Assembly: GCA_030619825.1 (NCBI GenBank) | Contig: JAUXAS010000001.1 | Coordinates: 10,141 to 74,140 of the forward strand | DNA length: 64,000 nt | DNA from: Hadesarchaea archaeon | Lineage (GTDB): Archaea; Hadarchaeota; Hadarchaeia; Hadarchaeales; Hadarchaeaceae | Direction of reading: 5' to 3' | In this document: piece after piece, positions 1-64,000 of the stretch | Layout: each line of letters starts with the position of its first letter | How positions within the stretch are numbered: position 1 is the stretch's first letter | Notes under the pieces: generated by a model | Told to the model about the DNA's origin: nothing | Database searches by the model: none | The model's input: only the letters and a program-made list of their open reading frames with translations | Translations under genes and position numbers: made by a program

Positions 1-308
1 GCCAAGTGGCATCGGGGATCGCCCGTGTTTACAGCTCCCGCGAGCAACTCGAGGGGCTGGAGCCCAAATTTTTGCTCAAGCGGGACATGCCGAAGGAGGC
101 CAAAGCGGAGGCAAAACCCGAGGAGAAACCGAAGGTCGAAAAGCTCCCTGAGAAAAAAGTAGAGGAACCGAAGGAAGCAAAACCTGAGCAACCGAAAAAG
201 GTGGCCAAGCCCGAGAAATCCGAAGCGGAGAAGGCTGGGGAGACGTCCGAAGGGGCAAAGCCAGAGGAAAAGGCAAAGGAGGCCGTTGAGGGTGGCAAAG
301 AAGGTTAA
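1..308 (+). CDS. rps24e: ribosomal protein S24e, C-terminal part (5'-truncated by window edge) with an unusual ~70-aa Lys/Glu/Pro-rich tail
   Basis: Translation ...[22 protein letters not shown] resembles the S24e C-terminal motif (EPKYRLIR); the gene sits directly upstream of S27ae as in the conserved archaeal pair; the KPEEKPK low-complexity tail is atypical. Confidence 0.45.
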
Positions 309-459
309 GGCCGCGAAGGCCAAGCTCTACAAGCTCGAGGGTGAGAAGCTGGAGCGTCTGCGTCCTGCATGCCCGCGCTGCGGCCCGGGGGTCTTCATGG
401 CTGACCACGGGAACCGTTGGGCGTGCGGTAAGTGTGGGTACGCTGATTTCAAGAAGTGA
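292..459 (+). CDS. rps27ae: ribosomal protein S27ae (eS31), C4 zinc finger
   Basis: Frame +1, GTG start at 292 (TTG at 286). Translation (M)[54 protein letters not shown] is a canonical S27a CxxC...CxxC zinc ribbon. It is missing from the ORF track because it has no ATG and is under 60 aa. Confidence 0.8.
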
Positions 460-1768
460 GTTCGATCGTCGCGCCGATAGCCTCGGTTGCGAGTTTTTCT
501 AGCTCGCGCAAGTTTTTGTCGATATCCTTCTCAGCCCGCTGCGAGTCACGATGGAGCTCCTCGATGGTCGCTCGCGCGTGTTTTAGGTCTGACTTGTGTT
601 TTTCGATAGAACCTTCTAGCTCCGCCTTTTGTTTAAAAAGTGATGTTTGTTCGCGAGCGCGCGTTTGGATTTCCCTGCGGTCGTAAAGGAGGGTGAGCCG
701 CTCTTTGAGCTTCAGTATCTTTTTTTCATCCAGAAGTCCCCGAGCTAGTTCCATTCGTTTCTTCCGTTCGCGGTCGTCCATGCTTATTTTTCCTTCCTCA
801 AGAAGTTCGATCATTTTTTGCAGCAGTGCATCGGTAGAAGCTATTTTTTCATCCGATGAGAGCACTTCGAGTGGATTCTCGATGCAGAGTTCAAGGACTT
901 TTACCATCTCTCGGTCCATTTGATACTCGCCAGCTCTCACGAGTTTTTCCATCTTCCTAAGGGGCCTGCTTAGCCCCGAGATCGCGCTCGATGTGGCATC
1001 CTTCACCTGGGCTATCTCACGCTCGATTCGTTCGAGCTCGCGTCCAGACGCGTCCAAGCTCTTGAATTCCTCGCTGTTGATGAGCCGCGCCAGTTGGTCG
1101 CTCTCGTTCTCAATCAACTTCTTGAGCATCGTGACCTGATTTTCTAATGATTTCGCATCGGTTCGCATACTCTCAATTCGATGGAGGAGCTCCCTTTGCG
1201 ATGATATTTTCGAGGAGATCAAATCAAGCGAGCGCATTCCTCCGCGGGTTCCTTCGATGAGGGCGTGTACTTCCCTAACCAATCCATGCAACCGTCGCAG
1301 GCGCAGTTCGATCGCGTTCAAGCGAGGTCCGAACAACGCTCGGACATGGCGGCCGTGGGTGGCGATTGTGTCGGTCATGAGGTTCACCATTTTCGTCAGT
1401 TTGCCATCGAGTATCGCGAGGTCGTCGGTCGAGAACTCCCCACGCCGCTGGATAGAGGTGGTCGCACGGGTCAGCTTTTCAGCTAGGAGCCTCCGGGCCT
1501 CGAGCGCCGTCTTGCGCAATCCCGGGTAAGCCTCATCGGTCGGTTTGGCATCAGAAAGGGTTTTTAATTCCTTTAAAAGTGCCTCCCGTTCCTCAGACAG
1601 CCTGTCCAGCATGATATTTAATGTGGATTGAGCCTCTGCGAGCTTCTCCCGCTTGAGCTTGTTTACCCGTTCCTCAAGAGAATCTACAGATAATTTTTCA
1701 ACTTGAGGTTCAGGTGGTTTTGGTTTTTTGCCGAAGATCTTGCGGAGGAACATCGGCTCGCCAACCAT
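449..1768 (-). CDS. coiled-coil protein, function unknown
   Basis: 439-aa ORF, highly charged (E/R/K/L-rich) with heptad-like periodicity throughout; no catalytic motifs recognised. Confidence 0.5.
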
Positions 1769-1821
1769 ACATAATTAAGCTGTTGTTTAAATGTTCGGCG
1801 TAGCCACAACAAAACTGTTGA

Positions 1822-2865
1822 TTAAATCACATGCACTGAAGACGCTTTAAATGCAGCATAAACTCCGGAGCCGATCCCCAACTTCATGTCTAGAAAAGAT
1901 CTCTTGGTGATAATTACCACCAGCTCGCGCCCAACATCTACTTTTAACCTCACAGTTGTTCCTCGGTCGGAGATCTCAGTTATCTTACCTTGCAGCATGT
2001 TTCTCCCGCTTGATTTGATTGGTCTTTTTGATAGAAGGATGTCTTCAGGACGGATGCAGACTTTAACTTTACCTTCTTTTTGCGTTACCGCTTCGATTAA
2101 TGCATTTCCGATATCTATCCTAGCGAGGCCTTCCTTTAGTTCCGATTTCCCTGAAAAGATGTTTTCAACTCCGACAAATTTTGCGACGAACTCCCATTTT
2201 GGTTTTCGGAATATTTCGTCTGGCGCTCCAACTTGAATGAGTTTTCCATCGCTCAAGACACCTATCCTGTCACCCAATAGAATTGCTTCGACATGATCAT
2301 GAGTGACGTGAATCGTGGTGACACCAGACCTCTCGTGGAGGTCCTTTAACTCCTTCCTCAACCTTTCCTGCGTTTGCGCATCCAAAGCGCTCAATGGTTC
2401 GTCCAAGAGTAGCACGTCTGGGTCAAGCACAATCGCCCTAGCTAGAGCTACCTTCTGCTGTTCCCCTCCGCTTAAGGTTTTTGGCAATCTTTTGGACAGG
2501 TGAGTGAGACCGAGCAAATTCATAGTGTGCCGTATCTTTTTATTGGTTTCAGATTTCGGAATTTTTTTCAACCTTAACCCGAACTCCACATTCTCTTCAA
2601 CGTTTAGATGAGGGAATAACGAATAGTCTTGGTACACGAAACCAACTTTCCTTTGTTCGGGAGGGAGGTCCGTTATGTTTTTATCGTTTATCCAGATTTC
2701 ACCCAGGTCGGGACGGTGAAACCCAGCGATTAACTCAAGCATGAGGGTTTTTCCCGCCCCCGTTGGACCCAGCACGGTGAAGTACTCCCGTTCTTTGACA
2801 TCTAAATTTATGTTCGTCAGCGAAAAATCGGCCCATTTTTTCGATAAATCCCTAATGCTCAGCAT
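1822..2865 (-). CDS. wtpC: tungstate/molybdate ABC transporter ATP-binding protein (WtpC/ModC type) with C-terminal TOBE domain
   Basis: Walker A GPTGAGKT, ABC signature LSGGEQQKVALARAI, Walker B LLLDEP; operon with permease and WtpA-like binding protein. Confidence 0.85.
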   Translation of the reverse strand: MLSIRDLSKKWADFSLTNINLDVKEREYFTVLGPTGAGKTLMLELIAGFHRPDLGEIWINDKNITDLPPEQRKVGFVYQDYSLFPHLNVEENVEFGLRLKKIPKSETNKKIRHTMNLLGLTHLSKRLPKTLSGGEQQKVALARAIVLDPDVLLLDEPLSALDAQTQERLRKELKDLHERSGVTTIHVTHDHVEAILLGDRIGVLSDGKLIQVGAPDEIFRKPKWEFVAKFVGVENIFSGKSELKEGLARIDIGNALIEAVTQKEGKVKVCIRPEDILLSKRPIKSSGRNMLQGKITEISDRGTTVRLKVDVGRELVVIITKRSFLDMKLGIGSGVYAAFKASSVHVI

Positions 2866-3643
2866 ACAACCGCCCCTGTAGATATTTTAGGCCAACGAAT
2901 ACCGATAAGGTGATCAAGAGAAGTATTACCGCGACGCGCATTCCTTCATAAAGCCCTAGGCTGTAAAATCTGCTCCAAATCATCCCCGGGGCAACCATAG
3001 GGAAAAATCCAACAAGCATGATCACCGCCGCGAACTCGCTTATCGCACGCGCCCAACTCATTATCGCCCCGCTGAATATCTGGGGAAATGCGAGCGGAAA
3101 TGCCACTTTTCGGAAGGCTTCCCATTCCGTAGCGCCTAGGGACCGTGCTACCTTTTCTAGGCGGGGGTCAACGCTTTGAAACCCCTCCTTAGCGGAGTTG
3201 ATGAGGAATGGTGCGGAGACAAATAGCATCGCGACAACAATTCCAGGTAGCGCGCCTTCAAACCTAAGAAAAGGTGAAACTGGCCCGCCAATTAATCCGC
3301 TTAATCCAAAAACTGTCAACAACATGATGCCGGCAACAACGTGAGGTATCGCCATGGGAAGGTCTATTATTCCTTCGATGAGCGCTTTTCCTCGAAAGTT
3401 CTTCCTCGCTAACAAATAAGCTAGGGGGACGCCGAACACGAACGTCACCAGCACTGCAAGGAACGCCGAGAAACAGCTCAGCCCCACCGCTTTTAGAACT
3501 CCTTGGTCAGTGATGGCACTGAGAAATCCAGTCAGGTCAAATGCAAATTGCTTGAAAAAAATATTGGCTATTGGAAGGGCAAGAATAGCTACAATAAAGA
3601 TCCCAAGCGCGATGAATAAGGCGGTTATTCTCTCAATCTTCAC
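2852..3643 (-). CDS. wtpB: tungstate/molybdate ABC transporter permease
   Basis: Multi-TM ABC permease; start overlaps the ATPase gene; located between the binding-protein and ATPase genes. Confidence 0.8.
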   Translation of the reverse strand: MKIERITALFIALGIFIVAILALPIANIFFKQFAFDLTGFLSAITDQGVLKAVGLSCFSAFLAVLVTFVFGVPLAYLLARKNFRGKALIEGIIDLPMAIPHVVAGIMLLTVFGLSGLIGGPVSPFLRFEGALPGIVVAMLFVSAPFLINSAKEGFQSVDPRLEKVARSLGATEWEAFRKVAFPLAFPQIFSGAIMSWARAISEFAAVIMLVGFFPMVAPGMIWSRFYSLGLYEGMRVAVILLLITLSVFVGLKYLQGRLYAEH

Positions 3644-4665
3644 TGTATCACCAATGGTTGAAGATTTTCTGGCAGTTTATCAACATCGCTCGCCACGGCG
3701 GGGATTATCGGCGGCTGACCCCAATTCTCAAAAACCTCCCGCCCATACTCAGTTATCAACAATGTTATGAACTCGATTGCCAAATTCTCATTCGGCGCAT
3801 TCTTGGGTATAGTTATTCCATAGACGATAGGTTTGGCGGTAAACATTTTTTCGTTCGCAAGCCGCACCTTAACTTGTTTATAGATGTTTTCGTAGTCTAT
3901 GCTGGTTAGATTGATTCCATCGGGGAGCTCTACAAATCCAAATCCATGTTGGGCCGCGACGCTTCTGTATTCAAATGCGTAATCGATGCTGTGCGCTTCC
4001 AACTTGACAAGTAGGCTTACCGACTTATCTGAAATCTCCAGCTTATTGGTATTTGGATCCAAGTCCTCTGGCACCTTTATTAGATAATTGTCGTTTCCCT
4101 CAATCACCTCGATGTTGGTGTTGGCCACGATTAAATCATCAAAAATCGTGGAGTTATCATAGCGAATTTCTGCAAGCTGAAAAACCATTGCCGTGCGATA
4201 GCCGCAGGGATCAAGGTTAGGGTTGCCAAATCCAAACTTCACGCCAGTTCTATTGAGGATTTCATACCAATTGTTCTCGTTGATTTCATCTACATAATCG
4301 CTCTCGGCGGTATAGGCGAGCACCATTTCGTTACGTGCAAACTGGATATACCAATCCGCGTACTCAGGGAACATCATATTAGGAATTAGTGAGTAGTCCG
4401 CCGAGGCGAGGATGTCCGCAGCTTTATGAAGTTCAGTTATCTGCATAATGGCTTCTACACTGCCATGGGATTCAAGTTGCACGTCTACATCATGAGAGCT
4501 TTCGAATTGTTTTTCAATTTTCTCAAAGGGTACCGTAAGGCTACCAGCGTGGGAAATCTTCAGCACGCGTTTCCCCCCTATGGAAAATACGAGTACACCC
4601 AAGACGACGGCTATCGTTACCAGAGCGATAATGGTTTTTTCTGTGCCGATACTTTTCATACTCAT
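3640..4665 (-). CDS. wtpA: tungstate/molybdate substrate-binding protein (WtpA family)
   Basis: N-terminal TM/signal anchor, then LKISHAGSL (the archaeal WtpA xxHAGSL motif); first gene of the ABC operon. Confidence 0.75.
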   Translation of the reverse strand: MSMKSIGTEKTIIALVTIAVVLGVLVFSIGGKRVLKISHAGSLTVPFEKIEKQFESSHDVDVQLESHGSVEAIMQITELHKAADILASADYSLIPNMMFPEYADWYIQFARNEMVLAYTAESDYVDEINENNWYEILNRTGVKFGFGNPNLDPCGYRTAMVFQLAEIRYDNSTIFDDLIVANTNIEVIEGNDNYLIKVPEDLDPNTNKLEISDKSVSLLVKLEAHSIDYAFEYRSVAAQHGFGFVELPDGINLTSIDYENIYKQVKVRLANEKMFTAKPIVYGITIPKNAPNENLAIEFITLLITEYGREVFENWGQPPIIPAVASDVDKLPENLQPLVIQ

Positions 4666-4814
4666 ATTTCCCCTTTAGTTAACTAACATGCTTAAAAATT
4701 TTCCTTTTGTTAATCATTAAAGGTTATCAAACGAAAACGTTTTTCCCACTGTTCCTCACGCAAACTTATAATCACTGTCACCCACATTTCCTTGCAACAA
4801 AAGGAGTTGGAGAA

Positions 4815-5033
4815 GTGTACGGACCGAGAGAGCAAAGGGGACCACCTGCACCGGTGAACGTTGGCGATACCCACGACGTGAAGATCGAATCGAAGGGCAA
4901 AGGCGGAGATGGGATCGCCCACATTCAGGGCTTCGTGGTCTTTGTACCGGGCACGAATCCCGGGGATGAAGTAAAGGTCCGCATCAGTGCGGTGCGGCGA
5001 AGGTTTGCGGCAGCTGAAGTCGTTACGGAGTAA
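4815..5033 (+). CDS. TRAM domain protein
   Basis: GTG start 8 nt after an AAGGAG RBS; [38 protein letters not shown] is the conserved small archaeal TRAM (OB-fold) protein signature. The annotated longer ORF (4707) has an implausible N-terminus. Confidence 0.7.
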
Positions 5034-5103
5034 GCTCATTTTTACTCTGGACTTTGGTAACCTCGCTTGGCTTAGCGGTAGCTATTTCAGGTTAATTGCT
5101 TAA

Positions 5104-6123
<1,020 letters not shown>

Positions 6124-6789
6124 ATGTTGATGAAGAAAGGGGCCGAGGCCAACCTCTACCTCGAGCCATTCGCGCGGGTGCTCCATCGCGCGGGCGAGGG
6201 CAAAGTCTTGGTCAAACATCGAATTTCTAAGCGCTACCGAATTCTCGAGATCGATAAACAGCTCCGGGAGTCAAGAACTGCGCTCGAGTCGAAACTTTTT
6301 GTCGATGCCAAGCGAGCTGGGGTACCAACGCCGCTCGTCTACGAGGTCGACCGGACGGACATGTGCATAGTGATGGAGTTCATTGATGGCATACAGGTGA
6401 AGCTCGTGCTGGACAAATTGAAACCCAAAGCGAGACGGAAGCTCTGTGAGCTCATAGGTAGACAAGTAGCCCGCTTGCACCGCGCCGGCATCGTGCACGG
6501 AGATCTCACGACCTCAAACATGATCTTAACGCGTGAGGGCAAGGTTTACTTCGTCGACTTTGGGCTGGGTGAATACAACCCCTCGCTCGAAGCTCGCGGC
6601 GTTGATCTACATTTGCTTAGGCGCGCCCTTCAAAGTATCCATTTTCGTATCACCGACGAGGCTTACCGCGCGGTTTTAGCCGGCTACAAGCGAGAATTCG
6701 GTGAGGGGGCAAACAAGGTGATCAAGCGAGTTGAAGAAATTGAGCGCCGCGGGCGTTATGTACCCAAGGAGGAGCGGGCATGGCACTGA
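6124..6789 (+). CDS. bud32: Kae1-associated kinase Bud32 (KEOPS)
   Basis: ATG overlaps the kae1 stop; RIO-like atypical kinase motifs (GAEANLY, VHGDLTTSNMIL, DFGLG). Confidence 0.85.
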   Translation: MLMKKGAEANLYLEPFARVLHRAGEGKVLVKHRISKRYRILEIDKQLRESRTALESKLFVDAKRAGVPTPLVYEVDRTDMCIVMEFIDGIQVKLVLDKLKPKARRKLCELIGRQVARLHRAGIVHGDLTTSNMILTREGKVYFVDFGLGEYNPSLEARGVDLHLLRRALQSIHFRITDEAYRAVLAGYKREFGEGANKVIKRVEEIERRGRYVPKEERAWH

Positions 6790-7352
6790 TCTTCGTCACG
6801 GGCAACCGCCACAAGGTCGAGGAGGTGAGCGAGCTAGCGGGGCGCCACGGCATTGAGCTCGAGCACCGCGACACGCCCTACATCGAGATCCAAGCGGACG
6901 AGCTCGAGCAAGTGGTTCGCCCGGGCGTCCAGCAAGCATGCGCCCTGCTCAGGCAACCCTGTTTCGCTGAGGACGCCGGGCTCTTCATCGAGGTTCTGCA
7001 CGGTTTCCCGGGCCCCTACTCCAACTTCATCATCCGAACCTTGGGCAACCGAGGTTTGCTGAAGCTGATGAGCGGTGAAAAAAATCGGCGGGCCGAGTTC
7101 AGGTCAGCCGTCGGATACTGCGAGCCAGGGGAGAAGCCCGAGGTCTTCACGGGGAAAGTCGAGGGAACCATCGCGCTCGAGGCTAAGGGCACACAAGGAT
7201 TTGGATTTGACCCAATTTTCGTACCGAGCGAGGGAGATGGGCGAACGTTCGCCGAGATATCGACAGGCGAGAAGAACTGCTTCTCCCACCGAGCTCGGGC
7301 AATCGAAGCATTTTTCAGATGGTATCAACAAAAGGAAAAGGTCCGTGGGTGA
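6780..7352 (+). CDS. non-canonical purine NTP pyrophosphatase (Ham1/RdgB, ITPase)
   Basis: FVTGNRHKVEE N-terminus, GFGFDPIF and FSHRARA motifs of the Ham1 family. Confidence 0.85.
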   Translation: MALIFVTGNRHKVEEVSELAGRHGIELEHRDTPYIEIQADELEQVVRPGVQQACALLRQPCFAEDAGLFIEVLHGFPGPYSNFIIRTLGNRGLLKLMSGEKNRRAEFRSAVGYCEPGEKPEVFTGKVEGTIALEAKGTQGFGFDPIFVPSEGDGRTFAEISTGEKNCFSHRARAIEAFFRWYQQKEKVRG

Positions 7353-7356
7353 ACGA

Positions 7357-7779
7357 ATGGCGAGCGAACGAAGGAAACGTGCGGGCTCAAGGCTGAGCGA
7401 GCTATCTTCGCGCGAGGTGGAGGATTTCGTGGTGAAGCTTGCGAAGGAGGGCACCCCTCCGAGCCGAATAGGCATAATCCTGCGCGACCAACACGCGGTC
7501 CCCAGCATCAAGGGGGCGACGGGGAAGAGTGCAAAGCAGATCTTGGATGCTCATGACATAAAACCCGAGTTGCCCGAGGATCTCATAAATAAAATTCGCA
7601 AGGCGGTGGCCCTGCACAGCCACCTCGACCGCAACCCGAAGGATTTCGGGAGCAAGCGCGCGCTGGAAGTGGTCGAGGCCGAGATCAACAAGCTGGCCAA
7701 GTACTACAGGCAAAAAGGGGTTTTGCCACCCAACTGGCGGTACGACCGCGAGCGGGCGGCCCTTTTGGTGCGAGCATAA
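7357..7779 (+). CDS. rps15: ribosomal protein S15 (uS15, S13e type)
   Basis: ATG 5 nt after the Ham1 stop. VEDFVVKLAKEG, IGIILRDQHAVPSIK, KGVLPPNWRYD match archaeal S15P. The annotated 7075 start is an upstream overlap artefact. Confidence 0.85.
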   Translation: MASERRKRAGSRLSELSSREVEDFVVKLAKEGTPPSRIGIILRDQHAVPSIKGATGKSAKQILDAHDIKPELPEDLINKIRKAVALHSHLDRNPKDFGSKRALEVVEAEINKLAKYYRQKGVLPPNWRYDRERAALLVRA

Positions 7780-7813
7780 GACAACAGATTTCTCTCATTT
7801 TTTGTAACAACCC

Positions 7814-9292
7814 GTGGCAAGCGTTAATAGCCCCGATTGTGATAGGCTAAAAGAAAGCTATAAATTCACGGGAGATTCTAGCATGGGTCGTGCTGAAATC
7901 CGGAGGTTCCAGCAAGCAGCCGAGGAGGTAGTTTCATTCCTCAAGCCGAGGCTGGGCGGTGATACCCGCGCCAAGATTATTTCCCACACGGATGCAGACG
8001 GGATAGCCGGAGCAGCGATCCTCGCGAGATGTCTTTACACGTATAACGTTTCATTCAACGTCAAGTTCACACGTCCGTTAAAGCCGGACGAGGTGGCCGA
8101 GCTCGGGAAGGAAGGCCACGACCTCTTCGTGTTCATCGACCAAGGAAGCGGCCAGATCGAGGCGATCCACAAGTTCATCCTCAGCCAAAAGCGCGATGTC
8201 GTCGTGATCGACCATCACCCGGGGGAGTTCCCCGAGCACCCCAACTTAGCTTACTTGAACCCTCACGCGTGCGGGCTCAACGGCGCGAAGGATGTGAGCG
8301 CCAGCGGGGCCGTCTATTCCATCGTGGAGCACATAGACCGAAGCTTTAGACCGCTCGTGGGGCTCGCGGTCGCAGGGGCGATCGGTGACCGCCAGGAGTT
8401 CTTCTCGGGGTTCACGGGAGTCAATGACACCTTGGTAAAGCGGGCGATTGATTTGGGTTTCTTGCGCGTGGGCGAGGGGCTGAAACTCATCGGGCGCACC
8501 CTGAGCCCAGTGGTGGAATGCCTCAGGCTTACGACGAGGCCCTACATCTCCGGGATCTCCGGAAACCCTTCCGCCTGTCGTTCCCTTGTCGACACACTCG
8601 GCCTCTCGCCATCTAGTACCTTGGTCGAGCTAGGCTCGGAGGCGGAGCGGAGGCTGCGGGATGCTCTCTTCGCCCGAGTTGGTTCCCTAGCGACCAGCGA
8701 GGAGTTCTGCCACACGCTTTGGGGGACAACCTATAGCTTGGCCACGGAAGACCTTGTCGGCCCCCGCGACCTCAGGGAGTACGTGGCGGTGCTCGACGCG
8801 TGCAGAGACCTCCAAAAGTCGGAGCTCGGCTTCGCCGTGGCGGTGGGCGACCGGACGGCACAGACCGAGGCGCTGGCCCTCCTGAACAGCAGTCAGGAAC
8901 AAATGCTGGAGGCGTTAGGATGGCTCGTCTCCCACCTCGACACCTTCAAGCTCACGCCAAGCTTGAGGTACATCTACTTCGGCAGTGCAGTGAATTCAGC
9001 AATGGTGGGTGAGGTGCTCTCGCTCGCGATGGAATCGGGGTTGGTCACAACGGATCGCCCGATTGTCGGCATCGCGGACGCCGGCGCGGAGGAGTTGAAG
9101 ATTTCGGCTCGAAGTACACCCGGCTTGGCGATGCTGGGAATAAATGTTGGGCGGGCCTTGGCGAGGGCTGCAGGGATAGTGGGAGGTAAGGGCGGGGGCC
9201 ACGATGTAGCGGCTGCAGCCCGAATACCGCGGGAACGGATGAACGAATTTTTAGCCAAGCTGGACCAAGTGCTCTCGGGAGGCGACAGATGA
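7814..9292 (+). CDS. RecJ-like DHH-family nuclease (GAN/RecJ homologue), copy 1
   Basis: DHH motifs (ISHTDADGIAGAAIL, VVIDHHPG) and C-terminal DHHA1 (GGKGGGHDVAAAA). The true start is possibly the internal ATG (MGRAEIRR, ~7883). Confidence 0.7.
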   Translation: MASVNSPDCDRLKESYKFTGDSSMGRAEIRRFQQAAEEVVSFLKPRLGGDTRAKIISHTDADGIAGAAILARCLYTYNVSFNVKFTRPLKPDEVAELGKEGHDLFVFIDQGSGQIEAIHKFILSQKRDVVVIDHHPGEFPEHPNLAYLNPHACGLNGAKDVSASGAVYSIVEHIDRSFRPLVGLAVAGAIGDRQEFFSGFTGVNDTLVKRAIDLGFLRVGEGLKLIGRTLSPVVECLRLTTRPYISGISGNPSACRSLVDTLGLSPSSTLVELGSEAERRLRDALFARVGSLATSEEFCHTLWGTTYSLATEDLVGPRDLREYVAVLDACRDLQKSELGFAVAVGDRTAQTEALALLNSSQEQMLEALGWLVSHLDTFKLTPSLRYIYFGSAVNSAMVGEVLSLAMESGLVTTDRPIVGIADAGAEELKISARSTPGLAMLGINVGRALARAAGIVGGKGGGHDVAAAARIPRERMNEFLAKLDQVLSGGDR

Positions 9293-10707
9293 GCTACGAA
9301 GAGCAGGTCCAACAGCTCTTCAGAACGGACCCCGGCTTCGCGAGCGCCGTGAGACTGCTCGAGAAGCTGAATAAGCTCAAGCATCCCCGCGTGCTCAATT
9401 TCTCGCATCACGACCTCGATGGCATTACAAGCGCCTTCATCGTTCGGCGGCTGCTCGAGCGCTATCTGGACGCGGAGGTCGTGACGAAGCTCCCCCCATA
9501 CTTCAAATTGTCAGAGGAGTCGCTCCGGGAAACTTTGGAGGGCGAAGGTCGTTTTGATTTACTTTTGCTCACGGACAAGGGAACGTTTGGATACTACGAT
9601 GATTTTCTGAGGTACATCGATCGAGTTTTGATTTTAGATCATCATCCACTCGATGGCAGACCCAAGCGATGCACCGTGCTCAATCCATCGGCCGATCGTC
9701 CGGTGCCCGCTGCGGCATCCTTACTCTGTCATATGCTCACCACCAAGCTTGACCCAACCGATAATTACGACGACTTCGCCGCGCTCATCGGCTGTCGGGG
9801 AGATTTCGCGTTTGACCCCGTGCAAAAGACCTCCGTGGACTTCGTTAGGCCCTTCATCGAGCGAGCAAGGGAGAAGTTCCCGCATGCGTTCGAGATCAAG
9901 CTGGAGCGCCCGACGATGTTCGACTTGCTTAACAAGGACCGTACTGTACTCATAAATCAAATCGGGGAGGTGTTACACGCGGGCTGTTTGGCACACCTCT
10001 ACAACCAAACCTTGGGCATCGATATACCCTACGGCCCGGAGCTCGTCTTCAATTTCTTACTCGAGCTGGCGAAGCGGAGAGATAGGCCGGCCGAGTTTCG
10101 CACGATCGCAGATGTGTTGGGGCGCATGCCGAAGGGCCAAATGCTATCTCGCGTGTTCGAACAATACAAATCGGATTGGAACATGCTCAACAGGCGAGCT
10201 GAAAATACGGTGTTTTTGGATGAGATTCGTGATGTGGGAATTTACATGCTGTTTGCCGAGGAGGCGCCGGCGATGCAAGCGACGCAGTTTCCAGCAATTC
10301 TCCCCTTTGTCGCCTCAACGCGTTTGGACGAGCTGAAGCTGACGGGTGGCCATTCTCACGTGATGTTGACCCTTTTCTGCCCGAAGGAACGAGGGGTCCA
10401 CATTTCGATGCGTGGAGGCGGTGGGGTGCTTGACTGTGGGGCGATGTGCTACCAACTGGCGAGTCATCTGCGAGATCTATACTCGGAGCGGGAGGGCATA
10501 GGGGGTGGAGGACACGACCGCGCAGCCGAGTGCGTGGTCGACAAGCCTGTACCGATGTACGCGGTGATGCATGAGCTGCTGGCGCTTGTGCAGGAGATGA
10601 GTAGGATAGCTAAGGCGCTCGAGAGCGGCGAGGTGACGCGAGAAGATGCTGAAAAGGCGAGGTTGCTCAGACTGGACCGCAATTTGAACGTTGACTCAGT
10701 TTCATAA
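9289..10707 (+). CDS. RecJ-like DHH-family nuclease, copy 2 (tandem paralogue)
   Basis: FSHHDLDGITSAFI, LILDHHPL and GGGGHDRAAEC DHH/DHHA1 motifs; start overlaps the copy 1 stop. Confidence 0.7.
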   Translation: MSYEEQVQQLFRTDPGFASAVRLLEKLNKLKHPRVLNFSHHDLDGITSAFIVRRLLERYLDAEVVTKLPPYFKLSEESLRETLEGEGRFDLLLLTDKGTFGYYDDFLRYIDRVLILDHHPLDGRPKRCTVLNPSADRPVPAAASLLCHMLTTKLDPTDNYDDFAALIGCRGDFAFDPVQKTSVDFVRPFIERAREKFPHAFEIKLERPTMFDLLNKDRTVLINQIGEVLHAGCLAHLYNQTLGIDIPYGPELVFNFLLELAKRRDRPAEFRTIADVLGRMPKGQMLSRVFEQYKSDWNMLNRRAENTVFLDEIRDVGIYMLFAEEAPAMQATQFPAILPFVASTRLDELKLTGGHSHVMLTLFCPKERGVHISMRGGGGVLDCGAMCYQLASHLRDLYSEREGIGGGGHDRAAECVVDKPVPMYAVMHELLALVQEMSRIAKALESGEVTREDAEKARLLRLDRNLNVDSVS

Positions 10708-10775
10708 CTACACTTGATTTCTTCTCCCATTGACCAAGTTTTAAGAGCCCGGGCGAAAGATGATTTGGGAATCAT

Positions 10776-11201
10776 ATGACCTTGGAGCAGAGCGAGTACC
10801 AGAAGTTGGTGGAGCGAATAATCGAGCTCCTCGAGCGTCATCGCGGAGACCCGAATGCGCGTGAGGCCATTCTCTCGGAGCTGAGAACTCTCTACAAAAA
10901 AATCCCGATTTATCCAGGGATCATCACCGAACTGTTGCCGAAGGTCGTTCAATCGACCGAGATGGATAAACTGAAAGAGGGGGAGGAAGTGGTCCTCGTT
11001 TTGAGGAATGGGTGCATAGTATCAGGCAAAGTGGCGGAAATCGGCCCGAGTGAGATAAAACTTGTCGAGGGCAAGCGATTAGATGTCAGCAGCCTGGCCG
11101 AGAAGGTTCCGGTGCGAAGAGAAGACGTGCGGGAGGCAAAGGTCATCTCGCGTGTCGTGCTCGAGAAGGAATGGCCGAGCTTGGATTTCGAAGAGGAGTG
11201 A
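10776..11201 (+). CDS. hypothetical protein (N-terminal helical, C-terminal small beta-barrel-like segment)
   Basis: 141-aa ORF with good codon usage; immediately upstream of Clp1 on the same strand; no recognised motifs. Confidence 0.4.
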   Translation: MTLEQSEYQKLVERIIELLERHRGDPNAREAILSELRTLYKKIPIYPGIITELLPKVVQSTEMDKLKEGEEVVLVLRNGCIVSGKVAEIGPSEIKLVEGKRLDVSSLAEKVPVRREDVREAKVISRVVLEKEWPSLDFEEE

Positions 11202-11210
11202 GGTGCCCGT

Positions 11211-12467
11211 TTGCCTGAACTCAAACTCAAGCGCGGCGATGTGGTAATGCTCGAAGGGCAGCTCAGCCTCGAAGTAAGAGAAGGTGAGGTGTTGATAAGC
11301 GGCGGACTCCGTGGGAAGGGGAGCCGGACCGTCATACCTCGCGCGAAGTCGGTGCCCCTTGAAGCTGAAGGAGATGCACTCGTTGCATACACGCTTGGGC
11401 AGGACGGGAAGGTCGAGCAGCTATCGAAGCGGACTATTCCTCGCGAATGGGATGCGCTCATCTCGGAGGTCATCCAGCAAAGGCCCAAAAAAATATTAGT
11501 GATGGGAAGCGTCGATGTCGGCAAGAGCTTCTTCACAACCTACTTGGCAAACACCATGCTTAGGCATGGGCTTCGGCCGGGGGCGATTGATAGCGACGTG
11601 GGGCAATCTGATGTCGGCCCTCCGGCGACGATGGGGCTGGGAATCCTCGAGCAGCCCGTTGCCCAGCTCTACGAGGTCCCACTCTCGAGCGCTTACTTCG
11701 TGGGCTCGATGTCTCCCTCAGAGCACATGCTTGAGTTCGTCGTGGGGGTGAAGTGGTTGGTTGAACACGGTTTGAAGAAGGCGGACTCGGTAATCGTTAA
11801 CACCCCCGGCTGGATTTTCGGTGGCCCCGGTCGATCTCTTCAGCTTTATACCTTGGAGACGATTGACCCAGATATCGTGGTCGCTATCCAGCGCGAGGGG
11901 GAGCTCGAGCATCTGCTATCGAGCGTTCCTAGAGCGAGGGTAAGGCGGCTACCGGTTTCGAAGAAGGTCAGATCCCGCTCCTCCGGAGAGCGCGCGTCAC
12001 TGCGGGCGATGACGCTCGGGAAGTACTTTGAGGATGCTGGGAAGCTTGTCCTAAACTTGCGGAAGGTAAGACTCAAACGCTGCTACCTCCACACGGGCAG
12101 GCCCATCGATGTTGGAACGCTTGGGGTGAAGGCGCAAATAGTCCACGCGGAGCAGATGCCTGAGGGGATGTTAATTGTCATAAAAAGAAGGGTGGATAAG
12201 AGTGTAATTCAGGAGCTCGAGGCGAGATTCGGGCATGTGAGGACCATAATCCAAGGCAGCGAGCGAAACATGATGGTGGGATTGACGAACGATGCAAACG
12301 AGATGCTGGGCATAGGAATAATCGAGCGAATAGACTACGAACGAGGTCGGATGGTAGTGCTCACACCCGTCAAAAATGCGGACGAGGTCGCTGCCGTGCA
12401 GTTTGGCTCGATGCGGATAAAGCCGGACGGCGAAGAAATAGGCACCATAAGACAAGGCACATTCTGA
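11211..12467 (+). CDS. clp1: polynucleotide 5'-hydroxyl kinase Clp1/Grc3 family
   Basis: P-loop ILVMGSVDVGKSFFTTYLAN and Clp1-type GAIDSDVGQSDVGPP segment; TTG start. Confidence 0.7.
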   Translation: MPELKLKRGDVVMLEGQLSLEVREGEVLISGGLRGKGSRTVIPRAKSVPLEAEGDALVAYTLGQDGKVEQLSKRTIPREWDALISEVIQQRPKKILVMGSVDVGKSFFTTYLANTMLRHGLRPGAIDSDVGQSDVGPPATMGLGILEQPVAQLYEVPLSSAYFVGSMSPSEHMLEFVVGVKWLVEHGLKKADSVIVNTPGWIFGGPGRSLQLYTLETIDPDIVVAIQREGELEHLLSSVPRARVRRLPVSKKVRSRSSGERASLRAMTLGKYFEDAGKLVLNLRKVRLKRCYLHTGRPIDVGTLGVKAQIVHAEQMPEGMLIVIKRRVDKSVIQELEARFGHVRTIIQGSERNMMVGLTNDANEMLGIGIIERIDYERGRMVVLTPVKNADEVAAVQFGSMRIKPDGEEIGTIRQGTF

Positions 12468-12476
12468 GGTTCCATC

Positions 12477-12710
12477 GTGAAAATGCAGGCAAATGTTGTC
12501 TGTGGTTATAAAAAGCGAGAGGCTGCTAAAGCGATTGCCGCAGCGCTCCAGCCGGATAACCTCCAGGCCCCAAAAGGGGTTCGGGTGAGGACGGGGGTGG
12601 ATGACGCGCGCGTAACTACCTTGGTGGAGTTGGATGGTAGAATTGAGACGCTTTTGGCGACGCTCGACGATTTGCTAGCGTGCACTTCTACCGCTGAGGA
12701 CGTCCTATAG
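12477..12710 (+). CDS. Pcc1-family protein (second paralogue; candidate Pcc2-type KEOPS subunit)
   Basis: 77 aa; alignable over its whole length to Pcc1 (…ANVVcgykkREaAKAIaaALqPD…RIETLLATLDDLLACTSTAED), but distinct from the canonical pcc1 at 27402. Confidence 0.5.
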   Translation: MKMQANVVCGYKKREAAKAIAAALQPDNLQAPKGVRVRTGVDDARVTTLVELDGRIETLLATLDDLLACTSTAEDVL

Positions 12711-14001
12711 TTGCTCTTTTCTGACCTATTTTTTCGATCCCCATGTATGGTACCAATGCGGGCGGAACTAGGATTGAGCCATCTCTCTGCTGATAGTTTT
12801 CTAGGACGGATATCAAAACCCGTTCAGTGGCCACTAGTGTGCTATTTATAGTGTGAACAAATTTTGAAGGTTCACCTGATTTGTCTCTATATCTTATGTT
12901 TGATCTGATGGCTTGGTATGAAGTGCAATTGCTGCATGATGCCGCCTCTCGATATTTTCCCTGACCTGGCAGCCAAGTTTCAAGGTCGTATTTTTTCGCC
13001 GCTACCGTCCCCAGGTCGCCGCTGCAGACGTTTACTATTCTGTAAGGCAACCCAAGTTTTTGGGATATCTCTTCAGCGTTGGTAATCAATTCCTCGTGCC
13101 CCTTCCACGAGTCCTCAGGTTTACAGAAGACGAATTGTTCGACTTTCTCAAACTGATGAACCCGAAATATCCCTTTTGTATCTCTGCCGTGTGTTCCGGC
13201 CTCCTTCCTAAAACAGGGGCTCACCCCGCTATATCTAAGCGGCAAGTTCTTTCCATCCAGTGTCTCATCCATGTGTAATGCAAGCAGCGCGTGCTCAGAA
13301 GTAGCGAGCATGTAGAGGTCTTCCCCCTCGATTTTGTAGATGGTATCCTCGAAATCAGATAGAGCGACTGCCCCCTCGAGTGGTTTCCTCTTTAGCATGT
13401 AAGGCGGCTGAAATAGGGCAAACTCTTTTCTTGCGATAAAATCGAGTGCAAATTTTATTATAGCATAGTTTAACTGAACAAGTTCTCCCTTTAGGTAATA
13501 GAACCTCGCGCCAGCCACCCTAGCAGCTCGCTCAAGGTCGACTAGATCGAGGTTCAATGCGAGATCGATGTGATCTTTTGGTTTGAAGTCAAATTTAGGT
13601 ATCTCGCCCCACCTTCTTATTTCAACGTTGTCGTTTTCGTCCTTGCCTACGGGTACTGACTCGTGCATTAGATTTGGCAGATTGAGGAGTATATTATTAA
13701 TTGTTTTCCTGTAGTCTTGCACTTTTTGTTCGAGACGTTTTATTTTTAACGGGATTTCTTTCGCTTCTTTGGTTTTCTCCGTTACATCTTTGTTCTCTTT
13801 TTTAAGCCTTGCTATTTCCGCGGTGATTTTATTGCGCATTTCCCTCAATTTGTTTGTTTCTAGTGTCAACTTTCTCCAATTTTTATCGTATTCCAGTAGA
13901 TCGTCGACCCACTTTACTTTAGCTAGATCTCCCCGCTTGATCAAATCTGCTTTTACGAGGGCCGGATTTTTGCGCACAAATTTAAGATCAATCATTGCCA
14001 A
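12688..14001 (-). CDS. serS: seryl-tRNA synthetase
   Basis: N-terminal coiled-coil arm, class II motifs (FRVHQFEKVEQF, GLPYRIVNVCSGDLG). Confidence 0.9.
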   Translation of the reverse strand: MAMIDLKFVRKNPALVKADLIKRGDLAKVKWVDDLLEYDKNWRKLTLETNKLREMRNKITAEIARLKKENKDVTEKTKEAKEIPLKIKRLEQKVQDYRKTINNILLNLPNLMHESVPVGKDENDNVEIRRWGEIPKFDFKPKDHIDLALNLDLVDLERAARVAGARFYYLKGELVQLNYAIIKFALDFIARKEFALFQPPYMLKRKPLEGAVALSDFEDTIYKIEGEDLYMLATSEHALLALHMDETLDGKNLPLRYSGVSPCFRKEAGTHGRDTKGIFRVHQFEKVEQFVFCKPEDSWKGHEELITNAEEISQKLGLPYRIVNVCSGDLGTVAAKKYDLETWLPGQGKYREAASCSNCTSYQAIRSNIRYRDKSGEPSKFVHTINSTLVATERVLISVLENYQQRDGSILVPPALVPYMGIEKIGQKRATIGRPQR

Positions 14002-14152
14002 ACCTCATTGAATAAATTTACTCCTAATCTAAAAATCTTTGCAACTTCCATTTTAGCAAAAATTCTACAATCTCTTTTTTTAAAACTAACTATTTAAGTT
14101 CGTTGAGAGAGAAGGGCACTGAAAATGGTTTATAATCAATAAAGGTTGGGTT

Positions 14153-14737
14153 ATGGAAGAGAAAAAGCGAGCTGTGAAGAGGTCTTGGCGGGAGAAGGGG
14201 TGGCACGACATCGTTGCCCCGCCCATGTTCGGCAGCGCCAAGATAGGTGAGACCCTCGCATCCGACCCGAGCCAGCTCCCCGGGCGGGTCTTCGAGACCA
14301 CGCTGGGCGACCTCATCGAGGACTTCTCAAAGGCTCACGTCAAGCTGTACTTTCAGGTAAAGGGCATCGAGGAGGGTCGCGCTCTCACCAGCTTCATAGG
14401 TCACGACATGGCCCGCGATTACATCCGGAGCCAGATTCGACGGCGGGCGACGCGCATCAGCGACATCTCGACCGTGACAACCCAGGACGGCTACAGGCTT
14501 CGGGTCAGCTCAATCGTCACAACGCTCCGCCGTGTCCAGAGCTCGCAGCTCGAGGCGATCCGCAGGGACATGCGGAAGGTGATCAAGGCCCGCGCCAGAG
14601 AGCGGACGTTCGACCAGTTCGTGCAGGAGGTCGTACTGGGGAAGCTCTCGGCGGACATCTACAAGGCGGCCAAGCATTACTGCCCGGTGAAGCGGGTCGA
14701 GGTCTGGAAGACGAAGGTGCTGGCTGGGCCCACGTAG
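14153..14737 (+). CDS. rps3ae: ribosomal protein S3Ae (eS1)
   Basis: KGWHDIVAPPMFG... conserved S3Ae N-terminus, ~195 aa. Confidence 0.85.
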   Translation: MEEKKRAVKRSWREKGWHDIVAPPMFGSAKIGETLASDPSQLPGRVFETTLGDLIEDFSKAHVKLYFQVKGIEEGRALTSFIGHDMARDYIRSQIRRRATRISDISTVTTQDGYRLRVSSIVTTLRRVQSSQLEAIRRDMRKVIKARARERTFDQFVQEVVLGKLSADIYKAAKHYCPVKRVEVWKTKVLAGPT

Positions 14738-16102
14738 TTGGCGATTTTAATGGGCAAGCTCTTCGGTACCTCGGGCGTTCGAGGCGTAGTGGGTGACCAG
14801 CTCACCCCGGAGCTCGCGCTCGACCTCGGCTTGGCGCTTGCGACCCACCTGGGCGGCGAGGGCAGCGTCGTTCTAGGCAAGGATCCCCGCACCTCAAGCG
14901 ACATGCTCGAGAGCTGCCTGACTTCGGGCCTGCTTTCGGGGGGCTGCGATGTCAAGCGCCTCGGCATCGTCCCCACGCCAGCCGTAAGTTTCGCGGTTCG
15001 TCGCCTCAATGCAAAAGCGGGTGTTATGATCACAGCGTCGCACAACCCGCCCGAGTACAACGGGATCAAGTTCTGGGGCTCCGACGGGATCGCGTACACG
15101 CCCAAGCAGGAAGGGGCGATCGAGCGAATTTACTTCGGCAAGCGGATGAAGCCCGCCGCTTGGGATAAAATAGGCAAGGTCGGGGTGGTCGATGTCCTGC
15201 CGAGCTACATCGACGAGCTCGCAGGTGTCGTCAAGCTGAAGCGGGGTTACAAGGTCGTGGTCGACTGCGGCAATGGGGCAGGTTCCTTGGTAACGCCCTA
15301 CTTGCTCCGAAAACTGGGTTGCGAGGTGGTGACCCTGAACTCGCAGCTCGATGGGTTCTTCCCCGGCCGCGGTCTCGAGCCCTCACCCGAGAACTTGGGG
15401 GAGCTCTGTAACGTAGTCAAATCTATTGGGGCTGACATCGGCCTTGCACACGATGGCGATGCTGATCGGATAGCCGCGGTCGATGGGAAGGGCAGGGTAG
15501 CGGAGCCCGACAAGCTATTGGCGCTGATATCGGCGCACCAGGTGAGGAAAAAAGGCGATATCGTGGTGACCACCGTCGATGCTTCAGGTACCGTCGACGA
15601 GTGCGTTGGTGTGAAAAAAGGCAATGTGATTCGAACGAAGGTTGGTGATGTCAGCGTGGCGGCGGAGATTAGAAAGCGGGGCGCGATTTTCGGTGGGGAG
15701 CCATGCGGCGCGTGGATATTTCCGGAAGTCCATCTTGTGCCGGATGGACCGCTCGCTGCAACCAAAATCCTAGAATTGCTTGACTTGACGGGAAGACGAC
15801 TTTTTGAGCTACTCGATGAACTCCCTGAGCACCAAACTGTGAGGAAAAAAATAGCATGTCCAAATGAGAAAAAAGCGGCAACGATGAAAAAATTCAAGGA
15901 GAGGTTGAGAAGGGAGTTCAAAGGGATTAGCGATGTACTGACAATCGATGGCATCAGATTTTCTTTTAGAGATGGCAGCTGGGCCCTCGTCAGACCATCG
16001 GGGACGGAGCCATACATCCGGGTAACCGCTGGAGGAGAAAGGGAAAAAAGTGTGGAAAAAGTTGCTGGAAAAGCCACTAGGATTTTGAAATCTTTAGTCT
16101 AA
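14738..16102 (+). CDS. glmM: phosphoglucosamine mutase / phosphohexomutase (GlmM family)
   Basis: GTSGVRG, active-site TASHNPPEYNGIKF, metal-binding DGDADR. Confidence 0.8.
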   Translation: MAILMGKLFGTSGVRGVVGDQLTPELALDLGLALATHLGGEGSVVLGKDPRTSSDMLESCLTSGLLSGGCDVKRLGIVPTPAVSFAVRRLNAKAGVMITASHNPPEYNGIKFWGSDGIAYTPKQEGAIERIYFGKRMKPAAWDKIGKVGVVDVLPSYIDELAGVVKLKRGYKVVVDCGNGAGSLVTPYLLRKLGCEVVTLNSQLDGFFPGRGLEPSPENLGELCNVVKSIGADIGLAHDGDADRIAAVDGKGRVAEPDKLLALISAHQVRKKGDIVVTTVDASGTVDECVGVKKGNVIRTKVGDVSVAAEIRKRGAIFGGEPCGAWIFPEVHLVPDGPLAATKILELLDLTGRRLFELLDELPEHQTVRKKIACPNEKKAATMKKFKERLRREFKGISDVLTIDGIRFSFRDGSWALVRPSGTEPYIRVTAGGEREKSVEKVAGKATRILKSLV

Positions 16103-16199
16103 GGAACCTTTTTTACGGCATTTTTCGCGGGAATCTGATATATACGCACTCACTCCTGCAGTTTTTATTAGGCTAGCTCCCAACTTTAATTGGGATTAC

Positions 16200-17483
16200 A
16201 TGAAGGCGGTTATCCTAGCTGCCGGACTAGGAACGCGAATGCGCCCGTTAACTTTCACGAAGCCGAAATTCCTGCTCCCGGTAGCTGGAAAGCCTGCCCT
16301 CGATCACGTGCTCCTCCTCCTGAGAAATGTGGGCATCGACGAAATTGCGATGGTCGTGGGGTACGGGAGGGAGCAGATCGTCGAACGCTACGGCGATGGT
16401 TCTAGGCTCGGCGTAAAGCTTCGATATCTCTATCAAAAGAAGTTGCTGGGCACCGCGAATGCCGTCTCGCTTGCCGAGGACTTCGTCGGTGGGGATAGAT
16501 TCCTCGTGATGAACGGCGACACCCTCGTCGATCAGGAGTCTTTGAATACGCTCCTGAAGCGCTACGAGGAGGTTGGCTCGAGCAAGAATTTCGGCGGCAT
16601 CATGGTCACGATTGAGGTCGAGGAGCCAGAGCAGTTCGGGATAGTTTTTCTGAAGGGAAGAAAGGTCAGCGAGATAGTCGAGAAGCCGAAGCGGATCAAG
16701 AGCAGGTTAGCGAATGCGGGCATATACATCTTCGACCCCACGATTTTTGAGGCGATCAAGCGAACGAAGAAATCTAAGCGGGGGGAGTACGAGCTGACCA
16801 CGTCGATGAAAATTTTTATCAACAGCGGCAAGGCGATTTACACCTCACCGCTCAATTTATGGGCTGATATCGGCAGGCCCTGGGACCTGTTGGTGGCCAA
16901 CGAGTATTTCTCGCGGGGGCAGCGCGGCGAGGTCCACGGCAAGGTCGAGGTAGGCGCTTATATCGAGGATAACGTTTACGTTGGTGAGGGCTCGCGCATT
17001 CGCTCGGGCTCCTACATCTTAGGACCAACCTACATCGGCAAGGATTGCGACATCGGGCCAAATTGCTTCATTAGGCCGTGTACGAGTATAGGCGACGATG
17101 TCAGGATAGGCAACGCGGTGGAGGTGAAGAACAGCATCATTATGGATCATACAAACATCGGGCACCTCTCTTACGTGGGTGACAGCGTCATAGGCAGTAA
17201 CTGTAACCTCGGGGCGGGGACGACCATCGCGAACCTGCGCTTAGACGAGAAGCCCATCAAGATGGAGGTTGGTGGCAGGGTAATTAGCAGCGGCAGGCGA
17301 AAGTTGGGCACAATAATCGCCGACAACGTCAGGACCGGCATCAACTGCACGATAAACGTCGGCGTGAAGATCGGTCCGGATTCAGCGGTCGGACCCGGGG
17401 CGGTCGTTTACAAGGACGTTTTACCCAACACGATGGTATTCGTGAAGCCCGTCATGGTGAAAAGAGAGTGGAAACCTGAGTAG
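16200..17483 (+). CDS. glmU: bifunctional sugar-1-phosphate nucleotidyltransferase / acetyltransferase (GlmU-like, left-handed beta-helix)
   Basis: N-terminal ILAAGLGTRMRPLT nucleotidyltransferase motif; C-terminal hexapeptide repeats; adjacent to glmM, so likely UDP-GlcNAc synthesis. Confidence 0.8.
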   Translation: MKAVILAAGLGTRMRPLTFTKPKFLLPVAGKPALDHVLLLLRNVGIDEIAMVVGYGREQIVERYGDGSRLGVKLRYLYQKKLLGTANAVSLAEDFVGGDRFLVMNGDTLVDQESLNTLLKRYEEVGSSKNFGGIMVTIEVEEPEQFGIVFLKGRKVSEIVEKPKRIKSRLANAGIYIFDPTIFEAIKRTKKSKRGEYELTTSMKIFINSGKAIYTSPLNLWADIGRPWDLLVANEYFSRGQRGEVHGKVEVGAYIEDNVYVGEGSRIRSGSYILGPTYIGKDCDIGPNCFIRPCTSIGDDVRIGNAVEVKNSIIMDHTNIGHLSYVGDSVIGSNCNLGAGTTIANLRLDEKPIKMEVGGRVISSGRRKLGTIIADNVRTGINCTINVGVKIGPDSAVGPGAVVYKDVLPNTMVFVKPVMVKREWKPE

Positions 17484-17491
17484 GTCTTGAC

Positions 17492-17833
17492 ATGAGCAAG
17501 CACACCCGCAAAGAACTTCGGAGGCACTACCCAAACCTAGCTGAAGAATGGGGCGGGGTAGGGACGGTCAGAATAGACGCTGTGCGGACGAGCCTCAAGG
17601 AGGCGGAGAAGGTAGTGCACAGCGTGCAGGGTTACAAGCCCACCATTATCGACTTCATCCGACGTTGCGAGAACGACAACCAAGCGCTGGGAATAATTAA
17701 TTTTCTAGAGGGGCGGGGAGAGATCGAGTCAGGCTATGCTCGGAGGTTGTGCATCCAATTAGCTGAGCGGGGGCTCGGGAGCTTCGGCAAACGAAGGAAG
17801 CCCGGCTGCTATGGGTGCGGCGAGACGGGTTAA
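17492..17833 (+). CDS. conserved hypothetical protein
   Basis: 113-aa ORF; C-terminal CYGCG; no assignable family from sequence alone. Confidence 0.35.
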   Translation: MSKHTRKELRRHYPNLAEEWGGVGTVRIDAVRTSLKEAEKVVHSVQGYKPTIIDFIRRCENDNQALGIINFLEGRGEIESGYARRLCIQLAERGLGSFGKRRKPGCYGCGETG

Positions 17834-17835
17834 GG

Positions 17836-19038
17836 ATGCTTGAGTTAGGACTCGTCGGCAAGCCCAATACCGGCAAGACCACTTTTTTCAACGCGGCAAC
17901 GTTAGCGAACGCCCCCGTTGCAGGCTACCCTTTCACCACCATCGACGCGAACGTGGGGGTCACCTACGTGCGAAGCCCGTGCCCCTGCCGTGAGCTCGAG
18001 GTGACGTGCAACCCTCAAAACTCGAAGTGCGTTGGCGGGGTCAGATATGTGCCTATCCGGATGATCGATGTCGCGGGTTTAGTCGAGGGAGCCCACATGG
18101 GGCGGGGCTTGGGCAACCGCTTCCTAGACAACCTTCGGATGGCGGGCGCGCTCGTCCACATCATCGATGCAGCTGGGTCAACCGATGCGGAGGGCAAACC
18201 CTGCCAGCCCGGCACCCACGACCCGGTTCAAGACATAGATTTCCTCGAGGTCGAAATCGCGGCGTGGTTGCGGGGCCTGCTCGTGAAGGACTGGCCAAAG
18301 TTCGCGCGAAGGGCGAAGTACGAGGAGCTCGACTTGGTCAAGGAGATAGCCGTGCGCTTGAGCGGGCTGGGCATAAAGGAAAATCACGTTGCCCAAGCTT
18401 TCCGGGAGGCTGGGGTCGATCGCTCGGATCCAGAGAGATGGTCAGACGACGACTTGCTCCGCTTCGTGGCAGAGGTTCGAAAGGCAAGTAAGCCCATCAT
18501 GATCGCCGCGAACAAAGCCGACGTGCCGGCGGCCGAGCCGAACATCGAGCGTTTGCGCCAGCGGGGGTACCTCGTGGTTCCGACCTGCTCCGAGGCCGAG
18601 CTCATCCTTCGGCGCGCGAGCGAGAAGGGACTCGTGCAGTACGAGCCAAGCAGCAGTGGTTTCGAGATCCTCAAGCCGGAATCTTTGAACGAGCAGCAGC
18701 GCAAGGCGCTCGAGATGATCCACGTGCTGTTAGAGAAGTGGGGTTCGACGGGTATCCAGCAGGTGGTGGATAAGGTGATTTATGAGCTTCTGAATCTGAT
18801 CGTAGTTTACCCCGTTGATGATGAACACAAGCTTACGGACAAGAAGGGCAACGTGCTCCCCGACGCCTACCTCGTCCCCAAAGGCGCGACCGCTCGCGAG
18901 TTCGCGTACGTCATTCACACTGACCTCGGTGAGTCTTTCATCCATGCGATAGACGCGCGGACGAAGCGGAGGCTTGGTGAGGATTACGCGCTCAAGGGAG
19001 GAGATGTGATCAGGATAGTCGCGGCGAAAGGAAGGTGA
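17836..19038 (+). CDS. Obg/YchF-family GTPase with C-terminal TGS domain (YGR210-like)
   Basis: G1 GKPNTGKTT, G3 DVAGLV, NKAD G4 motif; C-terminal TGS-like segment; ATG at 17836 preferred over the annotated 17815. Confidence 0.75.
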   Translation: MLELGLVGKPNTGKTTFFNAATLANAPVAGYPFTTIDANVGVTYVRSPCPCRELEVTCNPQNSKCVGGVRYVPIRMIDVAGLVEGAHMGRGLGNRFLDNLRMAGALVHIIDAAGSTDAEGKPCQPGTHDPVQDIDFLEVEIAAWLRGLLVKDWPKFARRAKYEELDLVKEIAVRLSGLGIKENHVAQAFREAGVDRSDPERWSDDDLLRFVAEVRKASKPIMIAANKADVPAAEPNIERLRQRGYLVVPTCSEAELILRRASEKGLVQYEPSSSGFEILKPESLNEQQRKALEMIHVLLEKWGSTGIQQVVDKVIYELLNLIVVYPVDDEHKLTDKKGNVLPDAYLVPKGATAREFAYVIHTDLGESFIHAIDARTKRRLGEDYALKGGDVIRIVAAKGR

Positions 19039-19042
19039 ACGG

Positions 19043-20470
19043 TTGAAAATTGTCCTCATAAATCCGAATACCGGGCGAGCGGAGCGGATAGAGAACGAGG
19101 CGGCTTGGCCCCCTCTTGGATTGCTTTACATCGGGGCCGTGTTGCAAAATGCGGGGCACGAGATCAAAGTTATCGATAACGCGAGGGTTCAGCTACCGGT
19201 CGAGAAAGTCGTCGAAAGGGTGAAGCGAGAGGACCCAGAGGTAGTGGGGATAAGCGCCCTAACTCCAACTTTCAAGCAGGGTGTAAAAATCGCGAGCGCC
19301 ATCAAGACCGAGACCCCCGACGTGAAAATTGTTTTCGGAAATTATCACGCCACCTTCACCTACGAAAGGCTGCTGACGAAGTACCCAATCGTCGACTACG
19401 TCGTACTAGGCGAAGCTGAATATACTGTCCTAGAACTCGTCGACGTGTTGGGAAAGAACGGGGAGACAAAAAAGGTGAAAGGGATAGCTTTCAGGCATGA
19501 TGGCGGGGTCGTCAAAACGCTGCCGAGGCCGTTCATCCAAAATCTCGACGAACTCCCCTTTCCCGATCGAACGCTGTTGGAGCAGGCGTATCATTCTGAG
19601 TTAGTGGGAATACTCGGGAGCAGCGGAAAGTTCACCACAGTGCTGACCTCACGGGGCTGCCCCTACAACTGCAGGTACTGCGCTTGCTCGGCCTTCTCGC
19701 AGCGAAAGGTCAGGTTCAGGTCCCCTGAGGCTGTTGTCGCTGAGATGGAGCAGCTGCAGGGGGAGGGTTACGAGGAAGTTGGATTTGTCGACGATGACCT
19801 GCTCTTGGACCGGCACAGGATGGAAAAAATTTGTGACCTGCTGAGGAAGAAGGGAATCAAACTCAACCTCTGGGCGGAGGGGCGGGTCGATCAGGCATCG
19901 CGCGAGGTGTTGCGCAAGTTCGCACGCGTTGGTTGCAAGACAATTTATTTTGGGGTGGAGAGTGGTAGCCAGAAGGTTCTAGATTACTACGGGAAAAATA
20001 TTTCACCGGAACTCAGCCGAAAGGCCATGCTCAACTCCAAGGAGGCGGGCATCGGGAACGTTATAGGCTCCTTCATTGTTGGCGCGCCTATCGAAACCAG
20101 GGAAGACATCAGGCGGACCTTCGATTTCGCCTTAAACCTGAAGGGTATGGACTTCCCACAGATGAACGTCCTCATGATCTCACCCGGAATGGACCTATGG
20201 GACACGGCGGCGCGCGAGGGCCATCTTGACGAAGAAAAATGTTGGGATGAGGCGTTCGCGGCAGTCAGCGTTTACCCGTCCTACCTAAAAGAGGAAGAGC
20301 TCGGCAGGATGATTGACCGCTTTTACGCGGAGTTCATCAAGCGCCCGACGTTTTTGGCCCTGCAGCTGTTAAAGACGATGTGCAGCAAGTACCGCTTAAA
20401 GATCATCTTGGCGAACCTCAGGGCTAGGACGAGCTTTAGGGCGACCTTTCGACAGCTCACGGGTGGATGA
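19043..20470 (+). CDS. B12-binding domain radical SAM protein (class B)
   Basis: N-terminal cobalamin-binding fold, then CPYNCRYC radical-SAM cluster motif; TTG start 5 nt after the GTPase stop. Confidence 0.75.
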   Translation: MKIVLINPNTGRAERIENEAAWPPLGLLYIGAVLQNAGHEIKVIDNARVQLPVEKVVERVKREDPEVVGISALTPTFKQGVKIASAIKTETPDVKIVFGNYHATFTYERLLTKYPIVDYVVLGEAEYTVLELVDVLGKNGETKKVKGIAFRHDGGVVKTLPRPFIQNLDELPFPDRTLLEQAYHSELVGILGSSGKFTTVLTSRGCPYNCRYCACSAFSQRKVRFRSPEAVVAEMEQLQGEGYEEVGFVDDDLLLDRHRMEKICDLLRKKGIKLNLWAEGRVDQASREVLRKFARVGCKTIYFGVESGSQKVLDYYGKNISPELSRKAMLNSKEAGIGNVIGSFIVGAPIETREDIRRTFDFALNLKGMDFPQMNVLMISPGMDLWDTAAREGHLDEEKCWDEAFAAVSVYPSYLKEEELGRMIDRFYAEFIKRPTFLALQLLKTMCSKYRLKIILANLRARTSFRATFRQLTGG

Positions 20471-20516
20471 AGCAACCCGCGCAGATATAAGATAGTTTCG
20501 CCTAGTTTCTTCAAAC

Positions 20517-21443
20517 GTGTGGGGAATTAACTTGGTAAAAATTTTGGCCGCGGATCCCATTCACGAGGACGGCGTCAAGGCGTTGCGAGAGTTCGCGGAA
20601 GTCGAGGTGGCCACAGGCCTAACGCCAGCCAAGCTGCGTGAGAGGCTTAACAGGTGCGAGGTGTTGGTGGTGCGAAGTGCGACGAAGGTCACCAAGGAGG
20701 TAATTGACGCTGGCGAGCAACTCAAGGTAATTGCTCGAGCCGGGGTGGGGCTTGATAACATAGACGTCAAAGCAGCCGAGGCGCGAGGGATCAAAGTGCT
20801 CAACGCCCCCGAGGCCCCGACCGTCGCAGTGGCGGAACTTGTGCTCGCGCACATGCTGGCTTGGGCTAGGCATTTGCCCCGCGCGGATTCGGGCACAAAG
20901 GCGGGCAAGTGGGAGAAGGCGCAGCTCATGGGTAGCGAGCTTCGTGGAAAGACCCTCGGCATCATCGGCACTGGACGCATAGGTCGAGATGTTGGTTATA
21001 AGGCGAAGGCATTCTCGATGAACTTGCTTGCTTATGATATTAGGCGGAGCCCCGAATTTGTCGAGCAAACTGGCGCAAAATACGTTGACCTAGACATGCT
21101 GTTCAGAGAATCCGATTTCGTGACGCTGCACTTGGCGTTGGTACCAGAGACCAAACACATGGTGAGTAAGCGAGAGCTCGAGCTGATGAAATCGACAGCG
21201 GTATTAATCAACACTTCGCGCGGCGGGGTCGTTGATGATGGGGCGCTTGCCGAAGCGCTGCGGACGGGGAAAATCGCCGGGGCCTGCTTGGACGTTTACG
21301 AGCGGGAGCCGCCCCGCGACAGCCCACTGCTTAAGCTGCCGAACGTCGTGCTCACGCCGCACCTCGGGGCTTCGACGCGCGAGGCGCAGCGAGACGCGGC
21401 GATAATCATAGCCCAAAAAATAAAAGAAGCGCTCGTCACGTAA
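20517..21443 (+). CDS. serA: D-isomer-specific 2-hydroxyacid dehydrogenase (phosphoglycerate dehydrogenase-like)
   Basis: NAD-binding GIIGTGRIGRDVG, catalytic R/E/H (…SRGGVVDD…, TPHLGAST). Confidence 0.75.
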   Translation: MWGINLVKILAADPIHEDGVKALREFAEVEVATGLTPAKLRERLNRCEVLVVRSATKVTKEVIDAGEQLKVIARAGVGLDNIDVKAAEARGIKVLNAPEAPTVAVAELVLAHMLAWARHLPRADSGTKAGKWEKAQLMGSELRGKTLGIIGTGRIGRDVGYKAKAFSMNLLAYDIRRSPEFVEQTGAKYVDLDMLFRESDFVTLHLALVPETKHMVSKRELELMKSTAVLINTSRGGVVDDGALAEALRTGKIAGACLDVYEREPPRDSPLLKLPNVVLTPHLGASTREAQRDAAIIIAQKIKEALVT

Positions 21444-21452
21444 GGTGTTCTG

Positions 21453-22016
21453 ATGTACCGATACCTAAGAAAGGGCCAGGGGTCAGCCGAGTTGCGTAAA
21501 CTTATGCATATGCGAATGAGGGATTGGCGACGTGGCCCGGCAATAGTGCGGGTCGAGCGCCCAACCAGACTGGACCGCGCTCGGGCGCTGGGCTACAAGG
21601 CGAAACAGGGTGTGGTCGTCGTTCGAGCGCGGGTGCGGAAGGGCGGACGGCGGAAGGTGCGCCCTTGGCGGGGGCGAAGGCCGAAGCGCATGGGAGTTCG
21701 CAAGCTCGTGCCCAAGAAAAGCATCCAGCTAATTGCGGAGGGGCGGGCAGCTCGGAAATTCCCAAACTTGGAGGTGCTGAACTCCTACCCACTCGGCTCC
21801 GACGGCACCCACGAGTATTTCGAGGTGATCATGCTTGATCCAAACCACCCTGCAATTCTGAGTGATCCTCAGTTCGGGTGGGTGGCCGGTGAGGCGCACC
21901 GTGGGCGGGTTCATCGCGGGTTGACGCGGGCCGGGAGGAAGGCGCGTGGGCTACTCCATAAGGGCAAGGGCACCAAGAAGGCCAAGCCAAGTGTTAGGCC
22001 TCGCTGGCGTGACTGA
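21453..22016 (+). CDS. rpl15e: ribosomal protein L15e
   Basis: [11 protein letters not shown]..., highly basic, canonical L15e. Confidence 0.9.
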
Positions 22017-22027
22017 AGTGATAGCTG

Positions 22028-22474
22028 ATGGAATTCCCATTCAGGAATGCAGTCGTGAACACGTTCGTGCACGCGACTGAGGACGAACAGCGCGTGCTCA
22101 GCGTTTTGAGAACTTTGCTGTCTGAGGGGGTCGTAGTCCGTCGGTTGGAGCTCCAAGGCCACCACGGTAACCCAATTGTAAACCTAGATGCAAAGGTTGG
22201 GCAGAGGAAGCTTCTGCGCGAACTCTGGCAACGTGTTTCGACAAAGCTGCGTGCGGGTGAGCTAAAAAAGCTCGGCAAAATCGTGCCCGAGAGAGTCGAT
22301 AAGAATTGCTTTTTTTATCTAAGGTTCGATAAGCAGCTAGCGCATGCAGGCGAACTTGTGTTCACCGAAAGCGGCGATGCCATTCACTTTAAACTGAAGG
22401 TCGCGGCTTACCCAGCCAAGCGTGAGGTCGCGGTGAAATTACTTGAAGAGTTCATAGGGGCAGGATCCCGATGA
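22028..22474 (+). CDS. predicted RNA-binding protein of the exosome superoperon (DUF54/COG1325-like)
   Basis: N-terminal NTFVHATEDE motif and position between L15e and Pop5, as in the conserved superoperon. Confidence 0.5.
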   Translation: MEFPFRNAVVNTFVHATEDEQRVLSVLRTLLSEGVVVRRLELQGHHGNPIVNLDAKVGQRKLLRELWQRVSTKLRAGELKKLGKIVPERVDKNCFFYLRFDKQLAHAGELVFTESGDAIHFKLKVAAYPAKREVAVKLLEEFIGAGSR

Positions 22475-22782
22475 GGCAGAGGCGCAGGTACATCGCTTTT
22501 GAGTTCATCGGTAGCGGGGCTGGTAAAGGTGATATCATGCGAGCGATTTCTCACTCCCTTTTAACCCACAACCCAGCATTCGATCGAAGGATGCTCAAGT
22601 TGGTTTTTCACGATGTCAGTTCGCGACAGGGTTTGTTGCGCTGCGAGTATAGACAGGTTGGCGAGCTCAAGGCGGCGATGGCAAGCATTGAAAAAATTGG
22701 TGGTAGAAAAGCATCGCTCGTGATTTTGGGAGTTTCGGGTACACTCAAGGCAGCGAAGAGGAAGTTCTTGGGGCCCGCTTAA
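22471..22782 (+). CDS. rnp2: RNase P protein component 2 (Pop5)
   Basis: RRYIAFEF and ILGVSGTLKAAKRKFL match the Pop5 signature; overlaps the upstream stop. Confidence 0.7.
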   Translation: MRQRRRYIAFEFIGSGAGKGDIMRAISHSLLTHNPAFDRRMLKLVFHDVSSRQGLLRCEYRQVGELKAAMASIEKIGGRKASLVILGVSGTLKAAKRKFLGPA

Positions 22783-22851
22783 CCAAAGTATTATAAATGT
22801 TCCCGCTTTAGAAGCAATAGTCACAATCATCATTTAACGAGGTGGAAATAC

Positions 22852-23604
22852 ATGGCATTTATGCCGCCTGGAGCAGGCTACGATAGGGCAATCACCGTCT
22901 TTAGCCCTGACGGTAAGCTTTTCCAGGTTCAGTACGCCCAGGAAGCTGTGAAGCGGGGTCTAACAGCCTTGGGCATCAAGGTAAACGAAGGCGTGGTTTT
23001 GGCTGCGGAAAAGAGAGTTCGGAGTAAGCTAGTGGAGGAAGTGTCGATTGAGAAGATATTCCAAGTGGACGAGCATATCGGAGCTGCAGCTTCTGGGCTA
23101 ATCGCTGACGCTCGCGTGCTGATTGATCACGCGCGCCTCGAGGCGCAGATCAACCGCTTGCGTTACGATGAGCCGATTAGCGTGCAGGCGCTGGCGAAGC
23201 GCATCGGCGACATCAAGCAGCTCTACACCCAACATGGGGGCGTCAGGCCCTTCGGGGCTAGGCTGCTGATTGCCGGCGTCAACGCGGAGAGCGCTCACCT
23301 TTTCGAGACCGATCCTAGTGGCGTCGTTGCAGCATACAAATCCCAAGCGATAGGGGGTGGGGCCCCTACGGTCATCGAGTTTCTCGAGCGTCGCTACGAC
23401 GAGAAGATGCCTATCGATGACGTAGTTACCCTCGCTCTTGAGGCGCTTCGGGCTGTAATCGAGGGGGAGCTCAACCCCGAAAAGGTGGAGATGGCAGTCA
23501 TCCCGAGCGAGACTAAGCGTTTTGAGAAGCTTAGTTTCGAGGATTTGTCTAAATCCATAAAGCGAATGGGACCCAAGCCGCCAGCCAAGCCCGCCAAGGA
23601 GTAG
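22852..23604 (+). CDS. psmA: proteasome alpha subunit
   Basis: YDRAITVFSPDGKLFQVQYAQEAVKRG canonical alpha-subunit N-terminus. Confidence 0.9.
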   Translation: MAFMPPGAGYDRAITVFSPDGKLFQVQYAQEAVKRGLTALGIKVNEGVVLAAEKRVRSKLVEEVSIEKIFQVDEHIGAAASGLIADARVLIDHARLEAQINRLRYDEPISVQALAKRIGDIKQLYTQHGGVRPFGARLLIAGVNAESAHLFETDPSGVVAAYKSQAIGGGAPTVIEFLERRYDEKMPIDDVVTLALEALRAVIEGELNPEKVEMAVIPSETKRFEKLSFEDLSKSIKRMGPKPPAKPAKE

Positions 23605-23610
23605 CGGGTT

Positions 23611-24303
23611 ATGGTAAGGCTTGAGGACGCAGTCATTGCGAGGTTGTCCAGTCAGGGCACGGTTTTTGAAGTGCTTGCCGACCCCGAGTTAGCTCTCGCC
23701 CTAAGAAAGGGAGAAGAGATAGACATGCACCGTGTGCTCGCCAGCGATAAAATTTTCAAGGACTCCAAAAAGGGCGAGGCGGCCTCCGAAGAAATGATGA
23801 AGAAGGTTTTCGGCACGCTCGATGTGTTCAAAATCGCCGAACAGATAATCCGAAAGGGCGAGGTCCAAGTGACCACCGAGCAGCGCCGCAAGATGCGTGA
23901 GCGGCGACGGAGGCAGGTGGTGACGCTCATCTCGAGGCGGGCCATAAACCCCCAGACGGGCCTGCCTCATCCACCCGCGCGGATCGAGAGTGTACTAGCT
24001 GAGGCTAATGTACATGTCAACGAGTTCAAGAGCGCCGAGGAGCAACTCCCCGGCATCATAAAGACACTGCTGCCGATCATCCCCCTAAAATTCGAGATAC
24101 GAAGAATCGCGATCAAGATTCCCGCGAGCTACACGGGTAAAGCCCACCGGGTGGTGAGAGACTTTGCCACCGTCAAGCAGGAGCAGTGGCTTAACGATGG
24201 CTCCTGGGCGGCGGTCGTGGAGATCCCCGCTGGCATCCAGGGGGAGTTCTTCGACAAGCTCAACAATCTGACTCGAGGAGAGGTAGAGACCAAGGTGTTA
24301 TAA
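23611..24303 (+). CDS. sdo1: SBDS/Sdo1 ribosome maturation protein
   Basis: ARLSSQGTVFEVLADPE..., three-domain SBDS architecture. Confidence 0.85.
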   Translation: MVRLEDAVIARLSSQGTVFEVLADPELALALRKGEEIDMHRVLASDKIFKDSKKGEAASEEMMKKVFGTLDVFKIAEQIIRKGEVQVTTEQRRKMRERRRRQVVTLISRRAINPQTGLPHPPARIESVLAEANVHVNEFKSAEEQLPGIIKTLLPIIPLKFEIRRIAIKIPASYTGKAHRVVRDFATVKQEQWLNDGSWAAVVEIPAGIQGEFFDKLNNLTRGEVETKVL

Positions 24304-24999
24304 ATGCTTTACGTCCAAAATCGCGAGCTGGTCGTACCCGGACAGCTGATCGCCGAGGGAAGCTACAATGTGCGCGAGGGCGCGTTTCGGGAGGGCAAGC
24401 AGGTTTACGCATCGGTCGTAGGGCTCGCAGAGCTACGCGGGCAAGATATCCGTATCATCCCATTGCAGGGGCGCTACATCCCGAAGCCCGGCGATGTCGT
24501 AATAGGAGTGGTCGTAGATTCTTACTACTCGGGCTGGATTCTCGACATAAACTCACCCTACACGGGAAATCTTTTCGTCTCAGATTTGCTGCGACGAAAG
24601 GTCGACCTCGTCCGCGAGGACATCAGCCAATATCTCAGCATGGGGGACGTGGTAGTTGCGATGGTCAAAGATGTCAACGAGCGGATGCGCGTCCAGCTCG
24701 AGGCGGGCGAGCCTGGGATGGGTCGGGTCAAGGGGGGCAAACTCGTCGAGATCTCGCCCGCGAAGGTCCCCCGCGTGATCGGGCGAAAGGGCTCTATGCT
24801 CAACACCCTCCAGGATGTCGGCGAGTGCAAGTTGAGGGTCGGGCAGAACGGGCGGATAATGATTTGGGGAAAGAACCCCCGCATGATCAACGCCGTTGTC
24901 GAGGCCCTGCTCATGATCGAGCGCGAGGCGCATATCTCCGGCTTGACCGATAGGGTGCACCTCATGCTTGAAAAGATAAAATCCGAAGGAGGGGAATGA
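24304..24999 (+). CDS. rrp4: exosome RNA-binding subunit Rrp4 (S1 + KH)
   Basis: LVVPGQLIAEG N-terminus, S1 domain, KH GXXG (VIGRKGSMLNTL). Confidence 0.85.
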   Translation: MLYVQNRELVVPGQLIAEGSYNVREGAFREGKQVYASVVGLAELRGQDIRIIPLQGRYIPKPGDVVIGVVVDSYYSGWILDINSPYTGNLFVSDLLRRKVDLVREDISQYLSMGDVVVAMVKDVNERMRVQLEAGEPGMGRVKGGKLVEISPAKVPRVIGRKGSMLNTLQDVGECKLRVGQNGRIMIWGKNPRMINAVVEALLMIEREAHISGLTDRVHLMLEKIKSEGGE

Positions 25000-25722
25000 A
25001 TGAAAAAACCTGAAAAACTCATCGAGAACGGCAAGCGGCTCGATGGTCGCGTGCCGGATGAGATGAGGCCGTTGAAGATAGAGGCGGGAATTTTGGAGCG
25101 GGCTGATGGGTCGGCATACGTCGAGCTTGGGGCTAACAAGGTACTCGCGGCGGTCTACGGGCCGCGGGAGATGCATCCACGCCACCGTCAGCAGCCGGAT
25201 ACGGCGGTGCTGCGATGCCGCTACAATATGGCCCCGTTCTCGGTGGATGAGCGGAAGCGCCCCGGGCCCGATAGGCGCTCGGTGGAGATATCGAAGGTGA
25301 CGCGGGAGGCGCTCGAGTCCGTGCTGTTTCTTGAGCTCTACCCCCGCTCGGTAATAGATGTCTTCATCGAGGTCCTACAGGCGGACGCGGGGACACGTAC
25401 CGCAGGCATAAACGCTGCGTCCGTGGCACTAGCGGATGCGGGCGTTCCGATGCGCGATATGGTTTCATCGATTGCAGTAGGGAAGATAGACGATACAATA
25501 GTGCTTGACTTGACCAAGGATGAGGATCAGTGGGGAACGACGGACATGCCAATAGCGATGGTGCCTAGGAAGAAGCTGGTCACATTACTGCAGATGGACG
25601 GCCACTTCACCAAGGAAGAGTTCGGGCAAGCCTTGGGCCTCGCATTTAAAGCATGCGAGCAGATATACGGGATACAACGACAAGCCCTAAGAGAGAAGTA
25701 TGCGATTAAACAGGAGAAATGA
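25000..25722 (+). CDS. rrp41: exosome catalytic subunit Rrp41 (RNase PH)
   Basis: RLDGR...MRP motif, [21 protein letters not shown]. Confidence 0.9.
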
Positions 25723-25725
25723 AGC

Positions 25726-26490
25726 ATGTACGAAATAGTTTCAAGCGTCAGGCGCGATTACATCGCTGACCTCGCGCGCGAAGGCAAGCGAATAGATACT
25801 CGAACGATGGATCAGTTTCGAGAGGTTTCTGTGGAGGTCGGTCCGATAAAGAGCGCCCAAGGCTCAGCTCTTGTAAAGGTAGGCAAAACGCAGGTGGTGG
25901 CAGGCATTAAGGTTGAACACGCTGAGCCGTTCCCCGATAAACCAGATAACGGGATGCTGGTCGTTAACGCCGAACTCCTGCCTTTGGCATCGCCCACTTT
26001 CGAACCAGGGCGGCCCAGTGAAAACGCGATTGAGCTAGCTCGCGTGGTCGACCGAGGCATACGTGAGTCAAACGCGATTGACTTGGATAAGCTGGTGATA
26101 AAATCCGGTGAGGACGTCTGGGCGGTCTTCATCGACATCTATGTGCTCGACCACGACGGGAACTTGATCGACGCCTCGGCGCTCGCGGCGATAGCAGCGC
26201 TCCTGAACGCGAAGCCGCCCGAGGACGAGGCGTGGACGCTGCCCGAGTTCCCAATCCAGAAAAGGCCCGTGGCGGTGACCGTGGCGAAGATCAACAGCAA
26301 GCTTATGATTGACCCCTGTCTGGACGAGGAAGGAGTAATGGACGCACGCATAACCATAGCGACGATTGAGGACGGCAGCATATGCGCGGTGCAGAAGGGC
26401 GGCATCGGGTGCTTCTCGCGGGAGGAACTGGAGCAGGCTTACGAGATGGCCAGGGCGGAGGGAGCGGAGCTTAGAGCAAAACTGGGGTGA
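25726..26490 (+). CDS. rrp42: exosome subunit Rrp42 (RNase PH-like)
   Basis: RIDTRTMDQFREV..., RNase PH domain 2. Confidence 0.9.
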   Translation: MYEIVSSVRRDYIADLAREGKRIDTRTMDQFREVSVEVGPIKSAQGSALVKVGKTQVVAGIKVEHAEPFPDKPDNGMLVVNAELLPLASPTFEPGRPSENAIELARVVDRGIRESNAIDLDKLVIKSGEDVWAVFIDIYVLDHDGNLIDASALAAIAALLNAKPPEDEAWTLPEFPIQKRPVAVTVAKINSKLMIDPCLDEEGVMDARITIATIEDGSICAVQKGGIGCFSREELEQAYEMARAEGAELRAKLG

Positions 26491-26494
26491 ACGT

Positions 26495-26761
26495 GTGCCT
26501 CGGGCAAAGAAAGTCGGCTCCACGGGGGGGCTTGGTCCTCGTTATGGCACGAAGCTACGAAAGCTCGTGCTTGTGGTGGAGCGCAAGCTCCGGCAGCGCT
26601 ACAGGTGCCCGAACTGTGGGGCGGTAAAAGTCAAGCGTGTGGGCGCCTCGATCTGGCGATGTGGGCGTTGTGGAGCGAAGTTTGCTGGCGCGGCATATTC
26701 ACCATCAGCGCTGGCCGCGGTGCCGAAGAGGGAGACGCCGGTCGAGGCGGAGGATGGTTAG
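26495..26761 (+). CDS. rpl37ae: ribosomal protein L37Ae
   Basis: GTG start right after the rrp42 stop; (M)PRAKKVGSTGGLGPRYGTKLRK… CPNCG…CGRCG zinc ribbon. Confidence 0.85.
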   Translation: MPRAKKVGSTGGLGPRYGTKLRKLVLVVERKLRQRYRCPNCGAVKVKRVGASIWRCGRCGAKFAGAAYSPSALAAVPKRETPVEAEDG

Positions 26762-26893
26762 ATGTTGAGGTGCAGCAATTGCGGAAGGCAAATAGAGAAA
26801 CTCCTTGAAGGGCGCGTGAGATGCCCTCATTGTGGGTCCCGCATGCTATTTAAACCCCGCCCTGAGGTGGTCCGTAAAGTCAGGGCGAGGTAA
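26762..26893 (+). CDS. rpoP: DNA-directed RNA polymerase subunit P (RpoP/Rpb12)
   Basis: 43-aa ORF MLRCSNCGRQIEKLLEGRVRCPHCGSRMLFKPRPEVVRKVRAR*, missing from the ORF track (under 60 aa). CxxC…CxxC fold; position between L37Ae and Brix matches the conserved superoperon. Confidence 0.75.
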   Translation: MLRCSNCGRQIEKLLEGRVRCPHCGSRMLFKPRPEVVRKVRAR

Positions 26894-27424
26894 ATGCTAA
26901 TCTCCACTTCAAGGCGCCCAGGACATCGCACGAGAATTTTATGCAGGGAACTCACACGGGTCCTTCCGAATGCGACCTATGTGCCGCGCGGGGCAAAAAC
27001 GATAAGTAAACTAACCTCGCTCGCCAGCTCGCTCGGTCACGATCGCGTGATGGTCGTGAATAGCCTCGCGGGGCGACCCAGGGAGCTACGGTTTCTGGCC
27101 GTCGTCCAAGGCTGGCGATGGCTCGACGCGCGGGTTGAGTTGGGTGAGGTCAAGCTCCAGCGAGACCTCGGGCAGAAGGCCAAACTCGAAGGGACAAAAT
27201 TTTGCGCCGAAGGCCCAAAGGCGCGGAATCTTGCAAATTTTTTCAGTGAGTTATTAAACTTACCTATCTTGGGTGAGCTGCCAAATGCCGGGGGGGTTGT
27301 CCTAATAACTTCCGACGATGAGCTTCAGCTCCAATTCCAGCTCAGGCCGAGCTCCGAGGCGATCGGGCCGGTACTCCAAATAGCAAGTTTCGGGCGATTG
27401 CGTGGTGAAAGCGGAGCGAGCTAG
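26894..27424 (+). CDS. Brix/Imp4-domain ribosome biogenesis protein
   Basis: ISTSRRP N-terminus and sigma-70-like motif region typical of archaeal Brix proteins; conserved superoperon position. Confidence 0.75.
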   Translation: MLISTSRRPGHRTRILCRELTRVLPNATYVPRGAKTISKLTSLASSLGHDRVMVVNSLAGRPRELRFLAVVQGWRWLDARVELGEVKLQRDLGQKAKLEGTKFCAEGPKARNLANFFSELLNLPILGELPNAGGVVLITSDDELQLQFQLRPSSEAIGPVLQIASFGRLRGESGAS

Positions 27425-27662
27425 CGCGGGCGTCGAGTTCGCCTTCAAGAGCGCGCGCGAGGCTGGGGCAGTACAGCGGGCGCTTAGGCCCGAGGAAGCG
27501 TTGCCAGCTTCGACGCGGTGCAGGACGAGCATCCGACGCAGGAAAAACGTTTTATGTCTGCAGATAGATGCAGAAGATACAGCAGCCCTACGCGCAGCGC
27601 TGAATTCGTTCCTCCGGTGGACGATCGTCGCGCGCGATGTAATCGAATCAAGGGGAAAATAA
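27402..27662 (+). CDS. pcc1: KEOPS subunit Pcc1
   Basis: QIDAEDTAALRAALNSFLRWT is the Pcc1 hallmark; GTG start overlaps the Brix stop. Confidence 0.8.
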   Translation: MVKAERASAGVEFAFKSAREAGAVQRALRPEEALPASTRCRTSIRRRKNVLCLQIDAEDTAALRAALNSFLRWTIVARDVIESRGK

Positions 27663-28028
27663 ATGGAAAAGCCATCACCTCAGATGCGCCATCAGCTCGC
27701 GCAGTTTCGGCAGGCCCAGCAGCAGGCCCAAGTGTTGATGACGCAACGACAGCAGCTCGAGCTACTCTTACGAGAGACCGAGCGAGCCCTCGAGGAGCTA
27801 GGGAAACTCCAAGAGGGCGCCACGGTCTACAAGAGCGTGGGGACCATCTTGGTCAAGTCGGAGCGAGAGGAGCTTAAAAAGAGCCTTGGTGAGCAGAAGG
27901 AAACCCTTGACCTGCGAATTAAAACGCTCGAGCGCCAGGAGGAACGTATCGTCCAGCGCCTGCGAGAGATGCGCGAAAAGCTCGAGGGGGCCCTAAAGGG
28001 CAATCTGCCTAGCGAAGAGGCGTCTTAG
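27663..28028 (+). CDS. pfdB: prefoldin beta subunit
   Basis: Two coiled-coil arms flanking a beta hairpin (ATVYKSVGTILVK); ~120 aa. Confidence 0.8.
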   Translation: MEKPSPQMRHQLAQFRQAQQQAQVLMTQRQQLELLLRETERALEELGKLQEGATVYKSVGTILVKSEREELKKSLGEQKETLDLRIKTLERQEERIVQRLREMREKLEGALKGNLPSEEAS

Positions 28029-28041
28029 TTTAAGTGAAATT

Positions 28042-29025
28042 ATGAAGGAGCTGGCTAATTTTTTGGCCGGGGCTGCCGAGCGTGGGCAGCAAATCCTAGT
28101 ACTATGTCACCATAATGCCGACCCCGATGCTGTCGCCAGCGCGATCGTGCTCACCGAGGTCCTCAATCGCTTGGGCGCGCGGGCCAAAGCTGGGGTTTCT
28201 GAGAGCCTCAGTCTCATCTCCCAGAACCTCCTGAGGGCGTTCGGGCGGGAGATCGCGATAAACCCCCCATTGGAAGCAGGTCTTGTTGTACTCGTCGATA
28301 CCTCAAGCTTGGAGCACCTCGGCAAGCTTGGGGAACAACTCGAACAAAAGGCGCCAAAATTAGTGGTGATCGACCACCACCGCCCGGTCGAGGCGATGAA
28401 ACAACTGGCGAGCTTTTATTTCGTCCAAGAGGAGTTTGCATCCGAGTCGGAACTTATCCTGCAGCTCGTTCGGGAGCTGGGTGCGGAGCTTACTCCGGAG
28501 GGGGCATCCTTGTTGCTTGCAGGCATCATAAGCGACACCGCTCACTTCAGGTTCGCGAAGGATCAAACCTTCGAGGCAGTCAACTCTCTCATAAAGGCAG
28601 GTGTTAATTACAGGCGCGTGCTGGAGGCGCTTAGGCTACCCGAGGATCCCTCGAAGCGGGTCGCGATGCTAAAGGCCGCGCAGCGGGTGGAGCTGCGTCG
28701 GATTCACGGGCGATTGGTAGTCCTCTCCGAGTTGGGGTCCTTCGAGGGCGACGCGGCGTCGATGTTGGTGCGAATCGGGGCAGATGTGGCGATCGTTGGT
28801 TCGGAAGAGAAAGGCAGGATAAGGCTTAGCGGACGTGCACGCCAAGAGATTTTGAAGACATTGGGGCTTCATTTGGGTGAGCTCATGGAGGAGCTCGGGA
28901 AGCAATTTGGGGGCAGCGGGGGCGGACACGCAGGTGCCGCGAGCATGAACGGCGAGGGAGAGCTAGAGGAAGCCAAAAAATATCTGTTCAAGGCCCTTCA
29001 GCAGAAGTTGAAACCGAAGGAATGA
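28042..29025 (+). CDS. DHH-family phosphoesterase (NrnA-like nanoRNase / pAp phosphatase)
   Basis: DHH motifs (LCHHNADPDAVAS, LVVIDHH) and DHHA1 (GGSGGGHAGAAS). Confidence 0.7.
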   Translation: MKELANFLAGAAERGQQILVLCHHNADPDAVASAIVLTEVLNRLGARAKAGVSESLSLISQNLLRAFGREIAINPPLEAGLVVLVDTSSLEHLGKLGEQLEQKAPKLVVIDHHRPVEAMKQLASFYFVQEEFASESELILQLVRELGAELTPEGASLLLAGIISDTAHFRFAKDQTFEAVNSLIKAGVNYRRVLEALRLPEDPSKRVAMLKAAQRVELRRIHGRLVVLSELGSFEGDAASMLVRIGADVAIVGSEEKGRIRLSGRARQEILKTLGLHLGELMEELGKQFGGSGGGHAGAASMNGEGELEEAKKYLFKALQQKLKPKE

Positions 29026-29029
29026 TCGG

Positions 29030-29956
29030 ATGGTAATTTCTGCTCGTGAGCTTGCAGAGCTCGAGCGTGCGGGCTATCGATTCGTCGGCAAACACAAACA
29101 CGGCGCGGTCAAAGTCTGCCATTGGACGCGAAAAAGCTTGCTCCAGCGAGGGTCTTGCTACAAAGAGCAGTTCTATGGGCGAGAGCTTGGCATGCAAAGC
29201 CATCGCTGCCTGCAGTTCACACCCAGCTTGCCGTTTTGCGATCACCGTTGCATCTACTGTTGGCGGAACATCAACGTGACCCACTCGAACTGGGTTGGTG
29301 AGGTCGATGAGCCGGCAGATATTTTGGACGGAGCAATTTCAGCGCAGAGAAAGCTGCTTAGCGGGTTCGGCGGCAACCCCAATGTCAACAAAAAGAAGCT
29401 CAAGGAGGCCCAGGAGCCAAAACACTGCGCGATTTCTTTAGCTGGTGAGCCGACCATCTATCCCAAAATAAATGAATTAGTTGAGGAGTGTAGCAGGCGA
29501 GGAATGACGAGTTTTTTGGTTACAAATGGTATGCACCCAGAAGTCTTGGAACACCTCGCTGAGCCCACGCAGCTTTACATCTCGGTCGTTGCATCGGATC
29601 TCGAAACCTACGAGGCGGTTTGCCAACCAACCGTTCCCGATGGCTGGGGGCGGCTGAACCGAAGTCTCGAGCTCATGCCATCATTCACGTGCAGAAGAGT
29701 CATCCGTCTGACGCTGGTCAAGGGGCTCAACCTTAAGGATGCACCTGGATACGCAAAGTTCATCGAAAAGGCCGCGCCAGATTTTATCGAGGCGAAAAGT
29801 TATATGTGGGTTGGGTACTCGCGCAAAAGACTAACTCTGGAGAACATGCCCCTGCACGGCGAGGTGAGGGAGTTTTCTGAGGCGCTGGCACGCGAGACGG
29901 GCTACAAGTTGGTTGATGAGTCCAAAGTCAGTCGCGTCATCTTGCTGAAGGGCTAA
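29030..29956 (+). CDS. taw1: tRNA 4-demethylwyosine synthase Taw1 (TYW1, radical SAM)
   Basis: GYRFVGKH...KVCHW, radical-SAM cluster CDHRCIYCWR, second Cys cluster; canonical Taw1. Confidence 0.85.
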   Translation: MVISARELAELERAGYRFVGKHKHGAVKVCHWTRKSLLQRGSCYKEQFYGRELGMQSHRCLQFTPSLPFCDHRCIYCWRNINVTHSNWVGEVDEPADILDGAISAQRKLLSGFGGNPNVNKKKLKEAQEPKHCAISLAGEPTIYPKINELVEECSRRGMTSFLVTNGMHPEVLEHLAEPTQLYISVVASDLETYEAVCQPTVPDGWGRLNRSLELMPSFTCRRVIRLTLVKGLNLKDAPGYAKFIEKAAPDFIEAKSYMWVGYSRKRLTLENMPLHGEVREFSEALARETGYKLVDESKVSRVILLKG

Positions 29957-30018
29957 GCAGCGTGTTCTAGGTTATAAAAAAGAAGTGTAACCGACCCGCT
30001 CCGGCATTGCTGGGTCGG

Positions 30019-31131
30019 CTAACTTCCTCTCAAGTTCCCTAGTAATTTCTCTCGCCATCTCTGCCGTATGTTTTCAGCGAACTGCTCCCAGTTTTCGAGG
30101 ATGTTCTCCCAAGCTCCTTCCTCGATGAGTTCTTGTTTGAGTTCCTGCCATCTCTCTCTCCACTGCATCCATTGACCCGTAAATTCTGGCTCCCATTCGC
30201 TGGCATGTTCGAGGATCAGCTTTGCGTTGCGGAGGGGCATTATTGCGGCGTGAATCAGTCCCAGCGCTCTCCTAAGCTTCTCCCCTTCATATGCAGTCAC
30301 AGCTCTATCCTTGTATTGTTTAGTCGCCACTTCAACGAGCTGCCTTACCGCTCGCACACCGTGCGTATTTTCTGGTGCTCCCTCAAGCATCGCCTGAACT
30401 TCGGCAAACAGGTTTTTGAACTCATTCAGCTTTTCTTCGAAACTTTGTGCCACGATTGGAATTGGCCTCACGATGGTGATGTCGACCTCGATGTTCACCG
30501 TGACATCCACATCAGCGAGCACGTTGTCGATGTCGAAGTATATATTGACAGGTCTTCTTATTCGCGCCCTGTGCCGCCTCACGATATTTTCAATCTTTTC
30601 TCTGATCAACCTCAGGCGCGCTCGGGCATTCTCACGCAACTCTGCAACTTCTAACCATTCTTCGCAGTTTTCGATTTCATTGCAAATTCTATCGATTTCT
30701 TCACTAACCTCGGGCAAGTCATCCTTAAGGCCCTCACACAGCTCCTTGGACAGCCTCAATTGCACTCTGCAAATCCCAAGCATTTGACCTTGCATCCATT
30801 GTATTTCCTCTCGCTCAGCCTCGACATCTCCGGGTGCGACGGCATGCATCTTTTCCACGAACTCTTCTAAGATTTTCTTATACCCTATGCCCTTTCCTCG
30901 GTCGACCAAGCGAGCATATTCACCCCAGCGCTCCCTCATTTGGTCATCATCTCCAACCATTCGGATCCGCTCGCCCAAGCGCTCGAGCCCGTAAAGTGGA
31001 TGGTCTGGGTCGACATCTGCCACGTCAACTATCACAGGCGTCGCCACAGCCGCGCCCGTCGATGCAGCGATGACTATCACTACTGCAAGCGCCGCCACGC
31101 CTTTTTGGTCAAGCCTTCTCATTTTTCTCAC
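30019..31131 (-). CDS. secreted/membrane-anchored hypothetical protein
   Basis: N-terminal signal/TM (AALAVVIVIAASTGAAVATPV), internal VDVTVNIEVDITIV repetitive strand segment, acidic Trp-rich C-terminus; no known family recognised. Confidence 0.45.
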   Translation of the reverse strand: MRKMRRLDQKGVAALAVVIVIAASTGAAVATPVIVDVADVDPDHPLYGLERLGERIRMVGDDDQMRERWGEYARLVDRGKGIGYKKILEEFVEKMHAVAPGDVEAEREEIQWMQGQMLGICRVQLRLSKELCEGLKDDLPEVSEEIDRICNEIENCEEWLEVAELRENARARLRLIREKIENIVRRHRARIRRPVNIYFDIDNVLADVDVTVNIEVDITIVRPIPIVAQSFEEKLNEFKNLFAEVQAMLEGAPENTHGVRAVRQLVEVATKQYKDRAVTAYEGEKLRRALGLIHAAIMPLRNAKLILEHASEWEPEFTGQWMQWRERWQELKQELIEEGAWENILENWEQFAENIRQRWREKLLGNLRGS

Positions 31132-31407
31132 CTTTTTTGGTTCGGGTTGAGCTCCCCACGCCGCCCCTATCGCGCGCGCGGTTCATCGATTTTCACGTAA
31201 ATCTTTGGAAAGGGGGGTATTTACCGAGTCTCCAAAAACCGTCCTATCTCCATTCAGCTCTGGATTCAAAAGCCGATTTGTAAGTTAAAAACCAATTATT
31301 TTTCCCCTTATCGTTCAAATAGCCCTAATAATCCTGATTTTTGATTTTGGACCCATTTACTTCGAAAGATTTATGTTGCTCAATACGTTCAAAACTATGG
31401 TCGGTCG

Positions 31408-31845
31408 ATGACAATTCGAGAGGCTTTCGGCATCGTGGCATTGGTCGTGGTGCTCCAACTCTGTTTAGGCCTGCTCCTCTACGGGCCGCTCAAGCCTGCA
31501 CCGGGCCTTGAACTCTCGGCGATCGTGGTTGCGATCGGGATGATGGCAGCGGTCGCCGGTGGGATCGCGGCGGTTCTCGTTTTCCTCTTCAAACGCTACG
31601 CTTCCGAGCGGACCTTACGGGTGGCGTTGATGACCCTCACCGATGATGAGCGTCGCGTCTTCGAGTCGATCCTGCGGTCGGGCGGCGAGGCCCGTCAGGA
31701 CAAGCTCAGGCGGGAGCTCGACATGTCAAAGTCCAAGTTGAGTGCCCTCGTAAACAACCTCGAGCGGAAGCACACGATAACGAAAGCGCGTTATTTTAAG
31801 ACAAATATTTTGAGGGTGAACGAGGAGTTCGGGGGCGGTGGGTGA
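31408..31845 (+). CDS. membrane-anchored winged-helix (HTH) putative regulator
   Basis: Two predicted TM helices, then a MarR/TrmB-like wHTH (RQDKLRRELDMSKSKLSALVNNLERKHTI). Confidence 0.45.
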   Translation: MTIREAFGIVALVVVLQLCLGLLLYGPLKPAPGLELSAIVVAIGMMAAVAGGIAAVLVFLFKRYASERTLRVALMTLTDDERRVFESILRSGGEARQDKLRRELDMSKSKLSALVNNLERKHTITKARYFKTNILRVNEEFGGGG

Positions 31846-31949
31846 AGCTGGAGCCTCTTCTCCTTAGTAGGGTGACTAAAAGTTCGTTTGTTTATGTTAC
31901 ATACATTGTCCCATTGCGCAAGCCTTGAATAGGTCGGTCGCCTAGGTAG

Positions 31950-32582
31950 ATGGGGGTAGAGTTGAGGGAAATGCTTGAACGAATGCGCAAGCACTTCGAT
32001 GCCCAAGGGGAGCTCCGGGAGCGGGTACTCGACGCCTCGCGAGAGGTCATCAGGGCTTCCGCCCGGGCTATAGCCGCGGCCCATCGAGGTGACCGATCGA
32101 GCGCCGACGAACTCCTAACGAATGCTCGCGATGCACTTACAACTCTCACGAAGGCCGTGAAAGCTGAGCCCCACTTGGCTGATTCCGGCATCATCCTCAT
32201 GGCTTACCAGGAATACGGTGAAGCCTTGGTAGTTCAGGCACTAATCCGGGATGGAAAACTATTGACGCCCGAGGAGCTTAGCATCCCCTACAAACCCTAC
32301 CTCGCGGCCCTCGCCGATGCCGCGGGTGAGCTCAGGCGGCACACGCTTGACTTGATAAGGGCAGACGAGGTTGATCGAGCGGAGCAAGCGCTCAAGTTCA
32401 TGGAGGAAATCTTCGAGCTGCTTATGGAGTTCGACTACCCTGACGCTATTTTACCCGGGATGAAGCGGAGGCAGGATATGGTCCGGCGGGTGCTGGAGAA
32501 AACCCGCGGTGACCTGACGATCGCGCTCAGGCAACAAAGGCTTGAACGGGCGCTTAAACGCGTCAAGTGGGAGAAAAAGTAG
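31950..32582 (+). CDS. all-helical protein, possibly translin family
   Basis: 210-aa helical protein with a YQEYGEALVVQALIRDGKLLTPEEL segment reminiscent of the translin core; weak assignment. Confidence 0.3.
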   Translation: MGVELREMLERMRKHFDAQGELRERVLDASREVIRASARAIAAAHRGDRSSADELLTNARDALTTLTKAVKAEPHLADSGIILMAYQEYGEALVVQALIRDGKLLTPEELSIPYKPYLAALADAAGELRRHTLDLIRADEVDRAEQALKFMEEIFELLMEFDYPDAILPGMKRRQDMVRRVLEKTRGDLTIALRQQRLERALKRVKWEKK

Positions 32583-32724
32583 GTTAATTATTATTTTCGG
32601 CGGCGCCATATCACCAAAATAGCTTAAACGCTGTTCTTTAGAATAAAATTCGGAGAAAAGACAAAGTTCTTTTACTCAAAAAGAAAGAACGAAAGATTGC
32701 AAGAGATATATAGTTGGGGAAAAG

Positions 32725-34308
32725 ATGAAGTTCGATATAAGAAAAATTAAAGAGAAAGCGAAGAAGGACTACGAAAAAGCTTGGTTAGAAACAGCACGGC
32801 TCCTGAAAACAAGAGGCAAGTTTTTCACCTTAATTAAAAAGTCGAGTCAACATCCTCTGCCAGAACTCGCAACTAAAGTGAGGGAAGTTCTTTTAAGCAT
32901 GGGTTTTACTGAAGCTTATCTCCCAACGATAGTCGATGTTAATGAAGTACGGCGCCAATATGGTCCTGAAGCGCTAGTGATCCTAGACAGAGTATTCTTC
33001 CTAGCAAGTCTTGACCGGCCCGATATTGGAATAAGCAAAAATAAACTCGGGAAAATAAATGATATAATCGCCGGGTTCACAAAAGTAGAAAAATTGAAGG
33101 AAATTTTTAGAAAATACAAAAAGGCAGAAATCAGCTCCGATGATTTGATTGAGGTAATGGTCAAGGAGCTTGATGTAGGGGAGGTGCAAGCCACTAAACT
33201 CATCTCAGAAGTTTTTCCTGAGTTTAAGGCGTTGAAGCCACTCCCAACTAACTTGACTTTGAGATCTCACACCACTTCTCTTTGGTTTCCGGTCCTTTCT
33301 GAAATGATCAAACGTGAGTCCCTACCATTACAACTCTTCTCGATTGGTCAAAAGTTTAGAAGGGAGCAGCGACTTGACCCGACGCATCTCTATGAGTCAT
33401 GGACAGCCTCGGTGGTCATCGTTGCTGAAAAGATAAGCCTTGAAGATGGGGAGCGAATAACTCGAGAAATATTGAGCAAGCTGGGATTCGCAGAGGTGAA
33501 GTTCTCGATGAAAGCCGCAACCTCGAAGTACTACGCACCGCGAACGGAATTCGAGGTGTTTGTCAAGCACCCTCGCACGGGAGAGTACCTTGAAGTCGGC
33601 AATGCTGGTTTTTACAGCCCAGTGGCGCTGAGCAATTATGATATCGCTTTCCCCGTCTTCAACCTCGGTATAGGGCTCGAGCGCGTGTTGATGATTGAGA
33701 CCGGTGAGGCGGACATGCGCGTGCTTGTCTACCCTTACCTTTACAAGCCAGCCGAGTTTTCGGACGCGCAATTGGCTAAAATGATCAAGCTCGAGCGCGC
33801 GCCCGAGAGCGAGGTAGGGCGAGAGATCGCTACAGCAATCGCACGCGTGGCCGAGCGGCACGCCAACGAGCCAAGCCCGTGCGAGTTTCCAGCTTTTGAA
33901 GGTAAATTGTTGGATAGGCAAGTGATAGTTAAGGTGATCGAACCAGAGCGTGGCACGAAGCTCATCGGGCCGGCAGGATTCAACGAAGTCTATGTTTATG
34001 GAGGAAACATCGTCGGGGTTCCTCCAAAGGGATGGGAGCAAGATGAGTTTTTGAATGAAGTTCGGACCAAGGGTACTTCGACCGGCATCCGATACATTGA
34101 TGCTTTTGCAGCACTCGTGGCGAGCGAGATCGAGCAAGCTGGTCGCGGAGGCAAACGCCAAGTCAAGGTCCGTGTGAGAAACGTGAAGCTTCCGAGTGAC
34201 CTTAATTTAGCGATTGAGGAGGCAGCGCAGCGCTACGTCACCTCGAACAAGAAGCGCATTGACGTTCGCGGGCCAGTTTTCACAACGGTGGTCGCTGAAT
34301 TCAGCTAG
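32725..34308 (+). CDS. sepS: O-phosphoseryl-tRNA(Cys) synthetase (SepRS)
   Basis: Collinear with methanogen SepRS: TNLTLRSHTTSLWF (cf. TTLTLRSHMTSGWF), class II core, C-terminal IDVRGPVFTTVVAEF. Confidence 0.85.
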   Translation: MKFDIRKIKEKAKKDYEKAWLETARLLKTRGKFFTLIKKSSQHPLPELATKVREVLLSMGFTEAYLPTIVDVNEVRRQYGPEALVILDRVFFLASLDRPDIGISKNKLGKINDIIAGFTKVEKLKEIFRKYKKAEISSDDLIEVMVKELDVGEVQATKLISEVFPEFKALKPLPTNLTLRSHTTSLWFPVLSEMIKRESLPLQLFSIGQKFRREQRLDPTHLYESWTASVVIVAEKISLEDGERITREILSKLGFAEVKFSMKAATSKYYAPRTEFEVFVKHPRTGEYLEVGNAGFYSPVALSNYDIAFPVFNLGIGLERVLMIETGEADMRVLVYPYLYKPAEFSDAQLAKMIKLERAPESEVGREIATAIARVAERHANEPSPCEFPAFEGKLLDRQVIVKVIEPERGTKLIGPAGFNEVYVYGGNIVGVPPKGWEQDEFLNEVRTKGTSTGIRYIDAFAALVASEIEQAGRGGKRQVKVRVRNVKLPSDLNLAIEEAAQRYVTSNKKRIDVRGPVFTTVVAEFS

Positions 34309-35179
34309 TTTTGAAAAGATCCCTGAGTTTTTTCATCCCCTTCCGGCCAGTTTCCAGTGGGTGCTTGGGGTTCCAGAGTTCAGCTATCAGCAACCCACCG
34401 TAGTTTATCGCTCGCAGGGCCTCAACTACGGGTTTGAAATCGATATCGCCATCACCCGGTAGCAGGTGATCATCGTCTTTGCCGTGGTTGTCGTGCACAT
34501 GCACATGAACCAGATGCTCGCGCAGGCCCTCGATGGCTTCAGCGATCGCTAGCCCGGTAGCCTTCCTTCCGGACCTTCGTTCGGCCAGATGGGCGTGTCC
34601 GATGTCGAACGCCACTTTGGCTCCTTCAAGCTCGAGCACGAGTCGCTTGAGTTCTTCGACGGTCGATGGGTAGGTGGCGAGCTGCCCACCCGCATTCTCG
34701 AGAGCTAGGGTCACGCCTCGTTCTCTCGCGTAGGGTAGGCATTGCTCGAGAAACCTGCGATATCGTCGTTTCGCCCCCTCCAAGAAATCCTTGGCCTCTG
34801 GGACGGGGCACCTCCCGAAATGGAGCACGACGATCTCCCCTCCGAGCGCGCGGCAGGCATCAATGCTCCGCCCGACCTGCTTGAGCGTCAGCTTCTGGAG
34901 CTCGCGGTGATGACTGGCTGGATTCAAATCCCAGAAGCTCCCGTGCACCGAAACCCGGAGCCCATGAGCATCGAGGAGTTCCTTTATACCAGAGAGCTTG
35001 CGCTGGTCGTAGTCGGGCGGGAAGTGCGGGGCATCGTAGATTATTTCAACACATTCCGCGCCAAGCTTCGCTGAAAACTTGACAATGTCATCGATGGAGG
35101 CATTTGGAAACAGCAGGGAGGAGAGTCCTAGTTTCATCGCGTTGGGTTTGGATAGTTTTATCTTATCAAACTCCTGCAA
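34301..35179 (-). CDS. sugar phosphate isomerase/epimerase (xylose isomerase-like TIM barrel)
   Basis: AP-endonuclease-2/xylose-isomerase fold motifs (…VHVHVHDN…, …ALENAG…); the start may be the internal ATG (MKLGLSS). Confidence 0.65.
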   Translation of the reverse strand: MQEFDKIKLSKPNAMKLGLSSLLFPNASIDDIVKFSAKLGAECVEIIYDAPHFPPDYDQRKLSGIKELLDAHGLRVSVHGSFWDLNPASHHRELQKLTLKQVGRSIDACRALGGEIVVLHFGRCPVPEAKDFLEGAKRRYRRFLEQCLPYARERGVTLALENAGGQLATYPSTVEELKRLVLELEGAKVAFDIGHAHLAERRSGRKATGLAIAEAIEGLREHLVHVHVHDNHGKDDDHLLPGDGDIDFKPVVEALRAINYGGLLIAELWNPKHPLETGRKGMKKLRDLFKTS

Positions 35180-36003
35180 AATTCTAAATTGTTTTTAAGG
35201 TCTTCCTCGGATGCGTAAACCCCTTTTCTTGTATGGAAAGTTTCTAGGACAACATATCTGCAACTTGTCTTTTTAATTGCCCTAACGATGCTTTCAAAAT
35301 TCAAGTTCCCTTTTCCAATAACAAAGTGATCTATTGGTTTCAAGTTGTCTCCAAGTAAGCAATCGTGGAGGTGAACGGTCAAAACACGATCTTTAAAAAG
35401 GTCGAGCCAATCATCTATCTCCAGTTTTTCGCCTGACCCCCCTTTTGCATGTTGAATTTCCCATTTAGATACAACAGCGTGACCAACGTCGAAGCAAAAA
35501 TTTAGGGCACTGATATTATCTAGAAGAAGCTTGATATCTCTTGGACGCCCGAAGAGGCGGCTAGGATTATTTTCAATCGTAACCGGAAAACTTCCCCCAA
35601 AATTTACTATCGTGCGGGTCGTTTCTAACGCTTTATTAAAAATTTTCTTTCTGATTTCTTCGAAGCTAGAAGTTGTAATGTGTCCGATTTGGTGAAAGTT
35701 GAAATACAGAGGATTAAACCCTTCCGCAAATTTCAAGCATTTTTCGTAAATCTTCAGGCAAGCATCGGAAATCTCATCTCTTGGATGGAAGATAACTTTC
35801 CCAGACCAAGGTCCGTGGAATGATATTTCTAATCCATACTCTTCCTTTAGTTTTTCCAACAATCCTGTCTCCTCACTTGTCAGTTGATCCGGCCAAGGGT
35901 AGTCCAAGGAAAGTTCGACAAAGTCAAATCCCAGCCTACGTGCTTTTTCAAATGTAGGTCGTAGGGGCCTATCCCCATACCAGACACTTGTCGCAAATTT
36001 CAT
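35158..36003 (-). CDS. sugar phosphate isomerase/epimerase (xylose isomerase-like TIM barrel), low-GC paralogue
   Basis: Same fold signature (LTVHLHDC, FDVGHA) but about 40% GC versus ~60% for its neighbour. Confidence 0.65.
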   Translation of the reverse strand: MKFATSVWYGDRPLRPTFEKARRLGFDFVELSLDYPWPDQLTSEETGLLEKLKEEYGLEISFHGPWSGKVIFHPRDEISDACLKIYEKCLKFAEGFNPLYFNFHQIGHITTSSFEEIRKKIFNKALETTRTIVNFGGSFPVTIENNPSRLFGRPRDIKLLLDNISALNFCFDVGHAVVSKWEIQHAKGGSGEKLEIDDWLDLFKDRVLTVHLHDCLLGDNLKPIDHFVIGKGNLNFESIVRAIKKTSCRYVVLETFHTRKGVYASEEDLKNNLEFCRSLIR

Positions 36004-36054
36004 GGTTCAAAATCTGGGATTGGTCCTTAAAAATTCGCCTAGTGGGAGGCAATG

Positions 36055-36717
36055 TCAGTGAGATTTCATCGCCCGCGTGGCGAGTTCGTGGGCGGCTCGC
36101 AAAGGTTCCGGCAGACGAAATCCTCGTGTCGTTTCAAGCGCAATCCGAATGGCCGTTTTGAGCGAAAGTCCGTGGCCGATGCTCACGTATACCGGCCTGT
36201 TGGAGGGCTGCGTTCGAAGCACGGCTCCTATGATTTCCCCGTTATCTTTGAGTAGCGAGCACGCGCCGCGTTCCCGCTTCGGCTCTTCAGCCCTCCCGCA
36301 CAATCTGTTCTTAGCTACCCCTAACGTCGGCTTGTTCAGCGTCACCCCAAGGTGGCATGCCAGACCGGCTCGGCGGGGGTGCGCTAACCCTTGAGCACCT
36401 ACCATGTAAACATCCGCATCCATACCTTTGACTGCCTTCAGCATCCCCTCGAGCTCTCGAAAGGCCAGAAAGGTCGGGATGTATGGGAACCTCATCCTGA
36501 CTCCGACGGCTTTTCGTTCGAGTACCTCAAGACTTTTGTAATCGAGCACCGCGCAGGCGGCGTAGGCCAGCCCGCCTCGCGCGAAGGAGATGTCACACCC
36601 GGCGATGCGCTTGAGCTTCTTGAAACGATTCTTGCGCACTACCCGCTTGGCTACCCGTGCTTGGAGCCGAGCCAACTCGTCGAGGTCCAACTTCGGGGGG
36701 CGTAGGATGGGAAGCAT
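36055..36717 (-). CDS. nfi: endonuclease V (deoxyinosine 3' endonuclease)
   Basis: GCDISFARG, PYIPTFLAFRE, HPRRAGLACHLGV motifs; start placed at the internal ATG (MLPILRP). Confidence 0.8.
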   Translation of the reverse strand: MLPILRPPKLDLDELARLQARVAKRVVRKNRFKKLKRIAGCDISFARGGLAYAACAVLDYKSLEVLERKAVGVRMRFPYIPTFLAFRELEGMLKAVKGMDADVYMVGAQGLAHPRRAGLACHLGVTLNKPTLGVAKNRLCGRAEEPKRERGACSLLKDNGEIIGAVLRTQPSNRPVYVSIGHGLSLKTAIRIALETTRGFRLPEPLRAAHELATRAMKSH

Positions 36718-36778
36718 TTTGGGCACCTTCACTGGCAATTTTGCGGAGAAGTTATTAATTTTGAGCACATAACGGATT

Positions 36779-36961
36779 TTGGTAAATATGCGGGCGAAAG
36801 GGCCAAAGTGCAAGCTTTGCGGCAAGACCGTCCAGCTGATGAGCTACGACGCCGCATATGTCAAAATAGTGAAGCCCGGTGAGGTGAAGGCGAGCTTCGT
36901 CTGCTGGAAGTGCGCGGAGAAACTGCTGGGCGACAAGCTTGGAGAGATCACGAGCGCGTAG
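36779..36961 (+). CDS. small zinc-ribbon protein
   Basis: CKLCG…CWKC four-Cys arrangement; 60 aa; immediately upstream of the primase-polymerase gene. Confidence 0.45.
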   Translation: MVNMRAKGPKCKLCGKTVQLMSYDAAYVKIVKPGEVKASFVCWKCAEKLLGDKLGEITSA

Positions 36962-36979
36962 GGCAAGCTGGGTGAGCTA

Positions 36980-38059
36980 TTGTCGAAAGCGACACCTGAG
37001 GACCACGCGCTCATGACGCTTGCCATCAAACGCCGCGGCAAGTTCGTGGACGTACCACACGTCCAGGAGAAGCTAAACCGCGATGCGGGTGAAAAGTTTT
37101 CGGATGAGGAAACACAAGAACTCCTAGGTGCGCTCGAGAAAAAAGGTTGGGTCGAGAGTAAAGCCGGTGAGTACGCGATTACCGATTCCGGGCGCAAGCA
37201 TTTTGACAAGCGGTGGCGGGATGTCAGGGGGCAGCTGAACCAGGATTACCTCAAGGTCTACCGCGCAAAGCAGTACTATCCCCACGTGGTCGATGCCCTG
37301 CTCGAGTTCTGCCGCGACCGCTGGGTGTCGGTCTTTCGCCTCTTCACCGAGCGCGCGTGGCTCCAGCGAAAGTTAGGCCCCCGCTACATCACGATAAAAA
37401 GTGCGAAGGACGTGCAGCGGTGGCTAGACGTGCACGGCATCGATTTCATCCCTTACATCCACCGCGTGGACGCAGATCGCCCTGACTGGCTCGTGATCGA
37501 CTTCGACGCGGGCAAAAAAGTTGAGCTCGATCGGACGAAGGGGGTGGTCGAAGGGGCATGTAAGGTGCTCGCGGGATACGGAATCGAACCGGCGATCAAG
37601 TTCAGTGGCTCGCGAGGCTTCCAGTTCTGGGCGCAGTTCGAGCGCCATGAGTTGCCGAAGGGGTACAGGCCGAAGCAGCTTCGGACCGAACGAAGGGAGC
37701 GAAATGCTTTTAATTTTTATGCGGACATCGTGCGATTCATCGAGTCACGCGTAGCGGAACGCTTGCCGGGGCTGACGACGGCCGAGACGGCCAAGAAGGA
37801 AGCGCGAACCGACAAAGTCTTGTTCGATGCATCCATCATCAAGCCCATGGGTGACGTGCGGGCACCCTACAGCATGCATTACAAAACGGGGCTAATTTCA
37901 ATGCCGTTGGGGTTGAAGGAGCTCAAGCGTTTCAAGCTCGAGCAGGCAGACCCGGAGCTCGTGGTGAAGCGATATCAGGAGCGGGGGAAAGAGTTCGCAC
38001 TCAGGCCAGCCAATGGCAAAGAACTCTTTGAGGCCGTTGTCGAGTGGTGTAGGAGCTGA
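36980..38059 (+). CDS. archaeo-eukaryotic primase superfamily (Prim-Pol/PriS-like) protein with N-terminal winged-helix domain
   Basis: AEP motif I LVIDFDAG, motif II FSGSRGFQFW (Gln in place of the usual His), motif III DASIIKPMGDVRAPYSMHYKTGL (cf. PriS/LigD-Pol R.P.S.H.KtG). No Zn knuckle between motifs I and II. The N-terminal ~90 aa look like a wHTH. Confidence 0.6.
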   Translation: MSKATPEDHALMTLAIKRRGKFVDVPHVQEKLNRDAGEKFSDEETQELLGALEKKGWVESKAGEYAITDSGRKHFDKRWRDVRGQLNQDYLKVYRAKQYYPHVVDALLEFCRDRWVSVFRLFTERAWLQRKLGPRYITIKSAKDVQRWLDVHGIDFIPYIHRVDADRPDWLVIDFDAGKKVELDRTKGVVEGACKVLAGYGIEPAIKFSGSRGFQFWAQFERHELPKGYRPKQLRTERRERNAFNFYADIVRFIESRVAERLPGLTTAETAKKEARTDKVLFDASIIKPMGDVRAPYSMHYKTGLISMPLGLKELKRFKLEQADPELVVKRYQERGKEFALRPANGKELFEAVVEWCRS

Positions 38060-38075
38060 TTTTTCCTCCTTATAA

Positions 38076-38429
38076 ATGACCTCCACGCAAAGCCTTGGCG
38101 GGGAAATGGGACTGATTCACTACCAGACCCTTGAAACCGTCGGCCCCGAGGAGCTTCGAGCGCTGCGGGCGATCAAGGAGGAGTTCAACGCGCGGCGGGC
38201 ATTCAGTGAGCGCATCAGACTCTGGCGGAAGTCGGACATCCTAGAGGGCATGGAGCCCTGCGGCGCGCGCTGGGGCTTCACCCGGGTGCGGGATGACGAG
38301 GACAAACTTCGAATAGTTTTGACGGTTAGGCGCATGTCGCAGGCGACACCACACCTGACTTGGTTGCTCTGCGATGAGGGCGACGGCAACAGGGAAGTCG
38401 TGCTTAAAGGCGGCAAGCCCGTGGCCTAG
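38076..38429 (+). CDS. hypothetical protein
   Basis: 117-aa ORF between the Prim-Pol and Cas2-like genes; no recognisable motifs; the start may be the internal ATG (MGLIHYQ). Confidence 0.4.
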   Translation: MTSTQSLGGEMGLIHYQTLETVGPEELRALRAIKEEFNARRAFSERIRLWRKSDILEGMEPCGARWGFTRVRDDEDKLRIVLTVRRMSQATPHLTWLLCDEGDGNREVVLKGGKPVA

Positions 38430-38446
38430 TGTCTCAAATAGGACAG
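38429..38446. promoter_or_regulatory. copy A of palindromic motif GTGTCTCAAATAGGACAG
   Basis: Lies at the 5' end of the Cas2-like gene; same motif as at 38690, 38711 and 39431. Confidence 0.4.
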
Positions 38447-38463
38447 GTGATGTCACGGCATAC

Positions 38464-38721
38464 TTGCTGGTCTACGACTTAGATGGTCGAAGCAAGGCAA
38501 GGCGAAGGATGAATCGCTACCTGAAGCGTAATGCGCGGCTAGTGCAACATTCGGTGTGGAGGTTTCAAGATCTGGCTGCGTTGCGAGCTGCTGCCGAGCG
38601 CGTGCTCACGGCGGAGGGCAAGGTACTGGCATTCGTTGAGTCGGATCGGATTCTTCTGACATCGAGGGAGGTTAGACGGCTTTTACCCGGTGTCTCAAAT
38701 AGGACGGAGCGTCCTAAATAG
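38464..38721 (+). CDS. Cas2-like protein (orphan; no Cas1 or CRISPR array in the window)
   Basis: (L)LVYDLDGRSKARRRMNRYLKRNARLVQHSVWRF…VLAFVESDRILL matches the Cas2 N-terminal strand-helix-strand consensus (vYDi..d.rRr.v.k.L..yG.RvQ.SVF). Proposed TTG start. Both gene ends overlap copies of the GTGTCTCAAATAGGAC motif. Confidence 0.5.
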   Translation: MLVYDLDGRSKARRRMNRYLKRNARLVQHSVWRFQDLAALRAAAERVLTAEGKVLAFVESDRILLTSREVRRLLPGVSNRTERPK

Positions 38722-38725
38722 GACA
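38690..38725. promoter_or_regulatory. tandem copies B and C of the motif (GTGTCTCAAATAGGAC-ggagc-GTCCTAAATAGGACA), centres 21 bp apart
   Basis: Two half-site-bearing 15-16-mers two helical turns apart at the 3' end of the Cas2-like gene, upstream of the low-GC membrane-protein gene. Confidence 0.4.
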
Positions 38726-38823
38726 TGTGCTGCAGTTCGCTTCATGCTGAGTTAAGTGAAATGCTCACACGGGGCGCAAAATTATAAAAAATGAAAAATA
38801 CATGAAATCCAAGGAGATAAAAA

Positions 38824-39321
38824 ATGCAAGCAGATAATATCTATAAAGAGAAAATATTCTCAAAAGGTATAACAGGTATATTGTCCGCTGTTACAGCTAG
38901 CTTTCTTTTTGTATTGGTCTATCAGATTTTGGTAGAACCAATTGGCGTTCGTCCTGCACCAAACTGGTTTTTCCTACTTGTGTTTCTACTGTTTCTAGGA
39001 GTTACGATTAATTTTAGTAGACTGGTTATCAGAATGACGCCCCGATCTATCGCTGTTGGTTATGGAATTTTTAAACACACAATCATCTGGGAGGATATCG
39101 AGGGCTGTTATTCAGATGAGGCTTCAACCATTAGATATGGAGGTTGGGGCATACGCTTAGGAAGAGTTAAGGGAAAATGGAGATTGGTGTACAATGTTAT
39201 GGGAAGTCCTCGAGTTGTGCTATCATTGAGGGAAGGTAGATTCAGAGAGTTTGTGTTTTCAACTAAAAGTCCTGAACAAGTAGTAAAAGTAGTTAAGCAA
39301 CAGATAGGTGGAATAAAATGA
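38824..39321 (+). CDS. membrane protein with C-terminal PH-like (bPH/DUF304-type) domain, low-GC
   Basis: Two TM helices, then a small beta-rich domain; about 38% GC; own AT-rich promoter; flanked by GTCCTAAATAGGACA direct repeats. Confidence 0.45.
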   Translation: MQADNIYKEKIFSKGITGILSAVTASFLFVLVYQILVEPIGVRPAPNWFFLLVFLLFLGVTINFSRLVIRMTPRSIAVGYGIFKHTIIWEDIEGCYSDEASTIRYGGWGIRLGRVKGKWRLVYNVMGSPRVVLSLREGRFREFVFSTKSPEQVVKVVKQQIGGIK

Positions 39322-39430
39322 ACACCCCTTTGTTCGCACTATCACCTAACACAGCATACACGGCTCACTTCGTTCGCCAAAATTCTTGCCCCACCTAAAT
39401 GGGATGGCCGGTGAAGAACTGCCGATGGTG

Positions 39431-39448
39431 GTGTCCTAAATAGGACAC
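39431..39448. promoter_or_regulatory. copy D of the motif, perfect-arm palindrome GTGTCC-TAAATA-GGACAC
   Basis: About 80 bp upstream of the comC-like ATG, at the right edge of the low-GC cassette. Confidence 0.4.
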
Positions 39449-39511
39449 ATGATACCAGCCACTTTTTTATTGCTTGGGCGATGAAATTTTAAGGCACGTG
39501 TTCGAGAGAGC

Positions 39512-40561
39512 TTGGGAGATAGGATGATACTCACATTTGACCGGGAAAAAACAATCATACGCACCTTGCTGCAAAAGCTCGGTGCTTCGGGTGAGGAAGC
39601 CAATGCCACAGCAGAAGTGCTGGCCGAGGGTGATCTGCGCGGCTTCGCATCGCACGGCCTGCTCCGCCTTCCATACATCCTGCGCGCGCTCAAGCGAGGC
39701 ACGATCGCCGTCAAAGCAGAGGTCAAAGTTGTCCGAGAAACTCCAGCAACTGGTCTCATCAACGGCGGGCACGGTTTGGGGCACTACGTTGTGACGCGCG
39801 CGATGCGCCTCGCGATCGAGAAGGCGAAGCAGCAGGGCGTGGCTGCGGTCGGCGTTTACAACTCTAACCACTTCGGAATCGCGGGCTACTACGCCGAGCT
39901 GGCGATGCGCGAAGGGCTAATAGGCATTGTGACGACGACGACCGATGCGCTGGTTCATCCCTGGGGCGGCGTCGAACCCTTACTCGGCACCAATGCACTT
40001 GCGATAGGCCTACCGACCGAGCCCCCCGTGCTGCTTGACATGGCGATGAGCGTCGCGGCTCGAGGAAAACTCGTGAAGGCGATGAAGGAGGGCAAGCCCA
40101 TCCCCGAAAATTGGGCAATCGACTCCGGGGGCAAGCCGACGACAGACCCAGCAAAGGGGTTGGAGGGTGCCCTAAGTCCATTCGGCGGACCAAAGGGTTA
40201 CGCTTTAGCTTTCGTGCTCGAGTTGCTTGCCGGCCCTCTCGTGCACGCAGCTGCGGGTAAAGAAGTTAAGGGAACGCTAGAGCCTGTCGAAGGCTTCTGC
40301 ACAAAGGGCGATTTCATGATCGCGATCGACCCGAAAGCTTTCGTCGCGCAGGAGGAATTTCGGGCTCGGGCGCGGGAATTCATCGAGCAAGTCAAGTCCT
40401 CGCAGAAAGTGCCGGGCGTTGGGGAAATAATGGTCCCTGGTGAGCCCGAGCAAAAAACGCGCGAGCGACGCCTGCGGGAGGGTATTCCAATCTCGGATGA
40501 GGTTTGGATCGAGCTTGAACAAATCGCAAAGGAGTTAGGAGTGGATCTAAAAAGCATGTGA
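39512..40561 (+). CDS. comC: malate/L-lactate dehydrogenase-2 family (Ldh_2) enzyme, ComC-like (sulfolactate dehydrogenase)
   Basis: Ldh_2 family motifs (GFASHGLLRLP, SNHFGIAGYY, GGPKGYALAF); in archaea this family includes CoM-biosynthesis ComC. Confidence 0.65.
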   Translation: MGDRMILTFDREKTIIRTLLQKLGASGEEANATAEVLAEGDLRGFASHGLLRLPYILRALKRGTIAVKAEVKVVRETPATGLINGGHGLGHYVVTRAMRLAIEKAKQQGVAAVGVYNSNHFGIAGYYAELAMREGLIGIVTTTTDALVHPWGGVEPLLGTNALAIGLPTEPPVLLDMAMSVAARGKLVKAMKEGKPIPENWAIDSGGKPTTDPAKGLEGALSPFGGPKGYALAFVLELLAGPLVHAAAGKEVKGTLEPVEGFCTKGDFMIAIDPKAFVAQEEFRARAREFIEQVKSSQKVPGVGEIMVPGEPEQKTRERRLREGIPISDEVWIELEQIAKELGVDLKSM

Positions 40562-40637
40562 AGTCCGAAAGCCCCTTCCAATGAGTCAATATTTGCGGCC
40601 GGGCAACGTCTCAACCACCGGTGCCAGCCTTTCGGGA

Positions 40638-41201
40638 TTAGTGGCGCTTGAGATAGGCGATGAGCTTTCGAGAGATCAGCGGCTTGCTCTTGACGAGCGG
40701 GAATGTGTAAGGCAAGAAGGTCGATTGGACTTTGCTTATTTGGATTTCGAGCCCATGTTGCACGGGTACTTCTTCCAATGATTTACCCTCGCTTACCTGC
40801 TTTGCCATGTAGGTTGCGTTGTCGATCGCAAATTGTTCCTTGCCGAGGTTTCTCGCGGACGCCCTAGAAAGGATTCGGGTAAGCAGTTCCCTCGTTCGCC
40901 CGAGTGGGGGCTCCTCACCTAGGATGCCCCCTATGACTATCACCCTCATACCGCGCATGTCGGTCGGCGATAGCTTTTTTCTCGCGCGGGGGTCGAGCAC
41001 GATGAGTTCGTGCTGTTTGAACAGCTCGCAGGCACGCTTGCGTTCGACCCGCGCAATCTTGGCAAGTTTACGAAATTCGCCTTTCTTTTTTACATTGGTT
41101 ATGAGCAACCTCTTTCTCCCGACGATTCGCGCTGCGTGTGAATACTCAATGTGAAGCCACTCGCTCAGTTTCGGCTCTAAATGCTCAATGACGAAGAGCA
41201 T
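40638..41201 (-). CDS. conserved hypothetical protein (possible SPOUT/Tsr3-like fold)
   Basis: ELIVLDPRARKKLSPTDMRGMRVIVIGGILGEEPPLGRT resembles the substrate-pocket region of SPOUT/Tsr3-type RNA-modification enzymes, but the N-terminus does not match; weak. Confidence 0.3.
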   Translation of the reverse strand: MLFVIEHLEPKLSEWLHIEYSHAARIVGRKRLLITNVKKKGEFRKLAKIARVERKRACELFKQHELIVLDPRARKKLSPTDMRGMRVIVIGGILGEEPPLGRTRELLTRILSRASARNLGKEQFAIDNATYMAKQVSEGKSLEEVPVQHGLEIQISKVQSTFLPYTFPLVKSKPLISRKLIAYLKRH

Positions 41202-41210
41202 GGTCTCAGC

Positions 41211-42539
41211 TTAAAGCCTGCGCAACACAGCCTCAGCAGCAACCACGAGGGGCTCGATACAATCACTCATCGGCGGGGCGTAGCAGTACTCAATTCGTGC
41301 CAGCTCGTCAATGGTCACGTTCTGCTTGATGGCGAACGCGAGCATGTTTACCCGCTCGGCCGCGCCATCGCCGATGACCTGTCCACCGATGACCCTTCGC
41401 TCCTTAGGCTTGACGATAAGCTTTACGATGATGGGCTCGGCCCCCGGGTAGAAGTAAGGTTTGTTGAGGGTACGAATGCGTCCCGCGATGGTTTCTATGC
41501 CGGCATCGCGAGCGTTTCGCGTCGTTAACCCGGTTGCCGCGATTTCCAGCCCATAGGCCGAGGAGACGATTGTGTTAAGCACACCTGGAAAGACCTCGTC
41601 ACCACCAGCAGCGTTGGCTCCGGCGATCTTACCCATCCGTATTGCGGTCGTCGCAAGCTGGCTCAGGATGGGGCGCTTTGTCAGGAAGCAACTCGATTCG
41701 ACACAGTCACCCGCCGCATATACATCCGGGATATTAGTTCGGAGGTGATCATCGACTTTTATCACCCCCAGGGTGCCTAGCTCGACCCCAGCACTCACCG
41801 CTAGCTCAATATCAGGCTTGACACCCGTGCAGAGAACGACGAGGTCAGCTTGGATCTCTTCTTCGCCCACGACCACCGAGCTAACTTTCTTCTCACCCCG
41901 GAGCTCTTTGACCGGTTTACCTAGGATAGTTGGGATGCCGACTCGGCTGAGCTGGTCAAGTACTGCTTCGGACATATCGGGATCAAGCATCCAAGGGAGC
42001 ACGTTCGGTTGCATCTCAACGAGCGTGGTCTCTAGTCCGCTCTCCCGGAGCGCGGCGGCGGCCTCAAGACCTATTGGGCCACCACCCACGACGAGGGCCT
42101 TGTTCGCCCGGGGCAGTGCCGCGAGGATTTCCTCCCCGTCGCGCATCGTTCGAAGGGTGAACACGTTGCTAAGGTCGGAGCCGGGGATAGGGGGCCTAAG
42201 CGGCAGGCTGCCCGTAGCAATGACGAGTGAGTCGTACGGTACTTTTCCCTTTCGAAGGGTCTTGCGATCCTGAATTTCGACGATTTTGGCGTCGGTATCG
42301 ATTGCCTTTGCCTCGGTGCCGATGTGAACATCTACGCCAGGGAGCTTGGATGCCGCCTCAACGAGGTGACGGATGTGGGGAACATCGCCCCCTATCGCGA
42401 AGGGGAGGCCACAGGGGTGGTAGGTGGCGTACATTCGCCTTTCGATGACCGTGACCTTCGCTTCCCGATCCACCATGCGGGCGGTCGCCGCTGCCGTCAG
42501 CCCAGCCGATTGGAACCCTATGATGACAACTCGCCTCAT
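41211..42539 (-). CDS. FAD-dependent pyridine nucleotide-disulfide oxidoreductase (NADH oxidase / CoA-disulfide reductase family)
   Basis: FAD GxGxxG (VVIIGFQSAG), redox Cys (YHPCGLPFAIGG), NAD GGGPIGLE, C-terminal dimerisation domain. Confidence 0.8.
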   Translation of the reverse strand: MRRVVIIGFQSAGLTAAATARMVDREAKVTVIERRMYATYHPCGLPFAIGGDVPHIRHLVEAASKLPGVDVHIGTEAKAIDTDAKIVEIQDRKTLRKGKVPYDSLVIATGSLPLRPPIPGSDLSNVFTLRTMRDGEEILAALPRANKALVVGGGPIGLEAAAALRESGLETTLVEMQPNVLPWMLDPDMSEAVLDQLSRVGIPTILGKPVKELRGEKKVSSVVVGEEEIQADLVVLCTGVKPDIELAVSAGVELGTLGVIKVDDHLRTNIPDVYAAGDCVESSCFLTKRPILSQLATTAIRMGKIAGANAAGGDEVFPGVLNTIVSSAYGLEIAATGLTTRNARDAGIETIAGRIRTLNKPYFYPGAEPIIVKLIVKPKERRVIGGQVIGDGAAERVNMLAFAIKQNVTIDELARIEYCYAPPMSDCIEPLVVAAEAVLRRL

Positions 42540-43771
42540 GCTTGAGCCTCCAGCTGTTGAGTATGCTTTGCACGGGTTAAAACTTCAACCACCGGCAACG
42601 GTTTACCCGAGAGGAAACCTATGCATGCGCCGCCACCCGTGCTGATGTGCTTTATCTGCCCCGCAATCCCAGCGGCCTGAGCGGCTGCAACCATGTGCCC
42701 GCCGCCGAGGATGGTGAAAGCTTGGGAACTCGCCATCGCTTTGAGCACTTCGAAGGTGCCGCGCTCAAACCCAGCCCGCTCGAAGACACCCAGCGGCCCG
42801 TTCGAGACGACGGTTTTTGCACCCTCGATGAGCTTTGAATATTCATTCAGGGTCCTACTCCCGATGTCGCAGATCTTCAGCTCGGTCGGTAGCTCCTTCA
42901 GCGAGAGCTCCTTGGGTCGGCCTTGAGCTTCGACGACGACATCGAGCGGCACCTTTATCTCGTCGCCGTGGGCATCGAGCAGTCGCTTGGCTCGTTTGAT
43001 CTCCTTTTCTAGGCCCTTTTGTTTGAGTAGCTCGAGATTTGACCCACCGAGGTTTCTCCCGGAAGCCGCGAGAAAAGTCTGCCCCACCAATCCGCCCGTT
43101 AGCACGGAGTCCGCTATCCCCTTGCTGAGCACGTTTTCGATAATATCGAGGGAGTCGTCAACTTTCACACCACCTAACACATAAACGCAGGGGCGTTCGG
43201 GGGAAAGCGCTCGGCTCAATGCCTTAAGCTCGCGCTCCATCAACCGCCCCGCGTAGGTCGGAAGCAGGGCGCTGAAGCCCACGAGCGAGGGCTGGGAGCG
43301 ATGGGCGGCCCCGAAGGCATCGTTAACATAGAGTTGGACAAGGGGGGCTAATGCACGCACGAAGTGGGTCTTCGCCTGTTCCTCCATGGGACGATTTAGA
43401 TTTTCCTCGGCGCACAGACGGACATTATCGAGGAGCAGGATTCCCCCCGGGTGCATGAGCTTGATCTTGCTCTTCACCAAGGGGCCAAAAACATCTGCAA
43501 GGTAAATAACTCCCATCCCAACCGCTTCCGTCAACTTCTTCGCATGTTTTTCTAGAGTGGTGAAATCCTTGTCACCGGGCCTGCCTTGGTGGGCCATGAT
43601 GACAACTTTTGCACCCTTGTGAGCTAGCTCCTTGAGGGTTGGGGCGCACTCGCGTATCCGCGTGTCGTCTAAGATTTCGCCCGTGTTTGGGTCGAGGGGC
43701 GAGTTTATGTCGACCCTCACCAACACCGTCTTATCCTTAACGTCGACCCCATCTAGAGTAGGAAATTCCAA
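42536..43771 (-). CDS. pgk: phosphoglycerate kinase
   Basis: RVDINSPLD, MAHQGRPG, GGGACIGFLSGK motifs. Confidence 0.9.
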   Translation of the reverse strand: MEFPTLDGVDVKDKTVLVRVDINSPLDPNTGEILDDTRIRECAPTLKELAHKGAKVVIMAHQGRPGDKDFTTLEKHAKKLTEAVGMGVIYLADVFGPLVKSKIKLMHPGGILLLDNVRLCAEENLNRPMEEQAKTHFVRALAPLVQLYVNDAFGAAHRSQPSLVGFSALLPTYAGRLMERELKALSRALSPERPCVYVLGGVKVDDSLDIIENVLSKGIADSVLTGGLVGQTFLAASGRNLGGSNLELLKQKGLEKEIKRAKRLLDAHGDEIKVPLDVVVEAQGRPKELSLKELPTELKICDIGSRTLNEYSKLIEGAKTVVSNGPLGVFERAGFERGTFEVLKAMASSQAFTILGGGHMVAAAQAAGIAGQIKHISTGGGACIGFLSGKPLPVVEVLTRAKHTQQLEAQA

Positions 43772-43902
43772 GGTTTCACCCCAAGGTCATTTTCGAGAGC
43801 CGTCTTAAATCTTACTAAATTTTCCATTCACACATTTAAACGAAACCCATTATTCCCCTATCCAGCATGGCGATCATGACAAATTATCAAGATTGCTTTT
43901 TA

Positions 43903-44955
<1,053 letters not shown>

Positions 44956-45073
44956 TTAGTGTGGACGGCGATAAGGGTTCAGGTTTTTGTAGGTTTAGTT
45001 GTCTCATTTTTTAGACGTTTCACAATTTTGAGAAGTTTAAAAGTCAGCAGGTCCCGTTCTGATTGGGGGTAAC

Positions 45074-45732
45074 TTGGGTAAAAAGACCACCATCGAAATT
45101 TTGGTCTTGTTGGCCAAGGGCGGGGCACATCTTCACGACTTGAAACTTTCTTTGGGCTGGCTTGCAGGTCAACTAAATCTCTCACGACAGACTGCGGCGC
45201 GGCGGCTTCTTGAGCTTGAGGACCAAGGTCTGATTAAACGGGCGGTGGGGCCCCGCGGTCAGAGCGTGCGTATAACACCTGGGGGTCTAGCGACTTTGCG
45301 CTTAATGCATCGAGAGCTCAAGGCGATTTTTCGATTGAAACCGCGTTCGTTCAAGTTAGCTGGCCGGATAATCTCAGGTGTGGGTGAGGGTAGTTATTAC
45401 ATGAGCCAGCGAGGCTACCGAGAGCAGTTCAAACGCGAGCTCGGTTTTGGCCCCTACCCCGGGACGCTCGACATCAAGCTTGACGAGGCATCGCTCGAGC
45501 TCAGGGAGGTGCTCATGCAGCTTCCCGGCAGGAAGGTCGAGGGCTTTAAGACTAGTGAGCGAACCTTTGGCCCAGTGAAATTCTTCCCAGCCAAGTTAAA
45601 GGACAAGAAAGTTGCCCTGATTTTGCCACTTCGGGGTCATTACGCTGATGTCGTTGAGCTCATAGCGCCGAAGAAACTGCGCAAGAGCTTAAAGCTTGAG
45701 GACGGCGATGCAGTTCAAGTGGAGGTAGTGGT

Positions 45733-45736
<4 letters not shown>
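45074..45736 (+). CDS. ribK: CTP-dependent riboflavin kinase (archaeal RibK) with N-terminal wHTH
   Basis: wHTH N-terminus plus MJ0056-type kinase core (GFGPYPGTLDIKL, FFPAKL); heads the riboflavin cluster. Confidence 0.8.
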
Positions 45737-46879
<1,143 letters not shown>

Positions 46880-46883
46880 GAAA

Positions 46884-47297
46884 TTGGTAAAGTTGGGAAT
46901 AGCGGCGTCAGAGTTCCATTGGGATATCGTGGGGCCGATGCTTGAGTTCGCAAAGCAACACGCGAGTTTCCTTGAGGCAGAGGTAGCAGCGGAGGTTCTG
47001 GTGCCAGGTGTCTATGAGCTACCACTTGCCGCGAAAAAACTCGTAGAACGTGGTGACATCGACGCAGTAGTTACACTTGGAGCGGTGATCGAAGGTGAGA
47101 CCGAGCACGACGAGCTAGTGATGCAGCACGCGGCGCGAAAATTAATAGACCTCGCAGTCCAATACGGCAAACCGGTGGCGCTCGGCATCTCTGGTCCCGG
47201 CATGAGTCGCATGCAGGCACTGGAGCGGGTGAACGAGTACGCTCGGCGCGCGGTGGAGGCCGCCGTGAAGACCACCAAGCGCTTGGAAAAGGTGTAA
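46884..47297 (+). CDS. ribH: 6,7-dimethyl-8-ribityllumazine synthase
   Basis: KLGIAASEFHWDIV…VPGVYELP…VTLGAVIEGETEHDE conserved RibH core. Confidence 0.85.
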   Translation: MVKLGIAASEFHWDIVGPMLEFAKQHASFLEAEVAAEVLVPGVYELPLAAKKLVERGDIDAVVTLGAVIEGETEHDELVMQHAARKLIDLAVQYGKPVALGISGPGMSRMQALERVNEYARRAVEAAVKTTKRLEKV

Positions 47298-47299
47298 GC

Positions 47300-47953
47300 T
47301 TGGATTTGAGCGAGGTCGGCATCCTGGCGTTGGGCTCGCACGAGGAGCGGCACGGAGCAGCTCTCCCTCCCGACACGGACGCAAAGCTGGCCTCGCATGT
47401 TGCTTCGGAGGCGGCGAAGCGCACGGGGGCGAGGTTTATCGACGTCCTCCATTCGTCGTACGAGCTCCCGGGCATAGACACGGGGCGCCATCAGAGCCTC
47501 GATCAGGTTTTGGAGGAGCTTCGGAGGGCTCTACTCGACGCGAAGCGTGCGCTTGGCATCAGCGCGGCGGTGTTGGTCAATGGTCACGGGGGGAATGGAC
47601 CCCTGCGGGAGCGGTTGTTTGCGTTGGAGAAGGAGCTTGGCATGCCAATCGTTTTTAACAACACCCTGATTAAGCTAGAAGGACCCCACGCTGCAACGGG
47701 CGAGCTGAGCATGGGGGCCGTGATAGGGATAGCTGATGCTTCAAAGATCGCCGAGCAAACCGATTTTGAACGTCACCCCGAGGTGGGATTCGTCGGCCTT
47801 AAGGAAGCGCGGAGACGATACGCTTGGGCGGAGCAGCAAGCTAGGGAAGTTGAAAAAATGGGGCTCCGCATAGACAAATTTTTGGGCGAGAAGCTCCTGG
47901 AATGTGCAATCGTTGACGTGATGAATGATGTGCGGGAGCTATCTAAAGAATAA
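47300..47953 (+). CDS. arfB: creatininase-fold amidohydrolase, likely ArfB (2-amino-5-formylamino-6-ribosylaminopyrimidinone 5'-phosphate deformylase)
   Basis: Creatininase-family GSHEERHGAALPPDTD motif; embedded in the archaeal riboflavin operon, where ArfB is expected. Confidence 0.65.
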   Translation: MDLSEVGILALGSHEERHGAALPPDTDAKLASHVASEAAKRTGARFIDVLHSSYELPGIDTGRHQSLDQVLEELRRALLDAKRALGISAAVLVNGHGGNGPLRERLFALEKELGMPIVFNNTLIKLEGPHAATGELSMGAVIGIADASKIAEQTDFERHPEVGFVGLKEARRRYAWAEQQAREVEKMGLRIDKFLGEKLLECAIVDVMNDVRELSKE

Positions 47954-48193
47954 CTACTCTAAATGTTTTAACTCCTTGCAGATTTCAAGCAGGCTCCATG
48001 CCCATATCAAGCACTCGAAGCTCTTTATGAGGTCCCCCTGTTTCAGAAAGTGTTCGGAATCTCCGCGATAAGCTTTGATGTTCGAAAACATTTTCTCGCC
48101 CTGCTCGCTTCGGGCTCTCGCCGCTGATAGGGCACCATCGAGCTTAGAGGTCCACTTCTTGATCTCCTCAATTAGTTTAGCCTCAAGTGTCAT
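47954..48193 (-). CDS. small hypothetical protein
   Basis: 79-aa helical ORF directly downstream of dph5 on the same strand; start overlaps the dph5 stop. Confidence 0.35.
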   Translation of the reverse strand: MTLEAKLIEEIKKWTSKLDGALSAARARSEQGEKMFSNIKAYRGDSEHFLKQGDLIKSFECLIWAWSLLEICKELKHLE

Positions 48194-48966
48194 TTGATCA
48201 CATCTTCAGGCGCTCCGGCGAAGGCGCGGAGAGCTTCTGCCTCGACGAAGTGAAGCTTACCCGGCACGATCAACACGTGCGGCGGAGACCCAAAATCCAA
48301 CTTCTGAAGCCTCCCCACTTTGTTGGCTTTGACGATAGCATCATCCGAACCAGCTCGCGCCACGACTACAACAAGTGTATCCGGGGTGAAGGCATTTTTT
48401 TGCAACTTTTTCTCCAGCCCGAGCATGATTTCGATTGCCTCGCTCGCTAGCATTGCTCGCTCTTCCTTCGCTCGGATGTCGAGGAGCAGCAGGGTATGAA
48501 GTCCCCGCCCACGGTTTTCGACCAGCGTTTCGTAAGGCACCTGCGATGGGTTGTCGGGGAATGGAACCGTAGCCGTGCGCCCGAACTTGTAGCTCTGCAG
48601 GCCAGCGAGCCCGGCAGCTGCGGAGGCGATCGATGCGGCATGAATAATTTTTGTTTCGATGCCAGCCTTTGTCGCGCGAAGGCGCAGGTCGACGTGCGTG
48701 GTTGCCACCATGGGGTCACCGGGAGCCAAAAAAGCCACCTTGCTTGCTTTGGCCGCCTGTAGGATCTCATCGGGGCGTTGCTCGACGGTCTCGCGGTCGA
48801 CCGCCTTGATAGGCCGGCCGATCGTTTGCTCGAGCTCATCGAGTCTAAGTTTAGGCAGCATGCTTGTGTAGAGCTCAGCATACACAACATCGGATTCTTG
48901 GGCTTCACGTAGCCCTCGGAGCGATATTCCCTCGCCATGCAGGCCAAGCCCGATGAATACGAGCAT
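48190..48966 (-). CDS. dph5: diphthine synthase (Dph5)
   Basis: LVFIGLGL…, APGDPMVATTH, HILIVPGKLH are tetrapyrrole-methylase-fold diphthine synthase motifs. Confidence 0.9.
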   Translation of the reverse strand: MLVFIGLGLHGEGISLRGLREAQESDVVYAELYTSMLPKLRLDELEQTIGRPIKAVDRETVEQRPDEILQAAKASKVAFLAPGDPMVATTHVDLRLRATKAGIETKIIHAASIASAAAGLAGLQSYKFGRTATVPFPDNPSQVPYETLVENRGRGLHTLLLLDIRAKEERAMLASEAIEIMLGLEKKLQKNAFTPDTLVVVVARAGSDDAIVKANKVGRLQKLDFGSPPHVLIVPGKLHFVEAEALRAFAGAPEDVIK

Positions 48967-49008
48967 AGTATCGTAAACACTTAATTTGGGCAGGCGATAT
49001 ATTCGTTC

Positions 49009-49125
49009 GGGCCCGTGGCTCAGTCTGGTAGGTGCCAGGGCGACTTGGCAGCCAAAAGCGCTCGACGGTAAAACCGGGCGAAGCTCTTAACCGAGCAGTC
49101 GAGGGTTCGAATCCCTCCGGGCCCG
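49009..49125 (+). tRNA. tRNA-Lys(CUU) with two predicted non-canonical introns (about 25 nt after position 22 and about 18 nt after position 30)
   Basis: Acceptor GGGCCCG/CGGGCCC and T arm GAGGG-TTCGAAT-CCCTC are intact. Joining exons GGGCCCGTGGCTCAGTCTGGTAG | AGCG CTCG | GCTCTTAACCGAGCAGTCGAGGG… gives a perfect 74-nt cloverleaf with anticodon loop CUCUUAA. Intron 1 contains a CCAGG-GCGA-CTTGG GNRA hairpin. Upstream is a TTAATTT/GATATATT TATA-like region. Confidence 0.6.
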
Positions 49126-49188
49126 CTACTCAAAGACCGAAAAACTTCGTATTTTAAAAAGTTGAAAAACGATAATGCACCGAGTCGA

Positions 49189-50235
49189 ATGACTTGGGAA
49201 ACCCTATTAGATCAGTATACCGAACTCATCGACCGCAAGATGAAGGAGCACCTTAAATCACTGAAGGCGAAGGCAGCGAAATATCACCCATTCATGCTGA
49301 AGACATATGAAAACCTTGAGGAATACGTGCTCCGAAGGGGAAAAAGGTTGGCTTCGTGTAGCACCCTCCTAACCTACAAGGGTTATACGGGCGAGGTGGA
49401 CGAGAAAATCCTCAACGTTTGTGTAGGCATAGAGCTTTTCAGGCATTGCATTCTGCTCCATGACGACTTGGTCGATGGGGATGAGATCCGAAGGGGCGGG
49501 AAATCCTTCCACAAGCTCTTTTCGGAGGGCCACGATTCGAAGTTTGGAGAGGGCATTGCCGTCTTCATGGGCGATGCATCGTATGCGCTCTCGCTCGATG
49601 TCATCTTGAACTCGGGATTCAGCGGGGAGGTGCTGCATCGGGCGGTTGAATTGCTTGCCGAGGATTATCGCGGGGTGAACGAAAGCCAAGTCATCGATCT
49701 TCTTTTCGAGCACAAGGAGCCAGATGTCGAGGAATGGTACGTCATGGCATCTAGGAGGGCGGCATCTTTGTTTAGGGCCACGATTTTGATGGGCGCCATT
49801 CTAGCTGGTGCTCCGGAAGAGGATTTGCAGGCTTTGGAGGGGGTCGCGACAAATATCGGCTACGCATTCGACATCCAAGACGACATCATAGATACCTTCG
49901 CAACCGAGCAGCAGTACGGCCGACCGCCAGGCAGGGATATCGCTAGAGGTAAGAAGCCCCTTCACTTGATATACGCACTTCGGCTAGCGGAACCCAATGA
50001 GCTGAGGGTAATCAATGGCATAATCGGAGGGGGCAGGATAACTCCAAATGATCTAGAAACGATGCGTGAGGTGATAAGGAAAACAGGGGCTCTGGATGCC
50101 GCGAAGGAGGAGTCCTCAAAACACGCGAAGAAGGCAAAAGAGTTGATCGAGCAAACGCGAATGGGGGAAGAAAGTAAGGAGTTCTTTAACTCTTTCATCG
50201 ATTACATTACCCAAAGCTTAGACTGGTACAAGTAG
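49189..50235 (+). CDS. idsA: polyprenyl diphosphate synthase (geranylgeranyl diphosphate synthase-like)
   Basis: FARM LLHDDLVDGDEIRRG and SARM FDIQDDIID motifs; the MTWETL ATG is preferred over the annotated 49162. Confidence 0.8.
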   Translation: MTWETLLDQYTELIDRKMKEHLKSLKAKAAKYHPFMLKTYENLEEYVLRRGKRLASCSTLLTYKGYTGEVDEKILNVCVGIELFRHCILLHDDLVDGDEIRRGGKSFHKLFSEGHDSKFGEGIAVFMGDASYALSLDVILNSGFSGEVLHRAVELLAEDYRGVNESQVIDLLFEHKEPDVEEWYVMASRRAASLFRATILMGAILAGAPEEDLQALEGVATNIGYAFDIQDDIIDTFATEQQYGRPPGRDIARGKKPLHLIYALRLAEPNELRVINGIIGGGRITPNDLETMREVIRKTGALDAAKEESSKHAKKAKELIEQTRMGEESKEFFNSFIDYITQSLDWYK

Positions 50236-50242
50236 GCAAGGT

Positions 50243-52048
50243 TTACGCATACCTGCTCAAGCCGAGTTCCTTGAGCTTTTGGGGGGTAGGTTTGCCATCC
50301 TTCCACCCGCGCAGGGCGTAGTACTCGTCGAGCATCGCTCCCAGCTTAACCACGTGACCTTTAGATGGGCCATCGGGCATCGGTTCCTCGAGCAAACGCT
50401 TGGGTAGCGTGTCGTCCTTGCGGCCAAAGCCCTCGCGGCTGATGAAGAGCCGCTCGAGGGTGTAGATGCGATCACCGGTCTTCAACAGCTCATCGGGCGA
50501 CCACCCCCACCCGGTTATCGCGTTGAGCATCTCCACAATTTCAGGCACCCAGATGGCGAAGGTTGCAAAATTACAAAAGACGGCCGAGTCACAGATGGCG
50601 AATAAGTCTTGAAGCTTTTTCACCCACTGCGCCTTCCCTTCAGTGGCGAAGCGATTGAGCTGCTGGGGCACGCCGAAGATTTCTGGACCAATCATGCAGG
50701 CTCCGAGGTGGCAGCCGCCGCGATTTGAGGTCGCGTACGCCAGCCCCTGCCCTTGGGCACCCCGCGGATCATAGGCAGGGAGCTCAAGTCCCTTCACGTG
50801 CATCGCCAGCTCAGGGGCGCCGTATTTCTCCGCAAGGCGTTTCGCCCCGAGCGCGATGTCGTTTCCGAATCCCAGGCGATAGGCCGTCCGCCAGGTGAGC
50901 TCGACGATCGCTTGTGGGTTGCCGAACTTCAGTTCAAGCCCACCCAGCTTTTCCTTCGAGATCTTTCCGCGCTCGCTGAGCTCCATCGCGCAGCCCACAG
51001 TGTTACCATAGGAGAGGGGGTCAATGCCCAGCTCGTCGCAGAGGTTGTTGGCCTTGGCTATGGCATTCAGGTCATCGATGTAGCACTGGGCTCCTAGCGC
51101 CCAGATCTCCTCGTACTCGGGTCCCTCACCCTCAACCTGATAGGGCGATTGGGTAACGCGAATTACGCGGCTACAATCGATCGGGCATCCCCAGCATCCC
51201 TTGCTCTTTATCAATATTGTCTTCGCAAGGGTTTCACCGCTGATTTTTTCCGCGGTCGGGAAAACGCCCGTTTGGAAGTTTCGAGTGGGAAAGAGGCCGT
51301 GCTCGTTGATGGAGCCTACCGCGATGGCCGTGCCGTAGGTGGGCAGGTCGTGTCCAGTGATTCGGCTCTCCTTCAACATCTTTAACGCATTCTGGACGGC
51401 TTCTTTGAGTTTCTTCTCGTCCGCAACGGGTGGTCTTTTAGTTCCCCGCACGACGATTGCCTTGAGCCGTTTCGACCCCATCACGGCTCCAGCCGCGGTC
51501 CTGCCGGCTGCGCGATGTTTGTCGTTGATGATTGCGGCGCATGACACGAGGTTTTCCCCCGCAGGGCCGATCGAGGCAATCTTGATGTCAGGGCCCCCGA
51601 GTTCCTTGCGGATGCCGTCCTCGGTGTCCCAAGTGCTCTTGCCCCAGTACCGCCCGGCAGGTCGGATCTCCGCCTCTCCCTCGCGTATCCACAGGTAAAC
51701 TGGCTCAGCTGCCTTTCCCTCGATGATTACACCATCATAGCCCGCAAACCTGAGCTCCGGGCCGAAGGTGCCGCCGCAGTCGGTTTCCCCGATGCCACCA
51801 GTTTGGGGTGACTTGGTGATGACGTGAAACATACTGCTCATTGGGAACGCTGTTCCGGTAGCTGGACCCGTCATGAAGAGTAGCTTGTTTTCGGGTCCAA
51901 GGGGATCAGTGCCGGGTTTGAGTTCTTCGATGATGATTTTTACTCCCAAACCGCGACCGCCGATGAATAATTTAACCTCGTCCTCATCCACGAACTCGTC
52001 CCGCATCGAGCCGGAGGAGAGATCGGCGCGCAAGAGCTTCAGCTTCAA
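50243..52048 (-). CDS. aor: tungsten-containing aldehyde:ferredoxin oxidoreductase (AOR family)
   Basis: ~600 aa; N-terminal AOR_N domain and [4Fe-4S]/pterin-binding regions characteristic of AOR. Confidence 0.9.
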   Translation of the reverse strand: MKLKLLRADLSSGSMRDEFVDEDEVKLFIGGRGLGVKIIIEELKPGTDPLGPENKLLFMTGPATGTAFPMSSMFHVITKSPQTGGIGETDCGGTFGPELRFAGYDGVIIEGKAAEPVYLWIREGEAEIRPAGRYWGKSTWDTEDGIRKELGGPDIKIASIGPAGENLVSCAAIINDKHRAAGRTAAGAVMGSKRLKAIVVRGTKRPPVADEKKLKEAVQNALKMLKESRITGHDLPTYGTAIAVGSINEHGLFPTRNFQTGVFPTAEKISGETLAKTILIKSKGCWGCPIDCSRVIRVTQSPYQVEGEGPEYEEIWALGAQCYIDDLNAIAKANNLCDELGIDPLSYGNTVGCAMELSERGKISKEKLGGLELKFGNPQAIVELTWRTAYRLGFGNDIALGAKRLAEKYGAPELAMHVKGLELPAYDPRGAQGQGLAYATSNRGGCHLGACMIGPEIFGVPQQLNRFATEGKAQWVKKLQDLFAICDSAVFCNFATFAIWVPEIVEMLNAITGWGWSPDELLKTGDRIYTLERLFISREGFGRKDDTLPKRLLEEPMPDGPSKGHVVKLGAMLDEYYALRGWKDGKPTPQKLKELGLSRYA

Positions 52049-52144
52049 ACCCCAACCTCCGGAGGAAACCTCGGTGGTCAGTTTTAAGTAAGTTTGGGTG
52101 GTGGTTTGAAAACTAATTAAACCATCTCACGAATACAATCATTT

Positions 52145-52303
52145 GGTAGCCCGGTGGGGTAGACCAGTGATAAATGGGCCCAATGGTCAGGGGTTAAACC
52201 CCCCACAAAATCCTGCGGGCCTTTGGAGCCCGCGACGGTGGAAGGGAAAATCCTGCCGAATTCGAATGTCGACGGGTCGACCGAAGTTCCGCCCCGGGCT
52301 ACC
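52145..52303 (+). ncRNA. candidate structured non-coding element (paralogue 1), identity unknown
   Basis: 159 nt in a non-coding gap; 5' GGTAGCCCGG pairs with 3' CCGGGCTACC; internal GC-rich hairpins (GGGGTTAAACCCC, GCGGGCC…GGCCCGC); shares TGGGGTAGACCAG and CGAAGTTCCG blocks with the copy at 54145. Strand uncertain. Confidence 0.3.
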
Positions 52304-52364
52304 ATTTCGTTCAAGCTACAGCTACTGCAAGTTGGACTTCAACATAGGCAGAAGAAATCGCCCA

Positions 52365-53084
52365 TCACGAGCCGATCAAGATCAAGTCCTCGCGGGTGAC
52401 GAGCTCGTGGAGGTTCCGGACTTTTTCCACCTGGATGTCAGGATAGTTCGGCAGGCGCCCGCCCTGGGTCGAGGCCACAATGAAAAGACTAAACCCACCA
52501 GCTCGAACCTCTTCATACTTTGTTTTGATTCCTCCAACGGGCATCAGTACGCCCGTGGAACCAATGGACGCACTCACCACCGCATTTTGTCGCACTTGGT
52601 TAGGTTCGATATTTTCGCTAGCGTGGATTATCGCGACAAGTGCCACAGCCATCGCAGCGCTAGCAGAGGGCCCGGCGATCGTGGTTCCCTCGGAGAGATT
52701 TTCGAGGGAAACGATAACATCGACCTGCTCCAAGCTTTGGCCCGTCTCTAAAATCGACCAGTGCTCGGCGGCGTCCCTAGCATCGAAAAATGATTCCTGA
52801 GTATCTTCGTTCTCCCACGGCGGCACATTTATCAAGAGGCGGCCTTGGCCGGCTATCAGTCCCACTTTCAGAGTTGCGAGCATTCCCTCTCCGGTGCTCT
52901 TTTCAATCCCGACAATCATGATGGAGCGGGTGTGGTTCTCGCCGTCTGCAAGCTGGAGGGCGGGCAGCTCACTCATCCAGGTGGAAACGAGCACGGCTCC
53001 GAGCAGTAGCCCTAGGAAGAACGAGATAGCGAGGAAGCTGGCCAAGTAGGTTCTTTCCCTTCTCCTAGCCCTCCGGCGCGCCAT
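52365..53084 (-). CDS. membrane-anchored Lon-like serine protease (S16 proteolytic domain only)
   Basis: N-terminal TM; Lon catalytic dyad context AGPSASAAM (Ser) and GGIKTKYEE (Lys). Confidence 0.7.
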   Translation of the reverse strand: MARRRARRRERTYLASFLAISFFLGLLLGAVLVSTWMSELPALQLADGENHTRSIMIVGIEKSTGEGMLATLKVGLIAGQGRLLINVPPWENEDTQESFFDARDAAEHWSILETGQSLEQVDVIVSLENLSEGTTIAGPSASAAMAVALVAIIHASENIEPNQVRQNAVVSASIGSTGVLMPVGGIKTKYEEVRAGGFSLFIVASTQGGRLPNYPDIQVEKVRNLHELVTREDLILIGS

Positions 53085-53133
53085 GAGACCACGTTAATTA
53101 ATACGGATTCCGCTCTCCTTAAAATGTGGTCAA

Positions 53134-53547
53134 ATGCTACCGCGCGCCCTCCCCAAGCCCCAACTTATGGTTGATATAGCATTCGGCGAAGCTTTGGGCG
53201 TATTGTACATCATCTTCAGTTTGTCCCTAAGGGGAATCCAGTCAGAGGTCAACGCTTTATTCCTTGCGAGCTACGCACTGCTCGGTCTAGGTGCCCTTGT
53301 GCTTTACTTGGTTTTCAGCGCAAATCCAAATCTCGCACTTTTACTGCACATTTTTACATTCCCGCTGTTCAGTCTTTTCAACCTCTTCCTGAAGTGGGTG
53401 CCGGACGCGATAGGCAGGGGTGCAGATGTTCAGGTACTGTCCAGCCTCATCCTCGTTTACGTTTTACTCCTGTTGGCGTTCTTCGTCGTTCAGTCCATTT
53501 TGCGCACGCGGACGGCTGGTCGGATAGCAACTGTTCAACTTCCTTAG
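53134..53547 (+). CDS. integral membrane protein, unknown function
   Basis: 137 aa, four hydrophobic helices. Confidence 0.4.
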   Translation: MLPRALPKPQLMVDIAFGEALGVLYIIFSLSLRGIQSEVNALFLASYALLGLGALVLYLVFSANPNLALLLHIFTFPLFSLFNLFLKWVPDAIGRGADVQVLSSLILVYVLLLLAFFVVQSILRTRTAGRIATVQLP

Positions 53548-53656
53548 GTAATCGGAAGATTCTCGTGTTCCCAGAGACACCTCGGGAGCTCGTAAGGAAA
53601 TATTACATGTAACGTGCGGAAGAATAATATGACAAATAGGATATTTAGGTGATTCA

Positions 53657-54064
53657 ATGGATCTCCTTCAACTAATTCTGTTAGCAATGGTTGCACTGAC
53701 TTTAATTATTTCATTTCTTACATGGATAACCCAACAATCGGAACACCGTATAGGTCGCATAAAGTTTGATAAAGAATGGGCGAAAGGCCGACTTATTATG
53801 ATAAAAACCGAGTTAGAGGAAATAGCAAGCAAGCCAGAAGGATATGAGGGTAGATTATTAGCAAGGGTGGGGCAGGACAAATTATGGTGGCGCTCTCCGA
53901 TACTTTATGAACTTTCAGATATTGGTTATGTTCTGGGCCATATGGGTCTATTAGTCCCACGCACACTTATCTATACCATTCTAGAGAAAGATTTTTTCGA
54001 GAACACAGCTAAACTCCAAAAAGCGATAAACCAAATTGAAACACTGTTAAGAGAATTGAGTTAA
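53657..54064 (+). CDS. membrane-anchored hypothetical protein (low-GC island)
   Basis: N-terminal TM; the surrounding 53.56-54.13 kb is about 38% GC. Confidence 0.4.
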   Translation: MDLLQLILLAMVALTLIISFLTWITQQSEHRIGRIKFDKEWAKGRLIMIKTELEEIASKPEGYEGRLLARVGQDKLWWRSPILYELSDIGYVLGHMGLLVPRTLIYTILEKDFFENTAKLQKAINQIETLLRELS

Positions 54065-54144
54065 TTCTTTTATGGTTACGCCCAAAATTATTGGTTTCTC
54101 ACAACCACAAAAGGCGATTTTATTAGAGGGAGTAATTAATACTT

Positions 54145-54278
54145 GGTAGCCCCGTGGGGTAGACCAGCAGTGCTGGGCCTAAAGGCCAATCCTGGCGGAC
54201 GTCGTTAGGACCGCAATCTGGATCCGTCGACCCCGGTTCGAAATCGATTTAGCCGACGAAGTTCCGGGCGGGGCTACC
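54145..54278 (+). ncRNA. candidate structured non-coding element (paralogue 2), identity unknown
   Basis: 134 nt; 5' GGTAGCCCCG pairs with 3' CGGGGCTACC. The G-to-C change at helix position 9 relative to paralogue 1 is compensated on the 3' side. Shared TGGGGTAGACCAG and GACGAAGTTCCG blocks. Confidence 0.3.
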
Positions 54279-54282
54279 ATCC

Positions 54283-54516
54283 CTAAAGCTCAACAACGAT
54301 CGCCGTGTTCGTATCGACGACTCCCTTGATCTTGTGGATTCCTTCGACGACCGTGTTGGTCAGGGTGCTAAGATCTTTGGCCTCGACGAAAACAACGAGG
54401 TCGTAGGGCCCCGTGACCACGTGCACCGATTTCATCCCTCGAAGTCCCTCGAGTTCTTTCGAAACCTGTCTGACTTTACCTATCGCAGCAGTTATCAAAA
54501 TATACGCTTGTACCAA
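54283..54516 (-). CDS. stand-alone AsnC/Lrp-type RAM (ligand-binding) domain protein
   Basis: 77 aa beta-alpha-beta-beta-alpha-beta pattern (HVVTGPYDLVVFVEAKD) typical of the Lrp C-terminal domain; no HTH. Confidence 0.55.
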   Translation of the reverse strand: MVQAYILITAAIGKVRQVSKELEGLRGMKSVHVVTGPYDLVVFVEAKDLSTLTNTVVEGIHKIKGVVDTNTAIVVEL

Positions 54517-54561
54517 TTGCTCACCTCACCACCCCTTCTCTGGCGACGTTTAAAAATTTAC

Positions 54562-55137
54562 CTAAAATAACATCACGATGGACACGAGCAGGGGTACCTC
54601 AATTGCCGCCCACGCCGCGGGGCTCCACAAGAAGACTTTTTCTCCGTCTAGCGGTGGGAAGGGTAGCAAGTTGAAAAATGCTAGCCAGAGGTTAATAAGC
54701 GCGCCCCATAATCCTATATCGCCGATTAGGCCTGAGAAGTAACTCAAGGGGAAGAAGCAGCTGGCAATCACGATGTTCGTAGCCGGTCCTGCCAACCCGA
54801 TTAGCCCGCCCTGATGTCGGGTAAAATATGGCGATAAGATCATGACTGCCCCGGGAGCCGCGAACAAGAACCTGCCTCCGGAGGCTAAGCCGATCAGGAG
54901 CGCAAATGCTAAGCCCATCGTCCACATTCGGTAAACCGCGAAGTAGCCATATCGAACCGCAACAAATTTATGAGCGAGTTCGTGAGCGGTGAAGCCTAGG
55001 GCCAAAGGTATCGATATCACGGCAATCTGGTACCCTACATCCTCGAGAGGGAGAAATCCGATTCCTGAGACGGCAATCACAAGCGCAAGAACGGAGATCG
55101 AGATATGGCGCAACTCGATCTCGGTAAAACGGACCAT
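54562..55137 (-). CDS. site-2 protease family (M50) zinc metalloprotease
   Basis: HExxH in a TM helix (TAHELAHKFVA) and LDG motif (PFPPLDGEKV). Confidence 0.75.
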   Translation of the reverse strand: MVRFTEIELRHISISVLALVIAVSGIGFLPLEDVGYQIAVISIPLALGFTAHELAHKFVAVRYGYFAVYRMWTMGLAFALLIGLASGGRFLFAAPGAVMILSPYFTRHQGGLIGLAGPATNIVIASCFFPLSYFSGLIGDIGLWGALINLWLAFFNLLPFPPLDGEKVFLWSPAAWAAIEVPLLVSIVMLF

Positions 55138-55142
55138 TCAGG

Positions 55143-55337
55143 TCACGGTGATTCTTTAATGGTGAGTTTTCGCTTGAGGATGAGCTCAGCCGATCGAATG
55201 AGAGAACCACCGGCGCCTATTGCCCTAGCGGCTTGCCCCTTCGGCACGTAGACGACGAGCTCCTCCCCTTTTTCCTCAACTTTGTCTATCGGGACGTTCA
55301 GCATCTGCTTTAACTTTTCTAGCGTTTGTGCTTCCAC
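55143..55337 (-). CDS. small KH-domain RNA-binding protein
   Basis: IGAGGSLI GXXG loop; 64 aa. Confidence 0.45.
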   Translation of the reverse strand: MEAQTLEKLKQMLNVPIDKVEEKGEELVVYVPKGQAARAIGAGGSLIRSAELILKRKLTIKESP

Positions 55338-55451
55338 TTACTCAGCTCCACGTGAATTTTTCACAACCTCTTTAAAAAGTTTGCTAAATATCGAGATTCC
55401 CGCGAGCGAAATCGGGCTGACTTAGATCGCCCGAGTAGGAGCAGCAACACT

Positions 55452-56168
55452 CTAACTGACCCTATATTCCGCGCTCATCCTCCAACTCCCAGAAATCCCC
55501 CTGCTAAGCCGCTCATAGATGCCAGGCACGTGCCCAGCGCCCACCACGCATGCCACTTTGCCGGTGCTCGCGGACAGGAGCATCGCAACCCTCGAGGCCA
55601 TGTAGGCATCACGCTCCCTGATCAACACCTGGTAGGCGGTCGGTGAGGCCAGCTTCAGTTCGTGCAGCAAGTAAGTGACGATTTGGTCGTCGGTGAGCCG
55701 CTCAAGCTCCACGCGCTTTCCAAATGGAAGGAGGCCCAGCAGGAGCTCCGCGACCAGCCTGAGCCTTTCCCACCAGGGCATGCGATCGATGAGCCGTTGT
55801 AAAGTTATGCTGATGTCTCGGTCGATCAGCTCCACCCGTGCGCCGATCTTCTGAGCTTGCCTGATCGCGACCAACATCTCCTCTCCCGCCGGCATACCCG
55901 TCTGCCGCGAGAACTTTTTCTGGAGGAGGTAGAGCAGGCTGTTGAGCAGTGATAGTTTGACCCCCCCGGCGCGCATGACTTCAAGTATGCTCGGTCGTTT
56001 GAGGCCACGGGTGAGCGCTAGGTAGCGAGTGGGACATAGTTCAACAGCGACGATATCAGGTTTCTCCTCCGCGATGACGTGTCCGACTTCCACCGTGCTC
56101 TTCGGCAGCACGTGTGCGACGCCTATGAGGAAGAGACGGTCATCCAGCTTTTTTAGCACCCTTTCCAC
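55452..56168 (-). CDS. TraB/PrgY family protein
   Basis: LIGVAHVLPKS N-terminal motif and the GAGH region of the TraB family. Start placed at the internal GTG so the overlap with the upstream reductase gene is only ~28 nt; the annotated TTG at 56270 overlaps 130 nt. Confidence 0.6.
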   Translation of the reverse strand: MERVLKKLDDRLFLIGVAHVLPKSTVEVGHVIAEEKPDIVAVELCPTRYLALTRGLKRPSILEVMRAGGVKLSLLNSLLYLLQKKFSRQTGMPAGEEMLVAIRQAQKIGARVELIDRDISITLQRLIDRMPWWERLRLVAELLLGLLPFGKRVELERLTDDQIVTYLLHELKLASPTAYQVLIRERDAYMASRVAMLLSASTGKVACVVGAGHVPGIYERLSRGISGSWRMSAEYRVS

Positions 56169-56817
56169 CCTTAACCTGGTAGGTGAGGAGGAGGTTTTTA
56201 CCAACTTTTGTGACCTTCTTGAGTTCGAGTCCAACTCCCCTTCGGACCTCGCCAAAACCCGCGCCGCCAACTAATGTTTTCGCCGTGGTCCCACCCACTA
56301 TTCGCGGGGCTACTGCCACCCGAACTTCATCGACCAAACCTTTATTGAGCATGCTCCAGTTGAGGGTCGAGCCGCCCTCGAGCAGGAGCTTGCGCACTCC
56401 CGCCGAGCGAAGTTTTTCGAGCAGCCTGTGCAGGTTCACCTCCTTTTCACCAGCGACGATGATCTTCGCGCCTGTCGCGCACAGCTTCTGTAGCCTTCGC
56501 TTCGAGGCGTTTTTAGTCGAAGCGATAACCGTAGGGGCTGAGTTGTCGAGGACCTTGGCGTCTAGAGGAGTTTTGGCGAAGCTGTCGATGACGACCCTTG
56601 TGGGGCTCTTGCCTCGCGCCCGTCGCACGGTCAGCGATGGGTTGTCGGCCAGTACCGTGCCAACGCCCACCATAACAGCATCGACGCTTGCACGGAGCTT
56701 GTGGACGCGGTCGAGGTCGGCCTCGCACGAGATTCGGCTGTCACCGGCAATGGTCGCGATCTTGCCGTCGAGCGTCATCGCGGCGTTGAGGATCACGTAG
56801 GGACGGGTCATCGGCAT
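56140..56817 (-). CDS. ribD: diaminohydroxyphosphoribosylaminopyrimidine reductase (RibD C-terminal domain type; archaeal riboflavin pathway)
   Basis: RPYVILNAAMTLDGKIA and GGSTLNWSML DHFR-like reductase motifs. Confidence 0.8.
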   Translation of the reverse strand: MPMTRPYVILNAAMTLDGKIATIAGDSRISCEADLDRVHKLRASVDAVMVGVGTVLADNPSLTVRRARGKSPTRVVIDSFAKTPLDAKVLDNSAPTVIASTKNASKRRLQKLCATGAKIIVAGEKEVNLHRLLEKLRSAGVRKLLLEGGSTLNWSMLNKGLVDEVRVAVAPRIVGGTTAKTLVGGAGFGEVRRGVGLELKKVTKVGKNLLLTYQVKGGKGAKKAG

Positions 56818-56864
56818 GCCAAACGAAATCTTGTCCCCCAGCTCTTAAGTCGTTTGCAAGGGAG

Positions 56865-56956
56865 GGGCCAGGGCCGGGATTTGAACCCGACTCACGGGAT
56901 ATCTGCGAGAGGACTCGCCACAGTCCCGGATGTTAACCAGACTACACTACCCTGGC
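56865..56956 (-). tRNA. tRNA-His(GUG) with encoded G-1 and a 17-nt intron at 37/38
   Basis: Minus-strand cloverleaf: G-1 + GCCAGGG acceptor, D arm GUGU/ACAU, anticodon stem CGGGA/UCCCG, loop CU-GUG-G[intron CGAGTCCTCTCGCAGAT]A, T arm UCGGG-UUCAAAU-CCCGG, discriminator C. Confidence 0.75.
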
Positions 56957-57014
56957 CACATCTAAAAATTAGTGAGGCTTGTATTTAGGCTTGCTTTGTC
57001 GCGAGGTCCGGCGT

Positions 57015-57221
57015 CTAAGTGGGTTCTTCCCCAGGCTTTTCCTCTTCCTCTTTCTCCGCTGTTTCGATGCGTTCGCGTATGAACTGATACACGAGCTCTG
57101 AAACTCGGTCGCGAAGTTCATCGTCCTTCTCGAAGCGCTTGAAATAATCGTCCTTGAGCCAGTTCCAGCCGTGGGGTTTCCTCACTTTGAATGTTATCTC
57201 GGCCATGTCATCCTCCGCCAA
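57015..57221 (-). CDS. small acidic hypothetical protein
   Basis: 68 aa; first gene after tRNA-His in the low-GC island; repeat R1 lies ~25 nt upstream of its ATG. Confidence 0.3.
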   Translation of the reverse strand: MAEDDMAEITFKVRKPHGWNWLKDDYFKRFEKDDELRDRVSELVYQFIRERIETAEKEEEEKPGEEPT

Positions 57222-57243
57222 TAACTGGGGATAACCATTATGT

Positions 57244-57312
57244 AAAACCTCTGGTGCGATATTAGAAGTTTGAACCTAGATTTGTCCTCCAGAACCTTCC
57301 CGGAAAATCACC
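57244..57312 (-). repeat. intergenic repeat R1 (tRNA-3'-half-like, ~65 nt)
   Basis: About 75% identical to R2/R3; minus-strand reading …CAAATCTAGGTTCAAACTTCTAATATCGCACCAGAGG. Confidence 0.5.
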
Positions 57313-57461
57313 TCTAAAAATGCCCAGACTGCTTTTGAATGCCTGTGGTGCGGGGGATGGGAATGAAACTCCGATTCGAACCTCTCGGCCTCATTTTCTG
57401 CAATTATTGTGCAAAGCCCCGGGTGAGAAAAATAAAAATCCTTTTGCGACATTGTGATGAT

Positions 57462-58097
57462 TCAGACCAAGAGTGGCGCGAATTTATAGATGAAGATGAT
57501 TCCAAAGCCAAGCAATGTACACCCACATGCGACTAGAATGGCTTTGTAGCTCCTTGTGCCTATCAGCCACTTCCCTTTCGCCACTGAGTACGAGACGAGC
57601 GAGAACCAGCTTAGGTCGGCGAGAAAATGTCCAGCCAACCAAAACCCAACTCCGGCTAAGGCCGCCACCAAATATGCCTGCATGAGCATCACCACGCCGA
57701 TCGTCGTCCACCAGAGGAAGACGCTTGGATTCAAAATTGTGCTGAAAAGTACACCCCCTACAATAGGATGATGTTTCAATTCCGCACTTGGTCGGGGCTC
57801 CGTGATCTTTCCGATCCGTGAGAGGTTGAATGCCCCGAATATCAAGAGCAATATACCTCCTAGGACGCCAACCACGGCTTGGAAACCCTGCTCCCTTAGC
57901 AGGTAACCAAGGCCCAGGGCGACGAGTAGAAGTATCCCAAGCTCGACCATGATATGGCCAATTGCAGCAAAGGTACCAGTCCTAGCGTCGCTGGATAATG
58001 TCTTCGTCGTGACATACGCCAACATGGGGCCAGGTATTAGGGCTCCGGATAGCGCTATAACAAAACCAATTGGAAACTGAGCTATTGCTTCGATCAT
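57462..58097 (-). CDS. LysE/RhtB family amino-acid exporter
   Basis: Six-TM LysE-type topology, ~210 aa. Confidence 0.8.
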   Translation of the reverse strand: MIEAIAQFPIGFVIALSGALIPGPMLAYVTTKTLSSDARTGTFAAIGHIMVELGILLLVALGLGYLLREQGFQAVVGVLGGILLLIFGAFNLSRIGKITEPRPSAELKHHPIVGGVLFSTILNPSVFLWWTTIGVVMLMQAYLVAALAGVGFWLAGHFLADLSWFSLVSYSVAKGKWLIGTRSYKAILVACGCTLLGFGIIFIYKFAPLLV

Positions 58098-58166
58098 TTA
58101 ATCCCAAGCTTGCTGGTGGTTGCAATTTTAAAAATCTCTGGTTTGAAACGTAATAGTGCGCCGGCA

Positions 58167-58238
58167 TTTTTAACCTATGGTGCGGTATCAAGGGTTTGAA
58201 CCTAAATTTGTACCTTCCAAAACCCTTTCGGAAATCAC
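58167..58238 (-). repeat. intergenic repeat R2
   Basis: Minus-strand reading GTGATTTCCGAAAGGGTTTTGGAAGGTACAAATTTAGGTTCAAACCCTTGATACCGCACCATAGGTTAAAAATG; has a T-arm-like GGTTCAAACC and a …CGCACCA 3' end; ~70 nt upstream of the LysE ATG. Confidence 0.5.
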
Positions 58239-58263
58239 TTCAAAATCTAGCTAATTTTGCCTT

Positions 58264-59025
58264 TCACGATTTATGTGCTTTTACTTTGACACTTGTGATT
58301 TTTCCAGCCAATCTGTCATCTAACCCAGGTTCACAAAATGTGTTCTGAGAAACAATATTGACATCTCTAAACCCTGCTTTCTTTATTGTGTCTAAATACT
58401 CTTTTTTCTTTAATGCTCCGGCAATACATCCAGCCCAAGCCTCAAAGTTTTTTCTAATGTCTTCTGGTAATTCACCCTCTGTAACTAAATCGGAAATCAA
58501 AATTCTTCCACCCGGTTTTAAAACTCTGCACGCTTCTTGATATGTTCGTAATTTATCTGGAGAAAGATTGATGACGCAGTTACTGATAATTACATCAACC
58601 GAGTTATCTTCAAGAGGCAAATTTTCAATTTCTCCAACTCTGAATTCCACATTTTTATATCCATAGTTTTTTGCTATTTCATTGGCTCTTTTAACCATTT
58701 CTTCCGTCATATCAATTCCAACAACGTGGCCCCCTGATCCTACTTTATTTGCAGCCAAAAATACATCAATTCCTGCACCCGCCCCCAAATCCAAGACCGT
58801 TTCTCCTTTTTTCAAATCCGCTAATGCTGTTGGGTTGCCACACCCCAAACCCATGATAGCAGATTCCGGGATGTTTCCAAGTTCGTCTTCAGAATAACCG
58901 ATATTTTTCGCTTGTTCCATTACATTAATTCCGCATGGACCACAAGTAGGGCAACAACTGGTGCCTTCTTTAGCTATTTTTGAATATCTTTTCCTAACAA
59001 TTTTTTTAATTTTTTCTTTTTGCAT
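58264..59025 (-). CDS. arsM: arsenite S-adenosylmethionine methyltransferase (ArsM)
   Basis: Conserved Cys cluster CCPTCGPCG, MGLGCGNPTA, SAM motif VLDLGAGAGIDVF, SNCVINLSPDK. Confidence 0.8.
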   Translation of the reverse strand: MQKEKIKKIVRKRYSKIAKEGTSCCPTCGPCGINVMEQAKNIGYSEDELGNIPESAIMGLGCGNPTALADLKKGETVLDLGAGAGIDVFLAANKVGSGGHVVGIDMTEEMVKRANEIAKNYGYKNVEFRVGEIENLPLEDNSVDVIISNCVINLSPDKLRTYQEACRVLKPGGRILISDLVTEGELPEDIRKNFEAWAGCIAGALKKKEYLDTIKKAGFRDVNIVSQNTFCEPGLDDRLAGKITSVKVKAHKS

Positions 59026-59066
59026 TTTTTAACCTCTATCTTTTCATTTCAAATATGTGCGTCAGC

Positions 59067-59125
59067 CATTTTTAACCTGTGGGTGGTATTAGGGTTTGAA
59101 CCCAAATTTGTACTCATAACCCAAA
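59067..59125 (-). repeat. intergenic repeat R3
   Basis: Minus-strand reading …GTACAAATTTGGGTTCAAACCCTAATACCACCCACAGGTTAAAAATGG; immediately upstream of arsM. Confidence 0.5.
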
Positions 59126-59198
59126 ATACCATTATCTTAAGAAAAAGGTATTAGATCCTACTAGGTAGATAATAAGGAACTTTGAAGAGGATCATTTT

Positions 59199-59906
59199 AT
59201 GGGAAAAAGATTCGTAAGTGTTGGTCTAAATGACACGTTCACTAAAATTTGGAGCCTTAGGAATAACATAAGACCATTTGTGCACGAGGGAGAATGGACT
59301 AAAAGAGAATGGGCGAGAGGAAGAAACGAATACCTAACTTTCCTGATAAAAATTGATAGCGAAGAGATAGTGGAGAGGATAAGAGATGTCCAAAAGAAAC
59401 TTTCCATTGCCTCGTGCATAGATCCGTTTCCAAGGGAGTACTTTCACATCAGCGTGAAAGGCGGAGGTTTTCTGGTTGGAACTAGAAAATCCAGTGATGA
59501 AATTAATAGGGAGAATGTCGCAAAAATTATGAGCCAAGCCTGTAAAACGTTAGAAGATGTAAAACCATTTAGAGTCTGGCTGAAAAGGCTGAATATTTTT
59601 TCGGATGTAGTTTTCGTGGAAGTTCATGATAGTACCATCAAGAAGATGCATAAATTGCTAAAAGAGCGAATAAATTTTCTTGGTAGTTTTAGGTACGAAG
59701 GAGACTCGTTTATCCCACATTTGAGCATCTGCGGATTCAAAAATGAAAAAGAGTTTGGTAAATTGTTGAAGATACTGGAAAAACTCAGAAATACTTCGTT
59801 CGGTGTTTTTGAGGTAGACTCTTTGGATTTAGTAGTTGCGCACCTTAATCACAAATATCCTATCTTAGAAACTATTCATGTTTATCCACTATTGTCCCCT
59901 AGGTAA
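59199..59906 (+). CDS. 2H phosphoesterase superfamily protein (LigT/2',5'-RNA ligase-like)
   Basis: Two H-x-S/T-x motifs about 80 aa apart (HISVKGGG, HLSICGF). Confidence 0.55.
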   Translation: MGKRFVSVGLNDTFTKIWSLRNNIRPFVHEGEWTKREWARGRNEYLTFLIKIDSEEIVERIRDVQKKLSIASCIDPFPREYFHISVKGGGFLVGTRKSSDEINRENVAKIMSQACKTLEDVKPFRVWLKRLNIFSDVVFVEVHDSTIKKMHKLLKERINFLGSFRYEGDSFIPHLSICGFKNEKEFGKLLKILEKLRNTSFGVFEVDSLDLVVAHLNHKYPILETIHVYPLLSPR

Positions 59907-60008
59907 CCCTTCAGATGCAGTTATTTCCGGAAAACTCCGTAGAAAATGTTCGGATTATCTCTGAAGAACCTAGTGATTCAAATTAAGGCGTCTTCGATAT
60001 CTTGTAAG

Positions 60009-60854
60009 TCAAAAAGCAGAGGAACTAATTTTTGAGGATATCAGAAGGAATTTTCGATGCCATGGAGATGTTTTTCCTTTCAGTTCTATCTGGTGATATC
60101 TTAGGTCATTTTCTATGTCTGTAAAAGTGATAAACTGCGCGGGCGAAAACCCAGCTTTTCTAACCATCCCTTGCGCCTCCTCTTTACTGAAAGAAGCATG
60201 GGTTTCCTTCATCTCCATGTCTTCCATCGGGCTGTTAAAAGACCAAGTCTTCGACACAAAATCCTGTAAATCCCTCCTTTCAATCTCATACAAACCTTTT
60301 CCGAGCTTTTTTATCCAGACACTTCGGAGGAGAAACTTGGACTTGAACTCCAACAAAAGCTGCTCGGTAGGATTAGGAACTTCGATGATGACCCGGCCCT
60401 CTCCGGGATCTATGTGATCGAGCAGGAAGTACCTGCCGTCTGGCTTGAGGGCGTCCCATATCGCGCGAAGTATTTCGCTCATCTGATGGATTGTACCAAA
60501 TTGTTTCACCTCATGTAACATCTGCGAGGTCAGCACGACATCAAACTCCTCGTGAAATTTGAGTTCTTCAGCTTTCGCGCGGATCAATTTTGTATTGGGG
60601 CAGTTTTTCGAAGCATCCTCAAGTCGCTCCTCATTTTCATCGACCCCGACGAGCTTCGGCACGTCTCTGGCGAGCCCCTTGAGTATTTGACCTGAACCGC
60701 AACCGATTTCCAAAAGTGAATCCACGGGCCCCAGCTGGCTGCGAATCGCCTTAACCTTCTCCCTGTTGTATCTGGCCCATCTTTTTTCCATCTTGCTTAA
60801 AAACTCGGCTTCTTCAGGAGAATAAAGCGCGCGCTCTGGATTAACTTGCGACAT
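60009..60854 (-). CDS. class I SAM-dependent methyltransferase
   Basis: Motif I LEIGCGSGQI, motif post-I VGVDENE, LKPDGRYFL. Confidence 0.7.
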   Translation of the reverse strand: MSQVNPERALYSPEEAEFLSKMEKRWARYNREKVKAIRSQLGPVDSLLEIGCGSGQILKGLARDVPKLVGVDENEERLEDASKNCPNTKLIRAKAEELKFHEEFDVVLTSQMLHEVKQFGTIHQMSEILRAIWDALKPDGRYFLLDHIDPGEGRVIIEVPNPTEQLLLEFKSKFLLRSVWIKKLGKGLYEIERRDLQDFVSKTWSFNSPMEDMEMKETHASFSKEEAQGMVRKAGFSPAQFITFTDIENDLRYHQIELKGKTSPWHRKFLLISSKISSSAF

Positions 60855-60989
60855 ATGATTTCACCAAATAAAACATCAGTTATCGCAGTATTAATGAAGC
60901 TATCACATGAACGTGACATTTCGTGTGCCATGAAACCTGATTTAAGTAATTTCAACATTTCGCTGGCAGTAACCCAAAGTTATAGAATT

Positions 60990-62120
60990 TTATTTGAACA
61001 ACGCGTACAAAACCAAGGCAGACCCGACGAGGAAGATACACCCGAATGCAAAAACTGATGGATACCCCGCGAAAGAGATCACAAGACCGGAGAGCCAAGG
61101 ACCGACACTCCCGCCGAGCGTTATGCCGACGGATTCCACGATTGAGATATCCCTCCCAAGCTGCGTTGAAACCCGCCTATAAAAGTGTGGTAACGCGCTG
61201 GCAGCGATGCAATGGGCAAATTCGGCTAGGAAAAGCGCCAGAATTATTAATGGCAGAAATCCCACGAGACCTGCGGAAAGGAAAAGCAATCCGCTTAGAG
61301 ATATGCCGATATAGCAAATTCTCCTAAAATCGTGTCTATCGGTTAACCCTCCCGACAAGAAACCCAAAATGCTTCCGATGTACTGAACCCCCATCACAAC
61401 GCCGACCAGGGTATATGGCAATAAAAGTTCGTTCTTGAGATATAGTGGAAGAGCGAAAACGAGCAGGCTGCTTAAGCCCACTGCATACATGAATCTATGG
61501 AGGATGAACCCCGTGAAGATTTTCGTGAACTTCGGTTTAAACGAGAATTTTTGCGGTTTCACCTTTTCCCCGCTGAGAAAAGCAATTGGCAAAAGTGAGA
61601 TTAGCCCGATGAAGGAGCAAATCAGGAACGAATATCCGAACCCAAATGAATCCACAAATACACCTGCCAAAAACACTCCCGCTGAACCTCCGATGGTCAT
61701 GGATGCGCCGAAGAACCCGTAGCTTCGCCCCATCTCTCGTCTAAATTTTTCGATTACGAAGATCTTTCCAAAAGTCCAAGGAGACCTTCGAGTAGCCATA
61801 TAGAAAAGAATCACAAACAGGGCGAGGAAGAAGAACGGTGGCAAGGCTGCGGCGATGAGGCTTGATAGCACGACGAAAAGACCAAACACTACGAGATAAA
61901 ATTTTCTGCCTATGAGGTCGGAATGAACAAATAACGTGATAAATACAACTGTCGATAGAGCGGTTCCAATTATAAAGACATTTCCGAGCTGGATCTCCGA
62001 GAAACCCACAGAATTGAGGTAAAGCGGAAATAGGAAGCCCATCATCCACGTGGCCATGGACAAAAAGATCCAATGGATTGAAAGCAGGGTTTTCATGCCT
62101 GTCAATTTTCCACCTCGCAT
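60990..62120 (-). CDS. MFS transporter
   Basis: 12-TM MFS topology with an MFS loop motif (DLIGRKF); the start is likely the internal ATG (MKTLLS). Confidence 0.75.
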   Translation of the reverse strand: MRGGKLTGMKTLLSIHWIFLSMATWMMGFLFPLYLNSVGFSEIQLGNVFIIGTALSTVVFITLFVHSDLIGRKFYLVVFGLFVVLSSLIAAALPPFFFLALFVILFYMATRRSPWTFGKIFVIEKFRREMGRSYGFFGASMTIGGSAGVFLAGVFVDSFGFGYSFLICSFIGLISLLPIAFLSGEKVKPQKFSFKPKFTKIFTGFILHRFMYAVGLSSLLVFALPLYLKNELLLPYTLVGVVMGVQYIGSILGFLSGGLTDRHDFRRICYIGISLSGLLFLSAGLVGFLPLIILALFLAEFAHCIAASALPHFYRRVSTQLGRDISIVESVGITLGGSVGPWLSGLVISFAGYPSVFAFGCIFLVGSALVLYALFK

Positions 62121-62185
62121 CGATTAGCTCTACTACGATGAAAAGATTAAAGTTACGCCGGCAAAAGCCATGAGCAGGTAGTGCT

Positions 62186-62599
62186 ATGGCAAGTTGCATA
62201 TTTTGTAAAATTGCAGAAGGCGAAGTAGAGTCTTGGATAGTTTATGAAGATGAGTTAGTCAAAGCTTTTTTTGATATCAATCCTGCAAGCGAGGGACATA
62301 CTTTAATTATTCCTAAGAAACATTATGAAAACATCTATGAAATCCCCGAAAATGTGCTTGAAAGAATAATTATTGTTACAAAGAAACTTGCCATAATTTA
62401 CAAAAAAGCACTTGATGTAAAAGCTGTAAATATTTTGCATGCTTCTGGAAAAGAAGCTCAACAAGACGTTTTTCATTTTCATATTCATCTTGTACCGAGA
62501 TATAAGAATGACAGGTTAAATTTGTGGTATCAATCACAACCTGAAGTTAAAGCAAATTTTGGCAAGATTTTAGAAAAAACAAGGAAATTTATAGATTAG
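62186..62599 (+). CDS. HIT (histidine triad) family hydrolase
   Basis: CIFCKI N-terminus and HFHIHLVPR histidine triad. Confidence 0.85.
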   Translation: MASCIFCKIAEGEVESWIVYEDELVKAFFDINPASEGHTLIIPKKHYENIYEIPENVLERIIIVTKKLAIIYKKALDVKAVNILHASGKEAQQDVFHFHIHLVPRYKNDRLNLWYQSQPEVKANFGKILEKTRKFID

Positions 62600-62649
62600 C
62601 GGAGCCTCGCCCCACCTTTTGTTATAATATTTTCTCTTCATTTGCAACG

Positions 62650-63372
62650 TTATTTTAAAGCTACGAAAAGCGCGAGGCGGTACCATTTCCAAACACACTC
62701 GGCCAGCGAAAACCCTGCTTCCCTTAACCATCCGATTTGCTCATCTACGGTAGCTGGCATATCCCTCTGGCTAGCCCTAAGTTCCCTGTCTTTTTGTTTA
62801 ACTTGTTCGAGAGTTCTTTCGATACCTAGGATATCTTTGGCACGCTGTTGGATTATTTTGCACCATATATCTTCGTACTTTTCTTCAAAAACATCATATC
62901 TCGATTTTACCAGGTCGCCCAAAAGGAAGTAGCCGTTCTGCTCCAGCATCCTATAGATTTGTTTGTACAGAGTTCTTTTGTATCTATCCTGTATGTGGTG
63001 GATCGCGAATAAAGAGGCGACGACATTAAAACTACCCAATGACTTATTCCATCCTCTCTTGCTAAAATCTCTCACTTGGAATGAAACCCTGTCCAAATGA
63101 CTCTTTAATCTTGTCTTGGCAATTTTCAGCATTTCCTTGGCACCGTCAACGCATGTTACAATAGCCTCAGGATACGCCTTCAGTATTTTCTCAGTTAGAA
63201 ATCCAGTCCCAGCCCCCAAATCTAATACAGAAATTTTGGCATCTTTTTTGCAAGGGAACATATTAACAATCGCTTCAGCTATTTCTTCTCTCTTCGGATT
63301 GACAACAAACTGATGTTTATCGTACCATGCCGCCGTTTTCTTCAGATCATAATACGCCTTCCAACTACTCAT
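62650..63372 (-). CDS. class I SAM-dependent methyltransferase
   Basis: VLDLGAGTGFLT motif I, CVDGAKEM post-I. Confidence 0.7.
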   Translation of the reverse strand: MSSWKAYYDLKKTAAWYDKHQFVVNPKREEIAEAIVNMFPCKKDAKISVLDLGAGTGFLTEKILKAYPEAIVTCVDGAKEMLKIAKTRLKSHLDRVSFQVRDFSKRGWNKSLGSFNVVASLFAIHHIQDRYKRTLYKQIYRMLEQNGYFLLGDLVKSRYDVFEEKYEDIWCKIIQQRAKDILGIERTLEQVKQKDRELRASQRDMPATVDEQIGWLREAGFSLAECVWKWYRLALFVALK

Positions 63373-63460
63373 ACTGACCCCTTAAAGACACTATTTTAAA
63401 AACCATCCCTATTTACTTAAGCCTCTAAACTTGCCTTTTGCGGACGGATGTTCTCACTTC

Positions 63461-64000
63461 TCATCTTCCTTTAATTGATTCGGCGATCAATCTGATGAAT
63501 TCTTCACGCCGTTTGCTAGGTACGCCTCCTCCCGCGGCGTAGGGATGTCCTCCTCCTTCCCCTCCAAGCTCTCGACAAACCTTCCCAACTACTTTGCCTA
63601 GATCAATAGGCACATCCCATCTCCTAATGGCAAACACAACTTTTCCTTTTTCATCCCAAGCTTCGCTCATTACCATTGCGACCTTATTCCTCCTTGAAAG
63701 TTTCTCAGCTATTAACCCACCAAAGCCGTGTGTTTCCTTTAGGTAGATCGCGGAAAACGTAGGAGTCACTTGTACCCCTGCTTTCTTTGCTGTTTTCAGA
63801 ACCTGTTCAAACTTCTTTTTGCCTTCATGCCCTTCTTTGATCACATCCGGTATTTGGTTAATCCTCAAACCCCTAGCCAACAGCTTGGCAACACGGATCT
63901 TGAAATCATCATCAGTTATCTTGTGGCGAAGTGCAAAAGTGAAAAGTTCTGCTTCCTCGCGATATTTCGGAACGTCAATAAGGTAATCGCACTGGGCGCC
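63461..64000 (-). CDS. DHH-family protein, C-terminal DHHA1 part (N-terminus beyond window end)
   Basis: GGEGGGHPYAAGG DHHA1 motif; the reading frame stays open upstream of the annotated TTG (…DYLIDVPKYREEAELFTFALRHKITDDDFKIRVAKL…) to the window edge. Confidence 0.6.
   Translation of the reverse strand, partial: GAQCDYLIDVPKYREEAELFTFALRHKITDDDFKIRVAKLLARGLRINQIPDVIKEGHEGKKKFEQVLKTAKKAGVQVTPTFSAIYLKETHGFGGLIAEKLSRRNKVAMVMSEAWDEKGKVVFAIRRWDVPIDLGKVVGKVCRELGGEGGGHPYAAGGGVPSKRREEFIRLIAESIKGR

Follow-up and report, generated by a model that had tools for sequence, protein, structure and literature searches.

Palindromic sites that co-vary with a solo Cas2-like gene in Hadarchaeota

Palindromic sites of 16 bp flank and overlap a small stand-alone gene of the Cas2/VapD fold (here Cas2L) in Hadarchaeota, and the class of the sites follows the Cas2L clade, not that of the primase AEP or of the upstream gene orf107. 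We describe this arrangement in the window, meaning the whole 64-kb stretch of a Hadesarchaea contig (chromosomal DNA) analyzed here, and across 34 Cas2L loci (single loci are given as L-numbers). We consider it plausible, with confidence a little short of even, that the sites are cognate double-stranded DNA binding sites of a Cas2L dimer that serve autoregulation or form a nucleoprotein array; that Cas2L is the binder, DNA the target and regulation the outcome is in each case what we infer as most likely. That a Cas2-family protein specifically recognises an array of palindromes flanking its own gene, as DNA or RNA and independently of Cas1 and CRISPR, we regard as possible rather than probable. 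Among the core CRISPR proteins Cas2 is the one understood least, and its stand-alone relatives (VapD) are known only as toxins. Should Cas2L indeed read these sites, no earlier member of the Cas2 family would be known to bind nucleic acid sequence-specifically, and the module would provide a compact natural set of protein-site specificities in five or six classes, relevant, if true, to how Cas2 and palindromic repeats first became associated. Such a module of Cas2 and repeats would be self-contained and rapidly diversifying, and is possibly a new addiction or regulatory element; it is not described in the literature that we searched for stand-alone Cas2 with palindromes or for Cas2 in Hadesarchaea. 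The gene cassettes of a preliminary description of this DNA, which it took to be delimited by the palindromes, appear to be two different things, namely a built-in Cas2L module and a decayed integron-type cassette.

Cas2L and its sites

Cas2L in the window matches the Pfam Cas2 family PF09827 (E 6e-4, 20.4 bits, below the 23.8 cut-off), TIGR01573 (16.6 bits, below the 24.5 cut-off) and the PADLOC Cas2 profile (4.6e-5), and some homologues carry a precomputed PF09827 match. An AF2 model (pLDDT 86.3) has the topology E-H-E-E-H-E-H, and its best 50 Foldseek matches in the PDB are all Cas2 or VapD, with probabilities of 0.92-1.0 and query-normalised TM-scores of 0.38-0.57. Asp8 in the motif YDL, at the end of beta1 and thus at the catalytic position, is nearly invariant among 27 homologues. 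The family profile retrieves only 29 cluster representatives from 1.84 billion proteins, so Cas2L forms a narrow, separate branch. Relatives start with ATG GCx TAC, which places the start of the window gene at an ACG codon; an ACG start is seen in four loci, and the gene is disrupted in L009, deleted in L008 and truncated in L012 and L004, and this frequent damage implies that whatever Cas2L does is dispensable.

Table 1. Features of the Cas2L module and the insert in the window (a slash in a sequence marks a junction).
Feature	Position	Strand	Description
orf107	38106-38429	+	Conserved Hadarchaeota protein, ferredoxin-like fold; usual upstream partner of Cas2L
Site A	38430-38445	+	TGTCTCAAATAGGACA; imperfect 'I' class
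Cas2L	38455-38721	+	88-codon stand-alone gene of the Cas2/VapD fold, by profile matches and AF2 model
Site B	38691-38706	+	TGTCTCAAATAGGACG; 'I' class; within the 3' end of Cas2L, +236 from its start
Site C	38710-38725	+	CGTCCTAAATAGGACA; 'P' class; 19 bp after B
Spacer left of insert, probably native	38726-38751	+	Ends at the G of G/TTAAGT
Integron-type gene cassette	38752-39384	+	38% GC; begins TTAAGTGAAATGC...
AT-rich promoter-like stretch of cassette	38778-38791		
165-aa membrane-protein ORF of cassette	38824-39321		
attC remnant of cassette	39322-39384		R'' core ACCTAAC at 39344-39350; 3' half deleted
Degenerate fifth copy	39391-39406	+	CCACCTAAATGGGATG, 10/16 matches; in native spacer right of insert
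Site D	39432-39447	+	TGTCCTAAATAGGACA; final array site

All four motif copies of the preliminary description are present. The palindrome TGTC-N8-GACA (core GTCYYAAATAGGAC) occurs four times within 1 kb, in one orientation, and nowhere else in the window; with up to two mismatches to the 14-nt core, the 64 kb contain sites A-D alone, or six matches counting the palindromic minus strand, versus a shuffle expectation of 0.82 (at least six matches in 0 of 100 shuffles). Site A fills the stretch from the orf107 stop codon to the Shine-Dalgarno sequence GGTGAT (38446-38451). Its reading in frame as VSNRT had come from a mechanical ORF (38374-38721) and is an artefact, since with the start at 38455 the site lies in the 25-nt gap between the orf107 stop and Cas2L. 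The Cas2L stop TAG (38719-38721) falls inside site C, which had been registered two bases further in, so that the earlier distance of 21 bp between B and C becomes 19 bp from start to start. Site D was correctly described as a perfect inverted repeat: it is part of an 18-nt palindrome, GTGTCCTAAATAGGACAC (39431-39448), which is the P-site 18-mer, the I-site 18-mer being GTGTCTCAAATAGGACAG. The degenerate copy has the AAATGGGA variant common to one L053 site and the upstream site of L018. Downstream of D a T6 run (39463-39468) is followed by a TATA-like aaattttaagg (39484-39494) of Ldh2, a terminator and a promoter as judged by eye, and the right flank of D, GATACCAGC...TTTTT, is also found in L003 and L044, 3' of their only P site. 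No Rfam family reaches its gathering score in the window (a sub-threshold Qrr match near D has an E-value of 3.3), and a sigma-70 and terminator scan of the window is uninformative, the host being an archaeon.

Across the Cas2L loci the motif is concentrated and its positions are fixed. Exact TGTC-N8-GACA sites number 96 in 48 kb around Cas2L and 6 in 548 kb of other sequence, an enrichment of approximately 180-fold. Relative to the ATG the sites lie at -25, +234/236 and +253/255 across the 34 loci. The -25 site begins 24-26 nt 5' of the ATG in 26 of the 34 and adjoins the Shine-Dalgarno sequence in nearly every locus, the in-gene site is found at +234 to +236 in most, and the third site, 19 bp past it, is followed by 0-6 additional copies. 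The I-19-P pair recurs in L001, L018, L019, L044, L047, L055 and L060. Start-to-start spacings of neighbouring sites include 19, 21, 30-34, 36-46 and 59-91 bp (gaps 3 to >70 bp), and at spacings of 19, 21, 30-34 and 36-46 bp helical phase is not strict. A and B, which keep to the same places (-25 and about +235) at the Cas2L loci, thus belong to the module itself and are not scars around an inserted gene.

The site is a 16-bp dyad, TG(T/A)(C/T)-N2-A-N2-T-N2-(G/A)(A/T)CA, with lineage-specific inner bases. By lineage the inner 8 bp are CTAAATAG, AAACGTTT, TTAGGTAA, CAACGTTG or YAACGTGA, and TGATACACGTGTGTCA with a distant homologue; each locus has one inner sequence, common to all its copies. 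In L026, where the Cas2L homologue is 34% identical, six copies of a different 16-bp palindrome are present, and the sequences between them are themselves duplicated (higher-order duplication). The 3' copy is read in varying frames among relatives, as VSNRT, CPK-stop or CLK-stop, so the motif is conserved whatever its reading frame and the conservation is at the nucleotide level.

The covariation with Cas2L is best seen in loci whose other genes are closely similar to those of the window. In L062, AEP (89%), orf107 (87%) and Ldh2 (92%) are highly identical to the window genes, whereas Cas2L is 43% identical and the motif is CAACGTTG; in L007 orf107 is 88% and Cas2L 59% identical, and the motif is AAACGTTT. 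In blastn comparisons with both loci, homology extends to the stop codon of orf107 (38418/38429) and is found again only from the Ldh2 promoter or ATG onward (39478/39524), which leaves Cas2L as the sole gene in the co-varying segment. Judged from these alignments, it is only the segment of sites, Cas2L and sites that is swapped, as one unit, relative to L062 and L007. Within the protein, the loop and helix alpha1 (residues 10-24, rich in Arg and Lys) vary by motif class. In the chimeric L016 protein an L062-like N-terminus is paired with a CAACGTTG site upstream, and a C-terminus resembling that of the window protein with CTAAATAA and TCAAATAG sites downstream. Covariation of gene and sites can also come from linkage together with array turnover by tandem duplication; all copies have a common orientation, and a higher-order duplication is seen in L026.

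The neighbouring genes do not track the sites in this way. The mechanical call of orf107 is a 117-aa ORF from 38076 with its stop TAG at 38427-38429, and a TATA-like ttataaat lies at 38070-38077 (by eye); most of its 48 homologues have 107 aa and start with MxLIHYQT. Its AF2 model (pLDDT 89.7) gives only weak, generic matches to dimeric ferredoxin-like proteins, with no HTH or RHH among them. Searches of orf107 against Pfam, NCBIfam and PADLOC gave no match, and those against PDB sequences gave nothing significant, a single nanobody match (E 0.23) being spurious. The gene lies directly 5' of Cas2L in 30 of 34 loci, co-oriented, with the stop 25 nt before the start in the window, and arrays with Cas2L are present without it in L019, L060, L061 and L026. 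AEP, with 64-93% identity in 36 Hadarchaeota genomes, is without the motif at the majority of its loci, and in L082 the Cas2L module lies away from AEP. Neither gene is therefore required for an array. The preliminary description had proposed operators of a dimeric winged-helix regulator, perhaps the N-terminal domain of AEP. Operator-like features hold up, in that the sites are dyad-symmetric and clustered and their class tracks one gene, but the AEP winged helix does not fit as binder, given the motif-free AEP loci, the different class beside the 89% identical AEP of L062 and the non-adjacent module of L082.

An integron-type cassette between sites C and D

The low-GC insert, for which we find the same GC content as reported earlier, does lie between C and D but has boundaries of its own. 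At its left end GTTAAGT (38751-38757) is followed by GAAATGCTCAC, likewise in L071 and L072, which fits the cassette boundary G/TTRRRY. Many bacterial and archaeal phyla have homologues of the insert ORF (54-92% identity), the 3' element keeps 84-91% identity between unrelated contexts, and ORF and 3' element occur together in at least six unrelated contexts across many phyla. In L070 the homologous element reads GCCTAAC...GTTATAT and folds as an attC hairpin (z -3.9), next to an attC with perfect GCCTAAC/GTTAGGC cores; a strict R''/R' regular-expression search recovers one attC element only, in L070. The window remnant, without the R' half, gives no folding signal (z -0.03), 71 bp of L041 are missing from the window, and in L041 and L064 the R' position reads GATAGC. 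No intI or other recombinase gene is present among the genes examined around the insert (35158-42539).

On this sequence comparison, the insert appears to be a solitary integron-type cassette, since decayed, that entered an array spacer at a G/AT-type secondary site, so that C and D bracket it incidentally. A second integron-type cassette sits in L009 at G/ATAGG within the Cas2L ORF, away from the motifs, and the two inserts are further cases in Hadarchaeota of single integron cassettes, shared across domains, that occupy secondary sites. The left spacer is seen in cassette-bearing relatives only, and its junction was compared with L070, L071 and L009; the idea that it is a collapsed preceding attC was dropped, because a native spacer with G/AT secondary-site insertion is simpler and parallels L009. 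A viral or plasmid origin finds no match: IMG/VR contains no relative of Cas2L and only nine single chance matches to the motif, and tblastn of Cas2L and the 165-aa protein against PLSDB plasmids found none.

What the sites may do

We favour reading the array as an integral cis-element of what would be a small 'solo Cas2' module in Hadarchaeota chromosomes, laid out as (orf107), site, Shine-Dalgarno sequence, Cas2L, a site in its 3' end, a 19-bp step, a further site, 0-6 more sites and a T-run. Cas2-family proteins are dimers, and a Cas2L homodimer would recognise the sites as double-stranded DNA, bind its own translation-start/5' region and coat the 3' flank; binding might put Cas2L under its own control, relative to the upstream gene, through a roadblock or occlusion of the TSS, and the bound sites could form a higher-order nucleoprotein array. 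DNA is favoured over RNA on three grounds: positions 7 and 10, unable to pair in a hairpin, are symmetrically conserved in 45 of 49 distinct sites; no bias towards G-U wobble is seen, pair 6-11 being A-C in 15 sites and G-U in 2; and two divergent TATA boxes enclose a site pair in L060 and L061 that is presumably untranscribed. Against Cas2L as a DNA reader, we know Cas2 and VapD as nucleases or a structural subunit and not as sequence-specific DNA binders, and the 88-aa Cas2 core is without a classical DNA-reading domain. Moreover, the -25 site is in most loci located within an operon rather than at the orf107 promoter, an uncommon position for an operator of transcription but one that would fit translational (RNA) control. 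The frequent damage to Cas2L and the lack of strict helical phase also count against this reading.

RNA hairpins in the orf107-Cas2L transcript are the competitor to be taken most seriously, although we judge them unlikely. The 5' hairpin at the Shine-Dalgarno sequence would then be a translational operator, and Cas2L would bind or cleave the 3' hairpins, which would act as stabilisers or as a cis-encoded neutralising RNA in the manner of type III toxin-antitoxin repeats. Cas2 and VapD proteins can be RNases, and Cas2L has kept its Asp8. The sites are in probably transcribed sequence (the intercistronic gap, the ORF 3' end and, lying between gene and T-run, the arrays), all in one orientation relative to Cas2L and with the -25 site abutting the Shine-Dalgarno sequence; perfect copies form 6-7-bp hairpins (D -10.4 kcal/mol, z -3.0; L019 -13.6, z -3.7), and arrays outlast the loss of Cas2L in L008 and L025, as antitoxins do. 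However, shuffled sequences fold as well as the imperfect sites do (A -4.0 kcal/mol, z -0.06), changes within a class often break pairs with no preference for wobble, the symmetry of positions 7 and 10 would fall in the loop, the L060/L061 pair lies between divergent promoters, and no Rfam family matches. Operators read by another protein, orf107 or an unlinked transcription factor, and controlling Cas2L and possibly Ldh2, we find quite unlikely. Dyads of 16 bp are what operators of archaeal transcription factors typically look like, orf107 is directly upstream in most loci, and the last site lies 8-41 bp before the Ldh2 TATA-like box in many. Yet orf107 is 87-88% identical at loci of different motif class, has no recognisable DNA-binding fold and is missing from four array-bearing loci; an unlinked factor would have to shift its specificity in step with a 1-kb segment that holds only Cas2L; and Ldh2 is not downstream of the arrays in L006, L008, L009, L019 and L060.

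The proposal of the preliminary description that the motifs are recombination or att-like sites marking inserted cassettes has become improbable; on this reading a site-specific recombinase, or Cas2L as nuclease, would insert, delete or exchange genes at them. Several loci can be read in its favour: Ion_trans_2 and TatD genes are bracketed by motif copies in L082, Cas2L was lost between motif copies in L008, the sites and Cas2L behave as an exchangeable unit, and two cassettes have inserted independently into a module of about 1 kb. The empty site with a single copy that it led one to expect does exist in L003 and L044, which have no insert and one hybrid site joining the left flank of C to the right flank of D, but contraction of the array, or a direct-repeat deletion, explains it equally well, and 16-bp direct-repeat deletions require no dedicated enzyme. 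The junctions speak against it, since the insert starts at an integron-type boundary 26 bp from site C and has an attC remnant, the right junction in L041 is G/ATAGC, 81 bp before D, and the L009 cassette is in the ORF and not at a motif. The module is also without a recombinase gene, homologous crossover at the motifs is impossible where modules of different motif class are exchanged, and fixed site positions argue for a built-in function. A degenerate or miniature CRISPR-like array beside cas2, or a dispersed repeat of REP/MITE type, is highly improbable. Palindromic repeats do adjoin a Cas2-family gene, but there is no periodicity in their gaps, the gene has one copy upstream and another within it, the 'spacers' of L026 are themselves duplicated, and the motif is not dispersed, being confined in the 64 kb to the array and at background frequency in the 548 kb of related sequence. 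The motif centre was also considered as the TATA box of a leaderless Cas2L mRNA, and rejected because other classes are G+C-rich at the centre and the distance does not fit.

Comparison with known systems

Archaeal integron cassettes, for which Ghaly et al. 2022 (PMC9668308) report attCs in 3-4% of Hadarchaeota genomes, resemble the insert in the order of a single promoter-proximal ORF and an attC-like imperfect palindrome with RYYYAAC/GTTRRRY cores, in the G/TTRRRY start and in the presence of the same cassette across bacterial and archaeal phyla. The insert differs in being solitary, at a secondary G/AT-type site, with half of its attC deleted and no intI nearby.

The Cas2L module resembles the VapD type II toxin-antitoxin systems (VapXD, VapWD, VapYD) in having a small upstream gene and, closely behind it, a gene of about 90 aa with a Cas2/VapD fold and a conserved N-terminal Asp, in its chromosomal, patchy distribution and in the frequent decay of the Cas2/VapD-fold gene. 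The VapW antitoxin has a ferredoxin-like fold (PMC11980593), as does orf107. Unlike in VapD modules, orf107 is not detectably similar to Cas2L or to antitoxins of solved structure (as an inactivated, VapW-like Cas2 paralogue it was rejected at an hhalign probability of 0.1%), and Cas2L lacks this partner in four loci. Operators or repeats are not mentioned in the VapD survey. No VapD system is known to us that has a co-varying palindrome array inside and downstream of the toxin gene.

With CRISPR Cas2 (PF09827/TIGR01573) the module shares the fold, the motifs YDL at the end of beta1, QxSVW/F and xDR, and adjacent palindromic repeats, the window protein scoring below the curated cut-offs. A CRISPR array has regular periodicity, unique spacers and repeats of about 23-50 bp, whereas the Cas2L sites are 16-18 bp long and irregular; no CRISPR-like tandem array or Rfam CRISPR repeat (CRISPR-DR) is found in the 64-kb window, and no cas1 is called among the neighbouring genes of the window or of the 12-18-kb contexts of L082 and L083, these neighbours being housekeeping genes. 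Type III toxin-antitoxin systems of the ToxIN kind are similar in placing a nuclease-fold gene beside short repeats specific to the cognate protein. Their repeats are regular and tandem, lie upstream of the toxin and fold into pseudoknots, unlike the irregularly spaced, dyad-symmetric sites of Cas2L, which have no wobble signature.

Operator, iteron or centromere-like arrays offer a further comparison, as in omega/ParR-type arrays and in papillomavirus E2, a ferredoxin-like dimer on ACCG-N4-CGGT. Compared with these, Cas2L has no RHH, HTH or E2-like homology, most of its sites are downstream of the gene, and its binding is putative. The likeness lies in multiple closely spaced dyads that lie around and within the gene for the presumed binder, pack at 19 bp when adjacent and change together with the protein.

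A palindrome array at a stand-alone Cas2-like gene

Four copies (A–D) of a 16-bp palindrome, TGTC-N8-GACA, occur at and beyond a stand-alone Cas2-like gene, Cas2L (Table), and these repeats are real and non-random. All four copies named in the preliminary description are present, and a search of the whole 64 kb with a 14-nt core (both strands, ≤2 mismatches) found A–D as its sole matches: 6 hits once the palindromic minus strand is counted, where 0.82 were expected and none of 100 shuffles gave as many. A repeat search treats A–D as a single family, spaced 261, 19 and 722 bp apart; the B–C spacing is therefore 19 bp, not the 21 bp between centres initially given. The in-frame VSNRT ascribed to copy A came from an ORF extending upstream of the real Cas2L start.

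Features around the palindromes, in gene order (window positions; sequences of A–D read directly from the region)
Feature	Position	Strand	Sequence or remark
Endonuclease V		minus	
60-aa Zn-ribbon protein			
AEP (primase-polymerase), 359 aa			winged helix + LigD-type primase-polymerase
orf107	38106–38429		small ORF, real length 107 aa
Copy A	38430–38445		TGTCTCAAATAGGACA
Cas2L	38455–38721	plus	Cas2-like ORF
Copy B	38691–38706		TGTCTCAAATAGGACG
Copy C	38710–38725		CGTCCTAAATAGGACA
165-aa ORF			low GC
Degenerate fifth copy	39391–39406		
Copy D	39432–39447		TGTCCTAAATAGGACA; within perfect 18-nt palindrome 39431–39448
Ldh_2-family dehydrogenase (Ldh2)			

Housekeeping genes, among them that for O-phosphoseryl-tRNA synthetase, are close by. 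AEP matched 36 Hadarchaeota MAG contigs at 64–93% identity, nearly all keeping the Endonuclease V–Zn-ribbon–AEP order, which identifies the window as Hadarchaeota chromosome and AEP as a core gene; the triad (36055–38059; about 36 Hadarchaeota genomes, L001–L036) appears to be a core set of genes for repair or replication, not a mobile-element primase. Thermoproteati carry AEP homologues at 33–36% identity. Only a subset of the 36 loci have orf107 and Cas2L. The mechanically called Endonuclease V ORF begins with a TTG at 36825 and shares 47 bp (36779–36825) with the beginning of the divergent Zn-ribbon ORF; because tblastn matches begin at residue 36–37 in many loci, translation of Endonuclease V probably starts more internally, which would make the overlap an artefact. 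GC content varies in patches, both within core genes and from one to the next (32550–33300, 35100–36000). SepRS has 36–41% GC in its 5' third against 50–57% in its 3' part, and of two neighbouring xylose-isomerase-like TIM-barrel genes one (35158–36003; 38–43% GC) is confined to close relatives, a pattern suggesting that sequence was often acquired, or introduced by gene conversion, from low-GC donors.

Among related loci (L numbers), the motif occurs only with Cas2L or a Cas2L remnant; a metagenome scan with a Cas2L alignment added 23 loci. Exact TGTC-N8-GACA sites number 96 in 48 kb around Cas2L, whereas the 6 counted in 548 kb of other sequence match what chance would give. Site positions are constant across Cas2L loci. 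The upstream site starts 25 nt before the ATG, straight after the orf107 stop, and reaches the Shine-Dalgarno GGTGAT; the 3' site lies at +234 to +236, within the 3' end of the ORF, often with a further site 19 bp beyond it; 0–6 additional copies follow this pair, and the array ends before a T-run. The 3' copy is read in differing frames by lineage (VSNRT, or CPK or CLK followed by a stop), so conservation acts at the DNA or RNA level. Relatives start Cas2L with ATG GCx TAC, including ATG in L001, L003 and L042–L044, whereas the window (38455–38457), L041, L045 and L046 have ACG; the ORF is otherwise intact, and the ACG is either a near-cognate start or early gene decay.

Arrays also occur without orf107 (L019, L060, L061, L026) and, in L082 from another Hadarchaeon, away from AEP, where the orf107–Cas2L–Ldh2 block does not adjoin it. 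Two native-GC genes (Ion_trans_2 and TatD DNase; 7697–8831) split the L082 array, and the TatD stop codon TAG lies immediately next to a motif copy, an arrangement also seen at the orf107 stop. Orphan arrays of 3–4 copies persist where Cas2L was lost or deleted (L008 7451–7566; L025 12190–12290). At five loci without Ldh2 downstream (L006, L008, L009, L047, L051), the last copy is still followed by CCAGAATTTTAAG (for example, L006 3035–3050), resembling the TATA-like box GAAATTTTAAGG of the window Ldh2 even though the next gene lies on the other strand and runs towards the array; CCAGAATTTTAAG may be a relic promoter or module boundary.

Site classes and Cas2L

The outer TGTC/GACA, A7 and T10 are constant, the other inner bases are lineage-specific, and all copies of a locus share one class. 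The window type is C(T/C)(A/T)AATAG; other classes are AAACGTTT (L004, L007, L025), TTAGGTAA (L019, L060, L061), CAACGTTG (L062 and the upstream site of L016), YAACGTGA (L059) and TGATACACGTGTGTCA (L026). In L026 (reverse strand, approximately 11868–12400 in reverse-complement coordinates), a 67-aa distant Cas2L homologue (34% identity) precedes six TGATACACGTGTGTCA copies, which form a duplicated three-site unit.

Class tracks the Cas2L clade rather than neighbouring genes. L062 is 89% (AEP), 87% (orf107) and 92% (Ldh2) identical to the window but only 43% in Cas2L, and L007 is 88% in orf107 but 59% in Cas2L; both differ from the window in site class. With blastn, the window loses homology to L062 and L007 at the orf107 stop codon (38418/38429) and regains it at the Ldh2 start or promoter (39524/39478), so the exchanged segment comprises only sites and Cas2L. 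The Cas2L loop and helix alpha1 (residues 10–24) vary by class. In the natural chimera L016, the N-terminal half belongs to the class of the upstream site, and the C-terminal half to a different class, that of the downstream sites. Sites and protein diversify together.

Origin of the low-GC insert

The low-GC insert described between C and D was confirmed (38% GC in a 53–63% background). Homologues of its 165-aa protein (54–92% identity) occur in Bacteroidales, Dehalococcoidia, Patescibacteria, ANME-1, Methanosarcinales and others; in every case the gene stands alone, and the surroundings are unrelated. The approximately 100 bp that follow the stop are 84–91% identical across contexts and, in L070, L071 and L065, show attC features: R'' (GCCTAAC or TCCTAAC), R' (GTTAGGC, GTTAAGC or GTTATAT) and an imperfect inverted repeat; the L070 element folds (z −3.9). 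Integron attCs have previously been reported in Hadarchaeota (PMC9668308). The cassette starts G↓TT(A/G) (arrow, junction), then GAAATG, in the window with GTTAAGT at 38751–38757, 26 bp past C. In L041 the cassette ends on the right at G↓ATAGC, 81 bp short of D; this junction and the attC 3' half are missing from the window through a 71-bp deletion (39384/39385; compare L041 4944–5014). From the attC 5' half, L046 and L069 have lost approximately 40 bp lying between direct repeats of TTCGTTCGC. The attC is decaying via different deletions from genome to genome.

L009 (7503–8330) carries a second, unrelated low-GC integron-type cassette, made up of a membrane-anchored ORF and an attC; it interrupts the Cas2L ORF at G↓ATAGG, and its attC is homologous to the one preceding the 165-aa cassette in L071 and L072. 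With it, a module of approximately 1 kb has taken up two independent integron-type cassettes, both at integron-type junctions (G↓TTAAGT/G↓ATAGC and G↓ATAGG) rather than at the palindrome. Contrary to the earlier reading, the motif copies are not cassette boundaries. Motif-mediated recombination is improbable, even though no intermediate array without the cassette was found, an absence that would suit such recombination. Insert-free relatives, which had been proposed as a check, do exist. In L003 and L044, an imperfect site, 19 bp and a perfect site lead directly into the flank of D; L042, L043 and L045 also lack the insert and have a different right flank. By flank identity L042, L043 and L045 nest within the cassette-bearing clade, with L003 and L044 as outgroups. 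The likely history is insertion into a multi-copy array (compare L053, L082 and the degenerate copy at 39391), later loss in L042, L043 and L045, and contraction of the L003 and L044 arrays. The repeats are the cis-array of a narrow solo-Cas2 module.

Proposed recognition of the sites, and known systems

The leading candidate mechanism is that a predicted Cas2L dimer binds the duplex sites in an autoregulatory or nucleoprotein role, a reading we hold tentatively. Perfect copies can form hairpins, and a role of the sites in RNA would suit their single orientation, the location of most copies within a probably transcribed region and the −25 site beside the Shine-Dalgarno, as in a translational operator. 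However, imperfect copies fold no better than shuffled sequence. Among 49 distinct sites, pair 7–10 is complementary in 45 although unable to pair within a hairpin, and deviations are mostly A-C at pair 6–11 (15 sites versus 2 G-U) but 10 G-U versus 4 A-C at pair 5–12, giving no consistent wobble signature. In L060 and L061, moreover, one site pair separates TATA-like boxes of divergent orientation; the gene that reads leftwards there encodes a DUF5698/DUF2179 protein. Together these observations favour recognition of a duplex dyad and leave the RNA role unlikely.

The orf107 model (pLDDT 90) is generic dimeric ferredoxin-like, with neither HTH nor RHH found and no detectable relatedness to Cas2L. 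No CRISPR array or known RNA family was found in the window. The best 50 PDB matches of Cas2L are all Cas2 or VapD, and its sequence scores against Cas2 models fall under curated cut-offs. Its family profile retrieved only 29 representatives out of 1.84 billion, including a 67–69-aa subgroup like the L026 protein (HMMER; P0218–P0233). We found no description in the literature of such a Cas2L and palindrome-array module, which is apparently undescribed and would gain interest should Cas2L turn out to bind its sites sequence-specifically. A survey of VapD describes the antitoxins VapX, VapW and VapY, but not repeat arrays (PMC11980593).

Follow-up and report, generated by a model that had tools for sequence, protein, structure and literature searches.

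A predicted tRNA-Lys(CUU) gene with two non-canonical bulge-helix-bulge introns beside dph5 in Hadarchaeota

Positions 49009-49125 (+) of the window, the whole 64,000-nt stretch of DNA analysed here, very probably represent a functional tRNA-Lys(CUU) gene of Hadarchaeota (Hadesarchaea), predicted to be split by two bulge-helix-bulge (BHB) introns of 25 nt (at 22/23) and 18 nt (at 30/31). As read from the sequence, the gene is 117 nt in length and runs in the order exon 1, intron 1, exon 2, intron 2, exon 3 (Table 1). Exon 1 comprises the 5' strand of the acceptor, U8 and G9, the 5' strand of the D stem (GCTC), a 9-nt D-loop with G18 and G19, and finally G22; it ends at this position because the D-loop has a nucleotide 17a (standard tRNA numbering). 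Exon 2 contains the 3' strand of the D stem, G26 and the initial four nucleotides of the anticodon stem. Exon 3 contains G31, the anticodon loop CUCUUAA (anticodon CUU), the 3' strand of the anticodon stem and the variable loop CAGUC; its 3' part is made up of the T arm (GAGGG-UUCGAAU-CCCUC), the 3' strand of the acceptor and the discriminator G73. CCA is absent from the gene sequence. On neither strand is the gene overlapped by an open reading frame (ORF) of at least 90 aa. A C/D-box guide RNA within the introns was considered and dropped: at 25 and 18 nt the introns are too short, and C and D boxes are not visible.

Table 1. Coordinates of the tRNA-Lys(CUU) gene, its predicted BHB motifs and adjacent putative signals in the window.
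Feature	Position	Strand	Sequence and description
Putative BRE/TATA element	48975-48988	+	AAACACTTAATTTG; AT-rich box AAACACTTAATTT = 48975-48987; ~21-34 nt before mature 5' end
Second AT-rich box	48996-49003		GATATATT; conserved, in the 42-nt dph5-tRNA spacer 48967-49008
Exon 1	49009-49031	+	GGGCCCGTGGCTCAGTCTGGTAG; tRNA positions 1-22
Intron 1	49032-49056	+	GTGCCAGGGCGACTTGGCAGCCAAA; 25 nt, between tRNA positions 22/23, D-stem
Exon 2	49057-49064	+	AGCGCTCG; 8 nt, tRNA positions 23-30
Intron 2	49065-49082	+	ACGGTAAAACCGGGCGAA; 18 nt, between tRNA positions 30/31, anticodon stem
Exon 3	49083-49125	+	GCTCTTAACCGAGCAGTCGAGGGTTCGAATCCCTCCGGGCCCG; 43 nt, tRNA positions 31-73
Intron 1 BHB, H	49026-49029 : 49051-49054	+	TGGT (D-loop) : GCCA (intron), 4/4 pairs
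Intron 1 BHB, 3-nt bulges	49030-49032 and 49055-49057	+
Intron 1 BHB, h'	49033-49039 : 49044-49050	+	7 bp
Intron 2 BHB, H	49059-49062 : 49077-49080	+	CGCT (positions 25-28) : GGCG, 4/4 pairs
Intron 2 BHB, bulges	49063-49065 and 49081-49083	+
Intron 2 BHB, h'	49066-49069 : 49073-49076	+	4 bp, AAA triloop
Intron 2 BHB, h	49057-49058 : 49084-49085	+	2 bp; 4 bp after intron 1 removal
T-run	49152-49155	+	TTTT, 27 nt past the tRNA; possible archaeal termination signal, suggested by the sequence

Removal of both introns in silico gives a 74-nt product whose minimum free energy (MFE) structure, at -38.6 kcal/mol, is a cloverleaf with a 7-bp acceptor, a 4-bp D stem, a 5-bp anticodon stem, a 5-bp T stem and a 7-nt anticodon loop with U33. 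The conserved tertiary nucleotides are complete in the exons (U8, A14, G15:C48, G18 G19, A21, U33 and A37), and the T54, Psi55, C56 and A58 positions are conserved in the T-loop UUCGAAU of exon 3. ARAGORN identifies the spliced 74-mer as tRNA-Lys(ctt), a call that persists to 125% of the default score threshold. The unspliced gene is missed by default ARAGORN, and Rfam at the gathering threshold returns no match to it or to anywhere else in the whole window; at E<=10, the unspliced sequence yields T-arm fragments only, matching unrelated families. A score below the RF00005 gathering threshold is expected for the unspliced gene given its two introns. Orthologs with a single intron (only 37/38 or only 30/31) are detected as Rfam tRNA RF00005 at 52.8-61.1 bits, against a cut-off of 29. 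A loose filter for a 7-bp acceptor and a T arm within 260 nt produced two real matches versus a mean of 0.93 in 30 dinucleotide shuffles; as this is not significant alone, the filter was left out of the evidence, and significance derives from the complete cloverleaf, the two exact BHB motifs and the 32 orthologous loci with the same exons.

In archaeal EndA substrates, a 4-bp central helix (H) lies between two 3-nt bulges, each of which is cleaved 3' of its second nucleotide. This rule was used here and reproduces both proposed junctions to the base (Table 1; motif nomenclature after PMC4090602). The outer helix (h) of intron 1 is 1 bp, which corresponds to the relaxed HBh' form and not to the strict hBHBh' form. 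The same 1-bp h is found in all 19 loci carrying the 22/23 intron (the window and 18 others), such that the relaxed motif is conserved. Intron 2 has a minimal BHB in which h and h' are each at least 2 bp; when intron 1 is removed in silico, its outer helix is A21 G22 A23 G24 : C32 U33 C34 U35. All pairs fixed by the position of the junctions are formed: 9/9 for intron 1 (counting five of its seven h' pairs) and 10/10 for intron 2, with chance probabilities of ~1e-4 and ~5e-5, respectively, at ~0.375 per random pair.

The RNAfold MFE structure of the 117-nt precursor (shuffle z-score -2.4) includes the acceptor stem, the T arm and the exact H, bulges and h' of intron 1. The H of intron 2 is also formed, but a competing 6-bp helix (51-56:67-72, precursor numbering) replaces its h', and the intron 2 BHB is therefore not part of the MFE structure. 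A model built by hand with both BHBs has an energy of -32.2 kcal/mol versus -53.6 kcal/mol for the MFE, i.e. 21 kcal/mol higher. For the BHBs of the precursor, thermodynamic folding is ranked secondary to the comparative evidence.

For this comparison, loci around relatives of Dph5 (diphthine synthase) were taken from genomes and metagenomes (L001-L012, L046 and L049-L071), and intron sites were located by spliced alignment to the mature sequence, with the junctions refined by the BHB rule. In 32 Hadarchaeota loci, a tRNA-Lys(CUU) gene is found upstream of diphthine synthase and in divergent orientation to it, and exon 1 is identical or near-identical across these orthologs; in some cases a genome locus and a metagenome locus represent a single contig, as with L004 and L057. 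Four intron sites (9/10, 22/23, 30/31 and 37/38) are occupied in 12 combinations, and the largest number in one gene is three (L051, L062, L064, L066 and L067); an intron-free tRNA-Lys(CUU) gene is found at the dph5 locus in 0/32. H is complete (4/4) in all 35 of the introns at 9/10, 22/23 and 30/31. L049, with 98% Dph5 identity, has an identical 117-nt gene with the same 22/23 and 30/31 architecture. This architecture is shared by L050 (95% Dph5 identity), which differs solely at one pair in the h' of intron 2, where T-A is replaced by C-G in a compensatory manner.

Other orthologs are missing one of the introns at the exact junction: intron 1 in L010, L012, L046, L009 and others (the first three, for example, read ...GGT(T)AGAGC...), and intron 2 in L002, L006, L008, L001 and others (the first three, for example, read ...TCGGCTCTTAA...). 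Both junctions are confirmed to the base by these orthologs, as each reads uninterrupted exon where the intron would be. The preliminary description of this locus, in which a tRNA-Lys(CUU) needing two non-canonical introns after positions 22 and 30 was proposed, was thus correct to the base, as judged by both the BHBs and the orthologs that lack intron 1 or intron 2. The inserts that it placed in the D-stem (~25 nt) and anticodon stem (~18 nt) are 25 and 18 nt in length and leave a cloverleaf once removed, and the acceptor, D-loop, T-arm and CUCUUAA anticodon loop that it listed are all borne out in the spliced 74-mer. The BHB motifs that it suggested looking for are present at both junctions, with H 4/4 in each, a relaxed HBh' form for intron 1 and an h and h' of at least 2 bp for intron 2.

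The introns also covary. In the h' of the 22/23 intron (13 distinct sequences), each of the first three pairs occurs as 2-3 standard types, with the first pair being TA in eight sequences and CG in five. Of the seven distinct sequences of the 30/31 intron, three have G26:C and four have A26:T as the second H pair, which is covariation between exon and intron. As a separate observation, the 30/31 intron of L012 (ACGGCTTTGCCGGGCGAA) and many 37/38 introns (ACGGCTTTCAAAGCTGG..., L004/L005/L068) have the same first eight bases, ACGGCTTT; this shared start could reflect chance, BHB constraint or a relationship between the introns.

Standard tools give no call for 49009-49125, a result that would also fit a decaying tRNA pseudogene in which the two inserts are random, unspliced insertions and the gene is out of use. 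This explanation is highly unlikely: the exons are intact and keep every conserved tertiary nucleotide, the inserts hold exact BHB geometry with compensatory substitutions across species, and synteny and conservation of the locus extend over 32 Hadarchaeota assemblies. Because none of the 32 loci is intron-free, interrupted genes appear to be the working state in this clade.

A second alternative retains a two-intron tRNA-Lys but shifts the cut register of intron 2 by one nucleotide (precursor 57/74 instead of 56/75), giving a 76-nt product. This register was found by a scan of the precursor for BHB-like geometry (H 4/4, h' 3, h 3), but it places two additional nucleotides in the anticodon stem, with loss of the cloverleaf. 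Orthologs without intron 2 read ...TCG/GCTCTTAA... (the slash marks the junction) exactly as 56/75 predicts, and 7/7 distinct 30/31 introns fit 56/75, with bulges CGA and AAG, leaving the shifted register exceedingly improbable. The single-intron alternative of equal or better score envisaged in the preliminary description does not materialize, and its one candidate, a tRNA-Arg(GCG) gene with a long variable arm and one 34-nt intron within the anticodon (34/35), can virtually be dismissed: although it is the sole ARAGORN -i solution for the unspliced sequence at the default and 105% thresholds, it drops out at 110% whereas the tRNA-Lys model holds to 125%, its anticodon loop (GGGCGAA) lacks U33, its 14-nt variable region is unpaired, its D stem includes a G:U pair, its intron lacks an h' and forms none (0/4) of the central BHB pairs, and it is not formable by orthologs that lack intron 1 or intron 2, all orthologs giving tRNA-Lys(CUU).

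The two-intron tRNA-Lys(CUU) gene is divergent from dph5 (diphthine synthase, PF00590; 48190-48966, -), the start codon of which is 42 nt away. Downstream are a polyprenyl synthetase ORF (49162-50235, +; probable ATG at 49189) and, beyond it, a gene for a tungsten-type aldehyde:ferredoxin oxidoreductase (50243-52048). Riboflavin-pathway genes flank the region (45074-46416 and 56140-56817), encoding a CTP-dependent riboflavin kinase with an N-terminal HTH, a DHBP synthase and a RibD C-terminal domain protein; these genes and the aldehyde:ferredoxin oxidoreductase are ordinary archaeal content.

Dph5 homologs with 74-98% identity are all from Hadesarchaea/Hadarchaeota where named (DG-33, DG-33-1, CSMAG_1323, CSMAG_1321, CSMAG_1141, Hadarchaeum and Hodarchaeaceae), and those of Bathyarchaeia are next at no more than 54%, indicating that the window is from Hadarchaeota, a euryarchaeal-like lineage. 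Of the lineage hint in the preliminary description, the euryarchaeal-like context agrees with these Hadarchaeota relatives, but the pointer to Thermoproteales/Korarchaeota does not, as the best Dph5 relatives are, where named, from Hadesarchaea/Hadarchaeota. Increased tRNA disruption is already published for Hadesarchaea (PMC5829648), so the gene is informative, yet is no pointer to Thermoproteales or Korarchaeota.

Both AT-rich boxes in the spacer between dph5 and the tRNA gene (Table 1) are conserved in the Hadarchaeota orthologs (L001-L012). Judged by position, they may have a promoter role, as they are spaced as would be expected of a pair of interleaved divergent TATA boxes, with one predicted ~25 nt before the 5' end of the tRNA and the other ~27-35 nt before the dph5 ATG. 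This spacing would give nearly leaderless transcripts for both tRNA-Lys and dph5.

A T-arm/acceptor scan of the 64 kb identified two tRNA candidates only (Lys and His), both with introns. The second, at 56865-56957 (-) of the window, is a tRNA-His(GUG) gene in which G-1 is encoded and a 17-nt intron occupies the canonical 37/38 site, where a full hBHBh' motif is formed (H 4/4, h 5 bp, h' 3 bp). This gene is mislabelled 'tRNA-??? (tggc)' by default ARAGORN.

In the proposed splicing pathway, EndA would cut the ~117-nt tRNA-Lys precursor at four bulge sites, generating 2',3'-cyclic phosphate and 5'-OH ends, and RtcB would ligate the three exons. CCA would be added post-transcriptionally, as it is not encoded. 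Because the h of intron 1 is only 1 bp (relaxed HBh'), an endonuclease with broadened specificity would be needed. Without intron 1, the h of intron 2 lengthens from 2 to 4 bp, suggesting that removal of intron 1 first would be favoured but probably not obligatory. Order-dependent BHB formation is described for other archaeal multi-intron tRNAs (PMC8450103). For Hadesarchaea archaeon YNP_N21, tRNA genes have been predicted and an α4 EndA with an L3 loop has been linked to increased tRNA disruption (Kaneta et al. 2018, PMC5829648). The same α4 and L3-loop type may be present in the genome studied here, by analogy with that different Hadesarchaea MAG (PMC5829648). A tblastn search of the 64-kb window with an approximate M. 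jannaschii EndA query gave no significant match.

The divergent pair of dph5 and tRNA-Lys(CUU) is common to Hadarchaeota, Bathyarchaeia and Culexmicrobium (Culexarchaeia) (L013-L045 versus L001-L012). Among the methanogen, Thermoplasmatota, DPANN and Asgard loci fetched, ARAGORN detected no tRNA beside dph5; this absence is tentative because ARAGORN can miss interrupted genes. The 18-nt format of the 30/31 intron (A, 4 bp, triloop, 4 bp, 4-nt H strand, AA) is the same in Hadarchaeota and several Bathyarchaeia loci, and introns at 30/31, 17-30 nt in length, are also present in other Bathyarchaeia loci and in Culexarchaeia.

The Bathyarchaeia-type tRNA-Lys(CUU) genes that were parsed (L019-L022, L028, L100 and L114) contain four BHB introns, each with H 4/4, at ~17/17a in the D-loop, 30/31, 37/38 and 51/52. 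With these introns removed, the 74-nt product is tRNA-Lys(ctt) by ARAGORN. Eight other genes of ~150 nt (L101, L115, L117, L118, L120, L121, L123 and L126) are near-identical to the parsed genes in length and exon sequence, and the four-intron junctions are supported by relatives that have three introns, one or none (L084, L085, L092, L015, L017 and L016). One of the parsed loci, L019 (DATKOK010000044.1), is labelled 'Candidatus Methylomirabilota bacterium' and carries an archaeal diphthine synthase beside the four-intron archaeal tRNA-Lys; mis-binning of a contig from Bathyarchaeia probably explains this label. The maximum number of introns per tRNA gene is given as three in reviews (PMC4033280 and PMC8450103). 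In the literature searched, we found no tRNA genes with four introns, no combinatorial intron polymorphism at this one orthologous locus and no description of 30/31 (and 22/23) introns common to Hadarchaeota, Bathyarchaeia and Culexarchaeia in the dph5-linked gene.

Multiple-intron tRNA genes have been reported from Thermoproteales (Sugahara et al. 2008; reviews PMC4033280 and PMC4090602). As in the Hadarchaeota gene, two or three short introns with BHB or relaxed BHB motifs occur at non-canonical positions of one tRNA gene in Thermoproteales, splicing is by EndA and a ligase, and intron content varies among related genomes. tRNAs containing several BHB introns at non-canonical sites are well documented in both Thermoproteales and Thaumarchaeota (PMC4033280, PMC4090602 and PMC8450103). 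The endonucleases differ, however: Thermoproteota have an (αβ)2 EndA with a crenarchaeal L1 loop, whereas the Hadesarchaea enzyme is α4 with an L3 loop, according to PMC5829648. YNP_N21 (Kaneta et al. 2018, PMC5829648) belongs to the same candidate phylum as the organism studied here but is a different genome, and the available parts of that paper do not include population-level variation of the kind found here (12 architectures).

Methanopyrus kandleri resembles the present case in its euryarchaeal-type context and in having tRNA introns outside 37/38; it differs in that its EndA is an (αβ)2 heterotetramer without a specificity loop and with constrained specificity, whereas intron 1 here is of the relaxed HBh' form (PMC5829648 for the M. 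kandleri data). The nuclear tRNA genes of Cyanidioschyzon merolae also contain introns in the D-stem and elsewhere with BHB or relaxed BHB motifs, and the order of their removal has been shown experimentally to depend on BHB stability, paralleling the order suggested here, with intron 1 first (PMC3728597). In contrast, C. merolae is eukaryotic, its endonuclease complex is different, and its tRNA genes have up to three introns and include permuted genes (PMC3728597).

Since multi-intron tRNAs and the disruption of Hadesarchaea tRNA genes are already known, the gene itself is an expected instance of a known phenomenon. Its identification is a useful annotation fix: default ARAGORN and Rfam both miss the gene, and on their results the genome would seem to be without tRNA-Lys(CUU). 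From a relaxed HBh' intron that is conserved outside the TACK archaea, a splicing endonuclease of broad specificity is predicted, and the HBh' intron described here supports the published link between the L3-loop α4 EndA and tRNA disruption in Hadesarchaea. To our knowledge, the α4-type EndA class has long been believed to cut strict BHBs only. We suggest, tentatively, that the dph5-linked tRNA-Lys(CUU) locus could document, in nature, how BHB introns are gained and lost, with at least 12 architectures built from four sites among loci whose Dph5 is 64-98% identical to that of the window, in which the 30/31 intron, and perhaps the 22/23 intron, would be either older than the phylum split or horizontally mobile, and in Hadarchaeota would be processed by an α4-type EndA. 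The 12 architectures and the four-intron Bathyarchaeia genes provide 'snapshots' of how tRNA introns are gained and lost, for which reviewers in this field have called (PMC4033280), making this locus a moderately interesting entry to tRNA-intron dynamics outside the TACK archaea.

Follow-up and report, generated by a model that had tools for sequence, protein, structure and literature searches.

Multi-intron tRNA genes in archaea

Transfer RNA genes with several introns have been described in the Thermoproteales, where the passages of PMC4090602 and PMC4033280 that summarise Sugahara et al. (2007/2008) give the tRNA-Pro(UGG) of Pyrobaculum islandicum as an example, with introns at positions 25/26, 37/38 and 56/57. 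The introns of this order are short, have BHB, HBh′ or hBH motifs, and occur, several per gene, at positions that include 53/54, 59/60 and 20/21, all three of which are listed as non-canonical positions of BHB introns (PMC4090602). They can be so crowded that one has to be out before the motif of the next is formed (PMC8450103), and similar introns are common to different tRNA genes. In Atabeyarchaeia and Freyarchaeia, both of them Asgard lineages, introns interrupt the majority of tRNA genes, multiple introns being present in more than half, and four-intron genes are tabulated for Arg-TCT, Ile2-CAT and Leu-GAG in Freyarchaeia and for Trp-CCA in Atabeyarchaeia (PMC11291895, Supplementary Data 4). 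A disrupted tRNA gene set has also been reported for Hadesarchaea archaeon YNP_N21, of the same archaeal class as the DNA analysed here; the part of Kaneta et al. 2018 (PMC5829648) that covers it gives summary proportions only (Figure 7), with a text that names no individual genes, intron positions or four-intron tRNA-Gln. Nuclear tRNA genes of the red alga Cyanidioschyzon merolae can have as many as three BHB-type introns, located in the D-arm, anticodon loop and T-loop, and RT-PCR of intermediates showed that these are removed in order (PMC3728597), although this is a eukaryotic nucleus with another endonuclease complex, and homology is not implied.

We analysed a 64,000-nt stretch of Hadesarchaea (Hadarchaeota) DNA (the window), in which an initial annotation based on the sequence had described two related GC-rich elements. 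These were confirmed on the + strand at 52145-52304 (E1) and 54145-54279 (E2), as were their shared ends, 5′-GGTAGCCC(G/C)GTGGGGTAGACCAG and CGAAGTTCCG...(C/G)GGGCTACCA-3′; the 14-mer GTGGGGTAGACCAG has two sites only in the window, with up to 2 mismatches allowed. Judged from sequence and comparison with relatives, the elements are very probably the genes for tRNA-Gln(UUG) (E1, mature part 52148-52304, with two BHB introns in the D-loop, one at 53/54 and one at 59/60) and tRNA-Gln(CUG) (E2, mature part 54148-54279, whose three BHB introns lie in the D-loop and at positions 32/33 and 59/60). None of these seven introns lies at 37/38, the canonical site, unlike in the Thermoproteales example; the Thermoproteales also differ in belonging to the Crenarchaeota and in having, in the tRNA intron passages of PMC4090602 and PMC4033280, a maximum of three introns per gene versus four in E1. 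The four-intron genes of the Asgard lineages mean that the E1 number is not unprecedented, but these lineages belong to another phylum, with 0-2 introns in their tRNA-Gln genes, and the likeness is one of intron counts. Multi-intron archaeal tRNAs, tRNA gene disruption in Hadesarchaea and four-intron Asgard tRNAs are known already, and E1 and E2 add another case, revealing no new RNA class and no new mechanism.

Predicted exons, introns and splice motifs of E1 and E2

Standard searches did not recognise the two genes. Rfam gave nothing relevant at gathering score in the whole window or at E<=10 in 52000-54400, with the unspliced E1 and E2 matching the tRNA family RF00005 at neither threshold, and ARAGORN with default settings called neither of them. 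The RF00005 miss is explained by the 3-4 insertions, which break the tRNA model, and the clean Rfam match named initially as the outcome that would speak against a new element was not obtained for the same reason. Identification therefore rests on in silico splicing and on comparison with relatives. The one-intron UUG gene of a related locus (L013) gave a weak tmRNA-clan match only in Rfam, and for the CUG gene next to it the tRNA score was 27.2 bits, under the gathering score of 29. Scanning the window for further hidden tRNAs (acceptor stem plus NCCA) was too noisy, and E1 and E2 alone stood out.

After intron excision, both genes give a 76-nt cloverleaf with an encoded CCA, and ARAGORN called the spliced sequences as full-length, 76-nt tRNA-Gln(ttg) and tRNA-Gln(ctg). 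Both are canonical, with a 7-bp acceptor stem, a D-arm with GG, U33 in a 7-nt anticodon loop (CUUUGGA in E1, CUCUGGA in E2), a TTCGAAT T-loop and G53-C61, and are mismatch-free except for two G-U pairs, one each in the T-stem and D-stem. The initial statement that the elements do not fold as tRNA thus holds for the unspliced DNA only, and not for the products of intron removal. Every homologue has A1-U72 as first pair, which is typical of archaeal tRNA-Gln. Both the anticodon and this pair agree with tRNA-Gln identity.

A loose search for BHB motifs is permissive, with dozens of chance motifs per element, and unconvincing alone, and was supplemented by ARAGORN enumeration, shuffles and natural intron-minus alleles. 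Exhaustive BHB-compatible excision yielded 4313 and 853 products, with Gln(UUG) and Gln(CUG) predominating among the full-length ones, and each Gln solution for E1 required four excisions. All seven introns have a strict BHB motif (4/4 central pairs and two 3-nt bulges), and only 0.25-0.34% of arbitrary splice-site pairs in E1/E2 combine 4/4 central pairs with three or more flanking ones; when introns were shuffled, the observed motif was equalled in <=0.3% of trials.

The E1 gene is preceded by an A/T-rich box (CTAATTAAA, 52113-52121, + strand) at 27-35 nt upstream of the mature 5′ end, a candidate archaeal TATA element. Similar boxes lie upstream of E2 and of the tRNA-Lys gene, that of E2 (TTTTATTA, 54118-54125, + strand) being a candidate TATA element 23-30 nt upstream of its mature 5′ end. 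The E1 leader GGT (52145-52147), presumably removed by RNase P, is able to pair with the ACC of the 3′ ACCA, but CUG orthologues identified other than by the search pattern do not keep it and have TGA, TGG or TGT instead, so that this lengthening of the terminal helix by GGT:ACC is probably incidental and non-functional. Exon 1 (AGCCCGGTGGGGTAG, 52148-52162) contains the acceptor 5′ strand, U8, G9, the D-stem 5′ strand, A14 and G15. It is followed by intron 1 (52163-52183, 21 nt, D-loop, about position 15/16), which is of the relaxed HBh′ type, with central helix GGGT/GCCC, bulges AG|A and AA|T, and inner helix CCA/TGG, and whose site is filled in every homologue, including the one-intron L013 gene. 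Exon 2 (TGGTC, 52184-52188) is part of the D-loop and holds G18 and G19. Intron 2 (52189-52208, 20 nt) is located on the 3′ side of the D-loop, directly before A21, and has inner helix GGGG/CCCC and central helix GTGG/CCAC, the latter using G15 of exon 1. It is precisely missing from E2, L013 and the CUG gene of locus L002, and TGGTC is unbroken with the rest of the D-arm in L013 UUG (CGGTCAATCC) and L002 CUG (TGGTCAATCC). It is because of this comparison and the BHB rule that TGGTC is assigned as exon and GGGCCCAA as intron. Two other partitions of the E1 D-loop were rejected: excising CCAGTGATAAAT and TGGTCAGGGG...AAAA gave an ARAGORN cloverleaf, yet was wrong, and a single long intron (52163-52208) would remove the GG-bearing TGGTC, which is exonic where intron 2 is missing.

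Exon 3 (52209-52241) comprises the D-stem 3′ strand, the anticodon arm CGGGC-CUUUGGA-GCCCG with anticodon TTG at 52222-52224, the variable loop and the T-stem 5′ strand GGTGG. Intron 3 (52242-52260, 19 nt, position 53/54) has a full hBHBh′ motif with central helix CGGT/GCCG, a 3-bp outer helix and inner helix AGGG/TCCT, and is precisely missing from L002 UUG, L013 UUG and all CUG genes. The 6-nt exon 4 (TTCGAA, 52261-52266) supplies T-loop positions 54-59, and the corresponding TTCGAAT is unbroken in L013 and the intronless CUG genes. In intron 4 (52267-52287, 21 nt, position 59/60) the central helix is TTCG/CGAA, with bulges AA|T and GT|T and inner helix GTCGA/TCGAC, and exon 5 (52288-52304) provides T60, the T-stem 3′ strand CCGCC, the acceptor 3′ strand CCGGGCT, discriminator A and the encoded CCA. 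The predicted exon junctions are GGGGTAG|TGGTC|AATCCTG and GGTGG|TTCGAA|TCCGCC (in longer form GACGGTGG|TTCGAA|TCCGCC).

In E2, all on the + strand, exon 1 (AGCCCCGTGGGGTAG, 54148-54162) is followed by intron 1 (54163-54182, 20 nt, D-loop at about 15/16, central helix GGGT/GCCT, inner helix CCAGC/GCTGG) and by exon 2 (54183-54200), with the rest of the D-arm, the anticodon-stem 5′ strand GCGGA and C32. Intron 2 (54201-54216, 16 nt, position 32/33) interrupts the anticodon loop, with central helix GCGG/CCGC, bulges AC|G and AA|T, and weak flanking helices (1 + 2 bp); its L002 counterpart has another sequence (GCTTCACAAGGCCGCAA) with the motif kept, and it is missing from the intronless CUG genes, which read unbroken CTCTGGA. 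Exon 3 (54217-54242) encodes U33, the anticodon CTG (54218-54220), the anticodon-stem 3′ strand, the variable loop, the T-stem 5′ strand CCCGG and TTCGAA. Intron 3 (54243-54262, 20 nt, position 59/60) has a full hBHBh′ motif with central helix TTCG/CGAA, the 5-bp T-stem as outer helix and inner helix TCG/CGA, and exon 4 (54263-54279) ends the gene with T60, the T-stem 3′ strand CCGGG, the acceptor 3′ strand CGGGGCT, discriminator A and the encoded CCA. The predicted junctions are GCGGAC|TCTGGA and GGTTCGAA|TCCGGG.

E1 and E2 resemble each other for three reasons: they share tRNA-Gln exons (acceptor stem, D-arm and T-arm), their D-loop and 59/60 introns are homologous, and both have the 3′ splice motif CGAA-GT|T joined to the T-stem. 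The conserved CGAAGTTCCG is this 59/60-intron 3′ splice motif plus the T-stem, its CGAAGT part being due to the splice motif of E1 intron 4. What had been described as a covarying "terminal helix" is the acceptor stem, and the G/C swap reported within it is truly compensatory, as it affects acceptor pair 6:67 (G-C in E1, C-G in E2), which is GC in 11 and CG in 2 of 13 homologues, with no unpaired cell. The covariation claimed for the first internal hairpin (GACCA...TGGTC vs CCAGC...GCTGG) did not survive, as non-homologous pairings had been compared; CCA(G)/(C)TGG, within the first intron, is the helix that is homologous, and E1 TGGTC is the exonic D-loop that matches E2 AGGCC. Likewise, the palindromes (GTCGAC, GGGCCC, TTCGAA and others) that had been noted are no more than the T-loop and short hairpins of the introns. 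Of the readings offered initially, "processed-RNA precursors" was right in kind, these being pre-tRNA genes whose transcripts would need repeated cutting and re-ligation. Overall, the initial observation was partly confirmed and its interpretation partly supported.

Conservation at related loci

The genes were found at 22 related loci in Hadesarchaea assemblies and metagenomes, and each homologue gives one 76-nt product that fits the tRNA-Gln template, with a BHB motif at every junction. Syntenic genes with 0, 1 or 3 introns differ by exactly the predicted segments: in L013 UUG the D-loop intron 1 is the sole intron and the T-loop TTCGAAT is unbroken, L002 UUG lacks exactly the 53/54 intron, and at eight loci an intronless tRNA-Gln(CUG) gene occupies the syntenic site beside a four-intron UUG gene. 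The precise intron-minus alleles of L013, L002 and the L005 group confirm the predicted intron boundaries.

Among eleven four-intron orthologues, 1/79 exon columns were variable compared with 23/83 intron columns, which indicates that selection follows the predicted exons. This bears on the main initial reading, that of a new structured small RNA family of about 135-160 nt, functional when unspliced. Both sequences are conserved in relatives, have no matching Rfam family and fold better than shuffles (z about -3.1), as such a family would; however, the conservation is limited to the segments that form tRNA-Gln, the other 81 nt evolve much faster, and these fast segments are singly missing in relatives, exactly at BHB splice sites. 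That reading also leaves the CUUUGGA and C|UCUGGA anticodon loops, the TTCGAAT T-loop and the encoded CCA unexplained, and we regard it as extremely improbable.

The tRNA-Gln assignment agrees with the pairing data, as the cloverleaf and intron-internal helices were 98.1% paired in the homologues, compared with 35-57% when partners were slid, and five helix pairs had changed on both sides, which was reached in 0/500 shuffles. The BHB central helices were 99% paired, with wobble-compatible changes only (G-C/G-U, U-A/U-G) and no double-sided compensatory changes in the homologue comparison. The unusual fragmentation of E1 and E2 could alternatively reflect decaying tRNA-Gln pseudogenes with accumulated insertions, with functional copies elsewhere; the window covers 64 kb of the genome, and further tRNA-Gln genes, such as an intronless tRNA-Gln(UUG), may be present outside it. 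Decay is, however, very unlikely given exons that are near-invariant although the flanking DNA of the relatives is only 82-85% identical, an intact BHB motif at every insertion in every relative, pair-preserving helix changes and a spliced cloverleaf that is free of mismatches beyond its two G-U pairs, and the four-intron gene is the sole tRNA-Gln(UUG) candidate at this locus in all relatives examined.

The spacer between the genes (52305-54144) is separate from both and contains three ORFs that are as initially stated: an S16/Lon_C-like protein (52365-53084, - strand, weak Lon_C match), a hydrophobic 137-aa membrane protein (53134-53547, + strand) and a 135-aa protein from a low-GC ORF (53657-54064, + strand; 38.5% GC vs 53% for the window). 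It is variable among relatives: L013 has 76 nt here, L002 has 4.1 kb, and the L001 and L005 groups have about 0.55 kb. Such variability and the deviant GC content would suit a 1.8-kb insertion or integrated element with E1 and E2 as terminal, att-like direct repeats, and tRNA genes are common integration targets. Each supposed repeat is nevertheless a whole gene, and the two encode different isoacceptors and differ in anticodon arm and intron set; relatives have both genes without most or all of the intervening DNA, only 76 nt apart in L013, which already contradicts the reading, as repeats made by an insertion would be missing or single in genomes without the element; the three intervening ORFs yielded no integrase or transposase domain; and where the two elements are alike, this reflects homologous tRNA exons and introns and not a cleanly duplicated target. 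We consequently give the insertion reading almost no weight. The check proposed initially, for absence of the 52.3-54.1 kb segment in relatives, was useful, as the segment does vary, but not because the tRNA genes are its repeats.

Predicted splicing order and possible intron turnover

The two tRNA-Gln genes would each use a separate A/T-rich promoter box for + strand transcription, giving precursors in which every exon-intron junction folds, as seen in the sequence, as a 4-bp helix between two 3-nt bulges. EndA would cut in both bulges and an RtcB-type ligase would join the exons, following the established archaeal pathway (PMC4090602). In the unspliced precursors, 4/7 introns are of the relaxed HBh′ form, lacking an outer exon-exon helix, and together with the 32/33 intron and its 1 + 2 flanking pairs these require a broad-specificity endonuclease; an alpha4-type EndA with L3 loop is reported for the host lineage, the Hadesarchaea, in the endonuclease passages of PMC5829648.

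Splicing of E1 is likely to be partly ordered, since two of its motifs are complete only after removal of a neighbouring intron. The central helix of intron 2, as it borrows G15 from exon 1, has 3/4 pairs while intron 1 is present and 4/4 once it is out, so that excision of the first D-loop intron would give the second its full 4-bp helix. Similarly, the outer helix of intron 4 is the T-stem, which would form once the 53/54 intron is out. Under the strict BHB rule, 12/24 splice orders are permitted for E1. Leader removal would come last, yielding 76-nt tRNAs with A1-U72 and the genome-encoded CCA.

Among close relatives, the intron number of the syntenic CUG gene is 0, 1 or 3. Three-intron CUG genes have a UUG-like backbone, with 9-10 differences from L013 UUG and 17-18 from intronless CUG, and have two introns in common with the UUG genes, which suggests that introns spread by conversion between the neighbouring paralogues. 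E1 itself is fragmented by four introns, none canonical, into exons of which two are just 5 and 6 nt long, in a host outside TACK and Asgard. Tentatively, the locus may combine a cis-spliced tRNA gene that ranks among the most fragmented known, and is spliced in a forced order, with live intron turnover and intron spread by paralogue conversion, although we hold this combination as a whole to be somewhat doubtful.

The locus is a well-resolved case in which tRNA gene fragmentation is at its upper limit, with micro-exons and a predicted splicing order, and the orthologue series with 0, 1, 3 and 4 introns could serve for studying gain and loss of BHB introns. ARAGORN and Rfam miss or mis-call these two essential tRNA genes and the nearby tRNA-Lys, and inferences of completeness and codon usage in Hadesarchaea that are based on such tools will under-count tRNAs. 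The remaining two tRNA genes of the window likewise contain BHB-type introns.

Two tRNA-Gln genes interrupted by introns

Two related elements, proposed in the initial annotation, are present on the + strand at 52145-52304 (E1) and 54145-54279 (E2), with the common ends that it described: a 23-nt 5′ end, GGTAGCCC(G/C)GTGGGGTAGACCAG, and a 3′ end, CGAAGTTCCG..(C/G)GGGCTACCA. Their core 14-mer is unique to E1 and E2 in the whole window, and both fold approximately 3 sd better than shuffled sequences. The suggested Rfam check matched no relevant family, neither for E1/E2 in a scan of the whole window at the gathering score nor in the E1/E2 region at E<=10, and default ARAGORN called neither element. 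The ends (5′ AGCCCGG-TG-GGGT-AG and 3′ CCGGGCT-A-CCA in E1; AGCCCCG-TG-GGGT-AG and CGGGGCT-A-CCA in E2) form an acceptor stem of 7 bp whose first pair is A1-U72, followed by discriminator A and an encoded CCA, while the interior of E1 contains an anticodon arm (CGGGC-CUUUGGA-GCCCG) and pieces of a T-arm lie inside the elements. Once four segments are excised from E1 and three are excised from E2, sequences of 76 nt remain, which ARAGORN recognised over their full length as tRNA-Gln(ttg) and tRNA-Gln(ctg), both with regular cloverleaves; all exon and intron coordinates were checked by reassembly. E1 (mature 52148-52304) and E2 (mature 54148-54279) are ordinary in kind, and known biology already explains them.

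The terminal helix noted initially is the acceptor stem lengthened by GGT:ACC, and the compensatory G/C swap within it falls at acceptor pair 6:67. The supposed covariation of a first hairpin did not hold: TGGTC of E1 is exonic D-loop sequence, and the intron helix that is homologous between the two elements is CCA(G)/(C)TGG. The palindromes correspond to hairpins of the introns and to the T-loop TTCGAA, and CGAAGTTCCG is made up of CGAA (the intron strand of the 59/60 central helix; introns are named by tRNA position), the bulge bases GT, T60 and the first part of the T-stem 3′ strand.

The motif that defines archaeal tRNA introns is the bulge-helix-bulge (BHB), with a 4-bp helix between two 3-nt bulges holding the splice sites (PMC4090602, PMC8450103). 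We coded this as four exon bases that stop 3 nt short of the 5′ splice site, pairing with four intron bases that stop 3 nt short of the 3′ one. Each of the seven proposed introns shows 4/4 central pairs and correct bulges. Both flanking helices (hBHBh′) are found in three, namely E1 53/54, E2 59/60 and, after removal of its neighbour, E1 59/60; in the D-loop introns the outer helix is missing (HBh′). Since the motif by itself is permissive, with dozens of chance BHBs in the GC-rich elements, three controls were run: enumeration, chance rates and natural alleles. When all excision paths compatible with a BHB were enumerated (4313 products from E1 and 853 from E2) and searched with ARAGORN for full-length tRNAs, Gln(UUG) and Gln(CUG) were the dominant solutions, each Gln solution for E1 requiring four excisions. 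Only 0.25–0.34% of arbitrary splice-site pairs had 4/4 central and >=3 flanking pairs, and intron shuffling regained the observed motif in <=0.3% of 20,000 trials per intron.

Natural intron alleles in related archaea

The collection of homologues, another check suggested at the outset, recovered by 5′ pattern search nine assembly loci, each carrying a Hadesarchaea, Hadarchaeota or Hodarchaeaceae label, together with 13 loci from metagenomes (related loci carry L numbers), with identity to the window reaching 97% over 10 kb (L010) and 95% (L006). Each homologue yielded a single 76-nt product that fits a tRNA-Gln template, and every junction had a strict BHB. The UUG gene has four introns (two D-loop, 53/54 and 59/60) in the window and 10 other distinct sequences, three in L002, which lacks exactly the 53/54 intron, and one in L013, where only D-loop intron 1 is present and CGGTCAATCC and CCCGGTTCGAATCCGGG are uninterrupted. 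The CUG gene has three introns (D-loop, 32/33 and 59/60) in the window and the L001 and L002 groups, a single 28-nt D-loop intron in L013, and none in L005, L007, L008, L011, L014, L015, L018 and L021, where it occupies the syntenic site adjoining a four-intron UUG gene. These natural alleles locate the exon boundaries without any appeal to the BHB rule.

Among the eleven distinct four-intron UUG sequences, 1/79 exon columns was variable versus 23/83 intron columns. The covariation check was run on a 13-sequence alignment, in which the cloverleaf and intron-internal helices were 98.1% paired (35–57% for slid partners) and five pairs had changed on both sides, a number matched by 0/500 shuffles. 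The four central BHB helices were 99% paired versus 26–56% when slid, with zero double compensatory changes and changes only between G-C and G-U or U-A and U-G.

Reviews and the tRNAscan-SE 2.0 paper put the upper limit at three introns in one archaeal tRNA gene (PMC4033280, PMC8450103), but genes with four are tabulated for Atabeyarchaeia/Freyarchaeia (PMC11291895, Supplementary Data 4), and disrupted tRNA genes of Hadesarchaea were noted earlier (PMC5829648). Our literature search found no paper on these particular tRNA-Gln genes, which are therefore new but of a known type: a rather extreme case of the well-known archaeal multi-intron tRNA genes. Their interest is moderate and lies in the trap they set for annotation and in the natural series they offer for studying intron gain and loss.

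The CCA end is genome-encoded in E1, E2 and most homologues; the CUG genes of L001/L003 (…GGGGCTATCG; L001 about 4066-4200) and L013 (…GGGGCTACTT; 4294-4396) lack it, hence CCA encoding is non-uniform in the lineage.

A variable spacer and two CUG backbones

The spacer between the two genes (52305-54144) is a hot spot of gene content, ranging among relatives from 76 nt without a gene in L013 (4249-4295 compared), through ~0.55 kb with only a 137-aa membrane ORF in the L001 and L005 groups (L001 3512-4065) and 1.84 kb with an S16/Lon_C-like protein, the 137-aa ORF and a 135-aa ORF in the window and its close relatives, to 4.1 kb in L002 (709-4801). The S16/Lon_C-like gene and 135-aa ORF are confined to the closest relatives of the window, and the latter looks recently acquired, judging by its GC content of 38.5% versus 53% for the window. 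The idea that the segment might be absent from relatives thus stood as far as its length and content are variable, while the reading of E1 and E2 as terminal repeats of an insertion did not, because the flanking tRNA genes are older than the insert and are different isoacceptors, and an integrase domain is absent from all three intervening ORFs.

Depending on the relative, the same syntenic site holds two different tRNA-Gln(CUG) backbones: a UUG-like type with D-stem GGGG/UCCU, T-stem CCCGG and three introns (window 54148-54279), and a distinct type with D-stem GUGU/GCAU and zero or one intron (L005 1918-1993, L021 and L013 4294-4396). The three-intron CUG gene differs from the L013 UUG gene at 9–10/73 positions and from the intronless CUG gene at 17–18, which suggests that it may derive from the neighbouring UUG gene by conversion or duplication. 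E1 contains two copies of the 10-mer AAAATCCTGC, one across the intron 2/exon 3 junction (52207-52216) and one inside the 53/54 intron (52247-52256); the repeat is weaker among relatives (AAAACCCTGC), and may be fortuitous or a relic of the origin of the 53/54 intron.

Predicted expression and other tRNA genes in the window

The mature 5′ ends of E1 and E2 are each preceded, 23–35 nt upstream, by an A/T-rich box, which suggests separate promoters and short leaders. By the established pathway, EndA would cleave the bulges and RtcB would then ligate the exons. The central helix of E1 intron 2 (GTGG/CCAC) borrows G15 of exon 1, the unspliced RNA having A opposite C there, and consequently the strict rule allows only 12/24 splice orders; in L019, where the intron ends in CCAT, 24/24 are allowed. 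Similarly, the E1 59/60 intron would gain its outer helix (the T-stem) only once the 53/54 intron is out. Such sequential dependence between introns was already described in Thermoproteales (PMC8450103) and demonstrated by experiment in a red alga (PMC3728597). The relaxed motifs would need a broad-specificity endonuclease; Kaneta et al. reported an alpha4 EndA with an L3 loop, together with marked tRNA gene disruption, in Hadesarchaea (PMC5829648).

A hidden tRNA-Lys(CUU) gene at 49009-49124 (+) has two non-canonical BHB introns, of 25 nt (49032-49056, position ~22/23, central helix TGGT/GCCA) and 18 nt (49065-49082, position 30/31, CGCT/GGCG), removal of which leaves a perfect Lys(CTT) cloverleaf; the ARAGORN intron mode mis-called it as tRNA-Arg(GCG) with one 34-nt intron. 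The tRNA-His(GUG) gene (56864-56956, -) has a single 17-nt anticodon-loop intron, and default ARAGORN reported it as 'tRNA-???' with a 4-base anticodon. A GC-rich stretch at 57340-57440 (-) lies after a TTTTTATTTTT box and includes GGTTCGAATC, which resembles a T-loop, as well as ...CCCCCGCACCA; it had no Rfam match even at E<=10 and could not be assembled into a tRNA, and may be a piece of another tRNA that is heavily disrupted or split, an unrelated small RNA, or nothing. All four tRNA genes seen in the window are interrupted, with 10 introns between them (Lys 2, Gln 4, Gln 3, His 1), a density which, in this small sample of four genes, is high even compared to Thermoproteales or Asgard.

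Follow-up and report, generated by a model that had tools for sequence, protein, structure and literature searches.

The last 7 kb of the 64,000-nt stretch of a Hadesarchaea archaeon contig analyzed here (JAUXAS010000001.1; hereafter, the window) begin at a tRNA-His gene, beyond which three short repeats lie upstream of successive minus-strand genes, raising the question of what these repeats are and how they relate to the accessory genes around them. The most probable answer, to which we assign a probability of about 0.8, is that they are att junctions in an array of small tandem cassettes, mostly single-gene and lacking an integrase, that arose by serial site-specific integration and is anchored at a tRNA-Leu gene past the right end of the window. 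This is island-building of a known kind, here in an unusually cassette-like form. The repeats belong to a family designated type A, in which each block is a ~40–70-nt, AT-rich, degenerate copy of tRNA-Leu from the anticodon loop to the CCA end. The features of the region are:

56864..56956, minus strand: intron-containing tRNA-His(GUG) gene (Rfam tRNA, 44.8 bits; also called by ARAGORN -i, the intron option); its ortholog lies downstream of the tRNA-Leu(UAG)-ArsM array in L055
57015..57221, minus strand: ORF68, no Pfam family, GC 0.51; flank past the last att repeat, also present in sister strain L025
57252..57345, minus strand: 'empty' unit, made up of a relic left arm and type-A block copy 1 (nhmmer E=1e-16)
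57325-57345, minus strand: relic left arm of the 'empty' unit (CAGGCATTCAAAAGCAGTCTG...)
57252-57324, minus strand: type-A block copy 1, ending TCGCACCA (nhmmer E=1e-16)
57346..57392, minus strand: GC-richer degenerate tRNA-Leu 3' block (GGTTCGAATC...CCCCGCACCA), right end of the LysE cassette
57462..58097, minus strand: LysE-family exporter, cargo of cassette 2 (Pfam LysE 1.9e-23; 99% identity in L025 and L043)
58150..58177, minus strand: left (P') arm of the LysE cassette, TAGGTTAAAAATGCCGGCGCACTATTACG (conserved arm TAGGTYAAAAATGGCYGGCGCA)
58178..58247, minus strand: type-A block copy 2, ending CCGCACCA; closes the ArsM cassette on the right, where the LysE cassette joins it (nhmmer E=6e-17)
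58264..59025, minus strand: ArsM-like arsenite methyltransferase, GC 0.375, cargo of cassette 3 (Pfam)
59050..59079, minus strand: left (P') arm and leader of the ArsM cassette, CAGGTTAAAAATGGCTGACGCACATATTTG
59080..59148, minus strand: type-A block copy 3, core damaged (nhmmer E=7.5e-10); point of divergence from L025 and L043
59199..63372, mixed strands: accessory-gene mosaic without a recognizable att site (Pfam); segment missing at this position in L025
59199-59906, plus strand: 2H phosphoesterase (Pfam)
60009-60854, minus strand: methyltransferase (Pfam)
60990-62120, minus strand: MFS transporter (Pfam)
62186-62599, plus strand: HIT hydrolase (Pfam)
62650-63372, minus strand: methyltransferase (Pfam)
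63461..64000, minus strand: DHH/DHHA1 protein, C-terminal part, GC 0.46, gene cut by the window end (Pfam DHHA1 3e-12)

A first-pass annotation, made from the letters alone, had described an island of about 40% GC starting at tRNA-His. Its gene identifications were correct (Pfam), and the drop in GC past the tRNA gene is real, but the composition is uneven rather than uniform, at 0.31–0.51 per gene compared with 0.542 for window positions 1-56865. The lowest values are those of HIT (0.309), ArsM (0.375), 2H (0.377) and the methyltransferase MT240 (0.418), for which an exact-protein look-up gave no match, and the highest those of MT281 (0.467), MFS (0.469), LysE (0.511) and ORF68 (0.512). The idea that tRNA-His served as the integration site had to be abandoned, because the array sits on its 5' side, the repeats are derived from tRNA-Leu, and the arrays of relatives are headed by tRNA-Leu(UAG) or tRNA-Leu(GAG). 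It is only the distal (chromosomal) edge of the array. Rfam searches of the whole window at the gathering threshold, and of 56800-59300 at E<=10, returned nothing besides tRNA-His, which is the only tRNA gene of the window; an intact tRNA-Leu is absent.

The three repeats had been recognized from the outset as degenerate elements preceding successive genes, and this was confirmed: each is ~70 nt long, all lie on the minus strand, their pairwise identity is 0.66–0.76, and their CCA ends are 45 nt (ORF68), 80 nt (LysE) and 54 nt (ArsM) from the downstream ATGs. The core ACAAATYTRGGTTCAAAC has exactly three matches in the window, all on the minus strand (57268-57285, 58194-58211 and 59094-59111), against 0.18 matches in shuffled sequence, where four were reached in 0/100 shuffles. 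Their likeness to a tRNA 3' half other than that of tRNA-His was also seen correctly. The part of tRNA-Leu to which type-A blocks align runs from the anticodon loop through CCA; the blocks have an extra insertion of ~18 nt and poor T-stem pairing, and by this alignment the window repeats are degenerate copies of the tRNA-Leu block and not of tRNA-His. Copy 3 has a damaged core, CCACCCA in place of CCGCACCA, and is probably dead. A fourth, GC-richer relic at 57346-57392 ends in CCCCGCACCA and looks like the remains of an integrase-type block; similar non-type-A blocks occur in L004, L007, L012, L019, L020, L043 and L048. At 57252-57392 an empty unit comes after a tRNA-like end, an arrangement repeated in 11 site pairs elsewhere, spaced 79–121 nt apart.

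The full-length tRNA matching the repeat, which the first-pass annotation had suggested looking for beyond the window, is a tRNA-Leu found at the loci of relatives. An intact target tRNA stands at the proximal array end in L001, L002, L006, L010 and L055, and in L025 (Rfam 43.9 bits). Isotypes assigned with the ARAGORN intron option are unreliable for several of the tRNAs that head arrays (Val, Ile, Pyl and Ser); only its Leu(UAG), Leu(CAA) and Leu(GAG) assignments, together with the Rfam match, are used here. In L001, L002 and L055, the order is an intact tRNA-Leu(UAG) ending CCCCCGCACCA, a copy-3-type arm and leader, ArsM, a type-A block and core genes; the CAGGTTAAAAATGGCTGACGCACATATTTG arm/leader sits directly after the tRNA in all three, and after the integrase block in L025. 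The ArsM proteins, 89–92% identical, form single-gene, low-GC islets adjoining tRNA-Leu(UAG) in L001 and L002, and islet GC is 0.37 against a background of 0.57 (L001, L002 and L055). By analogy, the target tRNA-Leu and the integrase of the present array would have to lie outside the window, past its right end (64,000).

Comparison with related genomes supports the earlier suggestion of a variable island, as the points where near-identical strains differ in content are precisely the repeats. L025 matches window positions 55000-59082 at 98.6% identity and then breaks at copy 3 (BLAST breakpoint 59082), where its ArsM cassette abuts the gene for a 302-aa tyrosine integrase beside an intact tRNA-Leu(GAG), while L043 is 98.8% identical to 57744-59119 and carries other cassettes beyond (BLAST breakpoint 59119). 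At the other end of the ArsM cassette, homology to L048, L033 and L055 stops at 58174/58175, immediately past CCGCACCATAGG. Across five contigs, this cassette has five different left neighbors (two type-A blocks, one type-B block, an integrase block and a true tRNA-Leu), with every join at CCGCACCA|YAGG, and the same junction is present at both cassette ends. In L006, an empty site without ArsM is found beside L18e, with the tRNA-Leu(UAG) and locus-specific type-A variant that also mark the occupied site of L001. Cassettes are thus present or absent according to strain, with the breaks falling at the att core, as seen between the window, L025 and L043 at copy 3, and between L006 and L001. To the right of copy 3, the mosaic genes of 59199-63372 recur, reordered and adjoining type-A blocks, in L089-L091, L042, L018 and L069. 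A search for further att sites in 59.1–64 kb gave only non-significant unit traces, at 59907-59974 (E 0.3–0.4); 59.2–64 kb has no recognizable att sites, and a cassette origin there is suggested by the shuffled gene order in other contigs. The DHH/DHHA1 protein has no homolog among the fetched loci.

A typical cassette opens with a left arm of ~25 nt (TAGGTYAAAAATGGCYGGCGCA), followed by an accessory cargo of one or two genes and, at the end, a type-A block; within an array, the block of one cassette is succeeded by the arm of the next. Cassettes range from 0.64 to 2.7 kb, most being single-gene units of 0.64–1.2 kb, and the arm comes after CCA in 29 distinct cassettes. Their cargos include ArsM, LysE, GNAT, radical-SAM, PEMT, AAA_14 and methyltransferase genes. 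In the 27 cassettes with a callable ORF, 15 cargos are in forward and 12 in reverse orientation, and the distance to the start codon is 11–236 nt. Distances between the 59 adjacent site pairs are bimodal (79–121 nt, 11 pairs; 641–5095 nt, 48 pairs, of which 43 are under 2.5 kb), and none falls between 130 and 600 nt. The tandem 'empty' units of ~95 nt, being too short to have come from excised circles, must have formed in some other way, for instance by unequal crossing-over. That an empty unit might cross over at its anticodon loop was considered and rejected, as loaded cassettes have their own conserved, differing left arm.

The element pattern matched 17 GTDB loci, 15 of them in Hadarchaeota, and 68 metagenome loci, and the family comprises 122 nhmmer hits representing at least 84 distinct copies, with a mean column identity of 87%. 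To judge from these matches, it occurs almost only in Hadarchaeota. A search of IMG/VR viral contigs gave no match, and hence no evidence of a known virus carrying the site. The first-pass annotation had allowed that the repeats might be absent elsewhere, which would have spoken against it; they are instead found with many different cargos. Its proposal of relic att sites from serial integrations placed them in essentially the right class, although copies 2 and 3, as members of so well-conserved a family, are more than decayed relics. Translated from its reverse complement, the type-A block reads MVRY*GFEP..., and the cassette left arm is homologous to an integrase N-terminal arm, but with a stop. 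The ~18-nt insertion, the stop codon and an acceptor part rich in A and T are common to the at least 84 copies, and these shared derived defects indicate that the type-A arm had a single origin in one pseudogenized ancestor and later spread with many cargos.

The integrase of the sister strain is a tyrosine recombinase of 302 aa encoded at L025:12706-13614 (Phage_integrase 1.7e-11; archaeal Phage_integr_3, PF16795; SAM-like N-terminal domain), codons 1-19 of which are the reverse complement of a 55-nt tRNA-Leu block. An identical block spans the anticodon loop to CCA of the intact tRNA-Leu(GAG) alongside and is shared with the distal fragment, placing attP within the integrase ORF, as in SSV-type integrases. 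The motif G[FIL]EP, which is the reverse translation of a tRNA T-arm, occurs near the N-terminus in 32 of the top 120 integrase homologs, several of which start MVRGxGFEP, and N-terminal arm relics are found separate from integrase bodies. The integrase is seen beside cassettes at only four of ~85 loci (L025, L043, L048 and L033), all versions of the same ArsM locus, where it heads the array. An HMM built from the 120 homologs gave no match within the window, agreeing with the earlier remark that no integrase is seen there, at least for this family; the integrase is also absent from most other loci within their flanks.

We infer from these sequences the catalyzing integrase, the exact crossover position and present-day activity. 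An SSV-like archaeal tyrosine integrase, with its own gene starting inside a tRNA-Leu block, would insert elements at the tRNA or at an existing junction, recombining at or beside CCGCACCA|YAGG, and cassettes would stack, with older ones displaced toward tRNA-His. The cassette arms are the remains of a pseudogenized integrase 5' end, and the cassettes would be non-autonomous derivatives, which may owe their movement to the integrase acting in trans or be exchanged through recombination at the shared arms. Homologous recombination between the conserved arms could yield the same shuffling without an integrase. A broader view, that Hadarchaeota possess a dedicated integron-like system in which an SSV-type integrase captures, stacks and reshuffles single-gene cassettes in trans at tRNA-Leu genes genome-wide, its parts differing from those of integrons and each integrase-less cassette terminating in a pseudogenized tRNA-Leu/integrase-5' block, is tentative, and we rate it somewhat below an even chance.

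Among other explanations, the one with most in its favor, although still unlikely, is that the blocks are passive scars of many independent, full-size, integrase-bearing elements that inserted at tRNA-Leu and were each reduced by decay to a gene or two ('gene capture'), without the small units ever having been mobile. The arms are indeed pseudogenized integrase 5' ends, integrase C-terminal fragments occur in L025, L043, L048, L068 and L082, the core of copy 3 is damaged, and tandem integration with post-integration loss of the integrase is known in archaea (PMC8371274). However, independent decay predicts differing sequences, rather than the insertion, AT-rich acceptor part and stop held in common at 87% identity, and it leaves unexplained an identical ArsM unit with its own arms and exact boundaries in five contexts, or the sharp floor of the size distribution near 640 nt. 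Nor are the copies likely to be a tRNA-derived, MITE- or SINE-like transposon inserting autonomously at many sites, a scarcely credible reading despite the multiple copies per genome, some in tandem ~95 nt apart: copies are not scattered, the element following a tRNA or tRNA-like CCA end in 31 of the 59 adjacent pairs and another element in the rest, and each array has a single orientation. Neither terminal inverted repeats nor target-site duplications beyond the shared CCGCACCA core were seen around the copies, and no copies with target-site duplications were seen inside unrelated genes or intergenic regions.

The first-pass annotation also offered a promoter or sRNA module, and both forms of this idea fared poorly. 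That the repeat is a duplicated promoter/5'-leader module, with TTAAAAAT in the arm acting as an archaeal TATA box for the downstream gene, is very improbable: all three window copies lie 45–80 nt upstream of co-oriented genes and a GAGGT motif occurs 7 nt ahead of the ArsM ATG, but across the family neither orientation (12 of 27 cargos reversed) nor distance is fixed, the same block also terminates arrays beside core genes or other units, and LysE has a TATA-like TTTTTAAAAT of its own ~30 nt from its ATG. A shade less probable still is that the repeat acts as a functional tRNA-like RNA, be it the 3' half of a split tRNA, an sRNA, or an intergenic signal for processing or punctuation. The resemblance to tRNA-Leu, which extends from the anticodon loop as far as an encoded CCA, and a GGG/CCC hairpin with two-sided changes in 11 cells and a covariation score exceeded by 7/500 shuffles, have to be set against Rfam without a tRNA or other match at E<=10, no ARAGORN call, fold z-scores of -1.9 to +0.8 without a shared structure (RNA folding, six units), a missing acceptor-side partner and a block 5' limit that differs between cassettes. 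The covariation is marginal: for three candidate hairpins in 70 aligned copies, between 7 and 185 of 500 shuffles attained the score; shifted registers pair as well, and the shuffle result is inside the tool's false-positive range for related sequences.

Read as att junctions of a cassette array, the repeats invite comparison with integrons, which are also reported in Archaea. Both have arrays of mostly single-gene cassettes of ~0.6–1.2 kb separated by a recombination site, with an integrase gene divergent at the array head (L025, L043 and L048) and new cassettes beside the primary site. Unlike in integrons, the site is tRNA-derived and conserved in primary sequence (87%) rather than an attC hairpin, the primary site is a tRNA gene, cassettes are not co-oriented, and the integrase is not regularly linked and has the archaeal PF16795 signature. 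Membership of the integrons was rejected on the conserved sequence without a stable fold, the mixed cargo orientation and the presence of an integrase at 4 of ~85 loci. Another related system is that of the archaeal SSV1 and pT26-2/TKV-type elements, which have 'suicidal' tyrosine integrases and integrate in tandem at tRNA genes (PMC8371274; PMC7253208). These share with the Hadarchaeota elements a tyrosine recombinase, an att inside the integrase ORF that is the anticodon-loop-to-3'-end part of a tRNA gene, and direct tRNA-fragment repeats left by integration, and tandem integration and integrase loss are documented for them. They differ in that the units here are mostly of 0.64–1.2 kb, single-gene and integrase-less, with one conserved, pseudogenized att arm family, and in that the att block lies at the extreme 5' end of the gene, so that integration removes the start region only.

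Prochlorococcus tycheposons are tRNA-anchored islands (Hackl et al., bioRxiv 10.1101/2020.12.28.424599) in which successive integrations likewise push older elements inward, with partial tRNAs and integrase fragments dispersed in the island and niche-adaptive accessory cargo. Tycheposons are, however, bacterial, several kb long, usually with their own integrase and often with replication genes, whereas the units here are mostly single genes without a mobility gene. The CIMEs formed by site-specific accretion in the Streptococcus ICESt1/3 family (PMC5704250) and the tandem ssrA islands of Dehalococcoides (PMC3146451) provide precedents for att-bounded, non-autonomous elements without an integrase, in tandem with integrase-bearing ones at one chromosomal site. 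Their mobilization relies on an integrase supplied by a neighbor; they are bacterial, much larger, need conjugation or other transfer, and include no single-gene family with one arm. A literature search found no description of such elements, or of mobile elements generally, in Hadarchaeota.

Hadarchaeota are uncultured subsurface archaea, and the locus shows how their accessory genes are gained and lost, with functions such as arsenic methylation, exporters and methyltransferases exchanged one by one at tRNA-Leu and with breakpoints resolved to the nucleotide. The tag GGGTACAAATCTGGGTTCAAACCCCTAATACCGCACCA provides a simple marker for flexible regions in Hadarchaeota MAGs and for misbinned contigs. 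A genome-wide, trans-acting cassette system, if true, would account for strain-level turnover of accessory genes. If the cassettes are mobilized in trans, they would represent a second, independently evolved cassette-array solution beside integrons, and a ready case for how 'suicidal' archaeal integrases leave non-autonomous descendants.

The window DNA is archaeal, with an aldehyde:ferredoxin oxidoreductase that shares 95% identity with a protein named from a Hadesarchaea MAG. It carries a single tRNA gene, past which GC is 0.43 overall versus 0.54 in positions 1-56865. The genes beyond this tRNA-His have individual GC values of 0.309 (HIT), 0.375 (ArsM), 0.377 (2H), 0.418 (MT240), 0.467 (MT281), 0.469 (MFS), 0.511 (LysE) and 0.512 (ORF68), a mosaic that argues for several separate acquisitions. 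The gene identities and the island repeats of the first-pass annotation were confirmed; three minus-strand matches to the repeat core ACAAATYTRGGTTCAAAC compare with 0.18 expected, and the full blocks share 66–76% mutual identity. No att site was recognisable between the genes of the 59.2-64 kb segment. The features are:

56864-56956, minus strand, tRNA-His(GUG) with an intron
57252-57324, minus strand, full repeat block (copy 1)
57346-57392, fourth tRNA-like relic, GC-richer, ending CCCCGCACCA
58178-58247, minus strand, full repeat block (copy 2)
59080-59148, minus strand, full repeat block (copy 3)

Elsewhere in the window, a low-GC patch (0.41-0.46; 53250-54250, with plus-strand ORFs at 53134-53547 and 53657-54064) lies within the 0.55 GC core; it is also present in the related contig L025, and neither a tRNA nor a block of the repeat family adjoins it. 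Further stretches of reduced GC (0.47) are found at 1000-5000 and 12000-14000, and at the edge of the latter is a match to the repeat core with three mismatches (13976-13993, plus strand), probably by chance.

The three copies align with tRNA-Leu from the anticodon loop through the CCA, plus an extra insertion of ~18 nt, and are therefore derivatives of tRNA-Leu; tRNA-His, the one named in the first-pass annotation, is the wrong tRNA. The closest homologues of ArsM (89–92% identity; contigs L001 and L002/L003) lie directly 3' of an intact tRNA-Leu(UAG), the CCA of which is followed by TAGGTCAAAAATGGCTGGCGCACATAT...GATAGAGGTTAAAAAATG, the same sequence that follows copy 3. On the 3' side of these ArsM genes is an AT-rich element matching copy 2 and then the L18e-L13-S9-RpoN operon; ArsM forms a one-gene islet there, with a GC of 0.37 vs 0.57 for the background. 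In another relative (L006), ArsM is missing from the L18e locus, although its tRNA-Leu(UAG) and its locus-specific block variant are the same. Homologues of ArsM at 70–92% identity are labelled Micrarchaeota, Bathyarchaeia, Freyarchaeota, Hadesarchaea and Geothermarchaeales, along with one Zixibacteria MAG, a spread that suggests wide horizontal transfer. Directly 5' of the tRNA-Leu(UAG) is a conserved, zinc-ribbon-like ORF (~70 aa; four cysteine pairs of the CxxC type; L001 9613-9825, L002 9618-9830), the L002 example of which was missed by the gene caller.

Two near-identical strains part from the window within copy 3. L025 matches window 55000-59082 at 98.6% identity and L043 matches 57744-59119 at 98.8%; both diverge beyond, with breakpoints inside copy 3. 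The left neighbour of the cassette is a GC-rich tRNA-Leu fragment in L025, another block of the same AT-rich type with different cassettes in L043, a third block type in L048, and the true tRNA-Leu(UAG) in L055, where tRNA-His is ~1.3 kb downstream. The five left neighbours are each joined to the common sequence at CCGCACCA|YAGG. The 59.2-64 kb segment of the window is missing from this position in L025, and the L025 head region is missing from the window. The 2H, MT281, MFS and HIT genes are found in other orders in further loci (L089-L091, L042, L018 and L069), where several adjoin AT-rich blocks of the copy 2 type.

A degenerate search pattern derived from five copies of this AT-rich block (type A) matched 17 loci in GTDB species-representative genomes and 68 in metagenomes, with zero matches in IMG/VR. 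Fifteen of the 17 are Hadarchaeota/Hadesarchaea MAGs and one, in an Acidobacteriota genome, is a probable chance match. Another, L018 (JBHIFL010000203.1, 2,286 bp), is labelled Candidatus Heimdallarchaeota and is 93% identical in DNA to window 62113-62599 (the HIT gene and upstream); outside this contig the family is restricted to Hadarchaeota, and the contig is probably misbinned, or else reflects a very recent transfer. A profile search gave 122 hits, representing at least 84 distinct copies, with a mean column identity of 87% over 70 aligned copies and GGGTACAAATCTGGGTTCAAACCCCTAATACCGCACCA as the minimal conserved part. The 'relic att sites' proposed earlier were right in kind, although the conservation and spread of the element had been understated. 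The CCA of a block is followed by the conserved arm TAGGTYAAAAATGGCYGGCGCA and then cargo, by another unit, giving tandem 'empty' units ~95 nt apart, or by unique chromosomal sequence. Spacing of successive sites is bimodal (79-121 nt in 11 pairs, 641-5095 nt in 48 pairs, most of the latter 0.64-2.5 kb, and zero between 130 and 600 nt), indicating one or two genes per unit. Among the cargo genes are ArsM, LysE, GNAT, radical SAM/SPASM, AAA_14, PEMT/ICMT, SAM methyltransferases, HIT and 2H, and mobility genes were absent from the diverse cargo examined. Runs of two or three empty units without cargo between them (L032 2032-2297, L075 3079-3269, L017 5820-5997) are too small for excised circles; unequal crossing-over and cargo loss are candidate origins.

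The GC-rich fragment heading the ArsM cassette in L025 is the opposite-strand 5' end of a 302-aa ORF (12706-13614) with Phage_integrase, archaeal Phage_integr_3 and SAM-like N-terminal domains. Reverse-complemented, codons 1-19 (VVRGTGFEPANPYGTSPSS) give a 55-nt tRNA-Leu block that exactly matches an intact tRNA-Leu(GAG) 1.5 kb away from its anticodon loop to its CCA. The arrangement is of the SSV type, in which att lies inside the gene for the integrase (PMC8371274). The gene is also present in L043 and L048, is truncated in L033, and belongs to a large archaeal family (897 hits); zero members are encoded in the 64-kb window. Among the 120 best of these homologues, 32 have G[FIL]EP close to the N-terminus, a motif that is the reverse translation of a tRNA T-arm; several start MVRGxGFEP. 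Read in the integrase frame, the opposite strand of the type-A block gives MVRY*GFEPRFVPSR. There is also a second type of arm, TTCTCAAAATGCCGAATGAGCA, which encodes (M)PKFCSFGILRMVR, an integrase N-terminal extension. Both the common cassette arm and that of the empty units are homologues of this second type interrupted by stop codons; each junction is thus a fossil integrase 5' region spanning attP. Short fragments resembling the integrase C-terminus (L025 13753-13872, L043 8813-8923, L048 3078-3158, L068 1886-2443, L082 5653-6210) adjoin an intact integrase or sit in other arrays, and look like what is left of earlier integrase-bearing elements. Larger ORFs weakly similar to the family HMM (L073 1351-2757 and L064 4789-7218; E-values 1e-7 to 7e-6) adjoin array heads that are tRNA-like, and may represent a different recombinase family using the same sites.

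The repeats are best read as att-site junctions of a cassette array anchored at tRNA-Leu (probability about 0.8). Read 5' to 3' on the minus strand, the array would begin, by analogy with L025, with an unseen head consisting of tRNA-Leu with or without an integrase element, followed by a mosaic of cargo that is older or rearranged (DHHA1, queried, MT240, HIT, MFS, MT281 and 2H). Next are copy 3 (a junction whose core is damaged, reading CCACCCA), the ArsM cassette, copy 2 (a further junction), the LysE cassette terminating in the GC-richer block at 57346-57392, and an empty unit with copy 1, then ORF68, tRNA-His and the core genes. GC changes at tRNA-His because this gene is the distal boundary of the array.

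A promoter module, with a start expected ~25 nt downstream of the arm's TTAAAAAT, fits poorly with the 27 cassettes, in which cargo is oriented forward in 15 and reverse in 12, with start codons 11-236 nt away. A structured RNA or tRNA half is disfavoured by zero Rfam or ARAGORN calls on the repeats and by fold z-scores of -1.9 to +0.8 with no fold in common; a GGG/CCC hairpin pairs in 88.6% of cells versus 86.6% in shuffles, with slid registers equal, a result within the tool's stated false-positive range. Against a MITE, every copy comes after a tRNA-like CCA end or another unit, in a single orientation.

Many full integrase-bearing elements might instead have decayed independently, but all type-A copies agree in their insertion, their AT-rich acceptor part and their stop. 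These shared defects imply descent from one pseudogenised ancestor that later spread with many cargos, which favours movement of small units over independent decay; such units would have moved in trans by the integrase or through recombination between shared arms. The array resembles an integron in cassette size and, in four loci, in having a divergent integrase at its head, but it shows no attC-type structure, its cassettes are not co-oriented and an integrase is not regularly linked. An integron-like system of cassettes actively mobilised in trans is a tentative proposal, to which we would give somewhat less than even odds.

Archaeal elements that integrate in the 3' portion of tRNA genes, with att inside the integrase ORF, are established, as are tandem integration and integrase loss (PMC8371274). 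Islands from serial integration at tRNA-type genes, in which partial tRNAs and pieces of integrase lie scattered, are represented by the tycheposons of Prochlorococcus (tRNA genes; 10.1101/2020.12.28.424599) and the ssrA islands of Dehalococcoides (PMC3146451), while CIMEs are att-bounded elements without an integrase (PMC5704250). Our literature search found no description of a large cassette family of this make in Hadarchaeota, with mostly single genes, no integrase, one pseudogenised, tRNA/integrase-derived arm in common, and an arrangement in arrays at tRNA-Leu genes.
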